DNA of 64,000 bases. Source: a virus (Duplodnaviria; Heunggongvirae; Uroviricota; Caudoviricetes). The stretch lies in IMG/VR virus record IMGVR_UViG_3300023171_000010, positions 1 through 64,000 of that record. One strand, given 5' to 3'. Shown one piece after another: positions 1-64,000 of the stretch. Both the position numbers and the translations under genes were made by a program. Position 1 is the first letter of the stretch. Each line of letters begins with the position of its first letter. The notes under the pieces are model-generated. The model had not been told where the DNA came from. It saw only the letters and a list, made by a program, of their open reading frames with translations, and searched no databases.

Positions 1-30
1 GAAACTAAATATTTATAAATAAGGAGTTGT

Positions 31-2253
31 ATGAATACCGCTGGCAAAAATATGATGAGTCAATCAAAGTTTTACATGGGTTACTCTCGTTGGGATGAAG
101 TTAAGGGTGGATATGAAACTTGGGATCAATCAGTTTCTCGTGTAATGAATATGCATCGTCAGAAGTATGCCTCTGTTATGACACCAGAACTTGAAGAATA
201 TATCTCTTTTGCAGAACAAGCTTATAAAGATAAAGCTGTATTGGGGGCACAACGAGCACTTCAATTTGGTGGTGAACAACTGTTTAAACACGAAGCTCGT
301 ATGTACAATTGCTCTGTATCTCATTGTGATCGTGCAGCATTCTTTCAAGAGTGTATGTATCTTCTGTTGTGTGGTTGTGGTGTTGGCTTCTCAGTTCAAT
401 CACATCACATCGCTAAACTACCAAAAGTACATAAGCGTTACGAAAAGAAAGTAAAAGTGTTTCAAGTTCCAGATACAATTGAGGGGTGGGCAGATGCGTT
501 TGGTGTATTGTTCAGTAGCTACTTTGTAGATGGTGGAACGTTCCCTGATTATAAAGGCTGTCAAGTACACTTTGACTTCAACAAGATTCGACCTAAAGGA
601 GCTTTAATTAGTGGTGGGTTTAAAGCTCCAGGCCCTGATGGTTTGCGTAGTGCGTTGGTTAAGTGTGAAGCGTTGCTAGAAGCATTAGTTGAGGGTAAAA
701 CAGAAGGTGTTAGCGTTCCTACCATCACAGCCTATGACTTTGTTATGCACATGTCTGACGCAGTTTTGAGTGGTGGTGTTCGCCGGTCTGCAACCATTTG
801 TATGTTTGATAAAGATGATGAGTTGATGTTGAAGGCTAAGACTGGTGACTGGTTTGTTGATAACCCTCAACGTGGTCGTAGTAACAACTCTGTAATGCTT
901 GTTCGTGATGAATTAAGTCGTGAAGAGTGGGCAAACATTATGAAGTCTGTTAAAGACTTTGGTGAACCCGGTTTTATCTTTACAGAGAATAAAGAGTTCT
1001 GTTTCAACCCTTGCGTAGAAATTGGTATGTTGCCAGTTGCTGAGAATGGAGAATCAGGCTTTCAATTCTGTAATTTGACGGAAATTAATGGAGGGCAGTG
1101 TGTAGATAAGGAATCGTTCTTCCGAGCTTGTAAAGCTGGGGCAATCCTTGGCACTCTTCAGGCTGGCTACTCTAACTTCAAATATCTGTCTGATGCTACA
1201 CGTCGAATCACAGAGAAAGAAGCGCTGCTTGGGGTGAGTATTACAGGTTGGATGAATAATCCTGATGTCTTGTTTGATCCCCAGAACATGATTGATGGTG
1301 CAACAGTTGTTAAAGATATTAATTCTGTTGTTGCTATTCTTCTTGGGATTAATCAAGCAGCACGAACTACAGCAGTAAAACCCAGTGGTAACGCTTCTGT
1401 TGTTCTTGGTACAGCTTCAGGTATTCACGGAGAACATAGTCCTAAATACCTTCGTAATGTACAGATGAACGTAGGAGATGAAGTTACTAGGATCATTACT
1501 AAGACTAACCCTAAAATGGTTGAGCCTAGTGTTTGGAGTAGTAATGGGACAGATGTTGTAGTTAGCTTCCCTGTTGAAAGTAAAGAAGGTAGTATTTACA
1601 AATCTGATTTGATGGGCGTGAAACAGCTTGACTATGTTAAGACTGCTCAGCAATATTGGATTGAACATGGTACGAATTACGAGTTGTGTGTTGACCCCGA
1701 TCTTCGTCATAATGTAAGCAACACTATTACAGTTGATGATTGGGATGAAGTTGAGGAATACATTTACAACAACCGTAAATGGTTTGCTGGTATTTCCCTT
1801 CTCAGTTCTATGGGTGATCGTGCGTATGCTCAAGCTCCATTCACTGAAGTGTTTACAGCACAACAAATTCTTGATATGTATGGCGACAGCTCAATGTTTG
1901 CATCTGGCTTGATTGTTGGTGCATTGCAAGCATTTGGTAACAACTTGTGGATGGCATGTGATACAGCTCTCGGGTTCGGATTGAAGCTTGATCCAGAAGA
2001 CTCTAGTGATTTGCTGAAACGTGATTGGGTACGCCGTATTAAGAAGTTTGCAGAAAAGAACTTTGATGGAGATGTTATGAAACTTACTTTTATGTTGAAG
2101 GATTGTCATAACCTTCACAAATGGGTTAGTATTAATACAAATTTTGTTGACGTAGACTTCTCTAAAGACTTGTCTCAACAGAGCTACACAGATGTAGATA
2201 CTATGGGGGCTGTCGGCTGTAATGGCGGCGTGTGTGAGATTGTCTTCAACTGA
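31..2253 (+). CDS. ribonucleotide reductase large-subunit-like protein (class II/B12-type candidate)
   Basis: 740-aa ORF with AAGGAG RBS upstream; RNR-like thiyl-radical loop motifs FNPCVEI and CNLTEI plus conserved Cys pairs; class assignment uncertain. Confidence 0.55.
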   Translation: MNTAGKNMMSQSKFYMGYSRWDEVKGGYETWDQSVSRVMNMHRQKYASVMTPELEEYISFAEQAYKDKAVLGAQRALQFGGEQLFKHEARMYNCSVSHCDRAAFFQECMYLLLCGCGVGFSVQSHHIAKLPKVHKRYEKKVKVFQVPDTIEGWADAFGVLFSSYFVDGGTFPDYKGCQVHFDFNKIRPKGALISGGFKAPGPDGLRSALVKCEALLEALVEGKTEGVSVPTITAYDFVMHMSDAVLSGGVRRSATICMFDKDDELMLKAKTGDWFVDNPQRGRSNNSVMLVRDELSREEWANIMKSVKDFGEPGFIFTENKEFCFNPCVEIGMLPVAENGESGFQFCNLTEINGGQCVDKESFFRACKAGAILGTLQAGYSNFKYLSDATRRITEKEALLGVSITGWMNNPDVLFDPQNMIDGATVVKDINSVVAILLGINQAARTTAVKPSGNASVVLGTASGIHGEHSPKYLRNVQMNVGDEVTRIITKTNPKMVEPSVWSSNGTDVVVSFPVESKEGSIYKSDLMGVKQLDYVKTAQQYWIEHGTNYELCVDPDLRHNVSNTITVDDWDEVEEYIYNNRKWFAGISLLSSMGDRAYAQAPFTEVFTAQQILDMYGDSSMFASGLIVGALQAFGNNLWMACDTALGFGLKLDPEDSSDLLKRDWVRRIKKFAEKNFDGDVMKLTFMLKDCHNLHKWVSINTNFVDVDFSKDLSQQSYTDVDTMGAVGCNGGVCEIVFN

Positions 2254-2261
2254 GGTATAAC

Positions 2262-2453
2262 ATGGACTACGTAGAGCTAATGGAAAAGGTTTGTACACAA
2301 TCCAACGTGACTCACTCTTGCCCTCAATGTGAAATGCCAGTTCGATGCGACATTATGCTAGGTAAGAACGTGTGCTGGTGTTTCAGCGTACAGAGCAAAG
2401 GGTTAGAGATGAATGACGTTTGTATGTGTAAAAACTGCCTCAGTAAATCCTAA
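2262..2453 (+). CDS. Cys-rich small protein (possible zinc-ribbon)
   Basis: 63 aa, CPQC...C..C..C pattern, tightly packed after RNR gene. Confidence 0.35.
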   Translation: MDYVELMEKVCTQSNVTHSCPQCEMPVRCDIMLGKNVCWCFSVQSKGLEMNDVCMCKNCLSKS

Positions 2454-2462
2454 AAATATTGT

Positions 2463-2490
2463 TTGACAGGCACTCTCAATGTGCTATCCT
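2463..2490 (+). promoter_or_regulatory. sigma70-like promoter candidate (TTGACA-16bp-TATCCT)
   Basis: TTGACA at 2463-2468, 16-nt spacer, TATCCT at 2485-2490, followed by GGAG RBS and ATG at 2550. Confidence 0.3.
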
Positions 2491-2549
2491 TAGCCTCATC
2501 GGAGCAGAAATGTTCCATGAGGCTTTTCTTTCATCTGGAGATTGACAAA

Positions 2550-2711
2550 ATGAGTGAAGACGATGTAATTCCATATATTGGTAAGAAAGAAAACAGTCAG
2601 ATTATGCTTTTGGCTGAAGAAGCTGGCGGTGCAAGAGTAGCTGAAAATATTATTCAAATGACAGAACAAGACCTTGAAAGGTTTATCTATTTTGTTAACG
2701 AGGGTTATTGA
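2550..2711 (+). CDS. hypothetical small acidic protein
   Basis: GGAG RBS then ATG (MSEDDVIPY...); the track ORF starting at 2463 is probably a 5' over-extension. Confidence 0.3.
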   Translation: MSEDDVIPYIGKKENSQIMLLAEEAGGARVAENIIQMTEQDLERFIYFVNEGY

Positions 2712-2992
2712 TAATGAATAAAGAAAGCCTAATTCCTTGGGATGTTATTATTGAAATCCTAAACAAATACCAATCCTACAATCCGGGACATGCATCAGAA
2801 CGTGTTAACAAGTTTGTCAATGATGAGATTTATGAGTGGGTTAATAGCCAACCAACTGCTGTAGATGAGAAAGGACAAATGCTGGAAGTCCTTGATGACC
2901 TTAGGTATAATGTGAACTCTAGGCATACAGATGTAAATGAGGCGCTTGGGAATATCTATAAACTGCTCGACTATTTGGTTAGGAAGGAATAA
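2708..2992 (+). CDS. hypothetical protein
   Basis: 94-aa ORF, ATGA overlap with upstream gene. Confidence 0.4.
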   Translation: MIMNKESLIPWDVIIEILNKYQSYNPGHASERVNKFVNDEIYEWVNSQPTAVDEKGQMLEVLDDLRYNVNSRHTDVNEALGNIYKLLDYLVRKE

Positions 2993-2994
2993 GT

Positions 2995-3159
2995 ATGTCT
3001 CATAATGCAGAGAAAAGAAGTCAAGCTTTAGCAATTAGGTGCTATAAACTTCGTGAAGAGGGGCTGACAATATCTGAGATTGCTGATTTAGTAGGGATAG
3101 ACAGAGCTAAAGTATTTACACGTATTATTCTTGGTAAACGGTTGAAGAGTTTGAAATGA
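2995..3159 (+). CDS. small HTH-type DNA-binding protein
   Basis: 54 aa, LTISEIADLVGIDRAKV resembles a helix-turn-helix; AGGAAGGAAT RBS. Confidence 0.35.
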   Translation: MSHNAEKRSQALAIRCYKLREEGLTISEIADLVGIDRAKVFTRIILGKRLKSLK

Positions 3160-3389
3160 AACCTTTACCACCTAAAGCTCCATCAATGCGGACTTACAAG
3201 TCATCATCCCGGAGACTTAGCCTAATTGCTTTTATTGCCTTTGTATTGGCTTTTGGTATAGGCATTGGCATGCACATACATTAATAGAACTAGACTATAG
3301 AACCTGCCATTCCGATAGAATAAAATCTATTGCACAAGCTCTTTCTTTTGGTTAAAATAAAGCATGAAGTTAAACAAAGGAGTATAAAA

Positions 3390-3572
3390 ATGAATTGCCC
3401 AGACTACAGAGCTGATCTACGAGTACGTTGTCTAATCCCAACTGACTCTAATTTTACAAAGCATGAGATTTATGAATGCTTTAGTATCAGCAGCAGAGGT
3501 ACTGCAAAAGTTATAGATGATGAAAGGGATGAAAACTACCTTTTAATTGATGAATATGAAATTGTGGAGTAA
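3390..3572 (+). CDS. hypothetical protein
   Basis: AAGGAG RBS at 3375-3380, ATG 3390. Confidence 0.35.
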   Translation: MNCPDYRADLRVRCLIPTDSNFTKHEIYECFSISSRGTAKVIDDERDENYLLIDEYEIVE

Positions 3573-3577
3573 GGCTT

Positions 3578-3757
3578 ATGTATGATTTTTATGATTTTGA
3601 CATTGATTGTGAGATAAGCGGTTGCTCAGAATACAATAAAGAGCTTAATAACTACATCGTTCGGTTGAACTTTCGAGAGACCGTGTCTTTTGCTGAACTC
3701 ACAAAGCAAGATTTGATCTACTTAATTAAACAAATTGAAGAGGCAGAGGATCGATGA
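3578..3757 (+). CDS. hypothetical acidic protein
   Basis: 59-aa ORF read directly from the sequence (below the track cutoff), RBS AAGG. Confidence 0.3.
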   Translation: MYDFYDFDIDCEISGCSEYNKELNNYIVRLNFRETVSFAELTKQDLIYLIKQIEEAEDR

Positions 3758-3894
3758 TTACAGACAACGGGACAGATTGGAGTATTCAAGGTAATGCAGT
3801 TATTATCTATCATCAACAAGAGGAAGCCCCTCTGTGGCTGAGTAAGGAAGATCTTGAAGAAATGTTGAGGAAGGTAGAAGGAGAGATTAAGTGA
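3754..3894 (+). CDS. hypothetical protein
   Basis: 46-aa ORF, ATGA overlaps on both sides. Confidence 0.3.
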   Translation: MITDNGTDWSIQGNAVIIYHQQEEAPLWLSKEDLEEMLRKVEGEIK

Positions 3895-4100
3895 TTAACT
3901 GGACTAATGTAAATGATCAACTGCCTCTAAGTGATGGTCACTATCTGATTATTACAATTGTAGGTTTTGTTGATATCCAGGCAGCGACATACTATTCAGC
4001 GTGCCATTATGGCTCAGGTCATTTTGTAGTCGATGGTATGATTGTTGATGCTACTTATTGGTCTGAAGCTAATTTTCCAGAGGAGTATGTAAATGATTAG
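3891..4100 (+). CDS. DUF551-like phage protein (paralog 1)
   Basis: MINWTNVNDQLP...GHYLI pattern (W..P..G.YL) recalled for DUF551; tandem with the next ORF. Confidence 0.4.
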   Translation: MINWTNVNDQLPLSDGHYLIITIVGFVDIQAATYYSACHYGSGHFVVDGMIVDATYWSEANFPEEYVND

Positions 4101-4296
4101 TTGGAGCAGCTGTGCAGAAGAAATGCCATCCACTGTAGGAGACTACTTGATTTGCTATGAAGTCTTTGGTTATCAACATGTTGATATTGGATATATCACT
4201 GACGATGAATTTATGATTAAGTTTGATGATGGTTATCTAGAAGTAAACGCCACCCATTGGGCAGAACTTAACAAACCGAGCCCAACTAATGACTAA
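4093..4296 (+). CDS. DUF551-like phage protein (paralog 2)
   Basis: MISWSSCAEEMP..GDYLI, same architecture as the upstream ORF. Confidence 0.4.
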   Translation: MISWSSCAEEMPSTVGDYLICYEVFGYQHVDIGYITDDEFMIKFDDGYLEVNATHWAELNKPSPTND

Positions 4297-4489
4297 CTTG
4301 CATAAGCAATATACAATGGAAGACGTAGAAAGGTTACAGTGGGTTGTTCAGGCCGCTCATGTCTACGTGGTGAAAGTAGATGGTCTATCCTATGAGGCTG
4401 CACAAGACTTTGCAGAAAGTATTTTTGACATCTATTCTGACTGGACTCCCACGGATGCAGTTGAAGAAGATTTGAGTTATTGGGTTTAG
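4289..4489 (+). CDS. hypothetical protein
   Basis: 66-aa ORF in the operon series. Confidence 0.4.
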   Translation: MTNLHKQYTMEDVERLQWVVQAAHVYVVKVDGLSYEAAQDFAESIFDIYSDWTPTDAVEEDLSYWV

Positions 4490-4502
4490 AGGGGATAAAA
4501 AT

Positions 4503-4775
4503 ATGAAAATACATTATGAGATAGTATTCTCAGAGCCTGATGAATCTGATCCCGAAGGGTGGTCTGAGGTGGCATGCAGAATGCATGGAGTTGATAAGCT
4601 AACTAAATATGAAGATCAAGTTACTTGTAAGAATTGTCTGAAAGTTATTCAAAAGAGATTTATTAGTAGTCTTGTAGAAGTTGGTAACAGTGTTGGCGGA
4701 ATAAAAATGACTGGCAACAAAACAGAGAATCAAAAACTAATCCTTGAACTATTGGAAGAGACTAAAGTTAAATGA
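4503..4775 (+). CDS. hypothetical protein (CxxC-containing)
   Basis: 90 aa, CKNC motif, GGGG RBS. Confidence 0.4.
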   Translation: MKIHYEIVFSEPDESDPEGWSEVACRMHGVDKLTKYEDQVTCKNCLKVIQKRFISSLVEVGNSVGGIKMTGNKTENQKLILELLEETKVK

Positions 4776-5110
4776 ACATAACACAAATGGGTTTCCTACA
4801 AAAACTGATCAATATTCTTCAGGAGTGTGAAGAGAACGGTCTTACATTTTCCCATACACACCTTCGCTTAGATATTGAAGATGATGAGAGTCATTATCTA
4901 GAAAATCTTTCTTCTGATAAACTCTCAAATCTACTAAACTTCATTGATGGGTGTGGAGTTTTTAAATCTGATGAACCACCTCCTGAGCTAGAAAATCTAC
5001 CAACATCAGGAGCACATATTGATTATGACGACGGAAGTAGTGTTGGTGATCATAGCTGCACAATTGAAATTAAAGACGGTGTAGTAACGAAGTGGGAGGT
5101 TACCAAATGA
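4772..5110 (+). CDS. hypothetical acidic protein
   Basis: 112-aa ORF, ATGA overlap. Confidence 0.4.
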   Translation: MNITQMGFLQKLINILQECEENGLTFSHTHLRLDIEDDESHYLENLSSDKLSNLLNFIDGCGVFKSDEPPPELENLPTSGAHIDYDDGSSVGDHSCTIEIKDGVVTKWEVTK

Positions 5111-5328
5111 ACACCACAGGCCCGATGATAGACATCGCTGCCACACTCTTCCTCTTAGCCACAGTAATGCTAGGTGGCTATCTCTGGCTTGATTGGAAGA
5201 AGTCTCAGATTGAAGGTGGTGTGAGTGTAATTGAACAGAAGCAACAAGTGATTATTAAGAGTCTGAAGGATTTGGAAAAGTCTTTCGAGGTCAGTGTTAA
5301 GACAACTAATTTGGAGGAAACGAAATGA
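5092..5328 (+). CDS. small membrane protein
   Basis: 78 aa with one hydrophobic helix (IAATLFLLATVMLGGYLWL). Confidence 0.4.
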   Translation: MGGYQMNTTGPMIDIAATLFLLATVMLGGYLWLDWKKSQIEGGVSVIEQKQQVIIKSLKDLEKSFEVSVKTTNLEETK

Positions 5329-5498
5329 TAATCTGGGCAGTTTTACTTCTTGCAATTGGTGGAGTATGTGTGTATAAATCTAAACAGGCTCCTATGACTA
5401 AAGAAGAACAGGAGTATGAGCTAGAGGTTGTGAGTAAACGAGGAAACAGCTTTTTGACCAACACAACTAAACATAAACCTTACAACGGAGTAGAATGA
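5325..5498 (+). CDS. small membrane protein
   Basis: 57-aa ORF read directly from the sequence (MIIWAVLLLAIGGVCVY...), ATGA overlap. Confidence 0.3.
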   Translation: MIIWAVLLLAIGGVCVYKSKQAPMTKEEQEYELEVVSKRGNSFLTNTTKHKPYNGVE

Positions 5499-5499
5499 T

Positions 5500-5820
5500 A
5501 TGAGTATCTATTTAGCATGGAGTGTTTACAAACTTATTGGTGTTTGTGCATTTATTGTAGCTATTACAGGTATTTTGCTTTATACTGGTAAGTACCAAGA
5601 CAGCATTAAAAATTACAAAAAGGTTAGCTTAATTATTGGTGTTGTTTTACTCTTTATTACTCTTCTATCAGCATTCAACATTGGGGAGCGCCAACAAGAG
5701 CTTGGTCGGTCTAGTTTTAATGCTTCTGCACCAGAAAGTGTTGACAAGATCGGATCACAACGTCAAGATATCCAATCTGTAAAGGATTCATTTGAAAAAG
5801 CTGTAAAACGTACAAACTAA
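5500..5820 (+). CDS. membrane protein, two predicted TM helices
   Basis: 106 aa with two hydrophobic segments. Confidence 0.4.
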   Translation: MSIYLAWSVYKLIGVCAFIVAITGILLYTGKYQDSIKNYKKVSLIIGVVLLFITLLSAFNIGERQQELGRSSFNASAPESVDKIGSQRQDIQSVKDSFEKAVKRTN

Positions 5821-5842
5821 TTTTAAACCAAGGAGATACACA

Positions 5843-6688
5843 ATGAAGAAGATGTTCGCTGTTGTTGCAATTGCTTTATCCATGACTGGCTGTGGTTATT
5901 ACACAGTTCCCCCAGCAGCAAAGGGTAAGATTCTAAGCACCACTGGATATTCACCAGATGTAAAAGAAACCGGTAAGTATCTGTTGTGGGGTCGTGATGA
6001 AATGGTTGTTCTTGACACCAGCACTCAGACTTACGGGGAGGCTATTTCTGTCAAGATGCAAGACAATCTTGACTTAAAGTTTGTTGTCAAGTTCCGTACT
6101 CGTATTGCTGGCGATGATAAAGTAATCAATGCTATGTTCAACGACATCAAGCATGAGGCTTACCAAGTAACCCTTCCAATGGTGTATAAAGTATACGGTC
6201 AAGACGTTGTACAATCTGTAGCTCGTAGTGTCGTAGGTAAGTATTCTACTGAGGAAGTAGCTGCAAATTTTGATAAGATTACAGCAGACCTATACTCTCA
6301 ACTGACTGCTAAAATGAAAGGTAGTCCTCTTGAGATGTCCAATATTACATTGGCTAATCTTGACTACCCTGATACTGTAGATCAAGCATATAATGCTCAA
6401 GCTGAACGTAAGCTTCAGATTGAAACAGAGGCTAACCAACAAGCTGTAGCAATGGTTAAGAAGACAAACGAACTCAAACTTGCTGAGGCTAACTATGCAA
6501 TTGAAATGAAGAAAGCTGAAACTCTTCGTGACACTAACGCAACTACCAGTGCTGGCTTAAGTGATAAGTTGCTGGCTTACCGGGCTCTAGAAGTACAAGA
6601 GAAGATGGCTGAGAATAAAGCCGCTATCTTTGTACCTTATGAGTCGCTAAGTAATACTGGCCTGAGTAATCGGATGTTCAATAAGTAA
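5843..6688 (+). CDS. SPFH/band-7 (prohibitin-like) domain lipoprotein
   Basis: Signal peptide with lipobox LSMTGC; SPFH-like core followed by a coiled coil; AAGGAG RBS. Confidence 0.5.
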   Translation: MKKMFAVVAIALSMTGCGYYTVPPAAKGKILSTTGYSPDVKETGKYLLWGRDEMVVLDTSTQTYGEAISVKMQDNLDLKFVVKFRTRIAGDDKVINAMFNDIKHEAYQVTLPMVYKVYGQDVVQSVARSVVGKYSTEEVAANFDKITADLYSQLTAKMKGSPLEMSNITLANLDYPDTVDQAYNAQAERKLQIETEANQQAVAMVKKTNELKLAEANYAIEMKKAETLRDTNATTSAGLSDKLLAYRALEVQEKMAENKAAIFVPYESLSNTGLSNRMFNK

Positions 6689-6702
6689 ATTTGAGATAAA
6701 AG

Positions 6703-6737
6703 AAAGCCCAGCAATCCATTTAGGAGGCTGGGCTTTG
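6703..6737. terminator. bidirectional intrinsic terminator between convergent units
   Basis: 9-bp stem AAAGCCCAGC...GCTGGGCTTT flanked by T-rich DNA on the - side. Confidence 0.4.
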
Positions 6738-6809
6738 AAGTATCTAAGATAAGGTTAATGGCGTAACCTCAAATGTCTGCTAGGGCAGTACTTATTTTTA
6801 TTCTTTCTC

Positions 6810-7163
6810 TCAAGGCAGAAGAGTATTAATCACTGCATTAGAGTTATTATTGTTGATGATCTTAGGTGCCAGTTTATTCTGCTGTTCAAGTTTATCCATA
6901 CGTTTCTCAAGGATATACATTTTATTACTTGTACTTACCTGATAACTGTCTTGAATTTCAGCTAGAGTATTAATCCTACCTTCAATGTAAGTTACATTAC
7001 TTGCTGTAACCTTCTTACTTTCTTGCCTGAACTCTTCCAGTTTCAAACTAAAAGTATTCCTTTCATCCCCAGTTTTATTATTATTGAAGATGATACTAAT
7101 CATCAATATCAAAAGAACCAAGGTCATGAGATGAACAAACCTTTCTATAATCACCCAGACCAT
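6810..7163 (-). CDS. type II membrane coiled-coil protein (lysis-associated?)
   Basis: N-terminal TM helix then coiled coil; sits at the end of the lysis cassette. Confidence 0.4.
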   Translation of the reverse strand: MVWVIIERFVHLMTLVLLILMISIIFNNNKTGDERNTFSLKLEEFRQESKKVTASNVTYIEGRINTLAEIQDSYQVSTSNKMYILEKRMDKLEQQNKLAPKIINNNNSNAVINTLLP

Positions 7164-7175
7164 GTACCAATCTCC

Positions 7176-7493
7176 CTATCGACCACTCTTAGCTTTATCA
7201 AAGTAAAACTGGAATTGTCTGAGAATATCTTGCTGATTACTATCAACTCTCTGTGCTAAACTTGAGAAACCCGCATCCATACGAGAGTTAGTTCTAACCT
7301 CAAATTCACGCATGTCAGACTTACCGACCTTGTCCATTTGTAGGAGAATGATTTTATCATTAGCATCCTTTACGTCTTTGCTCACACTTTGATAGCTCAT
7401 GAACATCACTGACACACAAATACCTAGCAGAGCAATACATGCCCGCTCAATAAGGTTGTTCATCCTTGTATTAGCATCACTTGGGCTTGACAT
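7176..7493 (-). CDS. membrane protein (lysis-associated; antiholin/spanin-like?)
   Basis: AGGAGG RBS 9 nt upstream of ATG at 7493 (MSSPSD...); one TM helix. Confidence 0.4.
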   Translation of the reverse strand: MSSPSDANTRMNNLIERACIALLGICVSVMFMSYQSVSKDVKDANDKIILLQMDKVGKSDMREFEVRTNSRMDAGFSSLAQRVDSNQQDILRQFQFYFDKAKSGR

Positions 7494-7764
7494 TATAAAG
7501 AGCCTCCTGCGCTTTCTTGTTCTGTTTAATCTTATCCATTTGCTTTTGCCACATAGCAATGCAGCCTGTATTCTTGCTGTATGCTACAGCCAAATCCATC
7601 ACGCTCTCACCTGACGGGCTTGCCTTGCAGGGGTACACTAGGAGGCTGTCCGGTGGTCCCACATATACTGTCTTCGGGGCTTGCAATGCAGTAGGCTGAG
7701 TCGAGCAAGAGACGCAAATCAAGAGAAAGCAACTCAGAACCATAAATTGTAGTAGTTTTCGCAT
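7477..7764 (-). CDS. o-spanin-like outer-membrane lipoprotein
   Basis: Signal peptide with Cys cluster (LLICVSCS), Pro-rich mature part; overlaps the i-spanin 3' end out of frame, as Rz/Rz1 pairs do. Confidence 0.45.
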   Translation of the reverse strand: MRKLLQFMVLSCFLLICVSCSTQPTALQAPKTVYVGPPDSLLVYPCKASPSGESVMDLAVAYSKNTGCIAMWQKQMDKIKQNKKAQEALYNVKPK

Positions 7765-8092
7765 TTTTATTTGTCTCTGTTTCGGAGGGTGCTATTGCAA
7801 CTCCTGTCTTGAGTTTATTTATTTTAACAACTAGGTTATCAATCTTGTCTCTAACCTCTTGTTTCTCAGCTAAGGATTCAACCACTGAGGTGTCATCAAT
7901 CTTACAAGAAGAATCCTTAAGTTCGGCGTCCTTTTGATACCCTAGAATCGCGTTATTAGCATCTTTAAGCTGAGATACTGCTACAGCCTTATCGTTGCTC
8001 AAACTATACGAAAGATAGCCAAAGCCTACTGTTGAAGCTAACAAGGCTAGGATGATGTAGAGGGTGGCACCAGAGAATAGGTTACTGAACAT
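7607..8092 (-). CDS. i-spanin-like protein (N-terminal TM + coiled coil)
   Basis: 161 aa, TM helix at residues 10-30 then helical periplasmic domain; adjacent to holin and endolysin. Confidence 0.5.
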   Translation of the reverse strand: MFSNLFSGATLYIILALLASTVGFGYLSYSLSNDKAVAVSQLKDANNAILGYQKDAELKDSSCKIDDTSVVESLAEKQEVRDKIDNLVVKINKLKTGVAIAPSETETNKNAKTTTIYGSELLSLDLRLLLDSAYCIASPEDSICGTTGQPPSVPLQGKPVR

Positions 8093-8426
8093 TTTCCTTA
8101 TCCTCTTCTGGCTGCCACAACTTATGTTGTTTAATCATCCTGAAGACAGCAGCTGAGACGTTGAGCACGAACATACATGTCCCATATGCAGCTACAGACA
8201 TTGTAGGTTCAAGGAGAGAAAAGAATGGAAGAATGATTTCAACCAGCGACAACAAGGCAGACAATACAGTAGTCCAAAAGGAATAGGTCTTGAGAACCTT
8301 CTTCCAGTTGGGCACTAAAGCCAGTTTAGTAGGAGTAGACGACAGGGTAGAAGTGATAGTTGCTTCAACAGATGTATCTTTTGTGATAGGTATTACAGGA
8401 TCTTCAACTTTTACTGAATCGTTCAT
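8082..8426 (-). CDS. holin candidate
   Basis: 114 aa with 2-3 TM helices and a charged C-terminus; between endolysin and spanins. Confidence 0.45.
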   Translation of the reverse strand: MNDSVKVEDPVIPITKDTSVEATITSTLSSTPTKLALVPNWKKVLKTYSFWTTVLSALLSLVEIILPFFSLLEPTMSVAAYGTCMFVLNVSAAVFRMIKQHKLWQPEEDKENVQ

Positions 8427-9012
8427 AAGCTTCTTTCATCTTAATGTCGTATTTATTAGCAGCATAGCCCGGACCATTGTAGGCACGAGCTACACCAACC
8501 CAGTCTTTAGCTTTCAAAGCCCTCAAGACATTTGGGCTTGCTTTAACAAAACGAACAAAAAGATCGAGTTGACCTTCTTCTGTATAAGCCTTGTTCACAA
8601 ATTCTTGAACAGAATTAAAACCTAGAGCCTTCCAGTGCAGGCCAAGAATTTGAAACGATCCCCAAGAAGCACTTTCCAATGCTGATACACGATCAATCTT
8701 GATAGCCTTATCAAGACGTTCCCACTCAGCCAAACCCCCTTTGTAACCACCAGGAGATTCATTGACAATATCAGGATATTTAGCAGCCATATCTTTAGAT
8801 TTGATTGGAGTGAAATCTCTAAGCCTCTTAAACATGATATGACGTTCAAAGAGAATCTTAGGGACATTAGCACCTTTAGCGTCCTTGATGAAACCATATC
8901 CCTGACTCTCGATAGAAGCGACAGCCTTTACGGCTGCCTCCTCTACACCCAAGAGCTTTGCAGCTTCTGAATAGTTTGTCATATTATCCTTGGAATCCGT
9001 TATGTGCCACAT
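8404..9012 (-). CDS. endolysin, N-acetylmuramidase (DUF3380/PF11860-like)
   Basis: Motifs ILFERHIMFKRL and ASWGSFQILG recalled as typical of the muramidase family. Confidence 0.7.
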   Translation of the reverse strand: MWHITDSKDNMTNYSEAAKLLGVEEAAVKAVASIESQGYGFIKDAKGANVPKILFERHIMFKRLRDFTPIKSKDMAAKYPDIVNESPGGYKGGLAEWERLDKAIKIDRVSALESASWGSFQILGLHWKALGFNSVQEFVNKAYTEEGQLDLFVRFVKASPNVLRALKAKDWVGVARAYNGPGYAANKYDIKMKEAYERFSKS

Positions 9013-11098
9013 AACTCATACCCGTAGGTACAACACTTCCTGTAAGAGTTAGAGTATCTAGTGGTGCCATAAGATGAGCTGTTGGAGACGTGAAAGGTTT
9101 AGCCCAAGTACTGTCTCCCGGACGCCCAGCAGTGATACCCGTAAGCGTACCGCCTATAACAATAACCTCGATATATTGGCCTGTGTTATTGGTATAAGTA
9201 AATGGCAGAGAAGCTACAGCAATTGTTGTACGCCCTTTTAGTGGGTACTTGTATGCCAAAGAATCTTCATCATATAGGTTTTTCCATTCGGTTGCTGTGC
9301 CACTGTCAAAATATCCGCCAGCACCACTTGTCCAATGGTTGTATGTGACGTTTTCAATACAGTTTTTAACAGCCCCACCTTGAATTTCTATGCGTTCAAA
9401 GAAGCCGCCAGATACCTTGGAATTTCTTCCTTGTAAAATAATACTCTTAGAGGAATAGCAATTTATAAATTGAGTATGTTGACCAGCATCTGAAATATCT
9501 GCAGTTGCAGATATGTTTTCAAACCCTGTGCCAATAAAGGTATTATATCTACTTCCAGTTCCTACTACCAAGCCATAAACGCTACAACTTTCAGGGCTAC
9601 CACCAATAAAAGTGTTTTGGTCGCCCAATAGCATCCTTATGCCAATAGACAAGCCCTCAAAATAACAAGCTGTAAATACGTTGTTACTACAGTTACCAAT
9701 TGATACACCAGCTCTACGCCCCTCATCTAGCTTCAAACCCTCATAAGGCTTAGTGCTCATTGTTGAGTAGTCAGTGGAACACATTAACTTTTCAAATTTA
9801 CTGAGCATGAAACCTTTAAACGAAAATCCAATACCAGCTGTGGGCTCGGCCACACGAGCAGTAACGTTAGTCCAAGAACATCTGGCCAACCCCTGTACCT
9901 GAAAAATATTTGTTGTGGTTGAGTTACCTTCTACAGTGATATTGGTCAAGTTGCAAGCTTGTACAAAAGGATCAGAACCAGAGCCCGAAGAAAATGCATC
10001 TGCGAGGAAGGCAACACCGGAACCTGTAACTTTCAAAACAGACTGCCTATCGCTTTCTCCAATAAGACTCAGTCCACTATAGGCCATATTACCTAATGTA
10101 CTGCAAACATACACGCCTTTTGGAATATAGAGGGTGGTAGGTAGATTACTAGAAGCCCATGCCTTGGCAGCAGCAAAGCTTATGGTGTCATTTGTAGTAC
10201 CGTCCCCTTTCGCACCAAACTGTTTTAGGCTCACACCACCTCTTGTCACCAACTTCCATCTTCCTCCATCAGATGAAACAATAATTGTACCCATATTATC
10301 TACAGATGTGGTATCGCTAGGGTCCAAGAAGTACGTACCACCCCCGCCATCTCCTGCTATATAGTAACCCGAAACAAAAACTTTTGTGTGTACAAGCTTA
10401 TTAACGAGTTTAAGTTCAGAGATGCTACCTACAACATATTCTGCATGACCTTTAAAATATTGAGTGAGCGAAGTTCCGTCAAAACCAATCAGTGCTGCAC
10501 CTTTGTCTAGGTCTGAGCTATTTGAAAGGTCAGAAATCGCAGCACCTAATGTTCCAACAGAATAGACTGAAGCGGGATTATAACCTATTCTGTTTGCCCC
10601 CGGTGTACCAAGAGCCGAGGAAGAAAGATCATTTCTAAGGGTGTCTGTATAAGATTCAGAAGTTGATTGTGCAACATCCAAGTCCGATTGAGAAGCAAAG
10701 TAATCAATATTTTCATACGCTGCTGTGCCCAAGGAAGCTAATTCTAATTCTAAGGCTGTTACTCTATTATCTAATTGGGAGACATTATTAACTACTTGGG
10801 CAGACGTACCATTGAACTGATAAGCTTGACCTGTAGTCTTAATATTGAATATCAGCCATAAAGGTGTAGGTGTTGAATAATAGCTTGTGCCTACACAAAA
10901 GTACAGCCTATTATCAGTTGTAAGAAAGTAAGCCTTACCATTTGAAGCAGGGGGCAGGGCACTTACAAGACCGTCTATATTGTTATCAAACATGAAAGAA
11001 AACTTTAAAAGGTTCTCATCCATACCCGTATTCCAGCCACTCTCTCCGTAGGCCCAACCATACTTTGCTTCGAGGAAGGGAGAAGTTTTCTGTGTCAT
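8984..11098 (-). CDS. tailspike protein with pectate-lyase-like beta-helix (depolymerase candidate)
   Basis: 704 aa; QFGAKGDGTTNDT motif of Pectate_lyase_3-type beta-helix; Gly/Ser/Thr-rich repeats. Confidence 0.6.
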   Translation of the reverse strand: MTQKTSPFLEAKYGWAYGESGWNTGMDENLLKFSFMFDNNIDGLVSALPPASNGKAYFLTTDNRLYFCVGTSYYSTPTPLWLIFNIKTTGQAYQFNGTSAQVVNNVSQLDNRVTALELELASLGTAAYENIDYFASQSDLDVAQSTSESYTDTLRNDLSSSALGTPGANRIGYNPASVYSVGTLGAAISDLSNSSDLDKGAALIGFDGTSLTQYFKGHAEYVVGSISELKLVNKLVHTKVFVSGYYIAGDGGGGTYFLDPSDTTSVDNMGTIIVSSDGGRWKLVTRGGVSLKQFGAKGDGTTNDTISFAAAKAWASSNLPTTLYIPKGVYVCSTLGNMAYSGLSLIGESDRQSVLKVTGSGVAFLADAFSSGSGSDPFVQACNLTNITVEGNSTTTNIFQVQGLARCSWTNVTARVAEPTAGIGFSFKGFMLSKFEKLMCSTDYSTMSTKPYEGLKLDEGRRAGVSIGNCSNNVFTACYFEGLSIGIRMLLGDQNTFIGGSPESCSVYGLVVGTGSRYNTFIGTGFENISATADISDAGQHTQFINCYSSKSIILQGRNSKVSGGFFERIEIQGGAVKNCIENVTYNHWTSGAGGYFDSGTATEWKNLYDEDSLAYKYPLKGRTTIAVASLPFTYTNNTGQYIEVIVIGGTLTGITAGRPGDSTWAKPFTSPTAHLMAPLDTLTLTGSVVPTGMSYVAHNGFQG

Positions 11099-11198
11099 TT
11101 GACCACCTATGGGGTAACGATAAGTTTATTTGTATACGGAAGGCCGAATTTATATGAGTGCAAAATATCATAGCCAAGGTTATAATAAACTTTAATAA

Positions 11199-12068
11199 TT
11201 AATTACCTATGGAGATAATGAAGAACCCTGTGGTGCCGGTCCCACTTGATCTATAAGCCCTAAATTGAGTAGTACTAAAAGATTCTACTGAAATCATCTC
11301 TCCAGCAGGCACAGCCCCCACACCATCTGAACCAATAGTCAGAAAACTGTTGTTAGGGAATGCTGTTGGGAAACTGTAGAATTGAGCAGAAGAAGTTACA
11401 CTGATGGTATAAAACCCCCACTGTATGATTAAACCTCCAGGAATTTTTTGGTAACCATTTGCTGCAAGGGATTGATTAGTACCTTGAAAGGCTTCTGCCA
11501 GTTTTAACGCAGAAATTAGGGTTGTATTACTTGTTTGTTGTTGGGCTTGGAGTGTAGTTGCCACAGCCGTTTTAGCATCAACCTCTGTTTTAGTATATGT
11601 CTGAGCTTGGGAATATACAGATAAATTTGAACGAGCTGTTGCAGGGTTAGTAAGATCAGAAAGGTTTGCAGATTTCTGAAGATATCTTGCATCACTTTGT
11701 GTTTGAGTATAGAAATCACTTACGTTAGCAAAAGCAATTTCCCAGTAAGTGTCAGTGGTATCTGTCACTGGATTTTGGTTAATACTTACTTGCTTTGCCC
11801 GATAAATAGTGCCATCAGAACCCATGCAGATTGACTTGGTGCCACTCACACTATATTGATATTCTGTAGTATTGTCCCACACAGCAATGCCGTGTTGGTT
11901 AATATGGGCAATAGCTTGGTCTTGTTTATTATCAATGTAATTAAACCACTGACGGGGCGGAATCTCAACGGCCCAGCCGGTACTGATTTTACTGTCAGAT
12001 GGGGCCAAGACATCTCCAGCTGAAGCCCAAATTTTGTTAATGTCAGAAGGCTTGTTAATCTCGGCCAT
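11199..12068 (-). CDS. tail fiber protein
   Basis: 289 aa, Ser/Thr/Gln-rich fibrous composition, adjacent to tailspike and baseplate genes. Confidence 0.5.
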   Translation of the reverse strand: MAEINKPSDINKIWASAGDVLAPSDSKISTGWAVEIPPRQWFNYIDNKQDQAIAHINQHGIAVWDNTTEYQYSVSGTKSICMGSDGTIYRAKQVSINQNPVTDTTDTYWEIAFANVSDFYTQTQSDARYLQKSANLSDLTNPATARSNLSVYSQAQTYTKTEVDAKTAVATTLQAQQQTSNTTLISALKLAEAFQGTNQSLAANGYQKIPGGLIIQWGFYTISVTSSAQFYSFPTAFPNNSFLTIGSDGVGAVPAGEMISVESFSTTQFRAYRSSGTGTTGFFIISIGN

Positions 12069-12145
12069 GTCTATATTTTCCTTTACAAGAATTGATGAGT
12101 ATATTATAGTTCCTTCTGTACCTAAATTTTAATCGAGGATATACA

Positions 12146-12760
12146 GTGAAACTTAGAAAAAGAAACAGATTGGTTGCAGGTGTGGGTGTCAATGATGCAG
12201 ACTACAACGTGTATGAGTACGGAATAGTAAATGGTAAAAAGAAAGCAATATGGTCGTGCCCATTTTACGTAACTTGGAAAAGTATGCTAGTAAGATGCTA
12301 TTATGGTAAATACCAAGACATGTTTCCAACTTATATTGGATGTTCAGTCATATCGGAGTGGCACTTATTTTCAACCTTCAAAACTTGGATGCAGACTCAA
12401 GATTGGGAATCAAAACATCTTGACAAGGATATTCTAGTTAAAGCTAACAAATTATACAGCCCTGAAACTTGTGTTTTCGTTGATGCAAGAGTTAATACTT
12501 TTCTTGCGGAAAACAATGCTGTTCGTGGTCAGCAGCCTATCGGAGTATCTTTTCACAAGAGAGACAAAAAATATGTGGCTAAATGTTGTCCTATTGAAAA
12601 AGGAAAACCTAGGCATTTGGGCTATTTTGACACAGCCGAAGAAACCCATGCAGCATGGTTAGCATTCAAACTAGAGCAAGCTAAGATATTGGCATCTGAG
12701 CAACCAGATCAAAGAGTTGCTAAAGCTTTGATTGAACGCTATGAGAACTACACTTACTAA
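12146..12760 (+). CDS. freestanding homing-endonuclease-like protein (AP2-type C-terminal domain)
   Basis: Opposite strand inside the tail operon; homologous to ORF 57262-57921; C-terminal HLGYFDTAEETHAAW resembles an AP2 domain. Confidence 0.4.
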   Translation: MKLRKRNRLVAGVGVNDADYNVYEYGIVNGKKKAIWSCPFYVTWKSMLVRCYYGKYQDMFPTYIGCSVISEWHLFSTFKTWMQTQDWESKHLDKDILVKANKLYSPETCVFVDARVNTFLAENNAVRGQQPIGVSFHKRDKKYVAKCCPIEKGKPRHLGYFDTAEETHAAWLAFKLEQAKILASEQPDQRVAKALIERYENYTY

Positions 12761-12783
12761 GCCCCGTTAGGGGCTTTTCTCTC

Positions 12784-13584
12784 TTAAATTTGGTAGAGGC
12801 TAGCGAAATATCCACCAGAAACTGTAGTGTAGTCACTCTCTCCGTAGTTTAAACCATAACCAAGTCCCCAGCCGTAGCTGCCTGTAAATTCCCCAAAACC
12901 CTTGGCGCCTGGTACTCCGTCAAAACCAAAGAAATTATCTCCATTATATTCTCCAAAGTTTATTCTCACACCCACTGTCTTTGGAATAAGTCTTGATGGA
13001 TAACCCGGTTCATTACTGATATAGAAGAGGAGCGCTCTTTCAAAGTCAGTCAAGGCTCTGGATAACAATACAGTAATAGAGGCGTCTCCCTCTTCTGTTA
13101 ATACTGTCGTATCAGTCCCAAAAACAAGGTTAAGTACTGCAAGGAATTCTTCTGGTGTAGATGACGTGGTGTTTTTAAAGATCTTAGCTTTAATGAAGAG
13201 TCTGTAGGTAGCGTCATCTAGTTCGATATTACCCCCAAGGGGTTTACCAAAATCGTAAAACATCCCACCTACAGATGGGTTGCCAACTTCACCAAAACTT
13301 GATGCTTTGGTTGCACCTTGAAATCCAAAGAAGTCGTAGAAGTCAGCATTCAGCAAGATACGTTCTTGACCAACAATCCTACCAATCACATCGAGTTGAG
13401 CACCAGTAGCAGTATCAAGGCTTCTAAGCTGCATCAAATCTTTGAATACTTTTTGTATTTCTACTTGAGCGTTGATAAGGAGTTGAAGATATTTATCAAA
13501 AACTTCCTTTCCTACGAACTGCTCCGTCACTCGTTCACGAGCTTCAGAAAGATAGTCGATTTCTTCAAAAGGCGTGATAGCCAT
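12784..13584 (-). CDS. baseplate protein (DUF2612 / XkdU-like)
   Basis: Follows baseplate J-like gene in PBSX-like order; MAITPFEEIDYLSEARE N-terminus recalled for the family. Confidence 0.45.
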   Translation of the reverse strand: MAITPFEEIDYLSEARERVTEQFVGKEVFDKYLQLLINAQVEIQKVFKDLMQLRSLDTATGAQLDVIGRIVGQERILLNADFYDFFGFQGATKASSFGEVGNPSVGGMFYDFGKPLGGNIELDDATYRLFIKAKIFKNTTSSTPEEFLAVLNLVFGTDTTVLTEEGDASITVLLSRALTDFERALLFYISNEPGYPSRLIPKTVGVRINFGEYNGDNFFGFDGVPGAKGFGEFTGSYGWGLGYGLNYGESDYTTVSGGYFASLYQI

Positions 13585-13594
13585 ATATCACTCC

Positions 13595-15037
13595 TTATGT
13601 ATTGATAATAATGTTGTCTGAAGACAGTGAAGCAATCATATCGAAAGCTACCGGAATACTGTCAGTACTTGTAGGGCTTGCGGATGTACCAATAAACAAG
13701 CTATCAATTTCATGACCTTTTACAGTATTGATTGGGGTAAATAATCTACTCCAAATAACATCATCACCAATACCAAGATTACTATCAAAGTATGCAATTA
13801 ATGCTGATTTGATATCGTCAACACCCGTACCTGGGAATTCACTATCAGTAGTGAGGTTGATCGTAATATAAACAGGTAGTGGATCAGGTCTTTCAAAACC
13901 AATATTATGAGAAAACCCTTGAGTATCGAAGATAACTACAACTGTATCACCGTAGCTTCTGATGCCCATTGGTTTATTTTCCCAAATGGTATTTGCAATA
14001 TCAATACTTACACCACCAAGAACAATCGGCATAAAGCTGTGTGCAGGAACACCAAACGCATCTACAACATCTGTATCATTCTCGTAGATTCTTACTTCCT
14101 CAACACCTTCAAGATTAATCAATGCCGAGTATAAAGCTTCAAGAATATTAGAGGCCCGTTCAAACTTAGTCTCTCTAAACCTTAAGCGAAGTTCCTCATC
14201 TGTTTCGAGATTTCTGCCGGGACTTGCAGCTTGGGGGTTTGTAACGCTGTCCCAACCAAGCTGGGGGGTAAGAATAACATTCAGTGTATTAGCTTCGGCG
14301 TTAACTTCGCCCACTGCACTACTCTGAACTTCACCAAGCTTTTGTACTTTAGTGATTCCAATATTAGGGGTAACAGTGAAAGTTACAGCAGAGAATTCAT
14401 CAACACGACTAATTTTAAGAGACGTACCCTCAATGCTGCTAACAAGACTAGGGTGGCTTGCAATAATTACAGCATTCAATCCAGCAACAATCTCAGCAGC
14501 TGTAGCAGAGGAGTCACTGGTAAAATTGATTGTGTTAGATGTAGTAATAGATGTATAAGTTATGCTATAAACTGTGGTGTTAGAGACCGTTACAGGAGTA
14601 ACCGTAACACCGACAGCTTGAGAAGGAGAAAGCGCTACAGGAGAGAGAATAGTCCACTGACTACTGTCAATTGAGCTGCCTACAGTGGGCCCTGATGACA
14701 CCAGAGTACCATTATCCCCTGAGATGATCACTTGTGCTGTTGAATAGGTCTGTTCTTGTCTGGTGATGCCACCAAGGGCTACAAGGTTATCCAGAGCAAT
14801 ACCCGTTGCAGAATTAGGATCAAATGCCTGATAATCCGCTTGTGCTACTTCCCACAAATCTGCTAAACTCGGACTCACAAGCGCTACAAGCCTACCCAGA
14901 GCTGAGCTATTGGATGTGTCGACCTGATCACCGGGTTCAACTAAATCTTGAAATAAAGAGGTAGCTTCAGCTCGTAAGTCTGAAAGTATCTCTGTCATTC
15001 TTTTAATTGTAAAGCCTTGGTCAGAAATACCCGCCAT
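13595..15037 (-). CDS. baseplate J-like protein (gp47/XkdT-like) with inserted Ig-like domain
   Basis: 480 aa at the baseplate J position; carries a ~60-aa module shared with the sheath protein. Confidence 0.55.
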   Translation of the reverse strand: MAGISDQGFTIKRMTEILSDLRAEATSLFQDLVEPGDQVDTSNSSALGRLVALVSPSLADLWEVAQADYQAFDPNSATGIALDNLVALGGITRQEQTYSTAQVIISGDNGTLVSSGPTVGSSIDSSQWTILSPVALSPSQAVGVTVTPVTVSNTTVYSITYTSITTSNTINFTSDSSATAAEIVAGLNAVIIASHPSLVSSIEGTSLKISRVDEFSAVTFTVTPNIGITKVQKLGEVQSSAVGEVNAEANTLNVILTPQLGWDSVTNPQAASPGRNLETDEELRLRFRETKFERASNILEALYSALINLEGVEEVRIYENDTDVVDAFGVPAHSFMPIVLGGVSIDIANTIWENKPMGIRSYGDTVVVIFDTQGFSHNIGFERPDPLPVYITINLTTDSEFPGTGVDDIKSALIAYFDSNLGIGDDVIWSRLFTPINTVKGHEIDSLFIGTSASPTSTDSIPVAFDMIASLSSDNIIINT

Positions 15038-15046
15038 TTTATTTCC

Positions 15047-15421
15047 TTAATTTACAGGGTTGACTATAATAGGAGATGTAATTTCTCCTGTAACAACCTT
15101 CACCTTAAAATTAAGTGAATATTGTCTGTTTTGAAAAGTGGAATCAAAGCTTACGATTTCTTTAACTCCGGGCTCTGCTAAGATTTGTTGTTGAAAGATA
15201 AGATCAATAGCAGACTTAGAGGTTTGCTTGATACCTAACAATCTTTGCCAATACGGAACGCCATATGTTGTATCAAGAAACCATTCACCCATGAATGTGA
15301 GAAGTCTAATCTTCAACCTTTGACCTACTGTTTGTGTATAAGGTTGAGTTGTGTAATCTTTGGTTAGAGGACCATTGTTCCAGAGAATGTCATGCTCAAG
15401 AGGGTCTAATTTGAAATCCAC
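15047..15421 (-). CDS. baseplate wedge protein (gp25/GPW/XkdS-like)
   Basis: 124 aa immediately upstream of baseplate J. Confidence 0.45.
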   Translation of the reverse strand: MDFKLDPLEHDILWNNGPLTKDYTTQPYTQTVGQRLKIRLLTFMGEWFLDTTYGVPYWQRLLGIKQTSKSAIDLIFQQQILAEPGVKEIVSFDSTFQNRQYSLNFKVKVVTGEITSPIIVNPVN

Positions 15422-15432
15422 TATTTATCACC

Positions 15433-16209
15433 TTAAGTTGTTGGAGTGCCTGAAGTACCACTTCCTGGGGTTACTCCCAGATGTTTGTGTGTCGAAAATG
15501 GAATTCCATTAAAGGTTGCAACACCGGTAATTGTATAGTTACCAATCTGTACAAGATTTCCTTGGAGATTGATGTTTCCTATCCATTGGGTACTTTGAGC
15601 ATCCACAACCATTGAAGGGGTGTTGAGATTAATGCTTTCAGAAGCATTAATAGTTGCTTGTGAACAATTAATAACCACGGGTTGATTCGATGTATTTATT
15701 TCAATACTACCATCAATTTTCAACCTAACTTCACTTTCAGCACCACCTAGATTAGCGAACATCACAGTGTCTTTAGTGTCGTGTGTTAGGACGTGCTTTG
15801 CTGGATTATTTACAGCCATTCCTGGGGGTTGGATTCCAGGGAGGAAAATAGCATCCCCTTTATCCATCTTAGCAAAGTTTGCCGGGGTGGACGGTCTACC
15901 ATTACCAGATTTCCAAGCATCCATATTTCTCATTGAGAATAAGGCTGTGCCTGTATCACCAACTTCAATAGGGAAAGTAAAACCAGATTTTTTAGATACT
16001 TGGAAAGCTACTGGTACACCCAAGATTGGGGGGCGTTCTTTTACAGTACCATCTTGGTACTTTTGATTAATGGTGGGTTGAATATCAACCATCTGCCCAT
16101 TCAGACCATCTCTTATACCAACAACAATACATGGGAGAATTGTATGTACATTCTGCATCTGGCTTTGGAAAGAAGATACTAGTACATCTTGAATAGCTTC
16201 TGCTGTCAC
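15433..16209 (-). CDS. baseplate spike/assembly protein (gpV/XkdR-like)
   Basis: 258 aa, position in baseplate module. Confidence 0.4.
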   Translation of the reverse strand: MTAEAIQDVLVSSFQSQMQNVHTILPCIVVGIRDGLNGQMVDIQPTINQKYQDGTVKERPPILGVPVAFQVSKKSGFTFPIEVGDTGTALFSMRNMDAWKSGNGRPSTPANFAKMDKGDAIFLPGIQPPGMAVNNPAKHVLTHDTKDTVMFANLGGAESEVRLKIDGSIEINTSNQPVVINCSQATINASESINLNTPSMVVDAQSTQWIGNINLQGNLVQIGNYTITGVATFNGIPFSTHKHLGVTPGSGTSGTPTT

Positions 16210-16219
16210 TTTAAACTCC

Positions 16220-17116
16220 TCAAGATTTTATAACCTTCTCTAAGCTGGATGCTTTGATTTCAGTGTACCAGCCTGGACTTCTCCAACCACCTGTGTGTCT
16301 GAGCGAGTCAACCCTAAGCCACCCAGTAATTAAGGTGTCTTCAAGACGAATAATATCTCCAGCCTTAATATCAGGATTGAGCAAAATCTTCATCTGAATA
16401 CCGGGTTTTTTAGCTTTATCTTTTTTAGACCTTTGTCTGTCACCAGACACCCTATAGGCACTATCTACCAGGCCTGTATATTTAGATATTACATATGCTT
16501 CTTGGAAGTTTTCAGTTGTAGCTCTGTCATTGTTGTGCACATAGAGAGTATCATCATCAATTTGCCAATCTAAGGCATATTTATTCGATAGCTCGTCCAA
16601 CATTTCTTTAGGAGTACCCATCAGAGGGTATCCATAGAGAATTTCATTATTTAGGTTAGTGCCATTATAAACACCACGAGAGACACCCGGAAGTGCTTGT
16701 CTCAAGGTCTCAGCAACCTCTCTCACAGTTTGCCCCGGAGCAACAATACTAGACAAAACTTGGTGATTAATCTCAGTATAACCTGCTCCAAGAGTGATCT
16801 GGGTAACTCTATCAGTCCCAGATTTACGTGTACTTACGTGAGTAACTTGACCACCAAATAATCTCTTTGGCCCACCAGTGTCTAGGTATCCAGCAGAAAA
16901 CACAGCAGCTGGATAATCTGTATCCAAAACTTTAAGGTGTTCTATTGATAGGTTTGTAACTTCAATAGATGCCGAGTTAGTACGTTTCTTATTGTCTGTA
17001 CTTTTACTGATATCAAACTGAACCTGAAGATCTGTAATCCTAAGACCATCACCAGTTTGGTAGTCACCTATGATTAGCTCATATTGACGATTTGATTGTC
17101 TTAGATTTAGGTCCAT
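16220..17116 (-). CDS. baseplate hub protein (late control D / XkdQ-like)
   Basis: 298 aa, position between tape measure and spike. Confidence 0.4.
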   Translation of the reverse strand: MDLNLRQSNRQYELIIGDYQTGDGLRITDLQVQFDISKSTDNKKRTNSASIEVTNLSIEHLKVLDTDYPAAVFSAGYLDTGGPKRLFGGQVTHVSTRKSGTDRVTQITLGAGYTEINHQVLSSIVAPGQTVREVAETLRQALPGVSRGVYNGTNLNNEILYGYPLMGTPKEMLDELSNKYALDWQIDDDTLYVHNNDRATTENFQEAYVISKYTGLVDSAYRVSGDRQRSKKDKAKKPGIQMKILLNPDIKAGDIIRLEDTLITGWLRVDSLRHTGGWRSPGWYTEIKASSLEKVIKS

Positions 17117-17121
17117 TTAAT

Positions 17122-17451
17122 TTACTCTGAATACAGATAATAGAGATTGTAGTACTGATCTAAAGAATCTGGATAGGCTTTATAAGGTTCTGAAATAATA
17201 TCCGCCTTCTCCTCCATCCAAAAGAATCCTGTAAGAGGAAAGATAGCATAGTCTTTAAATATAGGATAGTTTGGAACTAAAGCCTCACCAACAACAATTG
17301 GATTACTCTCAGAATCAAAAAGGCTTAATGAATAGAGTTGAGTTCTCTCATTATAGATAAACTCCAGAATATAAGAGCTACCTTGCAAAGCAATTGGATA
17401 AGAGTAGTAAGGATCAGCAAACAAGGGCAATGAAATATATTTATCAACCAT
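17122..17451 (-). CDS. hypothetical tail protein
   Basis: 109-aa ORF in the tail operon. Confidence 0.3.
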   Translation of the reverse strand: MVDKYISLPLFADPYYSYPIALQGSSYILEFIYNERTQLYSLSLFDSESNPIVVGEALVPNYPIFKDYAIFPLTGFFWMEEKADIISEPYKAYPDSLDQYYNLYYLYSE

Positions 17452-18241
17452 TTTCTCTTGCCTGCCTTAATGGGTCTGTGTCTTTAGGGGCATTACTTCC
17501 TGCGTCAGCACCATCAACATTTTGTGGGGTGCTATCTTGTTTACCTTTAGAAGACTTATCTGAAGCTTTCTTTTTCAAAGAGTTTGTAATATCTTTAGGG
17601 ATCGTTGTCTTCTTCAAGAAAGCAAAAGTGATCTGCTCAAAAGTCATATCACAATACAAACCATAACCCGTATTAGGATCTTCCTTGAAGATAAGATTAG
17701 TCATCACTAAGTTATTAATAACTTTACGGAGTAATGTCTTATCGTATTCGAACAACCTTACAATTTGAATATTAGGGTCAAATTGTCCAGTCTTTTCATT
17801 AAATAGTACACCAGAAGTCAAGTCAACTAATGCTTGTCTAATTTGTTCAAGTAAGTCTGTACGTCTACTATCAACCACAACTTCTGGTGTACTATCGGAT
17901 AGAAATTGTCCGATGCTATCAGGGATAAACTTTTTAAGTACGCTTTGATCAGTGGAGTTAACTGAGACAGCAGTAGGAGCTTCCTGACTATTAAAAGGTG
18001 CATTGCCAACCAAATCTTGAATAAGGTAAGTTCCTGTAGAAATATCCACACCCGTAATAATAGCACTAATAGTAATCTTATTGTTATCTTTAACAAAGTG
18101 ATCAGAAATATTAGCACCACCATCTACAGGATGTGATGTAACTTTACCTGAATAATTTTGAGTGTAGGCGGTGACAGAGTCCATATAGATAAAGCCACCA
18201 CCTTCCTCATTATCATTCCCCCAACGTAGGGCTAAAGACAT
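17444..18241 (-). CDS. tail/baseplate protein (XkdP-position)
   Basis: 265 aa directly downstream of tape measure. Confidence 0.35.
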   Translation of the reverse strand: MSLALRWGNDNEEGGGFIYMDSVTAYTQNYSGKVTSHPVDGGANISDHFVKDNNKITISAIITGVDISTGTYLIQDLVGNAPFNSQEAPTAVSVNSTDQSVLKKFIPDSIGQFLSDSTPEVVVDSRRTDLLEQIRQALVDLTSGVLFNEKTGQFDPNIQIVRLFEYDKTLLRKVINNLVMTNLIFKEDPNTGYGLYCDMTFEQITFAFLKKTTIPKDITNSLKKKASDKSSKGKQDSTPQNVDGADAGSNAPKDTDPLRQARENG

Positions 18242-18242
18242 A

Positions 18243-20075
18243 TTATTCTCCTACTGGGAAATTTACGTTAACCTGTTCAAACATGGTTACAAGCCTATTA
18301 CCAAGGTCTTCAGCTTGAGCTGCAACATCCATATTTGCCATAGTGATAGGGTCAATACTAATCTGCAAACTTACTGAAGTAGTTAAAGGCTGAGATTTTT
18401 GTTGGTTTGCAAGATCTGCCAACATGTTTTTCAGGTTGTCATCATAATCTGAAGGATTTTTATAGAAAGCAGAGTCAGGATTATCGTAAACGGCGTTCCC
18501 TCTCTCTGTAGCTCTTCCAAAAGCATCACTAGCACCACCAAAGAATTTTCCAAGAGTTTGGTAAGTTGCTGTAATAGGTCTGTCAATGAAACTTACATCT
18601 TGCTCTTGATTTGGTGAGGCAATTAAATTATTCTTCCACTTCTGAAACTCTGCAATCTGATTCATAATCATCGCAATTTCACGAGCTGTAGCTTCTAGTG
18701 TGGGTAAGAAGTCGAACTTAATTGTACCTATACTTGTAAAAATGCTTTGAATTGTTTTCCAATCAGAAATTAGTTGTGATGTTTTATCAATACCCAGCCA
18801 ATCTGCTACAAGACTGTCTTTGCCTTCAAGAGCCCTGATGAAAGATTGAGGGAAAAGAAGTAAGTCATCAGCAAATTTGGTAGCCTCGTTGAAGCCTTCC
18901 GACAGAGTCCTTACCAAACCTCCACTCTCACTTAAACCTGCTGAAAGGGTTCTAAATATCCTAGCAAAACCCTCTTCAACGCCAGAACTTGAAGCAATTA
19001 CAGCAAGATCTGTAAGTCTATTCTGATATCTTGCTTGCTCTGCTTGAGATGCTTGAGATGCTGAAGCTAAACCCGGTGCTGCCCTTTGAGATGCTACATC
19101 TCCAGCATAAGTAAGGATATCCCCCTTGACTTTCCTGTCTTTCATAGCGGCTAACAGTTCAGTGATTGCAGCCTGACCTGTCTTACCACCGCCAGCACCT
19201 GTTGCCTTTAATTTATTTTGATAGGCTTCGGCGAAAATGCTTACAGCACCCGGCAGACTTTCTGCCAGCTGGCCTGTTAACTCTTCGCTCATCAACTGGT
19301 TCTTACCAGCAACTTGACTTAGTGCTCTATATACACGATTCTGGGCTGTTCTGTCTAATTTATTTACACGGGATAACTCAGAGAAACCTTTGAAAACTCC
19401 TTGACCTTGTTGTACGCTCATACCAGCGCCTGTGAGGCCTGACAAAAGTTTATTGTAGTCAGGAGAAGCGTCTAAGTAATTAAAGCCAATACGCTGACCT
19501 TCTTTACGGAGCCATTCGAATGATTGATTTCCCTGTTCAGCTGTACCACCGGCCTGCTGAACTACAGCCTGTGACTGAAGTTGCGCACTCACTACTTGTT
19601 GGTTTCTTTGATTCAGGGCACCGAGGCCATAACCGCCCAGACCTAGGGCCAGTGCTGGTCCATATAGTCTAGAAATCCCTCCCGCAATCCCTCCAGCAAC
19701 AGCAGCATGTCTTCCAGTGACACCAGCGCCTTGTGCGTGTACGTTAGGCCTAATTGTAGCTGATTGACTTGCTACACGACTGGCTTGTGTCGTTGCAGCA
19801 GTCATGGCCCTATTCAAATGGGCTTGGTCAACAACAAACCTTGAGATTTGGAAAGTAGTTCTAGCAGAGGCGATATCTAGTGCTGTACCAAGAGCTAAGT
19901 TTAAGCGTCTTTGGTCAACATCAAATTTACCCAATGAAAGAGTAATAGGTTTATTGGCAATATTACCAAAAGACTTAAGTCTTGCTTCAAGTCTGTTAAG
20001 TACCTTATCTACTCTTTTAACAGACGCTTTATCAATATCAAAACCTAGACTAGCGAAGTATTTACTAATTTGCAA
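18243..20075 (-). CDS. tail tape measure protein
   Basis: 610 aa, Ala/Gly/Gln-rich helical, downstream of chaperone pair; probable TTG start. Confidence 0.6.
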   Translation of the reverse strand: MQISKYFASLGFDIDKASVKRVDKVLNRLEARLKSFGNIANKPITLSLGKFDVDQRRLNLALGTALDIASARTTFQISRFVVDQAHLNRAMTAATTQASRVASQSATIRPNVHAQGAGVTGRHAAVAGGIAGGISRLYGPALALGLGGYGLGALNQRNQQVVSAQLQSQAVVQQAGGTAEQGNQSFEWLRKEGQRIGFNYLDASPDYNKLLSGLTGAGMSVQQGQGVFKGFSELSRVNKLDRTAQNRVYRALSQVAGKNQLMSEELTGQLAESLPGAVSIFAEAYQNKLKATGAGGGKTGQAAITELLAAMKDRKVKGDILTYAGDVASQRAAPGLASASQASQAEQARYQNRLTDLAVIASSSGVEEGFARIFRTLSAGLSESGGLVRTLSEGFNEATKFADDLLLFPQSFIRALEGKDSLVADWLGIDKTSQLISDWKTIQSIFTSIGTIKFDFLPTLEATAREIAMIMNQIAEFQKWKNNLIASPNQEQDVSFIDRPITATYQTLGKFFGGASDAFGRATERGNAVYDNPDSAFYKNPSDYDDNLKNMLADLANQQKSQPLTTSVSLQISIDPITMANMDVAAQAEDLGNRLVTMFEQVNVNFPVGE

Positions 20076-20089
20076 TGTTCATTACTCCG

Positions 20090-20340
20090 TTATTTATTTT
20101 TAGGTTTCTTTGCTTTTTGTTGTTCTGCAAATTGATCTTGAAGTGAATCATAAACATCGAGCAGTTCTAACATTTTATAAAGCTGCCTAGTAGAATACTT
20201 GCTATCCATCTGTGCGGCTATTTCAAGCCCGCCTTTTTCGTGCATCGCTATTCTATAAATCTGCCAGGACTGAGAGAATGTCTCATCGATATTCTTCTCT
20301 AAAGGTGTAGGGGGTTTTCTATCTCCCGATCCAGATCTTA
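20090..20340 (-). CDS. -1 frame extension of tail assembly chaperone (GT-like frameshift product, putative)
   Basis: Frame -1 relative to the chaperone is open from inside its 3' end to TAA at 20092-20090 (about 90 codons); GTTTTTC run near the junction. Confidence 0.35.
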
Positions 20341-20658
20341 CTCTTCTGAATCGGGCTGTTGAAAAACATCGGCAAAGTTATACATGAGAACTTCTTGATA
20401 GAGCTTTTGTAAATGTCCATATTTACGAGAAAAGGCAGAGTCAAAAGTCTCTGCTGTAATCGTACGATTATTCTTGGATACATATTTACAGATGATTTGT
20501 TTCATCTGACTCAAATCTGCTTTACCACTATCAATTGCTTCTTGGTGCTTCTCTAGGAATTTCAAACCTTCTGTGGCAGGCATTGCCTGCACAAGGTACT
20601 CAATGTCATCTAGAGTAATAGTAGTTTGTTCGGGTAGTTCAAATTGTGGAGCTGCCAT
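20338..20658 (-). CDS. tail assembly chaperone (G-like)
   Basis: 106-aa acidic protein between tube and tape measure. Confidence 0.5.
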   Translation of the reverse strand: MAAPQFELPEQTTITLDDIEYLVQAMPATEGLKFLEKHQEAIDSGKADLSQMKQIICKYVSKNNRTITAETFDSAFSRKYGHLQKLYQEVLMYNFADVFQQPDSEE

Positions 20659-20668
20659 TTATTTTATC

Positions 20669-21166
20669 TCAGATTAAATTGTTTACAAAATCACTAGCTT
20701 CATTAACAATACTGTCAAAGATGCTAGTAGATGGTCTTGTATTACCAGCAACTGTATAAGTATCGGTGGTTTGACAAAATATCTCCCAATTCCGATATTC
20801 AAACTGTCCAGAATACGTGGCTGTAGGGTATCCTACGATATAGGCTTCATTAGACGAATATACACTAGCACCTGATCTGTCTTTTAAAGTAAGAGAAATA
20901 CGTGCTGTACCTTCCTCTAAATCTAATTCATGAATATAAGATAGTACATCATTACTAGGGGAAAATTGAATAAGTGGTATTGTGATTGTGCAAGAGCTGT
21001 CCACATTAAGGACTCTTGTATGCTTACCCCGAATACCCCTTATTACTGTAAACCCTTTTGCGCTTCTAGAGATAGAAATACTTTCCCAGCCGACTACAGT
21101 ATATCCACCAATAATTAGCTGTACATCTTTTGGTGAGTAAGTTGTTACTGTAAAACTATTAGCCAT
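20669..21166 (-). CDS. tail tube protein paralog C
   Basis: 165 aa; shares GF.DGTFIS / SPSNDVL / KDRSG motifs with ORFs 22228-22731 and 22779-23312. Confidence 0.5.
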   Translation of the reverse strand: MANSFTVTTYSPKDVQLIIGGYTVVGWESISISRSAKGFTVIRGIRGKHTRVLNVDSSCTITIPLIQFSPSNDVLSYIHELDLEEGTARISLTLKDRSGASVYSSNEAYIVGYPTATYSGQFEYRNWEIFCQTTDTYTVAGNTRPSTSIFDSIVNEASDFVNNLI

Positions 21167-21178
21167 TACGGGGTTCCT

Positions 21179-22171
21179 TCATATTTGTAGCCCGCCGAAC
21201 TCTTCATAAATCGAAACAATTACATCTATATTACTGAAATAAGAAGTTTCGGTATAACCGTCCATGATTTCTTCCTTTGGTAATACTGAGCAGTCAATCC
21301 TATTTTTACATTCCCTTTCGGCCATCAAGCACATAGCCTCATTAGGAAATTCCCATATACCAAGTGTTCTTAACGTGTACACTGTTTTGGAACTCTGCTC
21401 TTTTAGTCTACGTACTGGACTTCTGGCAACGCCAAACTTAACAGCAATTATATTTAAAGAATCATAAATCCCTGTTATATACGCCTTATTAGAGTTTGTT
21501 TTCCTACAAGCGCAGGGCAGACAACCATTTTGTAAAGATCCTGTATAAGATTCTGCCTCTTCATTGCACACGGGGCAAAACATTTTCCAGTATGTTTTGT
21601 ATCCATAAGAGTTGAGTCTATCACTTCTCCAGAATTTAGTTTCTGGATGAAAAACTCCAAGTCTCATAAAAGATTTAATCATATCTATATCAGGCTTAGT
21701 TAACCGTTTTGAGGTCAGCTCGGATTTACAATCTGAACATCCTTTATAGTTACGATTAACTAAATAACTGATTTTGTTGACTTCGTATTGACCGTGTTCA
21801 GGACAACTTAGTAAGCACTTAGTTTTAGCACCTTTAAACTCACCAATAAAGCCAATAAAAACCACTCCAATTTCAGTAGCCTTTCTTGAACACAGGACAG
21901 AATGTTGGTCTTTTGACCACTTGGGGATTCTACTGCAACCACAAGGTAGTGTACCTTTGCTAATTTCAGACTTAATTATTCTAAAATAACCCTGCCCAAA
22001 TAATTCAGGATCTTTTGAGCAAATATGACATTTAGCTATGTAAAACTTTTTAGTACCTTGTTTACCAGTCCACCCTACAATCTCCAGTTGGTTATGTGGG
22101 CCAAAACAGTCGCCAACTAAAGAGTCTTTGCATAACTCAAAATTCGAGTCCAAAAGTTTTTCTAAGTCCAT
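21179..22171 (-). CDS. freestanding homing endonuclease candidate (Cys-rich Zn-finger region + GIY-YIG/T5orf172-like C-terminal domain)
   Basis: 330 aa inserted between tube paralogs; several CxxC pairs; C-terminal GIYDSLNIIAVKFGVARSPVRRLKEQ...GYTETSYF resembles a T5orf172/GIY-YIG core. Confidence 0.4.
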   Translation of the reverse strand: MDLEKLLDSNFELCKDSLVGDCFGPHNQLEIVGWTGKQGTKKFYIAKCHICSKDPELFGQGYFRIIKSEISKGTLPCGCSRIPKWSKDQHSVLCSRKATEIGVVFIGFIGEFKGAKTKCLLSCPEHGQYEVNKISYLVNRNYKGCSDCKSELTSKRLTKPDIDMIKSFMRLGVFHPETKFWRSDRLNSYGYKTYWKMFCPVCNEEAESYTGSLQNGCLPCACRKTNSNKAYITGIYDSLNIIAVKFGVARSPVRRLKEQSSKTVYTLRTLGIWEFPNEAMCLMAERECKNRIDCSVLPKEEIMDGYTETSYFSNIDVIVSIYEEFGGLQI

Positions 22172-22227
22172 GGATAATCCCTTTATTGTGATTTAGGGAT
22201 TTTACAAGAAAAACTTAAAAATGTCAA

Positions 22228-22731
22228 CTAAATTATTCCTTGCAGTGCCGGTAATGCTCCAATTGCCAAGTTTACAAGATCTTGAACAAGACTTTCTTCG
22301 CTAGAATTGCTACCATAGTTGATTATGGCTTGAGACGACCTTAGTACCCATGTCCTTGTATCTATGCCACTACTCTTACTCATCGTAGGTAATCCTTCGA
22401 TCCAAGTGTTGGTGGAGAATAATAAGTCAGAGCCAGATCTATCTTTCACAAATAAACTAAATTTCCCTTTTTGACTGATTTCGTCTAACTGCCAGAACTT
22501 AGTCAAAACATCATTGGAAGGAGAGCCACAATGTAGTGTCAATGTAATCGTATAAGTTTGGTCATTGTTGTAAATTCTTCCTACCATTCCATCAGCTGTC
22601 CTGCCTGATGAAAAGGGTACTAGGTCTTTTGTGACACTTATGAATGTCCCATCAATAAACCCGCTTACAGGGAGGATACCACCTATTAAGCAAGAAACTT
22701 CATCGGGACAGTAATTGAAGATATCTGCCAT
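22228..22731 (-). CDS. tail tube protein paralog B
   Basis: 167 aa; GFIDGTFISV, SPSNDVL and KDRSG motifs. Confidence 0.5.
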   Translation of the reverse strand: MADIFNYCPDEVSCLIGGILPVSGFIDGTFISVTKDLVPFSSGRTADGMVGRIYNNDQTYTITLTLHCGSPSNDVLTKFWQLDEISQKGKFSLFVKDRSGSDLLFSTNTWIEGLPTMSKSSGIDTRTWVLRSSQAIINYGSNSSEESLVQDLVNLAIGALPALQGII

Positions 22732-22778
22732 ACCCTTTCCTTAAAATAAGAAAGGGGGAGATTAATCCCCCATATCTA

Positions 22779-23312
22779 TTACTGATTACCCAGCTGCCAA
22801 CGAGCTTCTACAGTACCACCAACGGCGTTAACTGCTGCAACATCTGCTGCACTAAGAAGCATATTACCACCAATGAACAGGTCACTACCAAACATGTAGA
22901 TATTCCAATCACGAGTTTCTGTAGTCGAGCTAAAAGAAGCATTCGCAGGCGCTGCAATGATAGCATTGCTTGAAGATACTACAGTCTGCCCACTCAAATC
23001 TTTCATAGTGCAAGAGAACACCCAGTCATTGCCTGGGTTGTTTGCGTCAGCATTCTGAAGTGCTTGAAGGACAGTATTTGATGGTGAATACTGATGGAGT
23101 GTTACAGTAACATTCATCGCTGTAACACGACGCTTTACTCGACCAAAAGCATTATCACCTACACCTTGATAAGGCTCTGATGTTGGGACAATTCGATCCA
23201 TAGAGATGAAAGTGCCATCTGCAAAACCTGTTACTCGGTGAATAAAATCACCTTTACTTAGGATGATTGTAAAATCATCCGGCAAATAATTGCCAATTCC
23301 TGTGTCAGACAT
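22779..23312 (-). CDS. tail tube protein paralog A (probable major tube)
   Basis: 177 aa immediately after sheath gene; GFADGTFISM and SPSNTVL motifs. Confidence 0.5.
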   Translation of the reverse strand: MSDTGIGNYLPDDFTIILSKGDFIHRVTGFADGTFISMDRIVPTSEPYQGVGDNAFGRVKRRVTAMNVTVTLHQYSPSNTVLQALQNADANNPGNDWVFSCTMKDLSGQTVVSSSNAIIAAPANASFSSTTETRDWNIYMFGSDLFIGGNMLLSAADVAAVNAVGGTVEARWQLGNQ

Positions 23313-23327
23313 TTATAATTATCCTAT

Positions 23328-24620
23328 TTATACAGACAGGTAAAATTCAATATCCACAAAACGCACACTGCCTTGTAGGCGAGCACGGATTACGAAAACA
23401 CCCGCTGCACGTTGTGCACGTAGAGTAGGACTAATAGACAGGACAGGGGGTGTCTGAACAGTCCAACCACGATCAATGAGGCCATTGGCTTCCGCTTGTG
23501 AAAGAACAGCACGGATTTCATTCTCAACAACAATAAGACCTGGGTCTGTCATTGGAATTTTTAGGCTGTTAATAATACGGAAATAGATACCTTCTTGTAA
23601 ACGAGCTTTCAGCCAGTCTTTGCCAATTTGAACATCGATCGGTTTTCCGTCAAACATATCACCATTCATGAAAACATTTACACCACCTTTGGCAATGTAG
23701 TAGTTCCATGATTTATCTTTAAGATTGGTAATCTGAGTACCGGAAAGTTTGCTTACAGTTACACCATTAGCCCTTTTGAAATCCCAATCATTGGCACCTG
23801 GAGTAACAGCGAGTTGAGACCCAGCCCAAGCCGCTTCTGGAAATTCTGTAGCTGCTGTTGGTAAATACACACCAAAAGTACGACCAGCAGATTTAGCATT
23901 AAGTTTAGCACCGATATCAGTTGTTCCGGCTGTAGGGGCCACAACATCAGCTGAAGAAAGACCGTAGATCTTCTCACGAGCTTGAATTGCATCAGAAAGA
24001 GCTTCTTGCTCTGCTTCTACTTGCGTTTCTGAAAGGAGGAGATACCAAGTATCGTTATCTTGTTCCACGGCCTCAAGAGCTTCAACCCAATCTTCTGTAG
24101 GAGCAACATTTACCAAGGAAATATTAGGGGAAGATTTTACACTCCAAGCACTACCTGGTGTAGTTGGGGCTACAGTAAAAGTGCCATCCAAGTTGTCGGT
24201 AAAATTAATTCCAGTTGGAGTACCTACAGCGGTGTCTAAACCAGCAACGATTTCAATTGCTGTAGCCGAAGCGTCAGAAGTAAAACTGTGAGCTGTATCA
24301 TTAATCGTAATAGTATACACTGTATTATTTGTTACAGTAACACTACCATTAACAGTGTCAACTTGTCTACGACCAACAATTACTGCTGGAGGTGGAGCAC
24401 CTAGAACGCTAGTCTGCCCAAAAAGTTTTGCTGCCATACGGTAAGTATTGCTAGTTGATGCAAAATCTGCACCTACTGCTGCAATACTCGTGTATGTTCT
24501 AGACCTTTCAGAGAAATTTGTAAACGTATTTAGAATCAGGGGGTATTGAAAAGAAGCTGTACTGATAGCTGTGGATTCATCATAAATGACAACCCTGACT
24601 ACATCATCCAGTTCACTCAT
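23328..24620 (-). CDS. tail sheath protein
   Basis: 430 aa upstream of tube genes; contains an inserted Ig-like module shared with baseplate J. Confidence 0.6.
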   Translation of the reverse strand: MSELDDVVRVVIYDESTAISTASFQYPLILNTFTNFSERSRTYTSIAAVGADFASTSNTYRMAAKLFGQTSVLGAPPPAVIVGRRQVDTVNGSVTVTNNTVYTITINDTAHSFTSDASATAIEIVAGLDTAVGTPTGINFTDNLDGTFTVAPTTPGSAWSVKSSPNISLVNVAPTEDWVEALEAVEQDNDTWYLLLSETQVEAEQEALSDAIQAREKIYGLSSADVVAPTAGTTDIGAKLNAKSAGRTFGVYLPTAATEFPEAAWAGSQLAVTPGANDWDFKRANGVTVSKLSGTQITNLKDKSWNYYIAKGGVNVFMNGDMFDGKPIDVQIGKDWLKARLQEGIYFRIINSLKIPMTDPGLIVVENEIRAVLSQAEANGLIDRGWTVQTPPVLSISPTLRAQRAAGVFVIRARLQGSVRFVDIEFYLSV

Positions 24621-24652
24621 ATTTTATTCCTATAATTGGGGCAGTGTTTCCA

Positions 24653-25192
24653 CTACGGATAAATAATGCCAGGAGGCACTGAGAAGATAAGGGGTGGAAC
24701 AGATATGTTATCCCCAATTACTACTGCTTCTACTACATCAACCACTTGCTGTGTATTAACAACATAATTGAATGTTACGTCAATATTATGATATTCAACC
24801 CACTTAGTATCTCTTTTTTGTGGTGCTCTACGTATTTGACTTTTACGCATAACACCAAGATTATTCTTTTTAAGAGTTTCTAAAGCTAAAGGGTTTTGAT
24901 TAATCCTTTGAATAAAACTTTGAGCCATATCACCAGACTCAGAACCAATAAAACTAAATTGAACAAGGCATTCATAGAAAGCTTGTATAGTCAGCTGTTC
25001 ATTGGTGTTTGTAAGTACTGAGGTACTATGATGCCCTTGCTGTTCTATACTCAGTATGTTAATAGCACAATAACTTTTTGAAGGTTCTGTCCCATTTTGA
25101 TGAGAGAGTATCACAAGAGGGTTTGTAAATTCAGATAAGGCTGTAGTTGCAGCCTCAATAAGGCCGTCACTAACATCACTATAAATTGACAT
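24653..25192 (-). CDS. tail completion / neck protein
   Basis: 179 aa between connector genes and sheath. Confidence 0.35.
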   Translation of the reverse strand: MSIYSDVSDGLIEAATTALSEFTNPLVILSHQNGTEPSKSYCAINILSIEQQGHHSTSVLTNTNEQLTIQAFYECLVQFSFIGSESGDMAQSFIQRINQNPLALETLKKNNLGVMRKSQIRRAPQKRDTKWVEYHNIDVTFNYVVNTQQVVDVVEAVVIGDNISVPPLIFSVPPGIIYP

Positions 25193-25674
25193 TAGGGGGA
25201 AGTCCTTTTATCTACTTTAAAATCAATAGAGTCATACAGAAGTCCACTATCAATAAGTGGATTATCAAACCCTTTAAGTGCAACTGTAACAGGACTATTT
25301 CTAGGAGAATCCCACTTCTCTACGGCGTCTTTAAGGCCAACCTTAGCCACCATACCTAATCTTACATACTCTTGCTTAAAGGTGCTTTTTCCTTCGGCAA
25401 TTCTCTGTATACTCTCGATGAAATAATTATCATACGAGCCTTTTTTGATGGGCGCCATAAACCCAACACGAATAGCTGGGCGGGTGGGGATATTCTTAGC
25501 TGGTAATCCTTCTTCTTGCCACTGCCACACTTGTGCTACAGCTAAGTTGTCATTATCAGAACCATAATTTACAGGCTCTACAATTCCAACCTGAAGCTCT
25601 TGACCAGAAGCTTTGAGAAGATCCTTTTTCATCTTATCCCACACAGAAGTATCTACTTTTAATGTAAACGCCAT
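25192..25674 (-). CDS. tail terminator / neck protein
   Basis: 160 aa, position. Confidence 0.35.
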   Translation of the reverse strand: MAFTLKVDTSVWDKMKKDLLKASGQELQVGIVEPVNYGSDNDNLAVAQVWQWQEEGLPAKNIPTRPAIRVGFMAPIKKGSYDNYFIESIQRIAEGKSTFKQEYVRLGMVAKVGLKDAVEKWDSPRNSPVTVALKGFDNPLIDSGLLYDSIDFKVDKRTSP

Positions 25675-25683
25675 AGATACTCC

Positions 25684-26070
25684 TTATGTCGATGGTGCAT
25701 CTGGGGTAAGTTCTATCCTTGCAGCTTGAATTTTCACATGCTCCAAAATTCCCATTCCGTTGGTCCAATCATCAACCTTCATGATTTTATAACGGTCATT
25801 CTTCCAAATGAATTCATCTGCAGACCAGCCACCAGTCCCTTCCTTGAGAGTACGAGCGTAATCAGCAGAGTAGAATTTGACCCAAGCTCTTGTTCTATCA
25901 GCTTCTGGAAGCATTAGGATTTCATAAGGCTTAAGTGGCTGGATATTGACCTGCAAAACTATTTCAGAAGTAGATCCTTCTACCCACCTACCATTAACAT
26001 AAGAGCCTTCAGATTTACGAAAGATTGTTAATGGAATCTTGTGTGTCAAAAGGAATTGAGGTCTTAACAT
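25684..26070 (-). CDS. head-tail joining protein
   Basis: 128 aa, position. Confidence 0.35.
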   Translation of the reverse strand: MLRPQFLLTHKIPLTIFRKSEGSYVNGRWVEGSTSEIVLQVNIQPLKPYEILMLPEADRTRAWVKFYSADYARTLKEGTGGWSADEFIWKNDRYKIMKVDDWTNGMGILEHVKIQAARIELTPDAPST

Positions 26071-26079
26071 TTCAACTCC

Positions 26080-26541
26080 TTAAGGAATCACAATAAATTG
26101 AACACCAAAACTATCTCCACATCCGCAACCACATCTGTCATCACAATCACAAGTTTTAATTTGTGTAAGTTTAGGACGAACATTGTCCGAGTTATGGTTA
26201 TTGGCACAAACATCTGACCAACTAATCCCACCAGCCCAAGGCATCATTCCATTAGGCAGATTAACAATTGGGTTGTCAATTAGATTACCAAGAGCTTTTA
26301 AATATTGAGTAGAGAGAGATGACCACACTTCAATATCACCAGTACGCTCTCTTGTACTCCAACCAGCCAATTGAAAGCTTGCAGAAATTGCAGCCATCCT
26401 TGCAGCTAATTGAACATTTCCATTATTCTGATCTAGAAAGAATTGTATTTCATCGTCAGTGAACAGCTGATAGAAGGGCGATGTGGGGACATCACCGATC
26501 AAAATTCTAACTTGTTGAATGGGCGTTAAGGCCATAGCCAC
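26080..26541 (-). CDS. head-tail connector/adaptor protein with C-terminal Cys cluster
   Basis: 153 aa; C-terminal CDCDDRCGCGCGD motif; position downstream of capsid gene. Confidence 0.4.
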   Translation of the reverse strand: MAMALTPIQQVRILIGDVPTSPFYQLFTDDEIQFFLDQNNGNVQLAARMAAISASFQLAGWSTRERTGDIEVWSSLSTQYLKALGNLIDNPIVNLPNGMMPWAGGISWSDVCANNHNSDNVRPKLTQIKTCDCDDRCGCGCGDSFGVQFIVIP

Positions 26542-26558
26542 TCCTTTAAAAGTAAGGA

Positions 26559-26575
26559 GGGCAGACTAGCTGCCC
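26559..26575 (-). terminator. hairpin terminator/attenuator after small capsid-associated gene
   Basis: GGGCAG-ACTA-GCTGCCC stem followed on the - strand by a T-rich tract. Confidence 0.4.
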
Positions 26576-26580
26576 GGTTT

Positions 26581-26805
26581 TTAAGCGACAATACCAGCAG
26601 TCTTAAGTTTAGCTAGAAAAGCATTCAACTCCACAATAAGGGCTGCTGTATCAGCACCCGCGAAGTTAGCTTGAGTTGCAGCCTTCTTTACAGTGCCATT
26701 GACAGTAGTAGTTGCAACAGGAACACCAGCGCCAGAATTTACTTGAGCAGCAATAGAATTAACTGCCTCAATATAACCTGCACCAACTGTTGGGGTAACA
26801 GCCAT
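26581..26805 (-). CDS. small Ala/Val-rich virion protein (capsid-associated?)
   Basis: Start at internal Met (MAVTPTVG...) because the track's N-terminus runs into the capsid-gene terminator hairpin. Confidence 0.4.
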   Translation of the reverse strand: MAVTPTVGAGYIEAVNSIAAQVNSGAGVPVATTTVNGTVKKAATQANFAGADTAALIVELNAFLAKLKTAGIVA

Positions 26806-26823
26806 ATTTATATCTCCAAAGAA

Positions 26824-26839
26824 GGGGCTTTTCAGCCCC
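26824..26839 (-). terminator. intrinsic terminator after major capsid gene
   Basis: GGGGCT-GAAA-AGCCCC hairpin followed by TTCTTT on the - strand. Confidence 0.5.
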
Positions 26840-26847
26840 ATTCAGAT

Positions 26848-27936
26848 TTAGGCAGCGATACTTACGCGAACCAGGGCTTGAGGACGCAGTACAGCGTTCA
26901 TGAAGTTAGATTCAGACATGATTTCAATGAAATCGTCTTTCTCGTTCATGTATTCAAACCAGTAAGCTTCTTGGGCAGTTTGGTTAACAGTTGCAAAACG
27001 GTTTGCCGGGGCAAAATAAGTTTTGAACAGTGCAGCAGCAGCCACTTGTGGGAACACATACGCATCACCAGCTGGGATGTAAGGAACAGTTGCACCAGTT
27101 ACACGATCGGTGTAGCTACCACGATATTCGATCCACAGAATACCACCATAGCTAAAGGTGCGATAACGAGCATCCAGACCATACACGTTAGCAGTTAGAC
27201 GACCAGTCAGAACGTCAGCACCACGATCACGAGCGTAGTATTTGTAAGCATCTACTACGAAAGGATGGGTGATCAGTGCATTGAAGAAAGAAGGTGAGCA
27301 GACAGCAATCATACCTTCAACAACCTGACCAGACTGAATACCATCTTGAACACCAGCAATGATAGGCTCAACACTTTCCAGAGGATCGGTAGCGAGACTG
27401 TTCAAAGGCATGGTCAATTCAGTACGGGTAACACCAAACTCGTTGTACCAGTTAATGGTAGCACCGTAAGATTGACGCAGAGTACCACTTGGAGCATATA
27501 CGGAACCAGTGGTGATCAGTTGAGCACGAGCAGCCTCAAGAGTCACAGCGTGGTTCATACGCATTTGTTGCATTTTACGGGCACGAGTACCAGCAACAGT
27601 TTCAGTTTGGATACCAGCGAAAACGTTATCCCAAGCAACAACACCGTCAACATCATTTGGAGTAATTGCATCATCCAAAGGGAAGTGAGGAATAGAAGCA
27701 GTCAGATAGCTACGAGTTGGGCCACGGGAAGCGTTGTTACGTTCATCCCAGTTACGGTCTGGGATCAAACCTTCGTTCCAAGTGGTACGAGGAACCAGAA
27801 CAGTCTTTTGGGTTTTACGTTCAGTGTCGAAGATACCCAATTGGTTGAACAGACCCCAAGAGTTGGGGACGATCATGATATCTTCGGACAGGTCTACTAC
27901 GCGGTTGAAGTCCGTAGGATTATAAGAAAGTGGCAT
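26848..27936 (-). CDS. major capsid protein
   Basis: 362 aa between protease/scaffold gene and connector genes; GGAG RBS; followed by a strong terminator. Confidence 0.6.
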   Translation of the reverse strand: MPLSYNPTDFNRVVDLSEDIMIVPNSWGLFNQLGIFDTERKTQKTVLVPRTTWNEGLIPDRNWDERNNASRGPTRSYLTASIPHFPLDDAITPNDVDGVVAWDNVFAGIQTETVAGTRARKMQQMRMNHAVTLEAARAQLITTGSVYAPSGTLRQSYGATINWYNEFGVTRTELTMPLNSLATDPLESVEPIIAGVQDGIQSGQVVEGMIAVCSPSFFNALITHPFVVDAYKYYARDRGADVLTGRLTANVYGLDARYRTFSYGGILWIEYRGSYTDRVTGATVPYIPAGDAYVFPQVAAAALFKTYFAPANRFATVNQTAQEAYWFEYMNEKDDFIEIMSESNFMNAVLRPQALVRVSIAA

Positions 27937-27954
27937 AGTTATTTAAGCTCCAGA

Positions 27955-28389
27955 TTAAACAGTAAGTTCAAGAATGACGCCCTGCTCTTTGAGCAAGTGA
28001 CGCAGACCTTCGAATTGAGTGGTGTTCAGGAAACCAGAAGTGGCCTGACGTACTGGGTAATCTTTCAGGATTACGTTGTCACGGACATAACCAACAGCAT
28101 TGTCGGTAGTTTCAGCAGCCAGCAAAGTGAAGCCTTGTGGCTTAGCGCAATATTCGTCACCAAACAGAACGATGAATTCGTTAGTAGCAACAAGCTGTGC
28201 AGCAGCAGACAGAAGAGTGTAAGCAGTGTCAGTTGCAGCTTTTGCACGATAAGCAACCATACCCATTACAACAGGAGTATCAGCAGCTACGTCAACAAAG
28301 ACAACTTCACGGGCATAACCAACACTAGGATCACGTTCATGAACTACAAGGTCGGACAGTTGGGTAAAACCACGAACTACGATGGGCAT
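27955..28389 (-). CDS. capsid-associated/decoration protein
   Basis: 144 aa between scaffold-protease and capsid genes. Confidence 0.4.
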   Translation of the reverse strand: MPIVVRGFTQLSDLVVHERDPSVGYAREVVFVDVAADTPVVMGMVAYRAKAATDTAYTLLSAAAQLVATNEFIVLFGDEYCAKPQGFTLLAAETTDNAVGYVRDNVILKDYPVRQATSGFLNTTQFEGLRHLLKEQGVILELTV

Positions 28390-29729
28390 TATTTAGCACC
28401 TTTTTGGAATTGATTTTTCAAGAGTTGAGCGGTGAGGTTTTCACCTTGAGGTTTTTCTGGCACTACTTCTTTACCCTGACCACCAACTTCTGACATCAAA
28501 GCGGAGTGGTCGATTACTTCAGCTTGTGCTTTAAAGCCAGCTACAACAGCTTCAAATGATGCATCATCCAAAGCAGACAACGATGTCAGCAAAGCTTCTT
28601 GTTTAACAGCAGACAATTTTTCTTTCCGGGCTGACAGTTTAGCTTCAACTTTTTCAGATTCCATCTGAGCTACTTTTCCAAGAGCTTCGCTCAATTTTGT
28701 AGTCTGATCGGTGAAGTTAGTCTGCAACGTAGCGAGAGCTTGTTTTACAGAGGAGAACTCTGCAAGTTGCTCATTTGCAGCAGTGAGTTGCGATTGCAAT
28801 TCAGCAAGTTGGGTCATTTCAAGAGTTTCCTCAGTGTTGTTTTTACTAAATTTAAAGATACGATTACTCATCGAACTTCCTTCTTTATTATTTTGGGCTT
28901 GGCCCGACAGGTAAGAATAAAAATCTTCTTGAGTCATTACCTTATCAGCTAGGCCCAAAGCAATTGCATCTTCTGCAAGGAAGGTGTTTGCTTGAGTATT
29001 CCTAACTGCTTCCACTGTCATTTTGCGATGTTCTGCAACATATTCAGTGAAATCTTTGTAGAGAGCATCTACTTTGTATTGAAGATCATCCAAGAACTCT
29101 TTACGGAAAGATCCATCTTCTGCGAATGGAATCTTCTCAGTTCCTGCTGAGATAAATGAACGCTCGTAACCTTTCATCTCAAGAGCTTTAGAGTCATTCA
29201 TCAAACGAATCAAAACACCAATAGAGCCGATTTCAGAGTTCTTATTGGAGATGATTTCGTCAGAGATTGCGGTGAGGCCATAGGCGGCACTAGCGGACAG
29301 CCCGTCTACATATGAGATGATTTTTACACCGTTGTCATCTGCCAATTTACGCAGATAATTACCAGTATCCATCATACCGTAAGCTTCGCCACCACCAGAC
29401 TCGACCATAAAAGCTACAGTCTTAGTACCAGCCTCAAGCAGCGCCTCAAAGTCTTCCTTGATACTCTCGTATGAAGTGCCGCCACAAAAAGCTTCCCATC
29501 CAGTTGACTTATTAGTCAATGGGCCTGAAATGTGGATAACACCCAGGTTTGATTCGGCGTAGTGCAAAGTGCTATACATTGAAAATTCATTGTCAGCCTT
29601 TGGAGTAACGTCAACAGCCCCTTCACAACGTTTATCTACATAGTTAAGAATAGATTCAAAACTTTTAGAGTCCACTAGGAGAGGAGTGTCGAACAACTTA
29701 GACCGGAGTCTAATGAGTTCATGAGCCAT
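28389..29729 (-). CDS. prohead protease-scaffold fusion (S49/ClpP-fold peptidase + C-terminal coiled coil)
   Basis: SppA/S49-like segment VAFMVESGGGEAYG...VDGLSASAAYGL followed by a long coiled-coil tail. Confidence 0.6.
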   Translation of the reverse strand: MAHELIRLRSKLFDTPLLVDSKSFESILNYVDKRCEGAVDVTPKADNEFSMYSTLHYAESNLGVIHISGPLTNKSTGWEAFCGGTSYESIKEDFEALLEAGTKTVAFMVESGGGEAYGMMDTGNYLRKLADDNGVKIISYVDGLSASAAYGLTAISDEIISNKNSEIGSIGVLIRLMNDSKALEMKGYERSFISAGTEKIPFAEDGSFRKEFLDDLQYKVDALYKDFTEYVAEHRKMTVEAVRNTQANTFLAEDAIALGLADKVMTQEDFYSYLSGQAQNNKEGSSMSNRIFKFSKNNTEETLEMTQLAELQSQLTAANEQLAEFSSVKQALATLQTNFTDQTTKLSEALGKVAQMESEKVEAKLSARKEKLSAVKQEALLTSLSALDDASFEAVVAGFKAQAEVIDHSALMSEVGGQGKEVVPEKPQGENLTAQLLKNQFQKGAK

Positions 29730-29740
29730 TAATGGACTCC

Positions 29741-31225
29741 CTATGTATTTTCATTATTACCAACAGAGGCATCATCTCCTCCTATTGGGCTAGTTGATGT
29801 CCCTTCACCGGCTGTTGTCATTCCTTCTCCAGCACCAGAAGAATACGTTGTAAGTTTTTCTCTTACTTCTTCCATATCCTCTGTTCCATAGAATGGTGTT
29901 GGCATCCCAGCCTGATCAGCAATCCAGTTGATAGTGTCAGCGTCTTGAGACATTAGACCAACAGAGGCTACGCGTTGGATGAACTTGGAAAGAACGTCTA
30001 GATCTTGTTGAGCTAACTTACCAAAATCAAAGTATGGAGTAACTGTTGTGTCCCAGCCGTTTAAAGCAAACAACTGAGGAATTAGATCGTGGTTCAATTG
30101 ATCTTTAATCTCAATTAGCTTTGCTTCAATAGCCATCTCTGCAACAGAGACTTTGCTCTCTGCAAGAGAGAACGAACCAGACCCGTTATTACCTAGACTC
30201 AAGAAATCAGCAAACAAACATGTCAAAATCTCTTGCGCATACCGGGAAATGATTGCACTGGTATCAAAAGCTTTTTGTCCTGTAACAGATACAATATCAA
30301 ACGAAAACTCTTTATTTCCGTCTGCATTCTGTACCATTGGGAGAATAAAACCTGATTGCTCCGCTACAGCAGCATTTCGCATCATTTTCTTGTAGTATTC
30401 GTATACAGCCTTGTCTTCAGGAGAAGCGTTAGGGTCCATATAACGAGGAGGTAGGTATAATACCTTGAAACCTTGCATATCTTGTGATACACCAATCGCC
30501 TCAGACTCTTCAAAAGCCTTCTTATACTTCCAAGACTCCCATGCACCTACTAAGGGGCTTTGGCCTGTTGGATCATCTTTCTGACTGCCCGCACGAAACA
30601 ATAAAAACTTCTTGCGAGGAATTTTTACCTTGTCTCCATAAATAGAGTCTTGGCCAAAATAAGTTGATTGTTCAAGTCCTGTTGGTTTTACAACTGCTTG
30701 CCAGACAGCAGAAAGATCACGGCCATCATTTTCCCATTCCCATCCAACTACGGAATCTTGAGAACGTTGAGGAAGCTTTTTGATACCAATTAAACCATCA
30801 TCATACTTAGATCCGTTTGATTTAAATCTGCGGCGGTAGACTTTTTCTTGAATATCAAAACCATATCTATTAAAGCTTACAACTTCCTTTATAAACTGAT
30901 TCCAAGAATGGTCCATGTCCTCTTTACATTGGGAGAGGAAATTTGCTTTTGATTTTAATTCTTCCTCATAACCTTCGGGGATTTTTACAGTCCAAGGGAC
31001 ACGAGCAATCATCATCTCAACTAGATTTAATGCTGGAGAGATAGTGCCATCTTTTGACATTTTCTTAAACGTTTGTACGGCATGAGGCCAGCGTAGTTCC
31101 CATGCGCACTCTTCAAACAGGACGCCTCCGGCAACTTTGAGTGCGTTGTAACCTGTCTCCCCCAACTTCAATCTAATGGGTGTATTTTCACCCATACTAA
31201 GGGTTTCTGTATTTTCTTCAGCCAT
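29741..31225 (-). CDS. portal protein
   Basis: 494 aa between terminase and protease genes; acidic Gly-rich C-terminus. Confidence 0.6.
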   Translation of the reverse strand: MAEENTETLSMGENTPIRLKLGETGYNALKVAGGVLFEECAWELRWPHAVQTFKKMSKDGTISPALNLVEMMIARVPWTVKIPEGYEEELKSKANFLSQCKEDMDHSWNQFIKEVVSFNRYGFDIQEKVYRRRFKSNGSKYDDGLIGIKKLPQRSQDSVVGWEWENDGRDLSAVWQAVVKPTGLEQSTYFGQDSIYGDKVKIPRKKFLLFRAGSQKDDPTGQSPLVGAWESWKYKKAFEESEAIGVSQDMQGFKVLYLPPRYMDPNASPEDKAVYEYYKKMMRNAAVAEQSGFILPMVQNADGNKEFSFDIVSVTGQKAFDTSAIISRYAQEILTCLFADFLSLGNNGSGSFSLAESKVSVAEMAIEAKLIEIKDQLNHDLIPQLFALNGWDTTVTPYFDFGKLAQQDLDVLSKFIQRVASVGLMSQDADTINWIADQAGMPTPFYGTEDMEEVREKLTTYSSGAGEGMTTAGEGTSTSPIGGDDASVGNNENT

Positions 31226-31234
31226 GAAAGCTCC

Positions 31235-32626
31235 TTAGCGATTAAATGGATTTTTAGTTGAGAGGTCAGCAGTTACTAAACCACCAAGAAAATTACCAAT
31301 ATGGATTTTCTGTGCTAATGTAATGAATGAGTCACTAGTTGCATCAACTTGGTCATCCTTCACAGCGCGGGTTCCATCGAAGCCTTCCATCTCTGAGAAA
31401 TAAGCATCATTCCATGCACCGCGAACATAACGAACAAGACCCGCTTCCGATGCCGAAACTACTGGTTGAAACCGTACAACCTTAGACTTATTAGACGGGC
31501 GCATTCTTGCGAAAAGACCTTCAGAAATAAGTTCTTTAATCATCATTTGTCCAGCAGCTTTACCTGCCTGGCCCGGCTCTTGTGGAATAATGATTTGAGT
31601 ACCATCGGGGTCATCTAAGCCCGTCTCTACAATGCGCTGCATTACCTCTCCAAATCTTGCCCTAAATCGAACAACATCTAGAATGATATATAGACCTTCT
31701 TTTGTTTTACCCATTAAAACGCCAGCAGTCCAGTCAGGATTTGGCAACGCTTCACAAGGTAAACTTCCGGCAATATCCCATGCACGACAATATTGAACAA
31801 TATTTAAATCATATTCATTTACGGGCTCACCCAGCCACTCCGCTTTCCAAAATCCTGCGGCATCCTCACGAATATCCCAGTTCCCGTAAAGGTCGCGCTC
31901 CTTTTTTACGCGCTTGAGACCTTGAAGGTTTGCAAGATATCCGGGGTTGGATTTAATAAGTGGCGGATTATCGTAGATTGTGGCTGAAATAAACTGTAGG
32001 GACAGTGGACGACAATGTTGTTTTTCATCTGTGTCCGGTAAAATATTACCTTCACCGTCTCTGTTGCCATATATTTCCAGGAGTTCCTCTTTTGTGTCTG
32101 CCCAAATCATGTCACCAGCGATTCGAATAAACCAACGAACTTTACCATCCCGTTCGGGGTCGGGCCGACCTTCGTTTTCTTCTCCTTTTGGAATAATCCA
32201 CCAATCAATCCAACGTCTCAAAAAAGAATCAGGTGAAGGGTTACAAGTCAGGAAAAGATTGGGAACCATCTTTGCTTTAGAACGCAGCCGAGATAATACA
32301 ACCAGAGTATGGTCTTCGGTTATCTGAGTGGCTTCATCTATCATCGCCCCGGAAATTTGGAGGCCACGAAATTTCTCTGCATCTTCGTCAGTTTCCAAGT
32401 GAGACATGGCAATAATGGCACCACTTGGGAACGTAAAGGTCATAGCCTTTTTGTTAATTTTTACTTTAGGATCAAACGCTTTATATAAGCTGGTAGCTTC
32501 GTCAAACAAACCAGAAGCTTTCATCAAAGTTGTTTGGTTTTTACGGATAATGAATCCACGATACTGAGGATCGTCAACCCAGCGGAGATGTCGTAGCAAA
32601 CCACAATAGGACTTGCCACCACCCAT
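31235..32626 (-). CDS. terL: terminase large subunit
   Basis: N-terminal GGGKS Walker A-like motif, AMIDEAT Walker B, C-terminal nuclease-like region. Confidence 0.65.
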   Translation of the reverse strand: MGGGKSYCGLLRHLRWVDDPQYRGFIIRKNQTTLMKASGLFDEATSLYKAFDPKVKINKKAMTFTFPSGAIIAMSHLETDEDAEKFRGLQISGAMIDEATQITEDHTLVVLSRLRSKAKMVPNLFLTCNPSPDSFLRRWIDWWIIPKGEENEGRPDPERDGKVRWFIRIAGDMIWADTKEELLEIYGNRDGEGNILPDTDEKQHCRPLSLQFISATIYDNPPLIKSNPGYLANLQGLKRVKKERDLYGNWDIREDAAGFWKAEWLGEPVNEYDLNIVQYCRAWDIAGSLPCEALPNPDWTAGVLMGKTKEGLYIILDVVRFRARFGEVMQRIVETGLDDPDGTQIIIPQEPGQAGKAAGQMMIKELISEGLFARMRPSNKSKVVRFQPVVSASEAGLVRYVRGAWNDAYFSEMEGFDGTRAVKDDQVDATSDSFITLAQKIHIGNFLGGLVTADLSTKNPFNR

Positions 32627-32943
32627 AGCCTTTTAGTTATAGAGTTCGTTAAACTCTCTTCGCTTTCGCAAAGGATCGGACTATATCTTCTACTTTCGTA
32701 GCCCCCCGTTTCGATTGCACTTGCAACCTACTCGCTTACATTCATCAGCGTTAGTCTCTACACGTTACTTATAAATAAGTCTTCGCTCGGTATTACCCAC
32801 GTCTTTACGTTTGGGTTTCACCGAATTAGAGGGGTTTTAAATGGAGGCGCTAAGTTCACCACCATATACAATGATATTACTATTGCTAGCCAAGAACCAG
32901 CTTTGCTTTCGCGAAGCTGGCTGGAAACTATAATCCATATCTG

Positions 32944-33531
32944 TCATCTGGAAATTTCTTTACCATGATTTTCAGAATATCCGTACGCGACTTCCCAATC
33001 TCTTCGAGCATTTGCTGCATCTTCTAGATTTTTAAATAGACCTAAATAGTGTCTGACTCTCTTACCGTCAACAATTTCTTGACCTTCAGCTTGCCATTTA
33101 CCAGTCTTTTTATGGAAAGATACACCAACAACTCCAGAAGAATTATTACTGTATTTGGAACGGTTTCTGTGGTTAAGTTTATCAATACTAAGTTGTAAAT
33201 TAGATATTGCGTTATTTTGAGTATTTAAATCAATATGATCAATATCTTCGGACGGCCATTCACCGTTTACATAAAACCAGGCAAGGCGGTGGGCTTTATA
33301 AAGCTTTCCACAAAGGCCGATTACAATATATGGTGAAGGATTTCTCTTGGTCACTCTTGATACTGATCCCGCCTCTAAGGAAGGACTAATATTACTATAG
33401 AAGCCATTCTTACCTCTCCAATCTTTGAAGTGTGAATCTGGTCTATCCAACCTCCAAGTAAACTTTCCAGTTTCTGGATTATAAGTTAAAGCTTCTTTTA
33501 AATACTCGTGGGTAAGTAATACTTCATTCAT
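32944..33531 (-). CDS. HNH homing endonuclease with AP2 DNA-binding domain
   Basis: HRLAW...DIDHIDLNTQNNAISNLQL (HNH_3-like) plus C-terminal GVSFHKKTGKWQA...LGLFKNLEDAANARRDWE (AP2-like). Confidence 0.65.
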   Translation of the reverse strand: MNEVLLTHEYLKEALTYNPETGKFTWRLDRPDSHFKDWRGKNGFYSNISPSLEAGSVSRVTKRNPSPYIVIGLCGKLYKAHRLAWFYVNGEWPSEDIDHIDLNTQNNAISNLQLSIDKLNHRNRSKYSNNSSGVVGVSFHKKTGKWQAEGQEIVDGKRVRHYLGLFKNLEDAANARRDWEVAYGYSENHGKEISR

Positions 33532-33667
33532 GTATTAGCCTCTTATCAAACTAAGATAACTGTGTGCCTCTCGGCAAGACATGAGTATAGGAGCGTTTCA
33601 CAACGTGTCCTGAATAGGTGAGGGCGTCATCCCGACGGGCCTCATGTTGCTGCAAACAGCAAACTCT

Positions 33668-34051
33668 TTATTCGTCTTCTCCCGAAGACTCGTCAACATT
33701 CTTACCACTTTCTACAGCAGAAAGATATTGCTTAATCATTTTACCCTTATCCCTGCCCTTAACACCTCGACTAGCTACAATAGGGCGCATATCCTCGATA
33801 GGCATAGCTTCAAGCTGCTCTTTAGTGTAAACCTTCTCACTAAGCGCTACAGGGATAGCATTCACACCAGGGCTAGTCTTCAACTCTTCTGTACCACTAA
33901 GTTCAAAAGTAAACTCAGCAATAAAAGGAAGTGTACGAAGTCGAGGACAAGTATTATCTTTAAGGACAGCACCTTGTTTACTAAGCTCAACGACACGCTT
34001 AATAAAGTCTACAGGATTTGCTGAACTCACTACAATTTGTTGAGTTGCCAT
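33668..34051 (-). CDS. hypothetical protein (possible terminase small subunit by position)
   Basis: 127 aa upstream of terL, separated from it by the HNH gene. Confidence 0.3.
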   Translation of the reverse strand: MATQQIVVSSANPVDFIKRVVELSKQGAVLKDNTCPRLRTLPFIAEFTFELSGTEELKTSPGVNAIPVALSEKVYTKEQLEAMPIEDMRPIVASRGVKGRDKGKMIKQYLSAVESGKNVDESSGEDE

Positions 34052-34192
34052 TTAGTCTCTCCGTTAATATTCAATTCATAAAAGAGATACTACGCGAAAG
34101 TTTCTCAGAAGTCAAGCTTTTGGAATATTTATTTTAACTATTTTACAGTTTTATTGAATGACCCTATATTTCAAAGGTCATTTGTAAAACTA

Positions 34193-35584
34193 TTAAGCCC
34201 TTGGTGTAACCTGAACAGTCACAGAAGCACCTACAAGGTTAACTGTAGCTCCTAACAAAACTTCTACAGAAAGTAATGTTACCAAGTTTCTTTGTGCTGC
34301 TTGTACTACGCAACCAGTATTACTTACTGATACAACTCTTACAGATTGATTGAACGTACCACCAATTATCTGTGGTTGTACATCTGGAGGCGTTGTGTAA
34401 GTATTTGCAAAGGTAATGGTAAAATTCCCACTGGTGTCTGTCGTGCCAAGGAAAGTTTCTACTTTACGTAAGCCTGTGGTTGCTGTAGCTAAAGCGCCTG
34501 TAGTGGCATATCCTGATAGAGCGGCTGTACTAGCTTTACTGTCAAGAGAACTTTGTAAGCCAGTAACGTCACTGATTGTATGAGTGTGAACAGAAGCTGC
34601 TGCTCCAACATCGGTGTTAGTTAATACTACTGCACCAGTCTTAGTATTTACCGACGTAACTGGGTAATTGACCGAAGGTATTGTAGGCTTATTCGTTAGA
34701 TCAGCATAACTGCCACTGGTAGCCACGGTTGCTAGATTAGGCTTGTTTAAGACCTGAGAAACACCGCTAACTGCTGTCCAATCACTATTGACTTGAGCGG
34801 CAGGTATACTAGGAGCACCTGTCAAACTGCTGTAGGGAATACTAGCACCAACACCAAGCTTTGAGTCAAGACTTGTTTGCAAACCTGTCACGTCAGTTAT
34901 ACTATGTGTGTGAGCTGCTGGTGTGAATGTTGTAGGCTTACCTGTAAGTGATACGTAGGTGCCATCAAACAAAACAGGTTTGTTTGTAAGGTCAAAGTAA
35001 CTACCACTAAATAATACAGGTTTTCCTGTCAAATCAGCATAAGAGCCCGAAAACAAAATAGGCTTATTGAGAATTTGACTCTTCCCCGATGTACTGTTCC
35101 AATCAGAGTTAACTTGGGAAGGGATGGCACCAGCAGTGATAAATCCACTGTCATTAGTAAGATCACTGGTCTTAGTAGGCACACTAATTGATGCAGGTTT
35201 GTTGATTAAATCGTTATAGTCTCCAGAGCTTGCTACTTCAGCTAATGCCAAATGATCTTTTTGCTGATCTACAGTAGTATAGGATAACCAAGCAAGACCT
35301 GCTGGCATACATAGAGAGGGAGTAAAATTACCTGATCCATCTGTATGTAAAAAGCTGTTATCGGGCATTGTTATAGAAGCAATATCCGTTAGCACTGTAG
35401 ATACTGGCTGGGCATTCAAATCTTGAGCAGTGATTATCACGTCACCTTGCTCACCATTCACAGAATTTACAGCACCTGTTTCGCTACCTTCTCCGGGGAA
35501 AACTGGACGTACTGGCATATCAAGCCACCTGTACGCAAAGACGGCCTGTGCCCTTTGCCCAAATGATTGATTCACCCTGGTCAA
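34193..35584 (-). CDS. tail fiber protein with Phage_fiber_2-type repeats
   Basis: Repeated (S/G)YxDL(T/I)(N/G)KP units, for example SYADLTGKP, SYFDLTNKP, GDYNDLINKP; start may be the internal Met at 35518. Confidence 0.55.
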   Translation of the reverse strand: MTRVNQSFGQRAQAVFAYRWLDMPVRPVFPGEGSETGAVNSVNGEQGDVIITAQDLNAQPVSTVLTDIASITMPDNSFLHTDGSGNFTPSLCMPAGLAWLSYTTVDQQKDHLALAEVASSGDYNDLINKPASISVPTKTSDLTNDSGFITAGAIPSQVNSDWNSTSGKSQILNKPILFSGSYADLTGKPVLFSGSYFDLTNKPVLFDGTYVSLTGKPTTFTPAAHTHSITDVTGLQTSLDSKLGVGASIPYSSLTGAPSIPAAQVNSDWTAVSGVSQVLNKPNLATVATSGSYADLTNKPTIPSVNYPVTSVNTKTGAVVLTNTDVGAAASVHTHTISDVTGLQSSLDSKASTAALSGYATTGALATATTGLRKVETFLGTTDTSGNFTITFANTYTTPPDVQPQIIGGTFNQSVRVVSVSNTGCVVQAAQRNLVTLLSVEVLLGATVNLVGASVTVQVTPRA

Positions 35585-35783
35585 TCATGTACATCTCAAA
35601 CGAGATTAACTGAAGACCATCGGCAGAAGAGCTTGCTGGCTGAAAAGGTTTGAGCTGTACCCTTACGTTACCGCTACCCTTGAACTGAAGAAGAACTTTA
35701 CTTCCTACAGGGATTCCTGAAAGGACATTAACATTCTGATAATTAACGTTATCTAAGATAACATCTGCAATCGTATCTGACAT
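35520..35783 (-). CDS. small protein preceding tail fiber
   Basis: 87 aa, AAGGTG RBS. Confidence 0.35.
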   Translation of the reverse strand: MSDTIADVILDNVNYQNVNVLSGIPVGSKVLLQFKGSGNVRVQLKPFQPASSSADGLQLISFEMYMIDQGESIIWAKGTGRLCVQVA

Positions 35784-35825
35784 TGCAACACCTTATATTG
35801 TATTTATTTTAGGTGTCTTGTTCTG

Positions 35826-35862
35826 AGGGATTATAGCCTGTAGACAGACAACACAGGCTTTT
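35826..35862 (-). promoter_or_regulatory. promoter candidate for tail-fiber/late operon (TATAAT -10)
   Basis: Read on the - strand: GGCTATAATCCC with a weak -35; about 45 nt upstream of the RBS of gene 35783. Confidence 0.3.
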
Positions 35863-36146
35863 AGTGGGGCAGCCTCGTCTGCTTTCAAATGAATCAATTA
35901 TACTAAAGAATATAATTGACTATAATAACTGGTACACCCCACAGGGAATGATCCTGAGTCATCCAGATTATGAGTCCGGCTGCTTTACCTTAAGCTAGAG
36001 GTGTTTAGAATAGGTGGAACCCCGCCAGAGGTTCCGGGTGTGGACTAGGCAGTCCGATACCAAGCCGAAGCTTAGTTAGGTTTGTAGCTGGGAGTACTCG
36101 CTCCATTTAAAGCCTACCGTTTCACACTGGCTCACTACAAATTCTT

Positions 36147-36548
36147 TTAATCTCCGTCTTGATCAGGTTCTGTATACACCAGACTCAAACGAGGCTTTAA
36201 TTCTGCTTTGATTTCAGATGGAGTCTGTTCACCAGCTTCCAGAGAATCCTTAACTTCAAACTTGAGCTTATTGTAAGAGATTTCTTCAGCATTAGCAGAT
36301 TTACTCACTGTCACAATACTATTGACAAGCCACTTACTTGAGCCAAGCTGTTCAGTGTCAATCTGTTCACCATTGATACTCTTCTTGATATTCTCAAGAG
36401 CTTTATCTTTCATTTCAAGCAACTGTTCTTCTAGGATGCGAAGCTTGCTTTTAGTGATTCGTTTGCTGTTTCCGCCAGTGGTCTTACGATTCGACTTTGG
36501 ACCGTCGAATCTTGTCGCTGGGCTAGGATTTTTATTCTTGGTAGCCAT
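36147..36548 (-). CDS. basic N-terminus / acidic C-terminus hypothetical protein
   Basis: 133 aa, Lys/Arg-rich N-terminal 40 aa. Confidence 0.4.
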   Translation of the reverse strand: MATKNKNPSPATRFDGPKSNRKTTGGNSKRITKSKLRILEEQLLEMKDKALENIKKSINGEQIDTEQLGSSKWLVNSIVTVSKSANAEEISYNKLKFEVKDSLEAGEQTPSEIKAELKPRLSLVYTEPDQDGD

Positions 36549-36805
36549 AATATTTATTCCTATGAATAAGTGATTTCTTAAGCGAACTTACCGGCTATGC
36601 CCTGTAGTATTCATAATGAAGAAGAACGCTTAAGAAAGAACACTCACTAAGCGAAGGAGAGAACGCCGCAAGTGTTCGAAAGACCTATTGGAGGAGAGAG
36701 GGACAATAGGTCTTTAAGTGCTGTCTTAGGAGAGGAAATGACAGCGTGAATACCACAATCTTTTTAGACTTACTCTTAGTGATTGTGGGTGAAACTTTTA
36801 CAATG

Positions 36806-36877
36806 TATTCGCAACAGGGGTCGAACCTGTAACCAGAAATTTAGAAGATTTCTACTCTACCATTGAGCTATGCGAAT
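36806..36877 (-). tRNA. tRNA-Arg (anticodon TCT)
   Basis: Hand-folded cloverleaf: perfect 7-bp acceptor ATTCGCA/TGCGAAT, D-arm GCTC-AATGGTA-GAGT, anticodon loop CTTCTAA, T-loop TTCGACC; no encoded CCA. Confidence 0.75.
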
Positions 36878-36880
36878 ATA

Positions 36881-36954
36881 TGGTGCCCCAGTAAAGAATC
36901 AAACTTCACTCTATTGCTTACAAGGCAATTGCATCATCACAATGCTTCAAGGGC
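36881..36954 (-). tRNA. tRNA-Thr-like (anticodon TGT), non-canonical
   Basis: 74 nt with correct arm spacing, anticodon loop CTTGTAA, encoded CCA; acceptor has one T-T mismatch and the D-loop lacks GG. Confidence 0.4.
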
Positions 36955-36959
36955 TTAAT

Positions 36960-37037
36960 TGGCTGATCCTCAGCGATTCGAACGCTGCTTCATCTTGATT
37001 AACAGTCAAGTGCCCTCACCTAGATGGCTCAGGATCA
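36960..37037 (-). tRNA. tRNA-Asn (anticodon GTT)
   Basis: 7-bp acceptor TGATCCT/AGGATCA, anticodon stem CTTGA/TCAAG with loop CTGTTAA, T-arm CAGCG-TTCGAAT-CGCTG, encoded CCA. Confidence 0.6.
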
Positions 37038-37100
37038 ATAATTGGTCTCTAACCGGTGAATTGAACACCGTCCACATCGTCCCAAACGATGCATGCTACC

Positions 37101-37188
37101 GTAACACTTGTCAGAGAATATGGCAGTGGATGTGTGATTCGAACACACGGAGCTTTTACACTCTAAGGTTTAGCAAACCTTTGCAATC
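37101..37188 (-). tRNA. tRNA-Ser (anticodon GCT), type II
   Basis: 88 nt; acceptor AGTGGAT/ATCCACT, 3-bp D-stem, anticodon loop TTGCTAA, 16-nt variable arm, T-arm GTGTG-TTCGAAT-CACAC, discriminator G, encoded CCA. Confidence 0.8.
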
Positions 37189-37216
37189 GGCCTCTCTGCC
37201 AATCCACTGCACTTGT

Positions 37217-38614
37217 TTAAAACTTATAACGGTCTTTCATTACAGCATCCATCATGACAGACTCTGGGGTCATAGACCCACTCAACAAGCTCTTCATAAT
37301 AGTTGGACTAAAGCCACTAACCAATACCGTTCCCTCAGTTCCTTTCGTTACTGGAACTGTACCAGATGAGCAGTTTACATTCCAGAATACAATCTGTGGA
37401 AGTTGATATCCTGATTCTTCATAAGCTTGTTTGAATGCCTGATAGGCTGTTACTTGATTCCCATCACGAATGCAGCTATTAAACTGCATATCTGAAACAA
37501 TCAGAAGCTTTGTGGGCATTTCATCTGCTGGAACACTATACTGTTTAGCTACACCAAGAAGGGTCGTAAAAACTGCTTGAATGTTTGTACTCATTCCCCA
37601 AGGCGCTTTCTTCAAAGCTGCAACTCGTTGTTGCAATGTACCCTCAGACCGGATTAACTGAGGTTGTTCTGAGAAAGTCATAAAGACGTTCTTAAGAACA
37701 CCAATGTTTCGTTCTGACAAATACAACCCCAATGAAACAGCGACATCCATGCAAGTAGTTTCTGACTTACTTGAAGCTCCACCTGCTTTACAACTCATAG
37801 AGCCAGATACGTCCACAATTGGGAGGAAACGTTCTGTACTGTCCTCCAAATAGTTAGGAAGGGCGTTCCACTGAGCCGAAGCAACAACTCCATCTCCATA
37901 CGCCACAGACTTAACTACATCGTAAGGATAAACAACAGAAGCATTAATCTTAGCTTCACCTGTTTCAAGTTTAGCTTTATATTCTTCGTATTCTTTCTTA
38001 GCGTTGCGACCAAATGCTTTTTGATAACGGGCGGCAGCTACAGACGGAATCTTTTCAAAATCAATTTGATCCCATTGCTTTGCACACATCTGTGTTTCAA
38101 CAACACTCGTCAACTCCACCAACATCTTACGATATTCTTTAGGTGTTTTGATTTTCATGTGTTTGCGCAAAGCAGATGCTGTGTTACCTTGACGTGGAAG
38201 CCATTTAGCACAGAGGCCGTTGTTATCAGCCAAACCTGTAGAAATTAAATCAAAGGCTTGTAGTTGGAACTTAGTTCCTTCAAATATAAGCAAATCATCC
38301 CAACGTCCAATTTCAGGAATCAACGGAATAATTTGTTCCAATACTTTATCTTGATGTTCAACAAGAACACTCAATAAGTCTTTAAACTGTTGACGCTCAC
38401 CAGCACCTTCTCGTGCATCGCGAAGCCATAGAAGTGTGCGAATAGCTACGTCTTTGTTTTCAGCCAGAGCTTTCACAAAGTCTGATTTGATATCTTTACC
38501 ACGGCTTGCCCCAGAAACATAGAAGAAATCTAGGCAAGATGACAAGCTGCTATGATGGGTAATAGCGCCATTCTCAGTTAATGCTGTGTTATTAAAAGCT
38601 TCGTACAAGTTCAT
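37217..38614 (-). CDS. vWA (MIDAS DxSxS) domain protein with helical N-terminal domain; Ro60/TROVE-like or DUF2828-like candidate
   Basis: GGAG RBS then ATG at 38614 (MNLYEAF...); C-terminal IVDVSGSMS MIDAS motif; N-terminal TENGAITHHSS..LDFFYVSGASRG loosely resembles the Ro60 N-terminal motif; the track's N-terminal extension runs into a tRNA-like element. Confidence 0.5.
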   Translation of the reverse strand: MNLYEAFNNTALTENGAITHHSSLSSCLDFFYVSGASRGKDIKSDFVKALAENKDVAIRTLLWLRDAREGAGERQQFKDLLSVLVEHQDKVLEQIIPLIPEIGRWDDLLIFEGTKFQLQAFDLISTGLADNNGLCAKWLPRQGNTASALRKHMKIKTPKEYRKMLVELTSVVETQMCAKQWDQIDFEKIPSVAAARYQKAFGRNAKKEYEEYKAKLETGEAKINASVVYPYDVVKSVAYGDGVVASAQWNALPNYLEDSTERFLPIVDVSGSMSCKAGGASSKSETTCMDVAVSLGLYLSERNIGVLKNVFMTFSEQPQLIRSEGTLQQRVAALKKAPWGMSTNIQAVFTTLLGVAKQYSVPADEMPTKLLIVSDMQFNSCIRDGNQVTAYQAFKQAYEESGYQLPQIVFWNVNCSSGTVPVTKGTEGTVLVSGFSPTIMKSLLSGSMTPESVMMDAVMKDRYKF

Positions 38615-38652
38615 AATTTTCTCCTTAAGATTAATATCAGAATCACATTTAC

Positions 38653-38711
38653 GTGCTCTACCAACTGAGCTACATGAGCCTAAACCCATGACAGGACTTG
38701 AACCTGTGACC
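38653..38711 (-). ncRNA. tRNA-like element (T-arm module followed by acceptor/D-arm module, permuted order)
   Basis: - strand reads GGTCACAGGTTCAAGTCCTGT (variable + T-arm) then a CATGGG/CTCATG hairpin then GGCTCATGTAGCTCAGTTGGTAGAGCAC (acceptor 5' + D-arm); no canonical cloverleaf can be closed. Confidence 0.35.
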
Positions 38712-38792
38712 ACGACTTTATCATAGTAGGTTTTATTGCGGTAGTGATTCTTCGTTTTGCCTATTCAGAATGTACATATCTATATGCGAGAG

Positions 38793-38920
38793 TGGATTGC
38801 TGTAGACATTCTTTGGGGCTTATCAGGCTCTACTTTACTTTTCCAATAGTTTGAGATTGCTGTAGAGAGCCTTTAAATTTCTTTCTTAGGAGTAGTATAC
38901 ACTATAAATCTTGGATTGCA
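38793..38920. repeat. three GATTGC-core repeats phased at about 60 bp
   Basis: TGGATTGCTGTAGA at 38793, GATTGCTGTAGA at 38855, TGGATTGCAAGC at 38912; spacings 60 and 59 bp. Confidence 0.4.
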
Positions 38921-38940
38921 AGCTTTTAATAAAATATATT

Positions 38941-39015
38941 TGGAGCGGATAGGGAATTTCGAAATCCCGACGAACAGCTTGGAAGGCTGACACTCTGCCT
39001 CTGAGTTATACCCGC
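38941..39015 (-). tRNA. tRNA-Gly-like (anticodon TCC), non-canonical T-stem
   Basis: 75 nt; acceptor GCGGGTA/TATCCGC, D-arm ACTC-AGAGGCA-GAGT, anticodon loop CTTCCAA, canonical T-loop TTCGAAA but T-T at 53:61, encoded CCA. Confidence 0.4.
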
Positions 39016-39492
39016 TTTAATTCATTGCTCCCCGTCACACAAAGGGAAGACTTTAAACTCTCGTCAGAGTTCTTCAAGCCCCTTAAAGGGAATTAGACAA
39101 TCTTCGTCAAGATTGAATGTGTTCGCAAATAAATTAAAGACAATTAAAACCCTTTATCCGCCACAGGCTGGACCTTGTTACAGGTAGGGAAGACAACCTT
39201 AAAACTATAAGGGATCAGAAGTCTTTTTACTTCAACCTCACATTACCCAATCTTAATTTAATAAGAACAGGGTAGGTCAATGTGAAGGTGCTCCGCGATT
39301 GCCTCAATGACAACTCTCCCGAAGGCTTTAGTGATATCAACGCTCTAAAGCATTTGATATATTAGCTGAATAATACCACCTTCTGTCAGCGTCACACTAC
39401 TCAGCCGAAGCATCTTTTCTAATATGTGAACCACGTTGCCCTTTTACAGTACCTATTATACACTATTTTTGATAAATAGCAAGCATTATTTA

Positions 39493-39669
39493 CTAATTAT
39501 CACTATCAGATAGGATCTTTTTAAACACTGTCCCATAATATGAGATTGACTCGTGTTGGTATTCCCAGCGGAAAGCACCATCTAAGTATTCATCCAAACT
39601 TCCATCGACATCACATCTGCATTCTAAATCTTCGGCCCCACAATCTGGGCAGTAATTAACTTCTCCCAT
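39493..39669 (-). CDS. small Cys-rich protein (CPDCG...CRC zinc-ribbon-like)
   Basis: 58-aa ORF read directly from the sequence, AAAGAGG RBS about 11 nt upstream of ATG. Confidence 0.3.
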   Translation of the reverse strand: MGEVNYCPDCGAEDLECRCDVDGSLDEYLDGAFRWEYQHESISYYGTVFKKILSDSDN

Positions 39670-39750
39670 AATGTGGGAACCTCTTTGTTTTCTAGATAAA
39701 TCAATTAAATCACAAGTGTCTTAGGTTTGTCAAGCTTTTGCATAAAATAA

Positions 39751-40191
39751 TTAAATTTTTCTATCAAATGCATAATACCTATCTGTAGCAACAGTTGAAG
39801 ATACCTCTTTTGCAGCTCTACGATAGTAGCTCTTAAAGAATAGCTTAGCCCGTTTCTTATCAAACCTCTCTTTCAAGAACCTCTTAGAATACTTCCAAGC
39901 AATGTATTCTTCTTTTAGGATGCAATCTGTTTGGTTATCAAATAACATCCTACGAGTGTTTGGCCCACCAAATGTCTTTTTGTAAATTTTATCCCAACGT
40001 CTCAAGTGACCAACCTCATGCATAAAGCTATTAATGAATTTGGGGTAGAATGGATTTATCATAACTTGCATCTTTCCAAATTCAAAATTATATAAGCACT
40101 CAGCATTTCTCATCGAATGAAATGGATTCCACTTGATATTGTATTTACGGCAAACACTTAAGGCTAACATCCAGTCTTTTATTAGTTTCAT
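39751..40191 (-). CDS. HExxH zinc-metallopeptidase-like small protein
   Basis: 146 aa with FMHEVGHLRRWD. Confidence 0.45.
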   Translation of the reverse strand: MKLIKDWMLALSVCRKYNIKWNPFHSMRNAECLYNFEFGKMQVMINPFYPKFINSFMHEVGHLRRWDKIYKKTFGGPNTRRMLFDNQTDCILKEEYIAWKYSKRFLKERFDKKRAKLFFKSYYRRAAKEVSSTVATDRYYAFDRKI

Positions 40192-41426
40192 ACCACTACA
40201 CTCTTCTTGTAAATTTCACCTTCGTCTTTCCAGCTGATAGTCACTGGAACCCATTCCTCTACCCCAAACTGTTCACGGAAACTGTCGCCCATTGCTTTAG
40301 TAAGCAAATCAATATCACTTCGCTTTACAATAAAGCTATCATGCACTGGCAGACATGGTTTACCTTGATCTACAAAATGCTTCAATACTTTATGGGCTAA
40401 CCAACTATCATCATTCTGTAAACGAAGACCATAACTATCATCGCGGCAGAAATACTTTGAGAACTTAGGAAATGCTTCCATGATAAGGAAATGAACATAA
40501 GTACCTTTTGTGAAAGTCATATCGGGATCATCTTTGTATTTGTTAACTTCCTCCTGAATGGCCTTCTGTGCAGACTTCTTGTCTTTTGCGTTAAACATAA
40601 TATTAACTGCAAGCTTTACGATGAGACGATTCATATCTGTCTTTTCATCATCTGGTAAGATATCCATATACACGTCTTTAGGTAGACTGAATGTGTCAAT
40701 ACCTTCCTTTGCTGCACAGATACGGAAATGCAGTGAATTATAATCAACTTCAACAATCTCTTCACCATCAATAGTAATATCTAGACGAGTGGAGGTCTTT
40801 TTATTTTTAATGCGTAGTACGTCAGACTTATAGAACCTACCACCATGATCCATATCGGTGTTAAAGATACGGCAGTAGAAGTTAGTTAGAGGTTTAGTAT
40901 CTCCAACACGAATAATACAGGCTTCATTGATCTTGTTTAGATTCTGTACAAGCTCTGAAGCCTCTTTAAGCCTTTGTGTATTAAAGAAATTAGTATCTAA
41001 CCCTTTCTCATCACGTAGCTGAATTGTTTGATACGCGGACATGTAGCTATTATAAGCTATTTCTGCTTGTTCTTCGTCTGTGCAGAACTCTTTAATAAAT
41101 TCATCAGTAGGTACAATGTAGCTCATTGTTCTGTTCTCCTTGTTGCTATGTGCATTACCAATAACGTTGATAGCATAACCTAATTCTACAAGAATATCAA
41201 CACATTTAATTACTTGTGTTGGATTTATGTTCTTCTTGTTTGAATTGACATTAGGTTTGTACTGCTTACGTCTTGAGTACATCAATCTATCTTGTTTCTT
41301 AAGGCAAGCTAACATATTGGTTATGATTACACCCATTACAGAAGGATATTTAACCTCCATAGCTCTTACCCTGTTACTCACTACTACTCCAACCTTAATA
41401 TTGTATGTTAGCAATCTCGTACTCAT
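40188..41426 (-). CDS. large hypothetical protein (possible nucleic-acid enzyme)
   Basis: Start at second ATG after the GGAGGAGGAAGAGGAG RBS (MSTRLL...); Lys-rich; motifs LDITIDG and LPVHDSFIV hint weakly at a polymerase or primase-type fold. Confidence 0.4.
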   Translation of the reverse strand: MSTRLLTYNIKVGVVVSNRVRAMEVKYPSVMGVIITNMLACLKKQDRLMYSRRKQYKPNVNSNKKNINPTQVIKCVDILVELGYAINVIGNAHSNKENRTMSYIVPTDEFIKEFCTDEEQAEIAYNSYMSAYQTIQLRDEKGLDTNFFNTQRLKEASELVQNLNKINEACIIRVGDTKPLTNFYCRIFNTDMDHGGRFYKSDVLRIKNKKTSTRLDITIDGEEIVEVDYNSLHFRICAAKEGIDTFSLPKDVYMDILPDDEKTDMNRLIVKLAVNIMFNAKDKKSAQKAIQEEVNKYKDDPDMTFTKGTYVHFLIMEAFPKFSKYFCRDDSYGLRLQNDDSWLAHKVLKHFVDQGKPCLPVHDSFIVKRSDIDLLTKAMGDSFREQFGVEEWVPVTISWKDEGEIYKKSVVV

Positions 41427-41651
41427 ATTCTCCTCTTCCTCCTCCACCTATATCTCCTTTCTACCATATGGGGGTCTAATTTAGCTACAAGCTAGACAGG
41501 ACGTGGCCTACAGCCAGATCCCAGCTATCATAGTTTGATTTATGTGCCTTCTCTGAAGCACAATGTCTAGCCATACTGGCATATAAAATGTTCTATGTCA
41601 ACCACCTATTCCAATAAAATCTCACCCCACATAAATTACTCAAAAATACCC

Positions 41652-41680
41652 TTGCAATCCATGGATCACTATGCTATGCT
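41652..41680 (+). promoter_or_regulatory. sigma70-like early promoter candidate (TTGCAA-17-TATGCT)
   Basis: In the divergent intergenic region, 30 nt upstream of the RBS of gene 41711. Confidence 0.3.
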
Positions 41681-41710
41681 TCTTCTATCAAATAAAGAAG
41701 GAGAGAACAG

Positions 41711-41917
41711 ATGAACAAATATCAGAAGCAATTGCTAGTAGCTTCACCAACAGCAATTATCAGCTTTTTAACTCTTTATCTTACATATCCATTGATGTGG
41801 GTTGGCCTAGTTATGATTGTACCCTTCATGCTTAGTTTCTGTTGGGTTTTAGGTATAATCGCTTGTATGGGGATTGAAAGCAGATTTGGAAAATGGATTT
41901 TGAGGGATGATAAATGA
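41711..41917 (+). CDS. small membrane protein (two TM)
   Basis: 68 aa, AAGGAGAG RBS. Confidence 0.4.
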   Translation: MNKYQKQLLVASPTAIISFLTLYLTYPLMWVGLVMIVPFMLSFCWVLGIIACMGIESRFGKWILRDDK

Positions 41918-42078
41918 CCAAACTAAAGCTAATAGAAAAACCCTATGGCAAGAAACGCTTTGCAATATTCTACAAACGTGAGAAGCTAGCTGAGTTCTCC
42001 ACAAGAGAATCTGCGAACGCATTTGCTGAAATTTACCTTGTACCGCCTTACAATATGAATAGCTGCTGGAGGGTTTGA
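41914..42078 (+). CDS. hypothetical small protein
   Basis: 54-aa ORF read directly from the sequence, ATGA overlaps at both ends. Confidence 0.3.
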   Translation: MTKLKLIEKPYGKKRFAIFYKREKLAEFSTRESANAFAEIYLVPPYNMNSCWRV

Positions 42079-42079
42079 A

Positions 42080-42409
42080 ATGAATCTAGATTTTAATGTT
42101 ACGTTGCAAGATACAACTGAAAACTTTAATAAGTTGCTTGCTGATTTCCCTAACTTAAAAATGAAGTTGGGGGATTTGGAGTATCAAGTAGCAATCCACG
42201 AAGTGAATAATACAGTTGATATTCGTTATCAAGATGTAAATGGCTTCATTGATAGGTATAGCCCAAGAGTAATCAGCGTGAAAGGTTTTGGTTTAAACTC
42301 CAAACAAAAAGAATTGGATGAAGCTGTAGCTCTTGTAAATAAGACCAAGAAAGAGTACAAAGAAGCTCAACGTAAGCTGTCTGAGTTGAATGGACCTAAA
42401 GCACAGTGA
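42080..42409 (+). CDS. hypothetical protein
   Basis: 109 aa. Confidence 0.45.
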   Translation: MNLDFNVTLQDTTENFNKLLADFPNLKMKLGDLEYQVAIHEVNNTVDIRYQDVNGFIDRYSPRVISVKGFGLNSKQKELDEAVALVNKTKKEYKEAQRKLSELNGPKAQ

Positions 42410-42437
42410 ATAAGTGCAGAGTTACCGAGGAAAACAC

Positions 42438-42686
42438 ATGAAAGAAAACGAGATACGATTCCTTGTAAGCTTGGATATGGATAGGACAAATGGAACGATT
42501 CAAGAGCTTCTTATGCGCCCAAATATCCTGAACATGCCCTACCACAGAGCATTGGAGTATCTGGTTAAACAGACCTTGGAGGAAAAGAAAGCTTTGACAG
42601 AAGAGAATCGTGTGCTAAGCTCATGTCTAAAGAAGCATAATTTGTACCACAGGGATAATGTCCTACCAAATCATGAGGGGAGGTAA
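42438..42686 (+). CDS. hypothetical protein
   Basis: GAGGAAAA RBS then ATG at 42438 (MKENEIRF...). Confidence 0.4.
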   Translation: MKENEIRFLVSLDMDRTNGTIQELLMRPNILNMPYHRALEYLVKQTLEEKKALTEENRVLSSCLKKHNLYHRDNVLPNHEGR

Positions 42687-42689
42687 TTA

Positions 42690-42857
42690 ATGAAAACAGT
42701 TCAGCCTTCTCCTTCATCTTGGCAATTTTATACTAATTCTGTAAAAGAATCCCTTGGACGACCATTGACTGATAAAGAATGTTCACTGTGTATGCAACGC
42801 TATATACACAGCATACCTTGGCAAGATGTTATTAAAGAACTACAGGAGAAACAATGA
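42690..42857 (+). CDS. hypothetical small protein
   Basis: GGAGG RBS; 55-aa ORF read directly from the sequence. Confidence 0.3.
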   Translation: MKTVQPSPSSWQFYTNSVKESLGRPLTDKECSLCMQRYIHSIPWQDVIKELQEKQ

Positions 42858-43189
42858 CAGATTTCAAAGAACTTAAACGAGAAACACTAGACAGCCTAAT
42901 CATCAACGATGAACGTACATCACTTGTCTTTAGGACTGTTTCAGGCTACTTGTATTTCTACGAAGGCAATATTCGAAGCGTATCTGGCATGATAGCCTTT
43001 GATGCAAAGTATGGGAATACTGAAGGGTTGCCTTTGAAGAAACTTAAATACACGGATAACTGTTTGCAAGTGCCATTTGAAAAAGAATTCTTAGTGATTA
43101 TTCACAATGGCTTGACTTATCAAGGAAAAGTGCTAGAATCTGTGTTGAAGAACGCTGCTAGTTACAGTCAAGTGGTAGAAGACTTTTAA
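42854..43189 (+). CDS. hypothetical protein
   Basis: 111 aa, ATGA overlap. Confidence 0.45.
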   Translation: MTDFKELKRETLDSLIINDERTSLVFRTVSGYLYFYEGNIRSVSGMIAFDAKYGNTEGLPLKKLKYTDNCLQVPFEKEFLVIIHNGLTYQGKVLESVLKNAASYSQVVEDF

Positions 43190-43200
43190 GGAGAAATAGA

Positions 43201-43413
43201 ATGAAATTTAGGGTTTTAGAAGACGGTGGGCTATATTATCCACAATATAAAAAGTTTTTGTTTTGGTTCGGTATACCTGTAAGAGAACATACTTGGGAGT
43301 ATAGATATGTAAACTATGCTTCAAATGAACAACAAGCCCTAGATTCTATTGAACGGTTTAAAACCTTGGGGGATATTTCTAAACCTAAAATTATTTTTGA
43401 GGAGAACAAATAA
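43201..43413 (+). CDS. hypothetical protein
   Basis: 70 aa, AAGGAG RBS. Confidence 0.4.
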   Translation: MKFRVLEDGGLYYPQYKKFLFWFGIPVREHTWEYRYVNYASNEQQALDSIERFKTLGDISKPKIIFEENK

Positions 43414-43637
43414 TGGACACAACACGAGGAACCCTATCAAACGGAATATATACATCAGAATCTGGTTTAGTGTATTATGTTGGTGATGATAAAGAATATC
43501 TCTTGAATATAATTGCAACAGTTGCTACACTAGTGGAAGGTGATGTCTCTTTTGAGAAGGCTATTGCGACGATTGAGACAGATATGCGGTGGATGGAGAA
43601 GCTTAGGGAAAGGCAGAGTTGGCGAGAGATAGTGTAG
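43413..43637 (+). CDS. hypothetical protein
   Basis: 74 aa. Confidence 0.4.
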   Translation: MDTTRGTLSNGIYTSESGLVYYVGDDKEYLLNIIATVATLVEGDVSFEKAIATIETDMRWMEKLRERQSWREIV

Positions 43638-43705
43638 AAGAAGGTGGTGAGGTTGTGTTTGTGGTAGGGTAGTTTTGAAACTTAACTAGAGAAAGGAAAT
43701 ATACT

Positions 43706-44491
43706 ATGGGTGCGAAAGAGCGCAACTTTTTAACTGTTGTGGATGGTCAAGAGATTGCCGTCCCAAGAAAAAGAACCAAAAGCACTAGGAACGGAGGAGT
43801 GAAGCCAGAAGTTAAAGAGAAGTTCGTAGCATTCGCATCAAAACGTGACCCACTTGTTGCAATGAATGGTCGTCAACAAGAATATATTAATGCTGTACAG
43901 AATACCAGTTTTGTGATCTGTATTGGAGTTTGGGGTTCAAGTAAATCTTTTATCCCTTCCACAATTGCTGCTGATATGTTAATGGATAAAAAAGTTGATC
44001 GTATCATAATTGCACGGCCTGCTGAGGGTAAAGGTAAGTCTATCGGATTTCTTAAAGGGGGTAAGGATGAGAAACTTCAGCCTTGGTGCGCGCCGATCAC
44101 AGATACTATTAAAGCTCGTGTAGGTCAAGGCAACTATGAAGCTTTTCTTGCTAACGGTAAAATTGAAATGTTGGCCTTGGAGCACGTAAAAGGCCGTAGT
44201 TGGGATAATGCATTCATCATTGTAGATGAAGCTGAAGACCTTGAACCAGAAGTTGCTAAGAGCTTGGTTGGGCGGCAAGGGGTTAACAGTAAATGCATCG
44301 TTACGGGTGATATTGCACAACAGGATTTGAAAAAGAACTCTGGTCTACAATATATTCTTGATGTTGCAAGATTTTCTAATCTTCCAGTGGAATTGATTGA
44401 TTTTGATTCTTGGGATTACTGTGTACGATCTGAAGAGGCTAAAATGTGGGGGATGGCTTTTGACGCATTTGACAAAAAGGAGAGTAAATAA
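43706..44491 (+). CDS. phoH: PhoH-like ATPase
   Basis: GVWGSSKS P-loop variant, IIVDEAEDL Walker B, PhoH-like C-terminal region. Confidence 0.6.
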   Translation: MGAKERNFLTVVDGQEIAVPRKRTKSTRNGGVKPEVKEKFVAFASKRDPLVAMNGRQQEYINAVQNTSFVICIGVWGSSKSFIPSTIAADMLMDKKVDRIIIARPAEGKGKSIGFLKGGKDEKLQPWCAPITDTIKARVGQGNYEAFLANGKIEMLALEHVKGRSWDNAFIIVDEAEDLEPEVAKSLVGRQGVNSKCIVTGDIAQQDLKKNSGLQYILDVARFSNLPVELIDFDSWDYCVRSEEAKMWGMAFDAFDKKESK

Positions 44492-44492
44492 T

Positions 44493-45278
44493 ATGAGTGA
44501 AGAAAGTTTTATCCCAATGTTCCCACCACAGAATGTCTTTACAACAGAAGTACGTGGTCAACAGCATACTTACTATCTTACTGGTCCTATTACAGAGCCG
44601 GAAAATTACGTAAGCCTATGCAACACTCTTCGCACCAGTGGCCCACAGGACGAGGTGATTATTCGTATCAATAGTAGAGGTGGTGCAGTATCATCTGAAC
44701 GAATGATCATCAATGCAATTCAAGAATCTCAAGCTAACGTAGTTGGATTTATTGAATACGACTGTATGAGCGCTGCAACAGGGGTATTTTTGGCGTGTAA
44801 ACAACATGATTGGGCAGATCATATCCAGTTTATGGCCCATTGTGCGTTTTGGGGATCTATCGGTAAGAATCCTGATGTGAAATCCCAGACTGAATTTGGT
44901 ATTAAACAACTGGAGGAGGAAATCACCTCAACATATAAGGGCCTGTTAAATGATGATGAAATCCTCTTGTGTAATGATGGTAAGGAATTCTGGTTTGGTG
45001 CAAAAGAGCTTGAACGGCGCATGGAAGGTTTCTATGAATATCGGAACTCACAGCCTTGCAATTGTGGCGACGAAAGCTGTCCTCGCAATCAGAGCTTGAC
45101 TCTAGAAGAAAACGAAGAAGATTTCCCAGAGTTCAATCTAGAAGAAATCATTGAGAAAGCTGTAGAAGCTGGTGTGAAGAAGGCTCTTGCTGCACGGGAT
45201 GCTAAGGAGAAGAAGTTGTCCAAAGCTAAATCTCCACAACCAGCTATGCAACCCGAAGGTTTTGACATTATTAATTAA
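44493..45278 (+). CDS. ClpP-like (S14-fold) protease homolog
   Basis: AAGGAGAG RBS; ClpP-like core NSRGGAVSSERMIINAIQ...DCMSAATGVFLAC...HIQFMAH; acidic C-terminal tail. Confidence 0.5.
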   Translation: MSEESFIPMFPPQNVFTTEVRGQQHTYYLTGPITEPENYVSLCNTLRTSGPQDEVIIRINSRGGAVSSERMIINAIQESQANVVGFIEYDCMSAATGVFLACKQHDWADHIQFMAHCAFWGSIGKNPDVKSQTEFGIKQLEEEITSTYKGLLNDDEILLCNDGKEFWFGAKELERRMEGFYEYRNSQPCNCGDESCPRNQSLTLEENEEDFPEFNLEEIIEKAVEAGVKKALAARDAKEKKLSKAKSPQPAMQPEGFDIIN

Positions 45279-45289
45279 AGGAGATTGAA

Positions 45290-45505
45290 ATGGATATTGA
45301 AGAGCAAGTAAACAAAGTTTTATTTGAAATAATCAAAGAGAATAAGATCCCATATACGCAGGAAGGTATTGATAATCTACTAGAACTGACGTATGAAAAA
45401 CTTGGTCCTGTCTCTTACGAAATAAAGATTCACCCATTGACAGAAATCTCTCCTGATGATATTGCACAACGTAGATTGCCCAAGATTGAAGTAATTGTAA
45501 AATAA
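45290..45505 (+). CDS. hypothetical protein
   Basis: 71 aa, AAGGAG RBS. Confidence 0.4.
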   Translation: MDIEEQVNKVLFEIIKENKIPYTQEGIDNLLELTYEKLGPVSYEIKIHPLTEISPDDIAQRRLPKIEVIVK

Positions 45506-45566
45506 TTGTTGACTGAAACAATCTGTCGGCTTACAATAGCGACAGATTAACTAAAGGAGATTAAAT

Positions 45567-45761
45567 ATGGAATGGTTAATTGGTTTTGCTATGGGTATAG
45601 CTATTACACTGACATCGATGTATATAACGCTTGATCAAAATACTGTTGCAGTGTTGACTGATACCTGCGTATCCAATAAAGGTTTAGAGACGGCTGTTGT
45701 AGACACAGACTCATACAAGATTACTTGTAAAGATTCTGCTGTATTTAAAGTTAAAAAGTGA
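45567..45761 (+). CDS. small membrane protein
   Basis: 64 aa, one TM helix, AAGGAG RBS. Confidence 0.35.
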   Translation: MEWLIGFAMGIAITLTSMYITLDQNTVAVLTDTCVSNKGLETAVVDTDSYKITCKDSAVFKVKK

Positions 45762-45905
45762 GGAGACTAAAATGACCCTAAATGATATGGCAACAGAGCT
45801 TGGTGATGAAATGGAGGATTACTTGGTTTTGAACGATCATGACTTCGAAACAGACTCATCTTGGAGGATGGAACTCGATCTAGAATATGCTCAAGGGGAT
45901 TTTCA

Positions 45906-46199
45906 ATGACCGAAAAGAAACCTAAAGATATCGAAGTGGTGGTTGTCTCATTCACCGACTACACCTCATACGACTTCGTTGAACCTGGAAGTTTCTTTTC
46001 AATGAGTGCTATGCAAGACTATTATTTCTATAAGACAAGTGATAGGAAGTTGGCTCAGGATAAGTGTGATGAAATCTTTGGACCAAACCGTTATGTTGTG
46101 AAGACATCTAAGAACATTGTAAGCAAGTCGAAGCTGGAATCTGGAGGTCTATCAGCAACAGGCACTTCTTGTCGAAAAGGGCAGAAGGCCCCAAATTAA
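45906..46199 (+). CDS. hypothetical protein
   Basis: Start at internal ATG (MTEKKPKD...) after GGGG. Confidence 0.35.
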   Translation: MTEKKPKDIEVVVVSFTDYTSYDFVEPGSFFSMSAMQDYYFYKTSDRKLAQDKCDEIFGPNRYVVKTSKNIVSKSKLESGGLSATGTSCRKGQKAPN

Positions 46200-46211
46200 G
46201 AGGAAGAATAT

Positions 46212-46559
46212 ATGAATGACTTCAGTAGTATGGACTTAGCAGTTGATAAGTTATGTCAAAGTATGAAAAACACACCTGAACAGTGGACAATATCAACATA
46301 CCATGTTGATCACAAAATCTCAGGTATAAAATACTGGTTTGGTCTTACAGACACGATTACAGAGATTTGGAATGGTGACTCACGGGAAGAAGTCTTCAGT
46401 AGAGAGCAAGGCGATAAACTTTATTCAGCTATGATAGCAATGAAACAGAAGAATGGAAGTGAAGATCAGAAGAAAATTATTAACTCCATCTGCGTTGTAG
46501 ATATTTTAGAGGATAAAGTTGAAGCTAAAGAGAGTTGGTGGAGAAATATTTTCAATTAG
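46212..46559 (+). CDS. hypothetical protein
   Basis: 115 aa. Confidence 0.45.
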   Translation: MNDFSSMDLAVDKLCQSMKNTPEQWTISTYHVDHKISGIKYWFGLTDTITEIWNGDSREEVFSREQGDKLYSAMIAMKQKNGSEDQKKIINSICVVDILEDKVEAKESWWRNIFN

Positions 46560-46606
46560 CATTTTCAACAGATTATTTATTAAATTATCGTTTTAAAGGA
46601 GAGATT

Positions 46607-46825
46607 ATGATTTACGATATTGTTTACAAAGAGCAAGATCAGATGTTTCACATGGATGGTAAGGCTGAAACCTTCATTGGTAATCATCTAGAAAATATTT
46701 CTCGTGAACTTCGTATTAAAGAAGTGGATGATTGCTTGTCAGAGAGCCATATGCTGGCTGTACTGGAATCTAAAGGTATTATTGTGAATCTTCTTGAGGA
46801 AGATGGTTCTCGGATGGATTGGTAA
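46607..46825 (+). CDS. hypothetical protein
   Basis: AAGGAGAG RBS then ATG at 46607 (MIYDIVYKE...). Confidence 0.4.
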   Translation: MIYDIVYKEQDQMFHMDGKAETFIGNHLENISRELRIKEVDDCLSESHMLAVLESKGIIVNLLEEDGSRMDW

Positions 46826-46963
46826 ATGAAGGAGAAGTATGCTTTAGCACTAATGGATATGACCTGTAGATTTGGAGAAACCTCAGAGGCACAAAGATTA
46901 AAAGTTGGTGCAATGATCTATAAGAATGACTCTTGTATAAGCCTTGAGTTAAATCAAATATAA
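46826..46963 (+). pseudogene. 5' remnant of dCMP deaminase gene (duplicated N-terminus)
   Basis: 45 aa MKEKYALALMDMTCRFGETSEAQRLKVGAMIYKND... parallels the N-terminus of the intact deaminase at 47469 (AERLKVGAIAYKNG) and stops before the active-site motifs. Confidence 0.4.
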
Positions 46964-46975
46964 TCAGGAGAAAGC

Positions 46976-47479
46976 ATGACAGTTACACACAGAATGTCAG
47001 AAACAAAAGTTTATTTTGTTTGGTGGGATATGAAACGTAGATGTAATGCAGAGGACAGACCAACTTATGAAAACTACGGAGGTCGGGGTATTAGTTATCA
47101 AGATTCTTGGGATAAGTTTGAAGGCTTTTGGTCAGATATGGGGGACTCTTTCAAAGAAGGTTTGACTCTAGAAAGAAAAGATGTCAATGGAAACTATTGC
47201 AAAGAAAACTGTGAGTGGATACCTTTAGCGGAACAAGCTAAAAATAAAAGGGCTTACAAAAATAATAGTGTTGGGTTAGGGGGCTGCTGTTTGTTTCCAA
47301 GCCGAGGAAGACTTTATCTAAGGGCAAGGATTCAAGATTCTGAAACAAAGAAGAGAGTTAATAAACTTTTTAATTTAGCAAAAATTGATATTTCCGAGGC
47401 ATTAGTTCTTGCTGAAGAATGGTTGAAAGTTACTCGCCTGAAAATGGGCTACAAAGAGGGACACGGAAGTGAAGGATAA
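46976..47479 (+). CDS. freestanding homing-endonuclease-like protein (WxxMxxRC...YENYGGRGI family)
   Basis: 167 aa; this motif is recalled from phage proteins annotated as HNH/AP2 homing endonucleases; lies between the deaminase remnant and the intact deaminase. Confidence 0.45.
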   Translation: MTVTHRMSETKVYFVWWDMKRRCNAEDRPTYENYGGRGISYQDSWDKFEGFWSDMGDSFKEGLTLERKDVNGNYCKENCEWIPLAEQAKNKRAYKNNSVGLGGCCLFPSRGRLYLRARIQDSETKKRVNKLFNLAKIDISEALVLAEEWLKVTRLKMGYKEGHGSEG

Positions 47480-47873
47480 ACATATCCAGGCATGTATGAA
47501 ATGTGCCGAAGCTTGGGCTGATTGTTCTTCAGCAGAACGTCTTAAGGTGGGGGCGATTGCTTACAAGAATGGGCACATTATCGCAGAGGGTTATAATGGA
47601 CTACCAGTAGGAATGCGGGGGTCTTGTGAGGATGCCCATGGTAATACTAAAACTGAAGTTACTCATGCCGAAGATAATTTGCTGAGGAAGTTGACTCGGA
47701 GCACAGAAAGTAGTGTTGGAGCTTTTATCTTCATAACCCATGCCGCATGTAAAAGTTGCTCAATTAAAATTGTTGACGCAGGAATCACTAAAGTTTATTA
47801 TCGTAATGAATATCGTAGCACAGAGGGGCTTGACTACCTTCGTGCAAACAATATAGAAGTAATCAAAATTTAA
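47469..47873 (+). CDS. dCMP deaminase (CDA fold)
   Basis: HAEDN and PCKSC zinc-binding motifs; GTG start overlapping the upstream gene. Confidence 0.6.
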   Translation: MKDKHIQACMKCAEAWADCSSAERLKVGAIAYKNGHIIAEGYNGLPVGMRGSCEDAHGNTKTEVTHAEDNLLRKLTRSTESSVGAFIFITHAACKSCSIKIVDAGITKVYYRNEYRSTEGLDYLRANNIEVIKI

Positions 47874-47885
47874 AGGAGAACCTAG

Positions 47886-48296
47886 ATGACAGCTACAGAA
47901 AATATCCTTCTACCAGAAGAAATCATTGACACATATAAGCTTCAATTTAAATCCTTAACAGAGTTCATGCGTGGACTTAATTATGAATATGAAGGTCGTC
48001 TATTCGGTTCACCACACTTCGTAAGCTATGATTACGAGAATAAGGCTCGTAAGAGTATTTCTGTGCACACAGCTTGTCTTTTGCACAATGGCGCCTATAC
48101 CGACTGGCATGGTAAAGGCTTCAAAGCACCTTTTGACTTCAGCCACTATAAAATCCGTAAAGCTAAAGCTGCCAAGATTGTAAATATTGTGAACATCCAA
48201 TTGAACAAGAAAACTGGACACATCCGCACTACAAGCAATCTTGTAAACTTTGTAGACAAGGCTTATGAATACATGCTTTATTCTAAATATCTGTAA
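47886..48296 (+). CDS. hypothetical protein
   Basis: 136 aa, AAGGAGAA RBS. Confidence 0.45.
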   Translation: MTATENILLPEEIIDTYKLQFKSLTEFMRGLNYEYEGRLFGSPHFVSYDYENKARKSISVHTACLLHNGAYTDWHGKGFKAPFDFSHYKIRKAKAAKIVNIVNIQLNKKTGHIRTTSNLVNFVDKAYEYMLYSKYL

Positions 48297-48305
48297 GGAG
48301 TATTT

Positions 48306-48503
48306 ATGTCTAGGGATCGTATCTACGTGTTTCAAAATGCATGGTGCTGGGCCTGTGAGTACAGTGTTGCCACTCACAGTAAATTTGGAAAGTATCAGGA
48401 AGTAGTATTAGGCTTCGGATGGAATGACCGTGAAGTAAGTGAGATGGTTTGTAGCTTACTTGAGGAAAATAGTCTTGAACTATTCTGTGAGACAAATCAA
48501 TAG
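48306..48503 (+). CDS. hypothetical protein
   Basis: 65 aa, AAGGAG RBS. Confidence 0.35.
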   Translation: MSRDRIYVFQNAWCWACEYSVATHSKFGKYQEVVLGFGWNDREVSEMVCSLLEENSLELFCETNQ

Positions 48504-48512
48504 AAATTTATA

Positions 48513-48547
48513 GAGCAGCTAGTCCTTGAGATTGGCTGCTCTTTTTG
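48513..48547 (+). terminator. rho-independent terminator
   Basis: GAGCAGC...GCTGCTC 7-bp stem followed by TTTTTGTT. Confidence 0.5.
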
Positions 48548-48584
48548 TTAATATGGATTTATAAATTAAATGGGAGGCTTTTGA

Positions 48585-48776
48585 GTGAACAAACAACAGC
48601 TAGAGAAACAAATGAAATTACTTCATAAAGAACTTTGCTCTGTAGACAAACGTTGCAAGCGCATAGCCAAAGCTTGTGACATTCCACCAAATGATATTAT
48701 TTCATGGGCTGTACAACAGACAGAGGAAGTATTACAGTACATTGAAGCGCTGAAGGAGAAAGATAATGTTTCTTAA
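48585..48776 (+). CDS. hypothetical protein
   Basis: 63 aa, GGGAGG RBS. Confidence 0.4.
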   Translation: MNKQQLEKQMKLLHKELCSVDKRCKRIAKACDIPPNDIISWAVQQTEEVLQYIEALKEKDNVS

Positions 48777-49431
48777 GAAGTTTGAACAGAACACACAAGG
48801 TAAGGACTATGTTGTTGGGGACATTCACGGCTGTTTTACTAAGCTTAAACTAGCTTTAGAACAAATAGGATTTGATGAGAAAGTTGACCGACTATTCAGC
48901 GTAGGTGATTTAGTTGACCGTGGACCTGAATCAGAAGAGTTTTGGGATTGGCTGCGCAAGTCTTGGTTTCACTCTGTGCGGGGTAATCACGAGCAAATGG
49001 TTATTGACTCTGTAGAGGCAGGTAATGAGAGTAATGCTTGCGGAAATCATGCAATCAACGGTGGACTATGGCTTTACGGGCTACCTCTTGTAGAGCAACA
49101 GTGCTATACTCTTGAGATGAAAGAGCTTCCTATTGCTATTGAGGTTGAAACCAAGGATGGTTTAATTGGTATCATTCATGCAGAATGTCCTCTTGGTGAT
49201 TGGGATCTTTTTAAGTCGATGTACGAGGCAAATAAGGACAGATTCGAAGCTGTAAGCATGTGGGCACGTACAAAGATTGAACACAAAGATAAAAGTCTTG
49301 TAAAAGGTCTTCATAAGCTGTATGTTGGTCATACTCCGATGAATGAGAGTGAAGAATTAGGGAATGTTGTTTATACTGACACGGGAGCTTGTTTCAGAGG
49401 TGGTAAGTTTACAATTCTACAAATTAACTAA
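48766..49431 (+). CDS. Ser/Thr protein phosphatase (lambda PPase-like metallophosphoesterase)
   Basis: GDIHG, GDLVDRG and GNHE motifs. Confidence 0.65.
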   Translation: MFLKKFEQNTQGKDYVVGDIHGCFTKLKLALEQIGFDEKVDRLFSVGDLVDRGPESEEFWDWLRKSWFHSVRGNHEQMVIDSVEAGNESNACGNHAINGGLWLYGLPLVEQQCYTLEMKELPIAIEVETKDGLIGIIHAECPLGDWDLFKSMYEANKDRFEAVSMWARTKIEHKDKSLVKGLHKLYVGHTPMNESEELGNVVYTDTGACFRGGKFTILQIN

Positions 49432-49465
49432 GTCTCGCTGAGGAAGCCCCTCAAGGACAAACCAA

Positions 49466-49750
49466 ATGAACAATTCTTCTGTAAAGCTTATCCTGACAAT
49501 ATCTTTGACTGTTGTGATAACAGGCTGTACAATTGCCCCGCCAAAGCAGAATGTTATCATCACATCGCCAATGTATAACAAATGGCATGATGCTGTGTTC
49601 AAGGAATGTCAATCTAAAGCTTGGGATGTTACACGAGAGCTTGTGATTGAGAAGTCTAAGGAAGGGTATAGCTTTACAGAAGAAACAGTTAGGGATATTC
49701 ATAGCTATCTTGTTAAGAAATGTTCTATGAATAGCGGTATCACCATATAA
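49466..49750 (+). CDS. small lipoprotein
   Basis: Signal peptide with lipobox VITGC. Confidence 0.45.
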   Translation: MNNSSVKLILTISLTVVITGCTIAPPKQNVIITSPMYNKWHDAVFKECQSKAWDVTRELVIEKSKEGYSFTEETVRDIHSYLVKKCSMNSGITI

Positions 49751-49953
49751 GGATTAGAAATGAAAAACACTACAGATTTATACTTTTTTAGAAATTGCAG
49801 AAAGTACCTAGAGCTGTCCCTTGCTAATTTAAAAGCTACTGGCAAGCTTAGTAAAATTGAACAGCAGCTAGAGTTTATGATTGATGGATTAGATGAATAT
49901 ATTAGTCTAAAAATCGATGAAGATGAATTACAGAGTCGATATGGAGATTTGAA

Positions 49954-50298
49954 ATGACACACCTAGTGCCAATAACTGAACAACAAAGGGAAGAAATTAA
50001 ACAGAAGCGTATAGAGGCTCAAGAATATGCCAAGGCTAATCTGAAGCTAGATTACGCTGACTCTGGATACTGGTCCGAAATTGCTTCAAAATATAAGCTA
50101 ACCATGCCGCATTGGTACATCCCAGCATCAGCTACAAAGTACATGCGTCGAGCTTGCAAGAAGACTGGAGTAGATATGGAGGCGTTTATCGAGTCAACGG
50201 GTTTTACTAATCTAAATCAGCTTGTAAATGCTAATCCTACATGGACTGCGGCAGCTATGGTGGGGTTAGTGCTTGAATTTTCGCAGCAAAATGCATAG
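49954..50298 (+). CDS. hypothetical protein
   Basis: 114 aa. Confidence 0.45.
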   Translation: MTHLVPITEQQREEIKQKRIEAQEYAKANLKLDYADSGYWSEIASKYKLTMPHWYIPASATKYMRRACKKTGVDMEAFIESTGFTNLNQLVNANPTWTAAAMVGLVLEFSQQNA

Positions 50299-50416
50299 TT
50301 ATGCGGAGTTTTAGTATGTTGCAGACGTTTTAACAGCAAAGTGGTTGCATTCTATAGGTTCGTATGATACACTATGTTTTTTATATGAATTTTACCGATT
50401 GTTTTAGGAGAGAAAT

Positions 50417-50608
50417 ATGTTATTTATAATCTATGTTGTAGGATTTACCCTCACGCTCTACACAGACGCTCTGTGTTGTGTCTCTGTAGGACATAAATTC
50501 AACTTGAAAGCAAGCTGTGTAGCTGCTATCTTTTGGGTTGTCACTGTCCCGCTGATTATTTATGCTGCATACAAGCATGGTGCTGAGAATGTCAAGGACA
50601 AGCCATAA
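50417..50608 (+). CDS. small membrane protein
   Basis: 63 aa, two hydrophobic helices, AGGAGAG RBS. Confidence 0.4.
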   Translation: MLFIIYVVGFTLTLYTDALCCVSVGHKFNLKASCVAAIFWVVTVPLIIYAAYKHGAENVKDKP

Positions 50609-50817
50609 TGATCAAATCACACGAAGAGCAATTCCAGACATTCCTATCCCTTGCACAGTCTTGGGGGATGGATGTGGAGCTACACCCTACATTGGATAAA
50701 TACTTCCAGCATCCTGGGACACAAGATTGTTGGATGATGTTCACCAATGGTTATTGGAAGGGTGTATTTGATGCTGACACTGAACGACGAGAGAAGGGGA
50801 TTTATTATGCTAACTAA
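50608..50817 (+). CDS. hypothetical protein
   Basis: 69 aa, ATGA overlap. Confidence 0.4.
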   Translation: MIKSHEEQFQTFLSLAQSWGMDVELHPTLDKYFQHPGTQDCWMMFTNGYWKGVFDADTERREKGIYYAN

Positions 50818-50959
50818 ATATAACCTACTTTGTTGTGTAGCTTTTCTGTTTGCAGGATTTGCAGATTTTCCTGGGAACTGGAGTATTATTTATATGTGGA
50901 TCGGTGCTGTGGGGATTCTTGCATATTACGAACAAACTAAAAGGGAAGAACTAAAATGA
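50807..50959 (+). CDS. small membrane protein
   Basis: Internal start (MLTKYNLL...) chosen; the track's 5' extension overlaps the upstream gene. Confidence 0.3.
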   Translation: MLTKYNLLCCVAFLFAGFADFPGNWSIIYMWIGAVGILAYYEQTKREELK

Positions 50960-51192
50960 GCAACCATATCAAAGTACGTACAATTAACGGAGTGGTATCA
51001 TTCTACACAGCAAAAGATGGAGTTGTGTTGAAATCAATCTCATCTATTCGCTTTGCAGATGTTGAGAATGCTGTATTTAGTATTGTTAAGAAAGATGGAG
51101 AGTATTATACATACCTTCCACAGCGAGATATGCAGCTTGTGAAGCTTGTTGACGCTATCGAGAAGGGCTATATTTTGTTTAAGGTTAGTTGA
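50956..51192 (+). CDS. hypothetical protein
   Basis: 78 aa, ATGA overlap. Confidence 0.4.
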   Translation: MSNHIKVRTINGVVSFYTAKDGVVLKSISSIRFADVENAVFSIVKKDGEYYTYLPQRDMQLVKLVDAIEKGYILFKVS

Positions 51193-51199
51193 TAATAAC

Positions 51200-51388
51200 A
51201 TGACAAGAGAAGAATTTATTATAAACTTCCTAAGTGCTGAAGGCATTATTGTACCATCAGAAAGCGCAGATGTCAGAGTTGTGCTAACACTAATCGGAAG
51301 TATTTATGATCAACAACAGATGATTGAATATCTGGATAACAGAGTGATAGATCTTGAGCGTATATTATATAGTACACACAACGATTGA
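51200..51388 (+). CDS. hypothetical protein
   Basis: Start at MTREEF... after the stop of the upstream gene. Confidence 0.35.
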   Translation: MTREEFIINFLSAEGIIVPSESADVRVVLTLIGSIYDQQQMIEYLDNRVIDLERILYSTHND

Positions 51389-51457
51389 ATCTAATACAAT
51401 GCATTTCTACACAAATACTAGGTTTTGCATTGTATACCAAACAATTTAGGAGAGAAA

Positions 51458-51757
51458 ATGTTAGTTAAAATGACTGCTGGTCAGATTCGTGAGATAAAGC
51501 CTTACAGATACTTCTTTCTTGGTACAGAAGATATGCCCAATTTAGAAGATTTTGAATTTGTCTTTTCAAACAGGAACGCATACAAGATAAATATCTATAC
51601 TGGTGAAACAGTTAAATATTACTATGATGGGGTGTTTCATAACTATGCTGAGTCTGTCAAGGGCTTAGAGGATGACATGGAAGTGTTAGTTGATCCTAAA
51701 GTGTACACCACTTGGAAGGATACAAAAGACAAGGAGAATTACTCTGTCAAAGCGTGA
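51458..51757 (+). CDS. hypothetical protein
   Basis: AGGAGAGAAA RBS then ATG at 51458. Confidence 0.4.
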   Translation: MLVKMTAGQIREIKPYRYFFLGTEDMPNLEDFEFVFSNRNAYKINIYTGETVKYYYDGVFHNYAESVKGLEDDMEVLVDPKVYTTWKDTKDKENYSVKA

Positions 51758-51944
51758 CCTACCACAACCGAGTGTTCCAGCCTACTACAGAAAGCTAGCA
51801 GCTTCACTTAAACCTAACTGTCCAGATACACCCCTTCTAGCAAGTCAATATTTAAAATATGCTGATGATTATCAGAAAGAAGAGGAAAGATTGCTGTACA
51901 AATGGAAGAAGGCTAGCTATAATCGTGGGAAGAAATTTAAATAG
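51690..51944 (+). CDS. hypothetical basic protein (start uncertain)
   Basis: 84-aa ORF overlapping the upstream gene by 68 nt; true start unclear. Confidence 0.25.
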   Translation: MILKCTPLGRIQKTRRITLSKRDLPQPSVPAYYRKLAASLKPNCPDTPLLASQYLKYADDYQKEEERLLYKWKKASYNRGKKFK

Positions 51945-51953
51945 GAGAATATC

Positions 51954-52343
51954 TTGATAATTGAATACCATAAAATCCTATCCTCCCCAACGTGCAGACG
52001 TTATCCAGAGAAGATATTTATATTTGGTGATAACCTAAAAGCATTTGGTAAGGGCGGGCAAGCTGTCATCAGAGATGAGCCTAATGCATTTGGTATTCCA
52101 ACTAAACGATATCCGTCTTGGGATGATTGGGCATTCTTTAGTGATCAGCCTGAAGAGATTGAGGCTGTAAAGGAATCGTTACGTAAACTATATAAGATCG
52201 CACAATGTAAAGTAATTGTATTCCCTGAAGATGGTATTGGGACTGGTAGGGCTATGATGAAAGAAAAGAGTCCTGTTGCTTATCAAGTGATGTGTGATAT
52301 ACTTCAGGAGCATTTTGGTATTGTTAATGGGAGAGAATTATGA
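51954..52343 (+). CDS. hypothetical protein (conserved GDN...GKGGQA...GIPTK motif)
   Basis: 129 aa; the motif suggests a small hydrolase or nucleotide-binding fold; not assigned. Confidence 0.4.
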   Translation: MIIEYHKILSSPTCRRYPEKIFIFGDNLKAFGKGGQAVIRDEPNAFGIPTKRYPSWDDWAFFSDQPEEIEAVKESLRKLYKIAQCKVIVFPEDGIGTGRAMMKEKSPVAYQVMCDILQEHFGIVNGREL

Positions 52344-52510
52344 AGCCAGAACCACCTAACCCACCACTAATGCGTGTAGGGTGTAATCGACATGCATGTC
52401 CAATGTGTGGGAGTGGTATGAAACCTTACTTGGGAATGTTAGGCAGTCTATTCAATGTTTCCAAAGGTTGCTATCAATCTGAGTGTGAGAATTATTGGAG
52501 GAGTAAATGA
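52340..52510 (+). CDS. zinc-ribbon small protein
   Basis: 56-aa ORF read directly from the sequence, CNRHACPMCG...C...C. Confidence 0.3.
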   Translation: MKPEPPNPPLMRVGCNRHACPMCGSGMKPYLGMLGSLFNVSKGCYQSECENYWRSK

Positions 52511-52637
52511 GCAATGTCGACAAAGAACTTAGGAAACTACGAGAAGAGTTACGTGTAGAACTTCTTCCTAAATACTTGACACCAGAACAGCAGAAAAGGC
52601 TGTTGAAAGCTTACATGGAAGACTTGAAGGACGAAGA

Positions 52638-52943
52638 ATGACTATGACACACTCAGAGCTTTGCCTTATTGCAGAGAAATTCTTAGTTAAAAACGGATTT
52701 GGTGTTGTCTTTCATGATAAATTCAAAGCATCAACAACATCTGGAGAACAACCAGACTGTTTAGGGTTTCGTAATAGAGTGTCGTGTCTAATTGAGTGTA
52801 AAACATCCAGAAGTGACTTCCTCGTAGATCGTAGAAAGAAGTTTAGGCTTGATCCAAGTATTGGACTAGGCGATTGGAGGTTCTTTCTAATACCTATCGG
52901 ATTGATCACACAAGATGAGCTGCCTACCGGTTGGGGCTACTAG
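52638..52943 (+). CDS. PD-(D/E)XK-family nuclease-like protein
   Basis: QPDCLGF ... LIECKTS matches a PD...(D/E)xK core. Confidence 0.45.
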   Translation: MTMTHSELCLIAEKFLVKNGFGVVFHDKFKASTTSGEQPDCLGFRNRVSCLIECKTSRSDFLVDRRKKFRLDPSIGLGDWRFFLIPIGLITQDELPTGWGY

Positions 52944-53128
52944 AGACTGATGGTAAGCGTGTCAAGAAAGTGGTAGGGTGGCCTACAAACACAGACTGGA
53001 TAGGTGGTAAACCATTCACAGGTGATAAACAAGGTGAATGTGATTACATGTACAGTGCTTTACGTAGGATGGTGATACGTGGACACTTTAAAGAAGTTTA
53101 TGAGGGACTACCGAAGGAGTTGAAATGA
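52931..53128 (+). CDS. hypothetical protein
   Basis: 65 aa. Confidence 0.35.
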   Translation: MGLLETDGKRVKKVVGWPTNTDWIGGKPFTGDKQGECDYMYSALRRMVIRGHFKEVYEGLPKELK

Positions 53129-53361
53129 ATATCACACTAGAACATCGTATGCAAAACGTAGAAGATGAACTAAAACAACTTCGCAAAGAAATGGAAGAGA
53201 GTGTTGCGCGGTATAAAAGACTTGGATGGTTGAGTCAAGAAAAACCTAAGTATGATATTACTCGTGAAACGAAGTGTCTGTGGGATAGCATTCCTGTAGA
53301 AGATCGTATGAAGCCTATGGGTTTGAGTTGTTCGTGTCGCAAGTGTTCGGCTTATTGTTGA
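53125..53361 (+). CDS. hypothetical protein (coiled coil + C-terminal CxC..C)
   Basis: 78 aa, ATGA overlap. Confidence 0.4.
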   Translation: MNITLEHRMQNVEDELKQLRKEMEESVARYKRLGWLSQEKPKYDITRETKCLWDSIPVEDRMKPMGLSCSCRKCSAYC

Positions 53362-53375
53362 GGAAGGGCTTATTA

Positions 53376-53567
53376 ATGAGTAAAGAAGATTTGATAATGT
53401 TGTCTGAAATCGGATCTATGTCTGAGTGTCTACGTTGGGCACTGCATTCAACATCCTATGCACAGACACAAAGTAGTGAAGGATTTGATAAGGTTGACAG
53501 ACTACAAGATGCTTATGTTATTCTCCATGAAGTGTATTTAGAGGCTAAAGCATATGAAGCTGACTGA
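53376..53567 (+). CDS. hypothetical protein
   Basis: Internal ATG chosen (MSKEDLIM...). Confidence 0.35.
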   Translation: MSKEDLIMLSEIGSMSECLRWALHSTSYAQTQSSEGFDKVDRLQDAYVILHEVYLEAKAYEAD

Positions 53568-53787
53568 AACGGACTATGAAGACCTTGAGGATGTAGAATA
53601 CTTCAGGCTTCTGTATAAAAGCTTAGATGAGCAATCAAAGATTGACGTGCTAATGATCCTTGAAGATAGGAGTGGATTACGAGGCTGGCAATTGAATATT
53701 GTTGCTGATTACTGCAAGATAGAAAGAGATGTAGAGGTAGATGATATGTGGTGGATCGCTCACGGTCTACCAATACCAAAGGAGTAG
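53554..53787 (+). CDS. hypothetical acidic protein
   Basis: 77 aa. Confidence 0.4.
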   Translation: MKLTETDYEDLEDVEYFRLLYKSLDEQSKIDVLMILEDRSGLRGWQLNIVADYCKIERDVEVDDMWWIAHGLPIPKE

Positions 53788-53789
53788 AT

Positions 53790-54041
53790 ATGAAAATTGC
53801 AAGTATTGATGAATGGGGTGAACATGAGTCTGAAGCTTCTTTGTTCTACTATGATTATCGGATTCCTTTTGAAGAGTTTATGAGATGGGAGTGGTCAAAA
53901 CCCGATTTAGAGTGGGATGAAGTATCTAAGATGTATATGAGCCTAGATACTAATATAAAATTTAACTCATTTATGATTGGCTGTATGTTTGCTGAGCATC
54001 GAGTTGATATGTGGCACAAGGATAAAAACAAACATGAGTGA
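53790..54041 (+). CDS. hypothetical protein
   Basis: AAGGAG RBS then ATG at 53790 (MKIASIDEW...). Confidence 0.4.
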   Translation: MKIASIDEWGEHESEASLFYYDYRIPFEEFMRWEWSKPDLEWDEVSKMYMSLDTNIKFNSFMIGCMFAEHRVDMWHKDKNKHE

Positions 54042-54157
54042 AGACTGCCAGAACTGCGGAACAATGATGTGGCTATTAGATTCTGAAGGCTTGTGTCCAG
54101 CCTGTAATGGTCTTGGCTTTGATGAAGATGGTGAACCTGTGTATGAGGAAGAATGAA
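54038..54157 (+). CDS. mini zinc-ribbon protein
   Basis: 39 aa, CQNCG...CPAC; read directly from the sequence. Confidence 0.3.
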
Positions 54158-54278
54158 AGAACTTACATGCTTCAAATGCTACCACAAAGGAATTCCTAAA
54201 CCTTATTGGAAAGGAGGTAATTACATGGTTTGGTACAAGGGTTGTGAGAAGTGTTCTAGTGGGGTGTTTATTGAATGA
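54153..54278 (+). CDS. mini zinc-ribbon protein
   Basis: 41 aa, CFKC...CEKC; read directly from the sequence. Confidence 0.3.
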   Translation: MKELTCFKCYHKGIPKPYWKGGNYMVWYKGCEKCSSGVFIE

Positions 54279-54436
54279 GAATTTATATCGTTGTAGAAGT
54301 AGAAAGGGACTCAATGTCTCGCACTAACTGTGGAGTGTACCTCACAGAGAAAGAAGCTGAAGATCACCTAGAGGAAGTGGATGAGTGTGCAGGAGGATCT
54401 ACTTTAGATTGGGAAATTGAGGAGTGGGATGTATGA
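54275..54436 (+). CDS. small acidic protein
   Basis: 53-aa ORF read directly from the sequence, ATGA overlap. Confidence 0.3.
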   Translation: MRIYIVVEVERDSMSRTNCGVYLTEKEAEDHLEEVDECAGGSTLDWEIEEWDV

Positions 54437-54993
54437 AGTACTACACAGGCATTGGCAGCCGACAAACCCCGAAAAATATCCTCAAGCTTATGGAAGACAT
54501 TGCTTTCAAGCTTGCACAGAAAGGCTACATCCTACGTTCAGGTGCTGCTGGAGGGGCTGACAGTGCCTTTGAACTTGGTGCTAAGGCTTATGCTGAACAG
54601 GTTGATGAGCGTGTCACACTAGCTCAGTTGTATATTCCATGGGCTAGCTTTGTAATTTACGACGAGTTCTACAAAGATTGGTACAAAGTCTTGGATAGAA
54701 TGCCTAAGAAAGCCGAGGCTTATCACCTAGCCTCTGAGACACATCCAGCATGGGATAAGTGTTCAAAGGGAGCCAAGGCTCTCCATGCACGTAATACATT
54801 TCAAATCCTAGGTAGTGGTTTGAATAATCCAAGTAGCTTTATTATTTGCTGGGCACAAGTGGATAAGCATGGTAAAATCAAAGGTGGTACTGCAACAGCT
54901 TGGAATCTAGCTAAGGCTCATGGTGTTCCTTGTTTTAATTTGTATAACGAAGAAGATAAACAACGATTGATTAAGTTTGTGGAGGCTGAATGA
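54433..54993 (+). CDS. DprA/Smf-like Rossmann-fold (SLOG-type) standalone domain protein
   Basis: YTGIGSRQTP ... LRSGAAGGADSAFELGA matches the DprA-core GSR...SGxAxGxD pattern; GGAG RBS before ATG at 54433. Confidence 0.5.
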   Translation: MKYYTGIGSRQTPKNILKLMEDIAFKLAQKGYILRSGAAGGADSAFELGAKAYAEQVDERVTLAQLYIPWASFVIYDEFYKDWYKVLDRMPKKAEAYHLASETHPAWDKCSKGAKALHARNTFQILGSGLNNPSSFIICWAQVDKHGKIKGGTATAWNLAKAHGVPCFNLYNEEDKQRLIKFVEAE

Positions 54994-55439
54994 GTAAATA
55001 TGTTTATCTCTTGTATAGTGAGTCTGGGCTATACAAGATTGGTGTCAGTAATGACGTAGAAAAGAGAATGAATTCTTTAAGGACAGCTTCTGGCTATCCA
55101 CTTATTTGTCTAGCCTATTACAAAACAAAGACTAAGGCCACAACAGTAGAAAGAAATCTGCATAAATTGTTTGATGAATTTAGGGTACAAGGTGAGTGGT
55201 TTGATTTTCCTAAAGACAGATTTACATTAGAGAAGTTTGAGTCTATACTTGGTCGTTACGGAATGGAGAAGATGGAGTTTGATTTAAATGGGAAGTGTTT
55301 TCCTTATGTAAAAGAAATAGTACTCCCAAGTAAATTTGGCAGAGTACCACCATCAATTAAAACTGAATATGTAAAGGAGAAATCTCAGGAGTACTGGAGA
55401 AAGAAATATGGAATCAAAACAAAAGGCAATAGACCTTAG
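54990..55439 (+). CDS. T5orf172/GIY-YIG-superfamily nuclease (homing-endonuclease-like)
   Basis: VYLLYSESGLYKIGVSNDVEKRMNSL ... LHKLFDEFRVQGEWFDF matches the T5orf172 pattern. Confidence 0.55.
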   Translation: MSKYVYLLYSESGLYKIGVSNDVEKRMNSLRTASGYPLICLAYYKTKTKATTVERNLHKLFDEFRVQGEWFDFPKDRFTLEKFESILGRYGMEKMEFDLNGKCFPYVKEIVLPSKFGRVPPSIKTEYVKEKSQEYWRKKYGIKTKGNRP

Positions 55440-55965
55440 AAAACAAGGTTTAACATACGCACAAATCTCAAGCTCCTTAAATGGGGCATTATCTGTTGAT
55501 CAACTTAAAAGATTGCTCAAGGGTATTGTAAAGCCTAAATTGGTTGACAAGAGTGTAGAAGAAATCATAACTCTTGGATCAAGGCCACAAGGGGTTACAG
55601 ACTATGAGGCAACAGGTATTATCTACAAATATCACAAGAACGCCAGTAAGGATAAGGTGAGGTATCTTAAAGATAAAGCAAAGGAGAATAAGGATTGCAT
55701 TATACACAGCGGCTGGATTGACACCATGCACCCAAATGAAAGTCATAAATCTATGAATGCTATTGTACTTCATCTGATGGATCAAGTAGACTTGCTTGTA
55801 GAAGATTACACAGAGATGTACCCAACCACTAATAGATGGTCTGTACGGCATGAGGTGATCAAGCTTGCCTTTGCTAACAAAATATCAGGAGAGCCCTATA
55901 CATCGAGGATATACAAGAATGAGTTATTAGCTGAGTTAATGGAGGAAAGGAATACCGCACCTTAA
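55408..55965 (+). CDS. HTH-containing protein overlapping the nuclease gene (possible DNA-binding partner)
   Basis: N-terminal resolvase-type HTH (KQGLTYAQISSSL); overlaps the T5orf172 ORF 3' end by 32 nt in another frame. Confidence 0.4.
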   Translation: MESKQKAIDLRKQGLTYAQISSSLNGALSVDQLKRLLKGIVKPKLVDKSVEEIITLGSRPQGVTDYEATGIIYKYHKNASKDKVRYLKDKAKENKDCIIHSGWIDTMHPNESHKSMNAIVLHLMDQVDLLVEDYTEMYPTTNRWSVRHEVIKLAFANKISGEPYTSRIYKNELLAELMEERNTAP

Positions 55966-56078
55966 TTACACCGAGTGTTTAGAAAGTGCAATCACCAAAA
56001 CACCCTCTGCACTTTTTACCCCACTATACTTATGGGAAGTGCGGAGTGCATTTGACAGAGATTAACTAGGAGAGAAAT

Positions 56079-56240
56079 ATGAACATTAAAGAGTTGAAAG
56101 AGCTTATCAATGATCTTCCAGATGAGATGGAAGTGTGCAGTAAAGAAACTCGATGGGACAGATTTGACAGTAGGGCTTATACATACAATATTTTTGAAGA
56201 CGATGATGGTGGAGAACAAGTTATATTTGTTGTTGAGTAA
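56079..56240 (+). CDS. small acidic protein
   Basis: 53-aa ORF read directly from the sequence, AGGAGAGAAA RBS. Confidence 0.3.
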   Translation: MNIKELKELINDLPDEMEVCSKETRWDRFDSRAYTYNIFEDDDGGEQVIFVVE

Positions 56241-56258
56241 TTCCAAAACCCCTCAGAA

Positions 56259-56295
56259 AGACACTTAGCTTGTATTAGTAAGTGTCTATTTTTAT
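56259..56295 (+). terminator. rho-independent terminator ending the + strand early block
   Basis: AGACACTTA...TAAGTGTCT 9-bp stem followed by ATTTTTAT. Confidence 0.5.
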
Positions 56296-57261
56296 GTCTG
56301 GAAATATGTAAAATCCTTTATATGTAAGAGTTGTAGGTGAGGACTATCCTGAAATTACTGTCTCGGTATCAGGATCGTTTAACGGTACTTAGATTTTAAA
56401 CTGCATACATCATGCCAAAAGTAGAAATATCCAGAAGAATTCATCAAGTCTCCCTATCCAATAGTCTCTCCTAATTATTAACACAAACTATCACCTAAGC
56501 TATCTTGATAGATACTGACCAGGACACACCTATGCACACTAATGTCTTGCACAAAGGTTATTAATCTATTAATAGTTAGTGCACAAGATACTTAAATAAC
56601 AGGCATAAGAAAGCCCCACTTAAGGGGCTCTATTGATCAAGCTAACACTGTGTACCACTAGACAGCTAACGTTGCTAGAAGGGGTTGATACTAGCCTAAG
56701 AGTTAGCATCTACTAGTACTTTGTCTGCAATGTCGTATTCAACATCATAGTCAGACGTCTGGAAATAATAAATTTGATAGGTCTTCATGTCTGTATTCCT
56801 AAGTGGTGTTTCTCTGTCTGTGTGGTTAGTATAACACTCTGAGTATAGCTGTCTACATTTATTTCCAACAACCTCTAACAAAGATTTCTATCACACTCTT
56901 GGCTAACAGTAGAGAAAACCTATCGTGTTCAGATAACATTGTTTATAGGATTTGTACAGGATTATTTTTAGCTAGAGTGTAAAGAAGCTAATGTTTAGTG
57001 TGCTAAATGATTGTGTGAGGAGATTGGGGTGGAGGAATTGAGAGGGAAACGAACATAGGCTTAGCCATAACAGATAATTTGACAACCAATTCAGTCAGGT
57101 TATTAAGGCTAAGATTTATACTTAAGGCTATCTTTCAGCCCTTGTATGATAAGGTTTAGAGATAAATTACTACTAGCTATAGAATAGATATTAAAGTTAT
57201 AGGTCATAGATATTCTTGATATAACATAAGCCGTACAGTGTACGGCTATAATTGTCCTGCT

Positions 57262-57921
57262 TCAGATACTTTTACTCTCTAGCCCATTAATATTGTCTTC
57301 AAGTAATTTATAAGCTCTTTTGCGTAAGGCTTGATAGACATCCTCCCTGAAACAAGGTTCCTGTATGTATAGGTCAAGGTATTCATTTAGTTGAGTATAC
57401 TTAGCAATCTGGTATGCTTTGTGTGCATCTTCTGGATTGCTAAAGTAACCTACATGTTTGCTTTTATCGTTACTGTCAACCCGAGCACAACGAACTAAAT
57501 AAGGTTTCTTTAGCTCATTAATCATGTGATCAAACTTTTTGAAGTAGTTAACGCCTAAAGGTAGCTCTACGTTAAAAACCTTTTGTGAAGCTAAGATAAT
57601 ACACCCATTTAAATAGTAAGGGACGAATGCACATGTATTTGGCCCATATTCTTTGTTACCTTGTATGAGAATGTCTTTGTCTAATTGTAACCCTTTCCAA
57701 TGTTGGAGCTTCATCCAAGCCCTAAAGCAGTTAAAAGACAGCCAATCAGGGTGCACTGAACAATCCCGGTAAGATTTATATTTTTCCTTAGCGTCATAAC
57801 ATCTAACAATCATACCTCTCCAACGAGTATAGTAAGCACACCAAATCTTTTTACCATCTTTGTGCCAACTTACAGGTGTTTCTGAATCATTAATACCAAC
57901 ACCACAGATAATACTAACCAT
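57262..57921 (-). CDS. freestanding homing-endonuclease-like protein (paralog of 12146-12760)
   Basis: GGAGGAG RBS then ATG at 57921; shares WxxYYTRWRGMIVRCY and KDIL..GNKEYGPNTCAFV motifs and a C-terminal AP2-like HVGYFSNPEDAHKAY with the 12146 ORF. Confidence 0.45.
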   Translation of the reverse strand: MVSIICGVGINDSETPVSWHKDGKKIWCAYYTRWRGMIVRCYDAKEKYKSYRDCSVHPDWLSFNCFRAWMKLQHWKGLQLDKDILIQGNKEYGPNTCAFVPYYLNGCIILASQKVFNVELPLGVNYFKKFDHMINELKKPYLVRCARVDSNDKSKHVGYFSNPEDAHKAYQIAKYTQLNEYLDLYIQEPCFREDVYQALRKRAYKLLEDNINGLESKSI

Positions 57922-58378
57922 TATTTCTCCTCCAATAGATAAAAGCCACAATTAAGTGGCTTATTTTACAACCCTGTCAACTAGATATTTTCAATTATTT
58001 CATATGTCTTCAAAACAAGAAAACGAGAACACATCAGCTAAGACATGTTCTCGACACACTCATAACAGCACACACAAAGCAATAAAACCAATAATAAACA
58101 AGATACCCCAATCTGTAACATCTTCTCTATTGTGTGTCATGATTGTTCTCCAGACATTAAAGCAGAACCATACTCGTAGCCATTCAAGTAAAATTCATAA
58201 TCTTCTGCATCTCCGACATAAATACAAAAGTCTGTAAAAGAAGCTAACATACCATAATTGAGGGCTTCATCCATCCCTGTGTTGTAAGCACACTGTTGTT
58301 TAGCGTTCATGATCTTCCTCCATTGCTATTTGTTTTCTACAGAGTGATTATCTCAATCCTACAGTTACCTGTCAACAA

Positions 58379-58663
58379 CTATTTTGATTTATTTTTAACC
58401 GATCCAATAATCTGCTCTTGCACCACTCTAATCCGAGTCTTTGTGTTCAATGTCTCTACATCATAATACTTCTTCCCTTTCTTCACAACAACACATTTAA
58501 CACCATGATATTCAGAAAGGATGTCATTGATTCGTACAATGTCTTTTAGGGAGTACATGGGATTATTTCTCTGTATATGACATTTTGAACTCATTAAGAA
58601 GTCCGATAATTTCGTTATACTGCTCTTGTGTATCTGGTATAAATGTAAAGGGTTCGTTACCAT
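58379..58663 (-). CDS. hypothetical protein
   Basis: 94 aa. Confidence 0.35.
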   Translation of the reverse strand: MVTNPLHLYQIHKSSITKLSDFLMSSKCHIQRNNPMYSLKDIVRINDILSEYHGVKCVVVKKGKKYYDVETLNTKTRIRVVQEQIIGSVKNKSK

Positions 58664-59024
58664 GCTATGTCCAATGGCAAGCTGTTTGTTCAGAAATCAT
58701 CACAACAACGCCAGCAGAACCTTTCTGATTCCAGTTATACAAGTTTACAAGAATCTTTTTCATTATTGAATTCCTAAATTAATCAAAAACAACAGGATCA
58801 GTCGAAGACGACTGGACAATAAATCCCATAATCTTCACTATACATTAAGAACAGCTTATGTGTATAAGCATACCACGTTGACATGAACAGAACAACCTCT
58901 GAGCCATCAAGCATTGTAAACATTGGGGTTCTTAATTGCTTCATGGCCTTTATTCCTAGAGAATTTCGTTCTGTTAGGTAGATTCTATAGGGTTGACAGC
59001 TAGCTGTCAAGGGTTTATTTTGAT

Positions 59025-59336
59025 TCAATCCTGCCCAATCCCAGAATAATAATCAGAACCGTTGCCCATGCGTTTAGACCACAAATCCTCTACTGTCTGA
59101 AGAGACAGTGTATTCTCTATAGAGTCCCATGAAGCATATTTACTATTCCACTTATGTAGCTTCTTACTTTGGATATCGAGTCTATAATCAGAACCTAGTG
59201 ACTGATCGTCTGTGGATAGTTTGAAGTAGGCAGTGTTATATGTCACCCAAGTACACACTATTTTCACACTGTTGTAATAGTCAGTTTGTAGAGTGTATGT
59301 ATTGTTTTCAATGAATTTCATCATCTTACCCCACAA
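59025..59336 (-). CDS. hypothetical protein
   Basis: 103 aa. Confidence 0.35.
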   Translation of the reverse strand: MWGKMMKFIENNTYTLQTDYYNSVKIVCTWVTYNTAYFKLSTDDQSLGSDYRLDIQSKKLHKWNSKYASWDSIENTLSLQTVEDLWSKRMGNGSDYYSGIGQD

Positions 59337-59581
59337 AGATCTTTTACTTCTGAAATGTTGGAGTTAATCTTAGTCACATTCTCGATACACTTAAGTTTCA
59401 AAGATGTTTCATAGTTAAGACCAACAATCAGCATAGTATAAGTTAAGAGAATAAAAATAACAAATCCAAGAGCAACCTTATGGGTATCAGTCATTTTGAC
59501 TACTCCACATATCTCGTTTAAATTCTCGTTGCTTATTCCAGCTATTACGCTTACTACTCTTATCAGTATTGTATTCAACAT
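59321..59581 (-). CDS. small membrane protein
   Basis: 86 aa with TM helix (ALGFVIFILLTYTMLIVGL). Confidence 0.35.
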   Translation of the reverse strand: MLNTILIRVVSVIAGISNENLNEICGVVKMTDTHKVALGFVIFILLTYTMLIVGLNYETSLKLKCIENVTKINSNISEVKDLCGVR

Positions 59582-59935
59582 CTCGCTTAGATGTCTTAAC
59601 GAATTTCTGGAATGTTGTTTGTTCAGTGTTTTGAATGTGTTTCATTTGGTTTGTTCCTTGAGTTCATTAACAGCATAGAGGAGTGTGCTATAGAATTCTG
59701 CAAAATCCACTCCTTGCCAATACCATTCATTGTCCTCTGTATCTGTAATTTTGTTTGCATAATAGTCTACACAAAGAGTGTGTTCGACAATCAACCGCAT
59801 TGCATGCTCATAGCTATTCATTTCCCTTCTCCAATATAAATTCGTTCACAAGTCCAAACGCCATTATCGCGAGACAGTTTGCATTGTACACCATTCTTAA
59901 GGAAGTTATAAGCTGTTTCGAATGCTTTGTTCATT

Positions 59936-60136
59936 TTAGACATTCTCATCTTCAAGCTTAGGACATTTATCACAAAACCCACCAAGACCACAAGTGCCAC
60001 CATCACAAGGAGATTTCTTATCTTCTTTCTCAAGAGCAAAGTATTCTTTTCTCCATTCTTCAGAGGTACAAAGATTACCATCAGAAAACCAAGCTTTAGC
60101 AAGAAGTGTCATAGCCCTTTCAAATTTACTATCCAT
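59936..60136 (-). CDS. Cys-rich small protein
   Basis: 66 aa, C-terminal CDGGTCGLGGFCDKC. Confidence 0.35.
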   Translation of the reverse strand: MDSKFERAMTLLAKAWFSDGNLCTSEEWRKEYFALEKEDKKSPCDGGTCGLGGFCDKCPKLEDENV

Positions 60137-60530
60137 CTCACACCACCTTATTCAAATCGTTAATGTTCCAATAACGCTTACCATCGATTGGAGTCTTAAG
60201 GCAAGCTTGTGTCTTGTTATGCTTATTGTAGGGTGATGACTGCTTGATGTCAAGCCCATACGTACACAATACAATAGCAGTAGAGGATTTATTTGAGACG
60301 TATACAATGTCATTTGGGAGGATGTTCATTTCAGACCTACTCCACGCAAAAGAAAAGAAAGATAGCACTTGTTTTGGTAATCTGTATGAGTTTTATCTTC
60401 AATAATTTGTTCAATGTTTTTAACTAAGTCTCTGACTTCATTAAGTGGAACCAGCACAAGAGGATTCCCATCTTTACACATTTTAGGAAGCTCACCAACT
60501 ACTGTAGAGTATGCTGTAAGGTGCTTCATA

Positions 60531-61187
60531 TTAAACCTCTTTCAATTCATTCCAATAAGATTTTGCTTTATGTCCAAATTGTACAGCCAGCTTATATCCT
60601 TTGCAAGCCCTTTGTAAAAATACTTTCAGGCAATTTTCATCACTCAAATCGTCGATAATCTCTATTCCACACACGGAGTTAGCTGAATGACTATCGTTGA
60701 TTTCATAGGCGCATTCTATCGGTAATTCATCTTGTTCGATTGATTCTTGAGGCTGTGCAGGACGTACATTTACAGCTTTCTTGTAAAGCACCTCTGCACG
60801 ATTAATCTTGACCATCAAAATGTCACGAAGAGTGCTATATTCTTCTGTTGACATGTCTGTGGTTTTGTATTCTGTTTCCAGTTCGATGAGTTGGTCACGA
60901 AGTGTAGACAAACGTTTCTTCTGTGGGAGAATCCTATCAGACAAAGGGATAGAGGTTTTACGTTTGTTGTCTTGATCTTCGGCATACAAGGCAACGTTAG
61001 CCGAACCATCACGATTGAAGTGCAAGCCACGAGATTGAGCAAGACGATTCCCAATCTGCTCACCACTCGTCTCACTGGCATTGTTCCAGCTCTGAATGCA
61101 ATATAAACGACCTGCTGTCATGACACACCTCAAAGGCTTTATCTGTTTCGTTAGGATCATTCTACACAAACAAAAGAAGGGCCGCAA
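60531..61187 (-). CDS. hypothetical protein with coiled-coil segment
   Basis: 218 aa; true start may be an internal Met. Confidence 0.4.
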   Translation of the reverse strand: MRPFFCLCRMILTKQIKPLRCVMTAGRLYCIQSWNNASETSGEQIGNRLAQSRGLHFNRDGSANVALYAEDQDNKRKTSIPLSDRILPQKKRLSTLRDQLIELETEYKTTDMSTEEYSTLRDILMVKINRAEVLYKKAVNVRPAQPQESIEQDELPIECAYEINDSHSANSVCGIEIIDDLSDENCLKVFLQRACKGYKLAVQFGHKAKSYWNELKEV

Positions 61188-61577
61188 GGGCCCTTTGAAA
61201 GAAATTTCAGACTATTTTATAGTAGAATCAACGTAACAACAAAGCCAGCAAGAAAACCCATGAGCAATAGCCACATTGTGCGGAAAGGTTCTGCATGCAT
61301 ATTCTGTGCAAATCGTGTAAACCAATTCATTATTTCTTCTCCTTAACCAGTTGACGTAGCAAATCCATCTCTTCCTTACGCTTCCTGTTGCTTGCACTCA
61401 CTGCACAGCAGATCCAGACAAGGAGCCAAGGGAAGAAGATGAGAGTTAAAATCAAATGAAAACAATGCGCAATACCAGACACAAAAACCTCCTAAACCTA
61501 CGTTATCAACAGAGAAAGACTTATTTCCTTCTCTTTATGGGGTGTAGTATGGCATAGATTTAGGAGCTGTCAAGGGT

Positions 61578-62126
61578 TTATTTATACAAATCAGCTGTAC
61601 ATTTGATCTTGTTAGCGTACCCATTAGGTTCTCCCATACGATGTGTTCCATTGATTAGGGGAATACCAGCCTGGCAGCCATCACACTGGTTGAGCTGTCC
61701 CTCTGCTGGCTTGAGTGCGGCGTCGATCTGCGCATCACGCAACCTGCTCAGCTCGCACGACTGGCGAATCTCGCGCAACAACCCCTCCAGCACGTCCGCC
61801 CGATCATCCGCTGCGGTCAGGCGCTGCTGAGGTGCGTTCAACTTGGATTCAAAAGGATCTGATTGACGGGCGAGCAGAGATTTGATTGGCACCAACAGAT
61901 CAGACGACATGGCAACTACCAGTCTCGGATCATCCAGAATTAATCTCAACAACTGGCGCGCCTTAGTCAGCTCAGATAACCATTTTGTTGCTGCGGTGTT
62001 CGTTACATTCAGCGCGTTATCAAGCCGCTCGAGATCCTCCAGCGCCGCGTCACGCTCTTTCTGACACTCATAGTATAATCCACTCAATCTATTAAACTGA
62101 GATTGTAGCGTTTCATAGTCATTCAT
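61578..62126 (-). CDS. coiled-coil protein with C-terminal CxxC zinc knuckle, encoded in a GC-rich (foreign-looking) segment
   Basis: AAGGAG RBS then ATG at 62126 (MNDYETLQ...); local GC about 55-58% against about 40% background. Confidence 0.45.
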   Translation of the reverse strand: MNDYETLQSQFNRLSGLYYECQKERDAALEDLERLDNALNVTNTAATKWLSELTKARQLLRLILDDPRLVVAMSSDLLVPIKSLLARQSDPFESKLNAPQQRLTAADDRADVLEGLLREIRQSCELSRLRDAQIDAALKPAEGQLNQCDGCQAGIPLINGTHRMGEPNGYANKIKCTADLYK

Positions 62127-62379
62127 CTTCTTTCTCCTTAATAATATTCCACTGATCATGAACATAACAACATCCACGATAATAATCAATCTCTACAGGA
62201 CATGCAAGGATTTCTTCTGTTGGCATCATACACCAAGCCTGGAAGATTGTATTCAAAGCACTTTCTCCAAGCTCACATGCATATTGAGCATCAGAAATAC
62301 TCTCTTTGTATGCTTCGCTTTCTTGACACACTTCTAAATGTTCTTGGAGGATTTGTTTTAGGGATTGTAGGGGAGTCAT
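62119..62379 (-). CDS. Cys-rich small protein
   Basis: 86 aa with several Cys. Confidence 0.35.
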   Translation of the reverse strand: MTPLQSLKQILQEHLEVCQESEAYKESISDAQYACELGESALNTIFQAWCMMPTEEILACPVEIDYYRGCCYVHDQWNIIKEKEDE

Positions 62380-62660
62380 TTTGAGTCCTTAAACTTATTC
62401 CAAGAAAGATAATCGCCTTCAGGGAGTTCATTTGTTACGTCTTTGTCTGCCCATTCTAAAAACTTTTCAATAGTAATTTTAGGGTATTTTGCACCATTGT
62501 GAACGGACGGCCCATCATACTGAAGCTCTTCCAAGCCCATCCAGATAATTGTGCGGTCATTTACATAGCTATTCCAACCTGATGTAGCACGAGGCTTCTT
62601 AGCTCGGTAAGTTTTATAAACTTCTAGTTCCATTCTATCTCTCCTCAATCCCACATTCAA
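62376..62660 (-). CDS. hypothetical protein
   Basis: 94 aa. Confidence 0.4.
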   Translation of the reverse strand: MNVGLRRDRMELEVYKTYRAKKPRATSGWNSYVNDRTIIWMGLEELQYDGPSVHNGAKYPKITIEKFLEWADKDVTNELPEGDYLSWNKFKDSK

Positions 62661-63042
62661 TTGTACTAATAAAGCCTACATCCTTGATCAAACTCATACA
62701 ACTAGGACAAGGCCAGCTATCTAGTATTCTACCTGTTCTACTGATTCTTACAACAATTATTTTGCAATTCTTCTGGTTAAATTTAGCTGCTGAAACGATA
62801 GATAAAAGCTCACTGTGACCATAGCACCTCTGAGGACTAAAGCCGTTCTTAACAGAGTATTTCCTCTGCAAAGGGTGTGTTTTGACAAAGGAATTAGGGT
62901 AGGCTGACAGGAGTTTTCCTTTCTTGTTCACAACACAAGAAAACACACGTTCATTTCCCTTGACATAAGGAATCTTTTCTGCCTGTCCCCTACAAAATTC
63001 TATTGAAGTCATTTCACAGTCCCTATTTATATTCCCTAACAA
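62635..63042 (-). CDS. CDA-fold deaminase-like protein (HxE ... PCxxC)
   Basis: GHSELLSI and PCPSC spaced as in cytidine/dCMP deaminase zinc sites. Confidence 0.4.
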   Translation of the reverse strand: MLGNINRDCEMTSIEFCRGQAEKIPYVKGNERVFSCVVNKKGKLLSAYPNSFVKTHPLQRKYSVKNGFSPQRCYGHSELLSIVSAAKFNQKNCKIIVVRISRTGRILDSWPCPSCMSLIKDVGFISTIECGIEER

Positions 63043-63229
63043 TCAATCTTCCAAGAGAATACACCACACTTACCACCAACACAAGCACAATACACACAAA
63101 TAGATTAGCCATTGAACCAAAAATAGCCTTAAAGAGAACAACAATTGCTCCCAAGGCTATGATAGATGTGAAGAGAATAATGAATATTGTTGTTATATCT
63201 TTTAGGAGTTTCATGGTTGGGCTACTCAA
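63023..63229 (-). CDS. small membrane protein
   Basis: 68 aa, two TM helices. Confidence 0.35.
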   Translation of the reverse strand: MSSPTMKLLKDITTIFIILFTSIIALGAIVVLFKAIFGSMANLFVCIVLVLVVSVVYSLGRLIVREYK

Positions 63230-63437
63230 TTGAATTATATGTAGTATCTATATGATAAGGTCTAACAACCCATTTACTGATAAGGCTCTTATCAAAGCTA
63301 TAATTATACCCATTATTTACATGAATAAAACACTCATCTTCCTGAATATCAATAACAGGATCTACCCAATCACGAGTATTGTCTTTAAATTCAACTACAA
63401 ATTCATTATGCTCAGTCATTTCAACTCTCCTTACCAA
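63222..63437 (-). CDS. hypothetical protein
   Basis: 71 aa. Confidence 0.35.
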   Translation of the reverse strand: MVRRVEMTEHNEFVVEFKDNTRDWVDPVIDIQEDECFIHVNNGYNYSFDKSLISKWVVRPYHIDTTYNSIE

Positions 63438-63820
63438 TCAATGTCAATCGTGTATGTACCAGCTTCAATAAGACCTTTAGAGTGAAGGTCGTTTGCAATC
63501 ATCTGAACATCTGGATAAAAATTACGATCCCAGAACAGATCAATATAACGTTTATCTTCCTTTGTGCCGTTCCATTCTTTAGGGTCACGAGCAAGCCAAG
63601 CTGCAAAGCTCACACCCATATCTTCACCATTAATCTCTTCTGGAACTGACTCATTTTCATAGTCATAAGGTTCATCAGGAATTGTAATGCTAACACGTTG
63701 ACGTTCTTTACAACCATCTTGTTGCTGAAAGCTGTAAGGTTTGCCATATGTATCAATAACCAATTGATCCCAATCACCAACATCAATCACTTGTTCAGTT
63801 CGTGCTTTAACAATACTCAC
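63431..63820 (-). CDS. hypothetical acidic protein
   Basis: 129 aa, GTG start overlapping the upstream stop (GTGA). Confidence 0.4.
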   Translation of the reverse strand: MSIVKARTEQVIDVGDWDQLVIDTYGKPYSFQQQDGCKERQRVSITIPDEPYDYENESVPEEINGEDMGVSFAAWLARDPKEWNGTKEDKRYIDLFWDRNFYPDVQMIANDLHSKGLIEAGTYTIDIDW

Positions 63821-64000
63821 TTCAATTCTCCCATCATTATCATTTCCTCAACAAGATCCTGGCAAGCCTCTGCATAATCAAACCTTGCATCTTTCAAAGC
63901 TGATTTAGCATTAATCAGTTCTACACTCCCGTCCAAGCTAGTTTTAGCTTTAGTGTAAGCTTTCTCTGCTTGGCGAAGTGTTTCACGTAGTTGTATGATG
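63817..64000 (-). CDS. partial ORF (3' end; continues beyond window)
   Basis: Open - strand frame from the window edge to TGA at 63819-63817. Confidence 0.3.
   Translation of the reverse strand, partial: IIQLRETLRQAEKAYTKAKTSLDGSVELINAKSALKDARFDYAEACQDLVEEMIMMGELK

Follow-up and report, generated by a model that had tools for sequence, protein, structure and literature searches.

The tail-tube locus of this phage very probably combines two independent components: three homologous genes that correspond to the main tube protein and the two single-ring, tube-like baseplate proteins of the Pakpunavirus P7-1, and a mobile homing-endonuclease cassette inserted between the second and the third of them. 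The locus lies within a window of 64,000 nucleotides (IMGVR_UViG_3300023171_000010:1-64000), which is the whole stretch of viral DNA analyzed here. Counted from the sheath gene, the three tube genes are referred to as tube A, tube-B and tube-C, and the junctions between neighboring genes as A-B, B-C and so on. The coordinates of all features are given in Table 1.

Table 1. Features of the tail-tube locus, in the direction of the minus strand (positions counted from the first nucleotide of the window)
Feature	Position	Strand	Remarks
Tail (sheath) terminator gene	24653-25192	-	PF23961 Phage_tail_terminator_9, E 5e-24; phrog_7975
Tail sheath gene, 430 aa	23328-24620	-	Directly upstream of the trio
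Tube A, 177 aa, putative major tail-tube protein	22779-23312	-	phrog_280, E 7e-26; P7-1 gp77 orthologue
GC-rich hairpin followed by T-run (GGGGGATTAATCTCCCCC TTTCTTATTT)	22754-22771	-	A-B spacer
Tube-B, 167 aa, P7-1 gp78 orthologue	22228-22731	-	phrog_280, E 5e-32; orthologue clade
Predicted sigma-70-type promoter of the cassette, TTGACA-17-TAAAAT	22199-22227	-	11/12 consensus positions
Endonuclease gene, 330 aa, 19 Cys	21179-22171	-	Between tube-B and tube-C
Endonuclease N-terminal DNA-binding region, residues 1-227	21491-22171	-	Three CapR zinc-finger repeats, CxxC...CxC
Endonuclease C-terminal nuclease domain (predicted), residues 228-330 and stop codon	21179-21490	-	GIY-YIG/T5orf172-like fold
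Relic of the tube-B/tube-C overlap junction (GAAGGAACCCCGTAATGG)	21163-21180	-	Shine-Dalgarno and TAATG for tube-C
Tube-C, 165 aa, P7-1 gp79 orthologue	20669-21166	-	phrog_280, E 6e-34; orthologue clade
Tail assembly chaperone (TAC), 106 aa	20338-20658	-	Downstream boundary of the trio
Tape measure protein (TMP), 610 aa, TTG start	18243-20075	-	PF20155 TMP_3, E 1e-10

The trio is flanked by genes of recognizable families. The sheath gene matches PF11863 (DUF3383; E 5e-29) and the tail sheath family phrog_205 (E 1e-93), and its product is 50% identical to the sheath protein of vB_PsaM_M1. The chaperone gene matches PF21822 (Phage_TAC_15; E 8e-8) and also PF10876 and phrog_1613. Three homologous reading frames between sheath and chaperone genes had been described in the initial annotation, which was made from the sequence of the window, and our analysis supports both their position and their kinship. 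In blastp alignments, A and B are 35.6% identical over 132 aa (E 8e-16), B and C 35.9% over 131 aa (E 1e-17) and A and C 35% over 94 aa (E 2e-11). Homology among the three proteins is thus far above chance, and all belong to one family, phrog_280, whose matches span nearly the full length of each. Scores against Pfam PF11681 (KPP10_Orf10, formerly DUF3277) are 15.2, 13.7 and 18.9 bits, all below the 25-bit gathering cut-off. The motifs originally reported call for slight correction, only one of them being common to the whole trio. SPSN(D/T)VL is present in A, B and C; GF(A/I)DGTFIS is confined to A and B, the equivalent segment of tube-C reading GWES---IS; and KDRSG is found in B and C, with KDLSG at this place in tube A. 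The idea that the paralogs might include a terminator was not sustained, since the tail terminator is a separate and unrelated gene.

Judged from sequence comparisons, the trio is an old, conserved architecture. In a neighbor-joining tree of six phages from different genera, the A, B and C proteins fall into three positional clades, and tube A clusters with the tube genes that come first in vB_PsaM_M1, Adele, KIL1, KPP10 and Bestia. All five of these phages have the three genes side by side, and in Bestia they are annotated as tail tube protein I/II/III. Orthologues cover Pakpunavirus, Nankokuvirus, Flaumdravirus, phage vB_PsaM_M1 and Acinetobacter phage Bestia. Three copies per genome occur in hundreds of Pseudomonas-phage records, including Pakpunavirus and related genomes, so the sequence similarity that had been remarked upon as unusual is regular in this lineage. 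The A-B-C order is kept in 80/80 related IMG/VR loci, where the distance between B and C ranges from -4 to 39 nt. In Felix O1 only one tube gene adjoins the sheath gene, so possession of the trio does not extend to all Ounavirinae-like phages.

The locus represents the tail-tube module that is standard in a large clade of phages of ~85-92 kb, most of which are uncultured. Pseudomonas phage vB_PsaM_M1 is a relative of this clade, and Pakpunavirus, Nankokuvirus and Flaumdravirus are more distant ones. The isolate nearest to this clade, vB_PsaM_M1, came from seawater. When the 4.7-kb region was compared by megablast with 50,697 phage records, no match was returned, and the phage is therefore considered to be without a close cultured relative; the comparisons presented here accordingly draw on protein-level and metagenome searches. 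An ICP1-like vibriophage, suspected from the CapR repeats of the endonuclease, was rejected as the source because Pseudomonas phages are the nearest isolates, their sheath proteins being 40-50% identical to that of the window.

The initial annotation had also suggested that duplication or gene conversion in the tube region was driven by the homing endonuclease. The gene does lie physically between two paralogs, and endonuclease sites coincide with recombination breakpoints, but several observations make such a history most improbable. Identity between the paralogs of the window (~35%) is lower than that to the respective orthologues from other genera (39-50% to vB_PsaM_M1), and the three positional clades are old. 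No DNA repeats linking A, B and C were found, and nothing in the tree, the identities or the repeat search points to a recent duplication or to conversion among the paralogs. Among relatives that lack the cassette at B-C, 80/80 already have the trio. The exchanges that can be seen, moreover, involve orthologous alleles of different phages and not paralogs.

The virion roles of the three proteins can be predicted from P7-1, the Pakpunavirus whose trio has been solved by cryo-EM (PDB 9ZD7/9ZD8; PMC13338283). In P7-1, gp77 is the main tube protein and is found alone in the 34-ring tube, while gp78 (tube-B) and gp79 (tube-C) form one hexamer ring each in the baseplate cap. The gp78 ring adjoins the last main-tube ring, the gp79 ring lies between tube-B and the sheath-initiator/hub/spike, and the C-terminal helices of the tape measure protein are located at the tube-B/tube-C interface (PMC13338283). 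In a PDB sequence search, tube-B of the window matched gp78 (9zd7_H) with an E-value of 1.2e-34 over residues 5-163, compared with 1.1e-9 for gp79, and tube-C matched gp79 (9zd7_G) with an E-value of 9.9e-30 over residues 6-154, compared with 8.8e-18 for gp78. Other matches of the trio in this search were the Bas63 and Sf14 tube proteins, the PhiTE tube protein and Phi92 gp131.

For tube A, the same search found no close solved structure; the best match was gp78 (E 7e-12). P7-1 gp77 was not retrieved, even with a Pakpunavirus tube query, and the assignment of tube A therefore rests on its position, its place in the tree and its length, tube A being the longest of the trio, as is gp77 (174 aa) in P7-1. 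AF2 modeling of tube A from a 3-sequence alignment gave a poor result (pLDDT 55), and the top Foldseek matches of the model, which are tail-tube proteins, are weak (best E 1e-3, TM 0.36-0.47). Given this weakness in both model and matches, we count the fold result only as consistent with a tube protein.

By orthology to the Pakpunavirus proteins, at 31-40% identity, the trio would comprise a main tube protein and two single-ring, tube-like baseplate proteins. Tube A would polymerize into the long tail tube within the sheath. Tube-B and tube-C, as ancient paralogs, would each add one hexamer ring that lengthens the tube into the baseplate cap. The expected order of rings is main tube, tube-B and tube-C, followed by the sheath initiator, hub and spike, and the C-terminus of the tape measure protein would dock at the B/C interface. 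The two phages have the same gene order (sheath, tube, tube-B, tube-C, chaperone, tape measure) and the same gradient of lengths, 174/166/159 aa in P7-1 and 177/167/165 aa in the window. Tube-B and tube-C are direct sequence homologues of gp78 and gp79, and the partners (sheath initiator, hub, spike and TMP) are also the same. The partner genes of the cap carry the Pfam labels TMP_3, Dit_like, Pam3_gp18, spike N-terminal domain and Sheath_initiator on a near-identical related locus (L007), and the TMP was confirmed directly in the window by its TMP_3 match. The phages differ in the modest level of identity noted above, in host and in clade (an uncultured group in the case of the window), and in the endonuclease cassette, which is present at B-C in the window and not in Pakpunavirus.

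In phage T4, gp19 is the tube protein and gp48 and gp54 are baseplate tube initiators, with analogues in other contractile systems; the T4 initiators have only their fold in common with gp19 and are encoded away from it. The arrangement predicted here resembles that of T4 in that single rings of the tube fold would anchor the tube to the baseplate hub and nucleate its polymerization. It differs in that the proteins of the window trio are recognizably alike in sequence and are encoded in tandem, neither of which is true of the T4 initiators.

The membership of A, B and C in one fold family and their similar length would also be compatible with a heteromeric or variable tube, in which the three proteins are alternative or co-polymerizing major subunits. 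We regard this as having very little probability, because in the P7-1 reconstruction gp77 is the only member of the trio found in the 34-ring tube, with gp78 and gp79 supplying one ring each (PMC13338283), because the matches of B to gp78 and of C to gp79 are specific, and because a conserved hairpin after tube A fits unequal dosage. A main tube protein with two single-ring partners is the preferred arrangement.

The hairpin in question heads the list of terminator-like sites of the region. A perfect GC-rich hairpin is found in 48/60 distinct A-B spacers, with 32 different stem sequences, compared with 0/32 sheath-A spacers and 0/58 C-TAC spacers taken as controls. In the annotation of KIL1, this position between A and B carries a terminator. 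The hairpin is probably a partial terminator or attenuator that reduces the expression of tube-B and tube-C. A clear T-run follows it in only 28/48 spacers, however, so it could instead be an RNA-stability or processing hairpin. As an attenuator, the element would cut read-through beyond tube A, in keeping with ~200 copies of A and six each of B and C, and would constitute a simple, testable dosage device for a stoichiometry of ~30:1:1.

The gene inserted between tube-B and tube-C is, by its domains and modeled fold, a free-standing homing endonuclease of the CapR-zinc-finger/T5orf172 type (GIY-YIG fold) and a predicted nuclease. A 330-aa Cys-rich GIY-YIG/T5orf172-like gene had been reported at this position, in agreement with the 19 Cys, the three CapR repeats and the GIY-YIG fold that we find. 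The protein matches PF21817 (CapR) in 3 stretches with an E-value of 8.8e-29 and 99.9 bits (cut-off 24.2). The C-terminal 103 aa gave no Pfam match even at E 10, and the identity of this segment was therefore assigned through family members and predicted structure. Among 50 full-length homologues, 17 match PF10544 (T5orf172) and 18 match PF13455 (MUG113); the matching proteins include one (P0019) that is 46% identical over 93% of the window endonuclease. The AF2 model is confident (pLDDT 92), with an intact GIY-YIG fold. Residues C48, C51, C77, G78, C79, C123, C145, C148, C199 and C222 are invariant in the 50 homologues, as are the putative catalytic positions Y231, R255 and E308. Proteins of the isolates listed among the matches (Aeromonas phages AS-zj and phiA047) are at most 24-37% identical over 41-72%, and a tblastn search of the 64-kb window found no second copy. 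The gene is under purifying selection, with pN of 0.16-0.28 and pS of ~0.8 (saturated), the same range as in the tube genes.

Repeated CapR fingers of the CxxC...CxC type, together with T5orf172, have been described in ICP1 and other phages (Barth, Dunham & Seed 2023, PMC10448857). The window gene resembles those ICP1-type genes in its N-terminal CapR repeats and predicted C-terminal T5orf172/GIY-YIG domain, and in being free-standing and adjoining essential structural genes at exchange boundaries (PMC10448857). It differs in its insertion site, the tube-B/tube-C overlap junction, and in having a T5orf172 domain too divergent for Pfam.

Two other fates for this gene were considered. An inactive, decaying remnant of an old insertion might be expected from the missing direct T5orf172 match in Pfam and from the retention of the gene at the same site in diverged relatives. 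This is very unlikely in view of the full-length reading frame in all four lineages that carry the cassette, the excess of pS over pN, the invariant zinc ligands and catalytic-type residues, the confident model and the conserved promoter. Domestication, in which the protein would act mainly as a sequence-specific DNA-binding regulator and not as a homing nuclease, is somewhat less remote and still unlikely. It might, for example, control late or tail genes or counter a satellite or a competing phage, and the CapR protein of PLE provides a precedent for a DNA-binding regulator (Netter et al. 2021, PMC8096241). The three CapR-type fingers, the strong promoter of the gene and the conservation of this promoter in relatives down to 60% protein identity would suit such a role. 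The same holds for purifying selection, which at saturated dS is no weaker than in the essential genes on either side, a degree of constraint uncommon in a fixed and purely selfish element. The invariance of Y231, R255 and E308 and the intact fold argue against domestication, as do the absence of the B-C cassette from 80 of ~84 related loci and the hopping of family members between intergenic sites; the position at exchange boundaries fits nuclease activity. A predicted homing nuclease in a mobile cassette accordingly remains the preferred identity.

The cassette, of ~1.05 kb, inserted exactly at the B/C overlap, carrying a sigma-70-like promoter and a ribosome-binding site. Empty sites read ...GAAGGAATCCTATAATGG..., where the tube-B stop codon overlaps the tube-C ATG, and in relatives without the cassette the overlap of stop and start codons (TAATG or TGATG) would couple translation of the two genes. 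A short copy of this junction is kept downstream of the cassette and preserves the ribosome-binding site of tube-C. In L007, this downstream copy agrees at 22/22 positions with the empty site of the cassette-free locus L020. The candidate promoter starts immediately past the tube-B stop codon, and TTGACA-N17-TAWAAT has a single match in the 64-kb window, with 0.07 expected by chance. Its hexamers are retained in three loci that carry the cassette (L007, L008 and L009, with TAAACT in L009) despite differing spacers.

Besides the window, the B-C cassette is present in four related loci representing three lineages: L007 (99% amino-acid identity of the endonuclease), L008 (72%) and L009/L010 (60%). 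It was found at B-C in 0/80 related IMG/VR loci, and loci with and without it are intermingled in the tube-A and tube-C trees. Members of the endonuclease family, at 35-47% identity, occur at C-TAC, TAC-TMP and TMP-Dit and in early regions. Absence from 80 of ~84 loci, together with family members that hop between sites, indicates that the endonuclease gene is dispensable and mobile. At the sheath-tube A site, an AP2/HNH-type gene is present in ~40% of loci, and the Pakpunavirus Adele has a GIY-YIG gene between sheath and tube. The B-C gene is an ordinary mobile homing-endonuclease cassette with no part in creating the trio. Free-standing homing endonucleases of T4 include the Seg and Mob families and I-TevI-like GIY-YIG enzymes, which co-convert flanking markers. 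Like them, the cassette is intergenic, has its own predicted promoter, lies between essential genes and is variably present. The DNA-binding part differs, consisting of CapR fingers in the window and of a zinc finger with a helix-turn-helix in I-TevI.

The endonuclease gene coincides with recombination breakpoints between phage lineages. The window is 99.5-100% identical to L007 from 25285 to ~21290, and then 80-86% identical through tube-C. Relative to the cassette-free L020, DNA identity of the window is 84% in tube-C and only 69% in tube-B; the corresponding values for L008 and the cassette-free L021 are 93% and only 74%. In the latter pair, the patch of low identity comprises exactly tube A and tube-B and is bracketed by the two insertion sites. 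The breakpoints at the cassette match the 'HEG island / boundary of exchange' pattern reported for T5orf172 endonucleases (PMC10448857). We rejected the window/L007 breakpoint as direct evidence of homing because the crossover falls within the 3'-terminal part of the endonuclease gene; both parents must then already have had the cassette, and the exchange was plain homologous recombination. Positive selection was likewise rejected for the window/L007 divergence in tube-C, where pN is 0.055 and pS 0.59, pointing to import from a diverged allele.

The endonuclease, predicted to be active and selfish, presumably cuts cassette-free alleles of co-infecting relatives, either near the B-C junction or in tube-B, and the cassette would then be copied in during repair. 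Homing of this kind would explain the switch between high and low identity at the cassette. A more tentative extension, which we consider possible and not the likelier outcome, is that the tail-tube module is partitioned by two endonuclease landing sites, sheath-tube A and tube-B-tube-C, with tube A and tube-B moving together as a 'HEG island'. The B-C endonuclease would then cut foreign tube-B alleles and drag its own tube-B along. Under this scheme, purifying selection on the gene could come from continued homing or from a role as a weapon against co-infecting relatives.

The locus leaves the current understanding of contractile tails and of homing endonucleases unchanged, and its main value lies in correct annotation. 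Pipelines label the trio inconsistently, as 'virion structural protein', 'tail assembly chaperone', 'capsid protein' or three 'tail tube' entries, and orthology to P7-1 permits the uniform names main tube, tube-B and tube-C. The locus is also a well-resolved natural example of T5orf172-type genes at exchange boundaries beside essential structural genes, with both filled and empty sites available for comparison, a relic of the junction, a promoter that is conserved and flanks that are asymmetric. If the partition by two landing sites is true, selfish nucleases, and not structural constraints, would set where tail-tube genes recombine.

The three tail-tube genes (A, B and C) and the gene lying between the second and third of them are minus-strand ORFs whose coordinates match the initial annotation exactly. 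The three tube proteins can be aligned end to end with 30 invariant columns. They share ~35% pairwise identity (blastp E-values of 8e-16 for A–B, 1e-17 for B–C and 2e-11 for A–C) and all match a single PHROG family, phrog_280 (E ~1e-26 to 1e-34), bearing out the homology proposed for them; matches to PF11681 (KPP10_Orf10) are weak and fall under the Pfam gathering score. The motifs first listed as shared are broadly right, except that GF(A/I)DGTFIS occurs only in A and B and that A has KDLSG in place of KDRSG. The trio had also been read as tube, initiator and terminator proteins; the terminator part of this reading is wrong, as the tail terminator is a separate gene.

Genes of the tail-tube locus and their neighbors
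Feature	Position	Strand	Description
Tail terminator, apart from the trio	24653-25192		Phage_tail_terminator_9, E 5e-24
Sheath gene, upstream of the trio	23328-24620	-	DUF3383
Tube A	22779-23312	-	177 aa
Tube B	22228-22731	-	167 aa
Endonuclease gene	21179-22171	-	330 aa, 19 cysteines
Tube C	20669-21166	-	165 aa
Tail assembly chaperone, downstream of the trio	20338-20658	-
Tape measure gene, downstream of the trio	18243-20075	-

Several features surround this locus. From the stop codon of the chaperone gene (20338-20340), the -1 frame stays open into a 51-aa minus-strand ORF (20090-20245; phrog_4625), the layout expected for a programmed -1 frameshift that would make a long chaperone isoform; no obvious X_XXY_YYZ slippery heptamer was found within 20090-20340. 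The tape measure ORF is called from a TTG start just 14 nt past the preceding small ORF, and its identity to the related metagenomic locus L007 varies from 95.5% to 100% per 200-nt bin. Seven clustered minus-strand tRNA genes (Met, Arg-TCT, Thr, Asn, Pro, Ser and Gly; 35930-39015) lie upstream of the structural module. Two plus-strand ORFs opposite the capsid and decoration genes (27346-28413, 355 aa; 26671-27198, 175 aa) most likely do not encode proteins and are a by-product of codon bias.

The roles of the tube proteins are suggested by the structural atlas of Pakpunavirus P7-1 (PMC13338283). B matches PDB chain 9zd7_H (gp78; E 1.2e-34) and C matches 9zd7_G (gp79; E 9.9e-30). In P7-1, the main tail tube is built from 204 copies (34 hexamers) of the 174-residue gp77. 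The baseplate ‘cap’ contains a single hexameric ring of gp78 (‘tail tube-B’, 166 aa) and another of gp79 (‘tail tube-C’, 159 aa); both rings share the axis of the tube and are followed by the sheath initiator, hub and spike (PMC13338283). Six helices from the tape measure protein form a ‘crown’ at the B/C interface, and the C-terminal helices of B and C are shorter, reflecting absent sheath contacts (PMC13338283). The window trio shows the same gradient in length and has the same partner genes, and is a member of this tube/tube-B/tube-C architecture. By orthology, A would be the major tube protein, with B and C as two baseplate-proximal tube-like rings, the likely functional counterparts of tube-initiator rings in other contractile tails. 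T4 gp19 works in the same way with gp48 and gp54, but the window trio, unlike the T4 proteins, retains sequence similarity and tandem encoding. An AF2 model of A, made from an alignment of only three sequences, is poor (pLDDT 55), and its Foldseek matches (tail-tube proteins from Bas63, Sf14, monocin, phage 812, PhiTE and Pam3) are weak but consistent with a tail-tube identity.

At the DNA level, the isolate collection contains no phage close to the window. In protein searches, the sheath shares 50% identity with its counterpart in Pseudomonas phage vB_PsaM_M1, a seawater phage filed under Ounavirinae, and ~40% with those of other Pseudomonas phages. In genomes of Pakpunavirus, Nankokuvirus, Flaumdravirus and related phages, each tube paralog has matches at three distinct locations, and annotated neighborhoods of vB_PsaM_M1, Adele, KIL1, KPP10 and Bestia contain three neighboring tube-like genes between sheath and chaperone. 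In the Acinetobacter phage Bestia these are labeled tail tube protein I, II and III; Felix O1 has only one tube-like gene there. Tube-C orthologues carry incorrect labels in several GenBank records, including ‘tail assembly chaperone protein’ in vB_PsaM_M1 and, at the corresponding position of bmx-p3, ‘capsid protein’; the vB_PsaM_M1 tape measure gene bears the label ‘nucleotide kinase’. A neighbor-joining tree of 19 tube-like proteins, built after all-against-all comparison, resolves three positional clades, with window A, B and C grouping with first-, second- and third-position genes, respectively. Window B and C are 50% and 45% identical to their vB_PsaM_M1 orthologues, compared with ~35% to their own paralogs; the triplication therefore predates the divergence of the genera compared. 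An endonuclease-driven duplication or gene conversion had been proposed for the paralogs. No DNA repeats link A, B and C, which, together with the tree, excludes recent duplication and conversion between them.

The inserted gene, called Cys-rich and GIY-YIG/T5orf172-like at the outset, encodes three CapR-homology zinc-finger repeats (PF21817, E 8.8e-29) and matches phrog_681 ‘endonuclease’. The C-terminal 103 residues have no direct Pfam match, and the T5orf172 assignment comes through homologues, of which a database search gave 71. Among 50 that were aligned, 17 match T5orf172 and 18 match MUG113, and the zinc ligands (C48, C51, C77-G78-C79 and others) are invariant, as are Y231, K245, G247, R255 and E308. 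The AF2 model from the homologue alignment is confident (pLDDT 92). The same architecture, with repeated CxxC...CxC CapR fingers and a T5orf172 domain, is known from T5orf172 homing endonucleases encoded by ICP1 and by many more phages (PMC10448857); CapR itself is described in PMC8096241. The gene is thus predicted to encode a new, divergent CapR–T5orf172 free-standing homing endonuclease. It is under purifying selection, with pN of 0.16-0.28 and saturated pS (~0.8), matching the range seen for the tube genes.

Orthologues fill the same B|C junction in three metagenomic lineages, represented by L007 (99% amino acid identity), L008 (72%) and L009/L010 (60%). More remote relatives (35-47%) lie at TMP|Dit (between the tape measure and Dit_like genes), at C|TAC and TAC|TMP on either side of the chaperone gene and in early-gene regions of related phages. 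In L013 (5900-6000) and L014 (2645-2743), a 45%-identical paralog lies right after an apparent tRNA 3' end (GGTTCGAATCC...CCACCA). It is closely preceded by another CapR-domain gene and by a Pyr_excise (denV-like) gene; several nuclease genes are clustered at this place. An IMG/VR scan with the tube-B alignment gave 80 loci, all in A–B–C order and all with a B–C gap of only -4 to 39 nt, and thus without an insertion at B|C. At empty sites the stop codon of tube-B and the start codon of tube-C overlap (TAATG or TGATG), with a GAAGGA Shine-Dalgarno sequence inside the final tube-B codons; this overlap is a previously undescribed insertion site for such endonucleases. At filled sites, a TTGACA-17-TAAAAT promoter begins right after the tube-B stop. 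It is the sole such consensus promoter in the 64-kb window (0.07 expected by chance), and both hexamers are kept in L007, L008 and L009 though the spacers diverge. Past the endonuclease stop, a relic of the old junction (GAAGGAAyCCnnTAATGG) gives tube-C its ribosome-binding site; the L007 relic is identical to the empty site of L020 at 22/22 positions.

Over ~4 kb starting at 25285 and spanning the terminator, sheath, A, B and almost the entire endonuclease gene, the window matches L007 at 99.5-100% identity. Across the final 60-170 nt of the endonuclease gene and on through tube-C, identity drops to 80-86%, then returns to 95-99%. The tube-C differences are mainly synonymous (pN 0.055, pS 0.59), which indicates import of a diverged allele, and the crossover inside the endonuclease gene implies recombination of two cassette-carrying parents. 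Relative to cassette-free L020, tube-C is 84% identical at the DNA level in the window and 91% in L007, and tube-B of both is just 69% identical. Similarly, L008 and cassette-free L021 are 93% identical in tube-C and only 74% in tube-B; their low-identity patch is exactly tubeA+tubeB (75%, versus 84-88% on either flank), bounded by the B|C site and the sheath|A site, where L021 has a 1-kb insertion. Cassette-bearing loci are scattered among cassette-free loci in tube-A and tube-C trees. These identity switches at the cassette lend circumstantial support to the idea that the endonuclease stimulates exchange between orthologous alleles from different phages. On the head side, window–L007 identity is 86-95% over 26085-25286, jumping to 100% at ~25285; between L007 1-2980 and window 25286-27936, the major capsid protein (window 26848-27936) is only ~46% identical and L007 has an additional 289-aa gene. 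The histories of the head and tail modules differ.

The sheath|A site is a hotspot for insertion, occupied far more often than B|C. Insertions of 560-1470 nt are present in about 40% of related IMG/VR loci (L011, L015-L017, L019-L021, L023, L025, L026 and others), with one AP2/HNH-like endonuclease family in 33 loci and a different HNH gene in two. Adele and KIL1 likewise have endonuclease genes at this position; the window has a 15-nt gap without insertion.

The 47-nt A|B spacer contains the top-listed terminator-like site of the region scan (22771-22754, minus strand), a hairpin GGGGGATTAATCTCCCCC followed by TTTCTTATTT. Across the related loci (L007-L094), a perfect GC-rich hairpin is found in 48 of 60 distinct A|B spacers (66/84 loci), and in none of 32 sheath|A or 58 C|TAC spacers. 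The A|B hairpins have 32 different stem sequences, indicating that structure rather than sequence is conserved, and in KIL1 the authors' terminator annotation sits at the equivalent place. The hairpin probably works as an attenuator, setting the dosage of tube:tube-B:tube-C; partial termination past the major tube gene would be in keeping with a ring stoichiometry of ~34:1:1. Because a clear T-tract follows only 28 of the 48 hairpins, a role as an RNA-stability element is an alternative to attenuation.

Nothing in the trio or the inserted gene is categorically new. The analysis provides correct names for the three tube genes, a clean natural pairing of filled with empty B|C sites and a conserved post-tube hairpin, testable as a dosage control.

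Follow-up and report, generated by a model that had tools for sequence, protein, structure and literature searches.

A shared outer domain in the tail sheath and baseplate J proteins of a metagenomic Felix-O1/Pakpunavirus-like phage

In the DNA analysed here, a stretch of 64,000 nucleotides (positions 1 to 64,000 of the IMG/VR record IMGVR_UViG_3300023171_000010, hereafter the window), a similar segment lies in the tail sheath protein and in the baseplate J-like protein. The locus raises the question of whether these two segments are related by descent, how long they have been apart if so, and what one domain would do on two different components of a tail.

The phage and the two host genes

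By protein relatedness the window belongs to a Felix-O1/Pakpunavirus-like phage that is represented solely in metagenomes; using megablast, no nucleotide match to cultured phages was found for region 13595-24620. The nearest cultured relative by protein is the marine Pseudomonas phage vB_PsaM_M1 (sheath 50% and J 56% amino-acid identity), followed by Otagovirus (phiPsa374), KIL-like and Pakpunavirus phages and, farther off, by the Felix O1, rV5/phiTE and phi92 groups. A large metagenomic clade of 84-93 kb contigs has proteins 60-95% identical. Solved structures are available among the relatives for P7-1 (Pakpunavirus; gp76 sheath, 9zdk, and gp88 Triplex large subunit, 9zd7), Bas63, phiTE, phi92 and the minimal myophage Pam3.

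The tail sheath gene (23328..24620, minus strand, 430 aa) is recognised by DUF3383 (PF11863, 101.9 bits over residues 6-390, Pfam cutoff 34.9) and by the tail sheath family phrog_205 (E 1e-93). Its product matches the solved P7-1 sheath gp76 (9zdk_S) at E 2e-77 and the phi92 gp130, Bas63 and phiTE sheaths at E 1e-18 to 3e-28, and its gene order, with terminator and tube genes adjoining, agrees with that of vB_PsaM_M1, K5 and phiPsa374. The module copy comprises residues 88-172 (24105..24359, minus strand) according to a joint alignment of both families (alignment A3) and an AF2 model. Within it, the core motif FTSDASATAIEIVAGLDT (24231..24284, minus strand) spans strand 3 (residues 109-114), a loop and helix 1 (residues 121-132).

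The baseplate J gene, also termed wedge-2 or Triplex large subunit (13595..15037, minus strand, 480 aa), is identified by Baseplate_J (PF04865, 45.1 bits, Pfam cutoff 21.1) and the baseplate wedge family phrog_6 (E 2e-61). The protein matches solved P7-1 gp88 (9zd7_0) at E 3e-110 and Bas63 wedge protein 2 gp023 (9ndy_H) at E 2e-42; phiTE and phi92 were also matched. The module copy, residues 141-231 (14345..14617, minus strand), was placed by alignment to the sheath and by profiles and has its elements in the same order as the sheath copy. It is nested inside a larger inserted region, residues 95-265 (14243..14755, minus strand), the AF2 model of which superposes on Bas63 wedge-2 chains. The core motif FTSDSSATAAEIVAGLNA (14471..14524, minus strand) again covers strand 3, loop and helix 1 and has 14 of its 18 residues in common with the sheath motif. 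A below-threshold Pfam match of J residues 94-187 to lambda gpD (HDPD, E 0.019) was considered spurious.

Directly downstream of J are its expected partners, a gene for the wedge-1 or Triplex small subunit and two fibre genes. The former (12784..13584, minus strand, 266 aa) is assigned by phrog_587 and baseplate-protein phrogs, and its position corresponds to that of P7-1 gp89, a fibre attachment partner in that phage (PMC13338283). The fibre genes encode a tail fibre protein of 289 aa (11199..12068, minus strand; phrog_2282 tail fiber, E 4e-51) and a second tail fibre or tailspike-like protein of 704 aa (8984..11098, minus strand; several tail fibre and tail protein phrogs), both of them candidate ligands of the module. 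Taken as a whole, the locus mostly shows a sheath and a J protein that are ordinary members of known families, with the module as a regular feature of the phage group. The phage itself is an ordinary one with a widespread domain family that has no name.

Relatedness and fold of the two segments

The first-pass annotation described a module of roughly 60 residues, quoting for the sheath the peptide of residues 86-150 (nt 24171-24365), and proposed local alignment as a check. BLASTP aligns sheath residues 100-172 with J residues 160-231 at 38% identity (E 3e-5), and sheath 88-172 aligns with J 141-231 from end to end at 36% identity with one 4-residue indel. The module is real, but at about 85-91 aa it is longer than first described. 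The Smith-Waterman score of the sheath-J pair is 114, compared with 48+/-8 (max 91, n=1000) for whole-protein shuffles and 57+/-9 (max 102, n=1000) for shuffles inside 25-residue windows. The close match therefore stands above chance in both shuffle schemes, and since no shuffle reached 114, the Thr/Ser/Val-rich composition does not account for the resemblance. When each module was searched with phmmer against the window translated in six frames, the sole match was the protein carrying the other copy (E about 4e-6). Neither phmmer nor the joint profile found a third copy in the window; an E 0.0025 match at 9241-9387 (minus strand), a 49-aa out-of-frame fragment within a fibre gene, was treated as noise.

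Profile comparisons extend this result to the relatives. The sheath-module and J-module profiles match with hhalign at 97.8% probability (E 1.2e-12, 81 columns). At i-E<1e-3 the J-module HMM matches 121 of 125 sheaths and the sheath-module HMM 123 of 125 J proteins, with K5 (7e-5), Amme-3 and phiPsa374 included and Felix O1 marginally so. The best sheath-J local alignment falls at equivalent positions in M1, Amme-3, phiPsa374, K5 and Felix O1, and is not always significant alone. Using tblastn against cultured phages, which is too insensitive to reveal other contexts, the sheath module returned sheaths only and the J module the M1 J protein only. Homology of the two segments is thereby confirmed. 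A chance resemblance of two Thr/Ser/Val-rich beta-strand regions is extremely improbable, for although both segments are compositionally biased (HMMER bias 8-17 bits), the observed score lies above every shuffle that preserves local composition, the profile-profile E value is of the order of 1e-12, and the structural matches to experimental structures given below are reciprocal.

The AF2 models of sheath residues 78-178 (pLDDT 90.3, pTM 0.79) and J residues 95-265 (pLDDT 93.8, pTM 0.86) both give the module as three strands, one helix of 12-15 residues and four strands; in the J model it sits nested within further beta structure. Using Foldseek, the sheath-module model matched the solved sheaths of A-1(L) (8kee_C, E 3.9e-4, TMq 0.75) and phiTE (9cc7_I, E 8.3e-4), with further matches to the Milano, Mu and Bas63 sheaths and to 9mt4_Q. 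It also matched Bas63 wedge 2 (9ndy_L, E 6.9e-4, TMq 0.67, rmsd 2.8 A, 90 columns), so that the modelled sheath module resembles the wedge domain about as well as it does the solved sheaths. Chain 9ndy_L is identified as wedge 2 because the J-region model matches chains 9ndy_L/I/H/K (E 1.5e-10 to 2.6e-6, TMq 0.84-0.67), the best superposition having an rmsd of 2.3 A at TMq 0.84 and E 1.5e-10. The J-region model also matches phiTE 9cuy_S and, among sheaths, those of Milano, phiTE, Mu, A-1(L) (100 columns, rmsd 3.7 A) and Bas63 (99 columns, rmsd 3.1 A); these Foldseek results carry no residue ranges, and the matches were placed on the external domain of the sheath by sequence position. A structure search of BFVD returned sheaths, Mu gp47/J-like proteins and T7-like tail tubular protein B, the best sheath match over the module model being that of Pseudomonas phage vB_PaeM_G1 at about 37% identity.

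Minimal sheath and wedge proteins, for example those of Pam3, lack the module (PMC13338283). By phmmer, the Pam3 sheath (384 aa) matches sheath residues 175-426 only, and residues 92-294 of Pam3 gp22 (299 aa) match J residues 278-477 only, so that neither module-bearing region is represented in Pam3; N-terminal to the matched part there are about 90 residues in gp22 and about 277 in J. The P7-1 sheath is built of three domains and that of Pam3 of two (PMC13338283). Variability within the metagenomic clade peaks in the module regions of sheath and J, whose mean identity to the window sequence is 0.51-0.62 compared with 0.7-0.9 for the cores. The sheath segment is modelled as folding alone when excised, follows the N-terminal core segment and is absent from two-domain sheaths. 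The suggestion that the module is a separate inserted domain is borne out by these observations and by the confidence of both models.

Its earlier assignment as an Ig-like or BIG domain, on the other hand, does not hold. The predicted topology is beta-beta-beta-alpha-beta-beta-beta-beta, with the helix packed between strands, and the best structural matches are the outer domains of sheath and wedge proteins. Pfam gave scattered non-significant matches among 26 module sequences, two of which had Ig-type matches (best E 0.0014, none above threshold), and none at E<=1 for the window's own sheath module. NCBIfam had no match for the module, neither collection having a model of it, and the only phrog that overlaps it is phrog_33525, of unknown function.

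The core motif, FTSD(A/S)SATA(I/A)EIVAGL, takes in the last part of strand 3, the loop leading into the helix and this one helix itself. In alignment A3, Y102, A119, I124, G127 and N166 (sheath numbering) are constant throughout the two families, and the motif helix has an i/i+3/i+7 hydrophobic pattern. This suggests that the invariant positions belong to the fold core, burial being read here from the sequence pattern. The TSDxSATAxEIVAGL stretch is probably the core of the fold; its identity may have been kept by folding constraints and need not signal recent DNA exchange. As modelled, the module is an independently folding alpha/beta domain of about 85 residues with an amphipathic helix, inserted on the outer face of both proteins. 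The sheath copy is the external 'D2', corresponding to that of Bas63 gp13, and the J copy is nested in the peripheral D2 insertion of the large wedge protein.

Age of the two copies and extent of the family

The module had also been thought to be shuffled between the two tail components. Reuse of one homologous domain is upheld by the above, but a recent transfer is not. Among the 25 genomes with both genes, the sheath and J modules form separate orthologous groups, with median scores of 200-380 between orthologous modules and scores of 46-122 for sheath-versus-J pairs. The two best-conserved blocks contain 23 identical residues, of which 8 are encoded by the same codon, where codon usage predicts 9.3; in the core motifs, 6 of the 14 common residues have identical codons. 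No DNA repeat beyond chance links the sheath and J genes. The two copies are old, that is, ancient paralogues with saturated synonymous sites. Their split would predate that of the marine clade from Pakpunavirus and Otagovirus, and it is probably older than the divergence from Felix O1-like phages as well.

It is very improbable that the sheath and J genes of this phage lineage have been linked by a recent domain swap, by gene conversion or by ongoing concerted evolution. Such exchange would fit the scores of some same-genome pairs (114 for the window, 122 for L018, 121 for L021 and 117 for L024), which are well above the cross-genome mean of about 74, as well as a small same-genome excess of 5.5 score units after double-centring (permutation p 0.004) and the fact that two motif variants, TSDxSATAxEI and TSGxGATAxSI, are each found in both sheath and J proteins. 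However, similarity between orthologous modules exceeds that between paralogous ones 2-4-fold in every genome, codon identity is no higher than expected, and the TSD and TSG variants do not co-occur significantly in the two proteins of a genome (Fisher p 0.61), the closest cultured relative, M1, having mismatched variants. Gene conversion in particular is rejected on the basis of the codon counts, the missing DNA repeat and the excess of orthologue over paralogue scores. Co-evolution of the sheath and J modules is unproven.

Beyond the two tail proteins, the joint profile built on alignment A3 found 1244 proteins at E<=1e-3, 190 of them at E<=1e-10, among 1.84 billion cluster representatives. 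The best 150 of the 1244 can be grouped generally into four categories. Sheath-like proteins account for 42, a few with 2-3 copies, and J-like proteins for 20, three with 2 copies. Capsid cement proteins, 30 in number and about 340-380 aa long, usually have two N-terminal copies before PF22758 (E217 gp24 / Pam3 gp6 type). The other 58 include proteins of 800-1950 aa with 3-9 tandem copies. The proposed search for the module in other virion proteins thus showed its reuse in the cement proteins, and in the sheaths and J proteins with several copies. Calx-beta, DUF2341, fn3 or TSP3 domains are also present in some of the giant proteins. One giant protein is encoded among chemotaxis, Lon and UDG genes and so lies in a bacterial chromosome, and another is from a Bdellovibrionota MAG. 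An E217-like phage encodes a two-copy cement protein between its portal/scaffold genes and its major capsid gene and has the module in its sheath too. The two-module cement protein P0248 had no tblastn match in cultured phages. The module signature recurs in family sequences, e.g. YTVTINGVAVTFTSDASGTQAEISAGL.

The outer domains of sheath and wedge proteins are already known in that published structures show them. That they are one family, common also to cement proteins and bacterial giant proteins, seems not to have been reported: no statement of homology between sheath D2 and wedge D2 was found in the Bas63, phi92, phiTE, P7-1 and A-1(L) papers, and one may still be reported elsewhere. Several recent cryo-EM papers have described the two domains, outer on the sheath and peripheral on the wedge, each on its own. 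If they are one family, its definition could be used for a Pfam-type model and for annotation, would suggest, in testable form, how the tail stores its folded-back fibres, and would point to a site at which fibre retention or display might be engineered in therapeutic Pakpunavirus- and Felix O1-like phages.

Possible function and comparison with known systems

In Bas63, A-1(L) and P7-1, outer domains or the sheath lattice touch folded-back tail fibres (PMC12609058, PMC10966104, PMC13338283). These relatives speak for fibre contacts rather than for the sheath-baseplate contact or host-surface adhesion suggested in the first-pass annotation. The insertion domain of the A-1(L) wedge protein gp31B holds the long tail fibre (LTF), and the arm of the fibre lies in a groove of the sheath (PMC10966104). 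The short fibres (STF) of P7-1 are embedded in the sheath lattice and were proposed to stabilise the extended tail; in this phage, the closest solved relative, attachment of both fibres was attributed to loops in gp89, the small Triplex subunit, and not to gp88 (PMC13338283). By analogy with these relatives we propose that the module docks fibres in the window phage too. The best explanation overall, and one that we hold to be reasonably probable, is that the sheath and J segments are ancient related copies of one independently folding outer domain that forms a fibre-docking surface. Because the expected fibre and wedge partners are encoded just downstream of J, a docking surface is proposed for both copies, which would together form a repeated outer surface for folded-back fibres. 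The wedge copy would help to hold the fibre base at the rim of the baseplate, and the sheath copies would line the grooves that house the folded-back fibres, stabilising the extended tail until fibre release.

With core divergence controlled, sheath-module divergence shows no signal of correlation with that of fibre 1 (partial Mantel r 0.10, p 0.15), and the correlation of the J module with the fibre (partial r 0.58) is confounded by gene adjacency (linkage). Nor is fibre docking the general role of the family, since the module is also found on capsid cement and bacterial surface proteins, which are without tail fibres.

The main rival, which we consider unlikely, is that the module is a weak-adhesion or decoration domain. 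Low-affinity contacts with host-surface polysaccharides or environmental polymers, made from the sheath, the baseplate rim and the capsid, would raise the encounter rate, and contacts with fibres would be incidental. The distribution is typical of promiscuous surface-display domains, with two copies on cement proteins, 1-3 in sheaths and J proteins, and tandem arrays beside Calx-beta, DUF2341, fn3 or TSP3 in giant proteins, one such array being in a bacterial chromosome. The module also resembles FliD and the outer D2/D3 domains of flagellin weakly in structure, and it is the most variable part of both proteins; these observations point the same way. However, Pfam and NCBIfam searches found no carbohydrate-binding family or motif, equivalent domains touch fibres in three solved relatives, and the residues conserved across the family (Y102, A119, I124, G127 and N166) resemble, by their sequence pattern, positions of a fold core.

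A broader form of the docking idea is that the module represents an undescribed, widespread protein-docking family (>1200 clusters at 50% identity), placed wherever a folded-back fibre or whisker is parked, be it sheath, wedge rim or capsid cement, and that the sheath and wedge copies of the marine clade co-evolve via the same fibre. Binding of one fibre by both copies would explain the small same-genome excess and the recurring motif variants. We regard this extension as rather doubtful.

Similarly improbable, to our judgement, is a purely architectural spacer, by which the module would add sheath-sheath and wedge-wedge lattice contacts that tune the stability of the extended tail, with no external ligand. 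Consistent with such a role, the module is dispensable in minimal myophages such as Pam3 (PMC13338283), and the authors of the Bas63 study described the function of sheath D2 as 'not entirely clear' (PMC12609058). A spacer leaves unexplained, however, both why the Bas63, A-1(L) and P7-1 maps show contacts with fibres and why the module is used on capsid cement and in bacterial multi-repeat proteins.

Several known systems can be set beside the module of the docking reading preferred here. Ig-like, BIG and FN3 accessory domains (Hoc-like decoration etc.) are small folding units added to surface-exposed capsid, tail and baseplate proteins, and Ig-like accessory domains have reportedly been described on phage virions. 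The module is like these in being a small, promiscuous surface add-on that is often duplicated and is also present on bacterial surface proteins; its fold, in contrast, is mixed alpha/beta with one helix and not an all-beta sandwich. The nozzle or tail tubular protein B of T7-like podophages, namely of P-SCSP1u (8i4m_A, TMq 0.72, rmsd 1.8 A), T7 (gp12, 6r21_a) and Kp7, is similar by Foldseek, a similarity at the level of fold only (10-19% identity), with flagellin (D2/D3) and FliD weaker. Cement proteins of the E217 gp24 / Pam3 gp6 family (PF22758) have N-terminal module copies with the same motif but differ in host protein and in place, the capsid surface; no PF22758 cement protein with the module is encoded in the window.

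The closest likeness is to the tails of the solved relatives. In Bas63 gp13, a 'type 2' myophage sheath, D2 (residues 81-184) likewise follows directly after the N-terminal core strand, as does the sheath module, and the fold is alike by Foldseek. Sequence position and whole-chain Foldseek suggest that this domain is also the extra external one of the P7-1 gp76, phiTE and A-1(L) gp9 sheaths. Compared with the sheath modules of cultured Pseudomonas phages, that of the window is divergent (about 40-50% identity), and nothing essential differs. The counterparts of the J inserted region are D2 of Bas63 wedge 2 (gp23), P7-1 gp88, phiTE wedge 2 and the insertion domain of A-1(L) gp31. In Bas63 and A-1(L) it is the peripheral wedge domain that holds the fibre, whereas in P7-1 attachment has been assigned to the small subunit.

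Divergence of the sheath module

Within the sheath gene, divergence of the module (24105-24359) barely tracks that of the sheath core across 20 related genomes (loci L008-L035; Mantel r 0.23), whereas the J module follows its own core at r 0.95. This difference suggests intragenic mosaicism, i.e. that the outer domain of the sheath has been swapped among related phages separately from the remaining gene. The core motif comes in two discrete variants, TSDxSATAxEI and TSGxGATAxSI, each of which recurs in sheath as well as J modules of the clade (related metagenomic loci L008-L035, proteins P0001-P0240), and residues are linked within one motif, Asp with Glu and Gly with Ser. Similarity between sheath and J modules is slightly higher for pairs from the same genome than for cross-genome pairs (p 0.004).

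Structural likeness and breadth of the module family

The predicted model of the sheath module matches a domain of the T7-like podophage nozzle, also called tail tubular protein B (PDB 8i4m_A, 6r21_a and 7y22_Y; TMq 0.65-0.72, rmsd 1.8-3.2 Å); the matches are given per chain, the fibre dock being one candidate for the sub-domain concerned. By profile search the module family comprises 1244 clusters, the top 150 matches being proteins P0241-P0390, and neither Pfam nor NCBIfam holds a model for it. Capsid cement proteins of PF22758 carry two copies of the module at the N-terminus, and proteins of 800-1950 aa carry it as 3-9 tandem copies. At least one of these tandem-module proteins is encoded in a bacterial chromosome, where its gene adjoins chemotaxis genes. 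The loci behind these family contexts are L038 (5449-6540) and L039 (2191-6726).

Other genes of the tail module

The tail module of the window is interrupted by two endonuclease genes, both probably encoding homing endonucleases. An HNH endonuclease gene (12146-12760, plus strand; phrog_953, E 5e-85) has the wedge-1 gene on one side and the fibre genes on the other, and lies on the strand opposite to theirs. The second (21179-22171, minus strand; phrog_681, E 3e-58) lies downstream of the sheath gene, where small tail ORFs flank it. In the compared annotation of relatives such as phages M1, K5 and phiPsa374, an endonuclease is annotated at neither equivalent position.

The tape measure-like ORF (18243-20075, minus strand), at 610 aa as called with a TTG start, is far shorter than its positional counterparts in M1, Amme-3, phiPsa374 and K5 (690-790 aa), and the tail of the window phage may therefore be shorter. 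Three ORFs of similar size, all on the minus strand, follow the sheath gene: one of 177 aa (22779-23312), the one scanned, which matches phrog_280, a virion structural protein, and others of 167 aa (22228-22731) and 165 aa (20669-21166). Together they recall the tube, tube-B and tube-C proteins of P7-1, a Pakpunavirus relative of solved structure.

What the first reader, a model, noticed from the sequence alone, without database searches (positions are those of the whole stretch)
36806..39750. RNA-centred accessory island: Ro60/TROVE-like vWA protein flanked by tRNAs, a tRNA-like element and about 1 kb of non-coding DNA
The - strand gene 37217-38614 encodes a 465-aa protein with a helical N-terminal domain and a C-terminal vWA domain with an intact MIDAS motif (DVSGSMS). 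That architecture matches Ro60/Rsr RNA-chaperone proteins and the related DUF2828 family. It sits directly downstream of a tRNA-like element (38653-38711) and directly upstream of a four-tRNA cluster (Ser, Asn, Thr-like, Arg). On its other side lies an unusually long ORF-free stretch (38715-39490) containing a tRNA-Gly-like gene and phased repeats. Bacterial and phage Rsr proteins are known to be encoded next to Y RNAs whose effector domain mimics tRNA (Wolin lab YrlA work). A phage-borne Ro60-like protein with its own tRNA-mimic RNAs and tRNAs would be a compact RNA-surveillance or tRNA-repair module. A plus-strand GGCTGGACC at 39167-39175 loosely resembles the conserved 5' end of Y-RNA stems; this is weak evidence.
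Basis: partly seen in the sequence, partly recalled or inferred. Interest (0 to 1): 0.8.

Follow-up and report, generated by a model that had tools for sequence, protein, structure and literature searches.

The report
Phage Ro60-like protein with Y-like RNAs
A phage gene for a Ro60-shaped RNA-binding protein is preceded by three small structured RNAs, one of which mimics tRNA; this protein–RNA pairing recurs across very different phages, and the RNA design matches the unexplained "Class I" RNAs of Dictyostelium.

Summary

The "tRNA-like element" is a YrlA-type permuted T-arm/stem/D-arm domain. It scores 39 bits against Rfam YrlA, below the threshold, but has strong covariation.

Each module has a terminal helix starting AAG and ending CUG, and UAC(A/C)GCAA directly after the 5' strand.

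This module lies on the gene strand within 1.2 kb of the DUF2828 gene in 73 of 87 related loci. It is also present in Listeria A511, a mycobacteriophage, Campylobacter CP81, Aeromonas LAh_8 and E. coli phage Bas63. Bas63 gp130 (44% identical) is reported to counter the Ppl defence.

No Rfam family covers the module. Its closest match is Dictyostelium Class I RNA (RF01414), which has the same stem, 11-nt motif and termini.

Protein–RNA binding and function are inferred, not shown.

The parts
38894..38921 (-). sigma-70-like promoter TTGCAA-16-TATACT that would drive the RNA modules, the protein gene and the downstream tRNAs
   Evidence: Consensus scan, 9/12 matches. Sequence conservation with the four closest relatives begins exactly here. 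Function as a promoter is inferred.
38825..38872 (-). RNA module 1: terminal helix AGGCUCU/AGAGCCU, spacer C, UACAGCAA (38864-38857), 25-nt variable loop, then G after the helix
   Evidence: Module scan. An independent covariance model R2, trained without the window or its close relatives, gives 30.2 bits, E 1.6e-6. Conserved in L082-L085. Rfam RF01414 gives 15.7 bits.
38767..38812 (-). RNA module 2: helix AGAAUGU/ACAUUCU, spacer C, UACAGCAA (38804-38797), 23-nt loop
   Evidence: R2 gives 12.7 bits, E 0.067. Orthologous units in L082, L085 and L084 score 29.2, 28.5 and 23.9 bits. Conserved in relatives.
38639..38751 (-). RNA module 3: helix AGAAUCAC/GUGAUUCU enclosing UACCGCAA (38743-38736) and the tRNA-like domain
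   Evidence: The minimum-free-energy fold pairs these two strands. The module scan scores it 8. Both strands are invariant in all five relatives, while the enclosed stems covary.
38652..38714 (-). YrlA-type tRNA-like domain: closing stem, T-arm, 'acceptor-like' stem-loop and D-arm, in permuted order
   Evidence: Rfam YrlA 39.2 bits (gathering score 69), model positions 24-84. Own model R1 gives 87 bits. Across 11 distinct homologues, 96% of cells are paired and 13 of 18 pairs show compensatory changes; 0 of 500 shuffles reach this.
37217..38614 (-). DUF2828/DUF7788 protein, 465 aa: N-terminal helical domain plus C-terminal vWA domain with MIDAS motif; Ro60-like predicted fold
36805..37208 (-). 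five co-oriented tRNA genes (Ser, Pro, Asn, Thr, Arg) starting 9 nt after the stop codon
   Evidence: ARAGORN; Rfam tRNA.
38941..39015 (-). tRNA-Gly(TCC), just upstream of the module promoter
   Evidence: Identical over 81 nt to the tRNA-Gly of Pseudomonas phages KIL2, KIL4 and KIL5 (77 nt for PHB09). In relatives L084 and L085 the tRNA-Gly lies downstream of the gene instead.
39016..39490 (-). ORF-free stretch of unknown nature; probably not part of the system
   Evidence: Not alignable to any of the four close relatives. No phage database hit and no Rfam hit. Fold z-score is only -1.75. It holds a promoter-like site at 39482-39455 and an imperfect ~145-nt internal duplication.

Best explanation
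The locus encodes a phage ribonucleoprotein of the Ro60/Y-RNA kind, built from a divergent protein family and a distinct RNA family.

The protein belongs to DUF2828/DUF7788 and is predicted to have a Ro60-like helical ring plus a vWA/MIDAS domain.

The transcript from the promoter at about 38921 first carries three tandem Y-like RNA modules, then the protein gene, then five tRNAs.

Each module has a terminal helix that joins its 5' (AAG...) and 3' (...CUG) ends. A single-stranded UAC(A/C)GCAA follows directly after the 5' strand. I infer this to be the binding platform for the protein.

The variable interior is the effector part. In module 3 it is a YrlA-type mimic of the tRNA elbow. In relatives it is often an anticodon-arm-like hairpin or a larger domain.

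I infer that the small RNAs are released from the polycistronic precursor, probably by the tRNA-processing nucleases. I also infer that the RNP presents tRNA-like surfaces to tRNA-recognising host factors (nucleases, modification enzymes or defence effectors). This would protect or police the phage/host tRNA pool and counter host defence.

Shown here: the predicted fold, the RNA structures with covariation, and the gene–RNA linkage across phages. Inferred: protein–RNA binding, RNA processing and the cellular target.
For: Protein:
- Pfam DUF7788 and DUF2828 hits.
- MIDAS residues are invariant.

RNA:
- Three modules 60-61 nt apart.
- Terminal-helix covariation on 58 distinct modules: 87% paired, 129 double changes against 42 in shuffles (0 of 500), and 31-44% paired when the partner is slid.
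- tRNA-like domain covariation and the YrlA hit.

Linkage:
- 224 modules on the gene strand against 26 on the opposite strand in 702 kb; 73 of 87 loci have at least one within 1.2 kb.
- The position varies: upstream leader, about 70 nt downstream of the stop, or in gaps of the tRNA cluster.
- Modules are also present in loci without any tRNA.
- Modules are present next to 35-44%-identical homologues in Listeria A511, Mycobacterium phage Nicholas, Campylobacter CP81, Aeromonas LAh_8 and Bas63.

Precedent:
- Rsr/YrlA encoded adjacently (PMC4201824).
- Thermus phage Ro60 binds upstream Yrl RNAs and PNPase (PMC12135203).

Function hint:
- Deleting Bas63 g130 sensitises the phage to the Ppl defence (preprint PMC11482910). 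gp130 is 44% identical to this protein.
- 48 of 80 loci sit in co-oriented tRNA clusters.
Against: No experiment shows that a DUF2828 protein binds these RNAs, or that the RNAs accumulate.

At sequence level the protein fails the TROVE and vWA_Ro60 thresholds.

The ring closure and RNA-binding surfaces rest on an AlphaFold model.

In the helix analysis the 3' partners were chosen by complementarity. This inflates pairing, although shuffle and slide controls and the independently conserved CUG(U) tail argue that the helix is real.

In this window the modules form the mRNA leader, so a purely cis role is not excluded here.

14 of 87 loci lack a detectable module. Some of these are truncated contigs or carry motif variants.
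Confidence: 0.7

Rival explanations
1. The modules are cis-acting elements of the operon and are not bound as trans-acting RNAs by the DUF2828 protein. They could be processing signals for RNase E, III or P, transcript stabilisers or attenuators for the tRNA/mRNA precursor.
For: They lie in the 5' leader here and among tRNAs in Felixounaviruses. Their conserved termini could be cleavage sites. There are no expression data.
Against: They track the DUF2828 gene rather than tRNAs: loci with no tRNA within 4 kb still have them. They occur upstream, downstream or hundreds of nt away. A conserved 8-nt single-stranded motif plus a covarying helix, kept across phages of Gram-positive, Gram-negative and actinobacterial hosts, suggests a phage-encoded reader rather than host RNases.
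Confidence: 0.12
2. The modules are only an autoregulatory operator. The protein binds its own leader to repress translation, and there is no effector RNP.
For: In the window, and in many loci, the last module ends 10-25 nt before the ribosome-binding site.
Against: In mycobacteriophage Nicholas, Bas63 and many metagenomic loci the modules are downstream of the gene or separated from it by tRNAs. There are multiple copies with elaborate, conserved tRNA-like inserts, which an operator does not need.
Confidence: 0.1
3. The protein is a vWA/MIDAS protein acting on proteins or DNA (Ku- or chelatase-like), and its resemblance to Ro60 is only a matter of fold. The neighbouring RNAs are unrelated small RNAs of tRNA clusters.
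For: There is no sequence-level TROVE hit. The reported Bas63 phenotype concerns Ppl, a putative DNA-degrading defence (PMC11482910).
Against: The full-length structural matches are exclusively Ro60 proteins, and Ku and other vWA proteins match only the C-terminal domain. The RNA–gene linkage is strong and strand-specific.
Confidence: 0.05
4. The tRNA-like element is a decayed tRNA gene or a junction between two tRNAs.
For: It carries near-consensus T- and D-arm sequences. Tandem tRNA junctions do confuse such searches.
Against: The D-arm follows the T-arm within one closed three-way structure. There is no acceptor or anticodon arm. ARAGORN makes no call and Rfam tRNA scores 13-16 bits. The element is conserved with compensatory changes in 11 distinct homologues and is enclosed by the module helix.
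Confidence: 0.02

Closest known systems
Bacterial Ro60 (Rsr) with YrlA/YrlB Y RNAs (Salmonella, M. smegmatis; Chen et al. 2014, PMC4201824)
   Same: Ring plus vWA/MIDAS protein. Small RNAs encoded next to the gene on the same strand, several per locus, possibly from one precursor. Terminal helix plus an effector domain. The same permuted T-arm/stem/D-arm tRNA mimic.
   Different: The protein is DUF2828/DUF7788, about 70 residues shorter, with no TROVE profile hit. The terminal helix and its UACAGCAA motif do not match the YrlA stem: Rfam aligns only positions 24-84, at 39 bits against a gathering score of 69. The 2014 survey searched only genomes annotated with TROVE.
Thermus phage phiLo Ro60 with Yrl1/Yrl2 (PMC12135203; PDB 9kop, 9l5y)
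   Different: That protein is a TROVE-domain member. Its RNAs were defined by a CGAA motif in a bulge, not by stem plus UACAGCAA, and no tRNA cluster is involved.
Bas63 (Escherichia phage JohannRWettstein) gp130, the PhageMaP preprint (PMC11482910)
   Same: A homologue (44% identity, E 6e-125) directly upstream of the tRNA cluster. The authors noted the Ro60-like structure and guessed that some 'tRNAs' might be Y RNAs. Deletion sensitises the phage to Ppl.
   Different: No RNA partner was identified there. Here three stem-UACAGCAA modules are located in gaps of that tRNA cluster (L095 2440-2497, 2895-2962, 2982-3107), partly under small annotated ORFs on the opposite strand.
Dictyostelium Class I RNAs (Rfam RF01414; Kjellin et al. 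2021, PMC7919456)
   Same: Same design at nucleotide level. A 6-8-bp covarying helix joins the 5' and 3' ends. A (C)UUACAGCAA motif lies directly after the 5' strand. The interior is variable. The conserved start is AAG and the conserved end is CUG(U). The RF01414 model, built from amoeba sequences only, hits the phage modules full-length at up to 29.6 bits.
   Different: All phage hits are below the 41.5-bit gathering score; window module 1 reaches only 15.7 bits. Class I RNAs are independent nuclear genes with a DUSE promoter and were reported as unique to Dictyostelia. Their known direct binder is the RRM protein Rnp1A. Whether Dictyostelium has a DUF2828 protein could not be tested here.

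Membership tests
Pfam DUF2828 (PF11443) / DUF7788 (PF25043); PHROG 850 | Profile score above the curated cut-off | tested here: met
   DUF7788 160.2 bits (cut-off 27.1); DUF2828 88.1 bits (cut-off 29). PHROG 850 at 3e-154, full length.
Ro60 / TROVE | TROVE (PF05731) or vWA_Ro60 (PF25045) profile match | tested here: not met
   No TROVE hit at E<=1. vWA_Ro60 13.5 bits against a cut-off of 27.7. The profile against PDB sequences gives only E 0.05 at the MIDAS motif.
Ro60 / TROVE | Helical-repeat ring followed by a vWA domain (fold) | tested here: met
Ro60 / TROVE | MIDAS motif DxSxS...T...D | tested here: met
   DVSGS at 268-272. D268, S270, S272, T343 and D375 are invariant in 50 homologues.
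Ro60 / TROVE | Binds Y RNA on the outer surface of the ring | not testable with these tools
   Only genetic linkage to the RNA modules is shown.
YrlA (Rfam RF02553) | Covariance-model score at or above the gathering score of 69 bits | tested here: not met
   39.2 bits, with only model positions 24-84 aligned. Homologues score 32-41 bits.
YrlA (Rfam RF02553) | Permuted tRNA-like domain (T-arm, stem-loop, D-arm) closed by a stem | tested here: met
   Alignment to the model. 96% paired, 13 of 18 pairs compensatory.
YrlA (Rfam RF02553) | Encoded within 4 kb of the Ro60 orthologue on the same strand (criterion of Chen 2014) | tested here: met
   38 nt upstream of the start codon, on the same strand. 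The neighbour is a Ro60-fold DUF2828 protein, not a TROVE orthologue.
Dictyostelium Class I RNA (Rfam RF01414) | Score at or above the gathering score of 41.5 bits | tested here: not met
   Window module 1 scores 15.7 bits. Related phage modules score 19-29.6 bits, all full-length and all on the gene strand.
Dictyostelium Class I RNA (Rfam RF01414) | Short covarying helix joining the 5' and 3' ends; 11-nt motif next to the 5' strand; termini AAG...CUGU | tested here: met
   Modules 1-3: AAG + helix + C/- + UAC(A/C)GCAA ... helix + CUGA. Helix covariation. Features as defined in PMC7919456.
Dictyostelium Class I RNA (Rfam RF01414) | Dictyostelid nuclear gene with an upstream DUSE element | tested here: not met
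   This is phage DNA with a sigma-70-like promoter.
tRNA | Cloverleaf with acceptor and anticodon arms | tested here: not met
   For 38652-38714: no ARAGORN call; Rfam tRNA 13-16 bits against a threshold of 29.

The most novel reading that the evidence does not exclude
The stem-UACAGCAA RNAs are the cognate ligands of DUF2828/DUF7788 Ro60-fold proteins. This would be an ancient RNP shared by phages of many bacterial phyla, giant viruses and eukaryotes. The Dictyostelium Class I RNAs (about 40 abundant genes, function unknown since 2004, reported as unique to dictyostelids) would be its eukaryotic members. They would then act as Y-RNA analogues that tether a Ro60-like protein to variable, often tRNA-like, effector domains.
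Probability: 0.4. Interest if true: 0.9.

Novelty: new variant of a known kind. Interest (0 to 1): 0.8.

Why it matters
DUF2828 proteins are encoded in at least 711 sequenced phage genomes, including all Felixounaviruses, Listeria A511-like phages and several mycobacteriophage clusters. They are annotated at most as "Ro-like" or "RNA-binding" proteins, with no known ligand.

This work gives them a concrete, testable RNA partner with a defined recognition motif. It explains unannotated gaps, and some small annotated ORFs of doubtful reality, in phage tRNA clusters. It also supplies the missing candidate RNAs for the reported anti-Ppl activity of Bas63 gp130.

The variable inserts mimic tRNA parts. 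This points to a counter-defence or tRNA-surveillance role tied to phage tRNA clusters.

If the match to Dictyostelium Class I RNAs reflects common ancestry or a shared protein reader, a twenty-year-old open question about those RNAs becomes directly testable.

Tried and rejected
1. It is on the wrong strand and in DNA that none of the four closest relatives share. Rejected.

2. 39016-39450 as a large structured RNA or a second Y RNA. No Rfam hit, no phage homologue, no exact-pattern match in viral contigs, and a weak fold z-score of -1.75. It contains no stem-UACAGCAA module. Left unexplained.

3. Exact-pattern search with AAGAATCACTACCGCAA in viral contigs. This gave two GC-rich coding-sequence chance hits, L096 and L097. 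Discarded.

4. My first model, R1 (the tRNA-like domain), is confounded by junctions between adjacent tRNAs in tRNA clusters. Hits were kept only when they did not overlap ARAGORN tRNAs.

5. Other module-scan hits in the window (26398-26318, 24272-24079, 3704-3607, 2063-1865 and four on the + strand). They lack the conserved flanks and lie in coding sequence. Treated as noise, consistent with the opposite-strand background rate.

6. Testing for a Dictyostelium DUF2828 protein. The AFDB library was unavailable, Avesson 2011 is not held, and literature searches found DUF2828 and UCP015417 only in plant papers and one tardigrade genome preprint. Giant-virus members were found instead.

7. Sequence-profile search against PDB gave only marginal TROVE matches. 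The Ro60 relationship therefore rests on the predicted structure.
Full report
**The observation**

The minus-strand ORF 37217-38614 starts at an ATG that follows an AAGGAG site. It encodes 465 aa containing PIVDVSGSMS.

ARAGORN finds five co-oriented tRNAs immediately downstream: Ser, Pro, Asn, Thr and Arg, at 37208-36805. It also finds tRNA-Met at 35930-36004 and tRNA-Gly at 38941-39015.

An Rfam scan at relaxed threshold reports YrlA (RF02553) at 38652-38714(-): 39.2 bits, E 2.5e-6. This covers only the tRNA-like part of the model, positions 24-84 of 114.

Three 20-nt direct repeats lie 61 and 60 nt apart at 38734-38874.

**The protein**

Pfam gives DUF7788 (5.8e-47) and DUF2828 (7e-25). vWA_Ro60 is sub-threshold and TROVE is absent. 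PHROG 850, 'RNA-binding protein', matches end to end.

An AlphaFold2 model built from 50 homologues has pLDDT 85.5 and pTM 0.86.
- Foldseek against PDB ranks the Thermus phage TROVE protein 9kop (E 9e-7, TM 0.52) and D. radiodurans Rsr first.

The MIDAS residues are invariant.

The protein is therefore Ro60-like in predicted fold, and a member of DUF2828/DUF7788 by sequence.

The family is large. There were 7527 hits among the 8000 candidates scored. It occurs in 711 cultured-phage records, including Felixounaviruses, Listeria A511, mycobacteriophages annotated 'Ro-like RNA binding protein', and Campylobacter, Vibrio, Bacillus and Staphylococcus phages. Structural relatives also occur in giant viruses of protists.

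**The RNA in the window**

I aligned the upstream DNA with four relatives whose proteins are 72-92% identical (L082-L085). Conservation starts abruptly at a TTGCAA-16-TATACT promoter-like site (38921-38894) and runs to the start codon. Everything upstream of that, including 39016-39490, is unalignable.

The conserved 310 nt contains three tandem modules with one design:
- AAG, then a 7-8-bp helix strand, then C or nothing;
- UAC(A/C)GCAA;
- a variable interior;
- the complementary strand, ending in CU and followed by G.

The modules lie at 38872-38825, 38812-38767 and 38751-38639.

The third module encloses the tRNA-like domain. That domain shows 96% pairing and compensatory changes at 13 of 18 pairs in 11 distinct homologues.

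**The RNA elsewhere**

I fetched 80 IMG/VR loci encoding 45-55%-identical proteins.
- 48 of them carry tRNAs within 4 kb, and all 494 of those tRNAs are on the gene strand.
- All seven loci scanned with Rfam have a sub-threshold YrlA hit just upstream of the gene.

The module is far more general than the tRNA-like insert.
- With the pattern U[ACU]C[ACU]GCAA preceded by a strand that pairs downstream, there are 224 modules on the gene strand against 26 on the opposite strand.
- 73 of 87 loci have at least one within 1.2 kb.
- Several of the remainder are truncated contigs or carry motif variants.

The consensus is (U)UAGG-N4-5 | U(A/U)CAGCAA | 17-278 nt | A-rich | N4-5-CCUG-UU.

On 58 distinct modules the helix is 87% paired. 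It has 129 double-change cells against 42 in shuffles (0 of 500), and 31-44% pairing when the partner is slid. One caveat applies: the 3' partners were picked by complementarity. Shuffling the downstream sequence gives an equally good partner in 20% of cases against 77% observed. The CUG(U) tail is also conserved independently of that choice.

I built a covariance model from 26 short modules, using none from the window or its close relatives. It finds module 1 at 30.2 bits (E 1.6e-6) and module 2 weakly at 12.7 bits. It finds nothing else in the 64-kb window at default settings.

Module position varies between loci: the 5' leader, about 70-80 nt after the stop codon, or gaps of the tRNA cluster. 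Loci without any tRNA still have modules. The RNA therefore tracks the protein gene, not the tRNAs.

**Cultured phages**

The same modules flank the homologue in several cultured phages:
- Listeria A511: three, upstream of gp57.
- Mycobacterium phage Nicholas: three, downstream of gp54. The middle one holds a YrlA-like insert (37.9 bits, full length).
- Campylobacter CP81: two.
- Aeromonas LAh_8: at least five.

In E. coli phage Bas63 (MZ501086), gp130 is 44% identical to the window protein. Three modules sit in gaps of the downstream tRNA cluster.

A preprint reports that deleting g130 makes Bas63 sensitive to the Ppl defence. Its authors noted the Ro60-like fold and speculated that some 'tRNAs' are Y RNAs (PMC11482910).

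Chen et al. 2014 searched only genomes annotated with TROVE. The library holds no paper that links DUF2828 to an RNA.

**Relation to known RNA families**

No Rfam 15 family reaches threshold on the modules.

The one family that hits them repeatedly is RF01414, Dictyostelium Class I RNA. The hits are always full-length and always on the gene strand: 29.6, 28, 25.7, 21.9 and 19.1 bits on five tandem modules of LAh_8; 29.6 bits in L016; 19 and 18.5 bits in L004; and 15.7 bits on window module 1. The gathering score is 41.5.

Its consensus is GAUCUC-CUUACAGCAA-(A/U-rich)-GAGAUC-UG. My detector parses it into the same layout as the phage modules.

Kjellin et al. 2021 define Class I RNAs by four features: a short covarying stem joining the ends, an 11-nt motif next to the 5' strand, a conserved start AAG and a conserved end CUGU. 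They concluded that the class is unique to Dictyostelia and that its function is unknown.

The window modules share all four features. Whether this reflects common descent, transfer together with a DUF2828 gene, or convergence on one protein reader cannot be decided here. I could not test whether dictyostelids encode DUF2828.

**Mechanism**

By analogy with Ro60/Y RNA and with the phiLo phage Ro60, which binds two upstream Yrl RNAs and host PNPase, I propose the following. All of it is inference.
- The protein binds the terminal helix and the UACAGCAA platform.
- The variable interior engages other factors.

Module 3 presents a tRNA-elbow mimic. In relatives, 23% of short modules carry an anticodon-arm-like hairpin, against 2.4% of shuffles.

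Together with the embedding in tRNA clusters and the Bas63 phenotype, this points to counter-defence or tRNA-pool surveillance.

**Context**

The window is a tailed-phage genome with no close DNA relative in the phage collection. It carries ribonucleotide reductase, PhoH, portal, protease, major head protein and an intron-interrupted terminase.

Noticed in passing
window 32657-32883(-), 32944-33531(-), 31235-32626(-): A group I intron (Rfam 71.5 bits) lies just upstream of a terminase large-subunit ORF that lacks roughly its first 175 profile positions. An HNH endonuclease ORF sits immediately upstream of the intron. This looks like an intron-split terL with a homing endonuclease.
   Followed up: partly
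L042 1849-2277: A GOLLD RNA (Rfam 196.6 bits, above threshold) sits in the same co-oriented tRNA cluster about 1.7 kb upstream of the DUF2828 gene of that viral contig.
   Followed up: no
short modules in L003, L006, L012, L013, L038, L043, L047, L072, L099, L101 and others: Many short modules carry a 4-5-bp hairpin with a 7-nt loop of the form YU-NNN-R-N, like a tRNA anticodon arm (for example UUGA-CUUUUAA-UCAA). This occurs in 23% of short modules against 2.4% of shuffled interiors. The window's modules 1 and 2 do not show it.
   Followed up: partly
window 38937-39017: The tRNA-Gly(TCC) is identical over 81 nt to that of Pseudomonas syringae phages KIL2, KIL4 and KIL5 (77 nt for PHB09), although nothing else in 4.2 kb matches any phage at DNA level. 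One 55%-identical protein homologue is from a Pseudomonas record. This hints at a Pseudomonas-like host or at tRNA exchange.
   Followed up: no
window 39016-39490(-): An ORF-free stretch with a strong promoter-like site (TTGCTA-16-TATAAT, 39482-39455) and an imperfect ~145-nt internal duplication (39034-51 / 39177-94 and 39092-104 / 39242-54). It is absent from all close relatives and has no database match.
   Followed up: partly
L095 (Bas63, MZ501086) 2949-3223; L100 (CP81) 1367-1504: Small annotated 'hypothetical protein' ORFs (bas63_0137 and bas63_0138 on the opposite strand; CP81 ORF140) overlap predicted RNA modules and may be mis-annotations.
   Followed up: no
L081 (Salmonella phage Mushroom, NC_041923) 5085-8134: The RefSeq record lists the tRNA cluster on the strand opposite to the DUF2828 gene. 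ARAGORN places all 17 tRNAs on the gene strand, as annotated in Bas63. The record probably has the strand wrong.
   Followed up: yes
L032, L037, L043, L059, L064, L067, L072, L073, L077 (about -520 to -330 from the gene): Many loci carry two larger modules (interiors about 140 and 215-235 nt) with conserved internal sequence, including a T-arm-like hairpin (GGAGUUUCGAUUAGUCUCC). Rfam has no match for them. These may be further sub-classes of the RNA family.
   Followed up: no
BFVD matches to the model: DUF2828/DUF7788-fold proteins occur in giant viruses of protists, including Pithovirus LCPAC304 (TM 0.86), Marseillevirus LCMAC202, Cafeteria roenbergensis virus, ChoanoV1 and Bodo saltans virus. 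Whether these carry stem-UACAGCAA RNAs was not examined.
   Followed up: no
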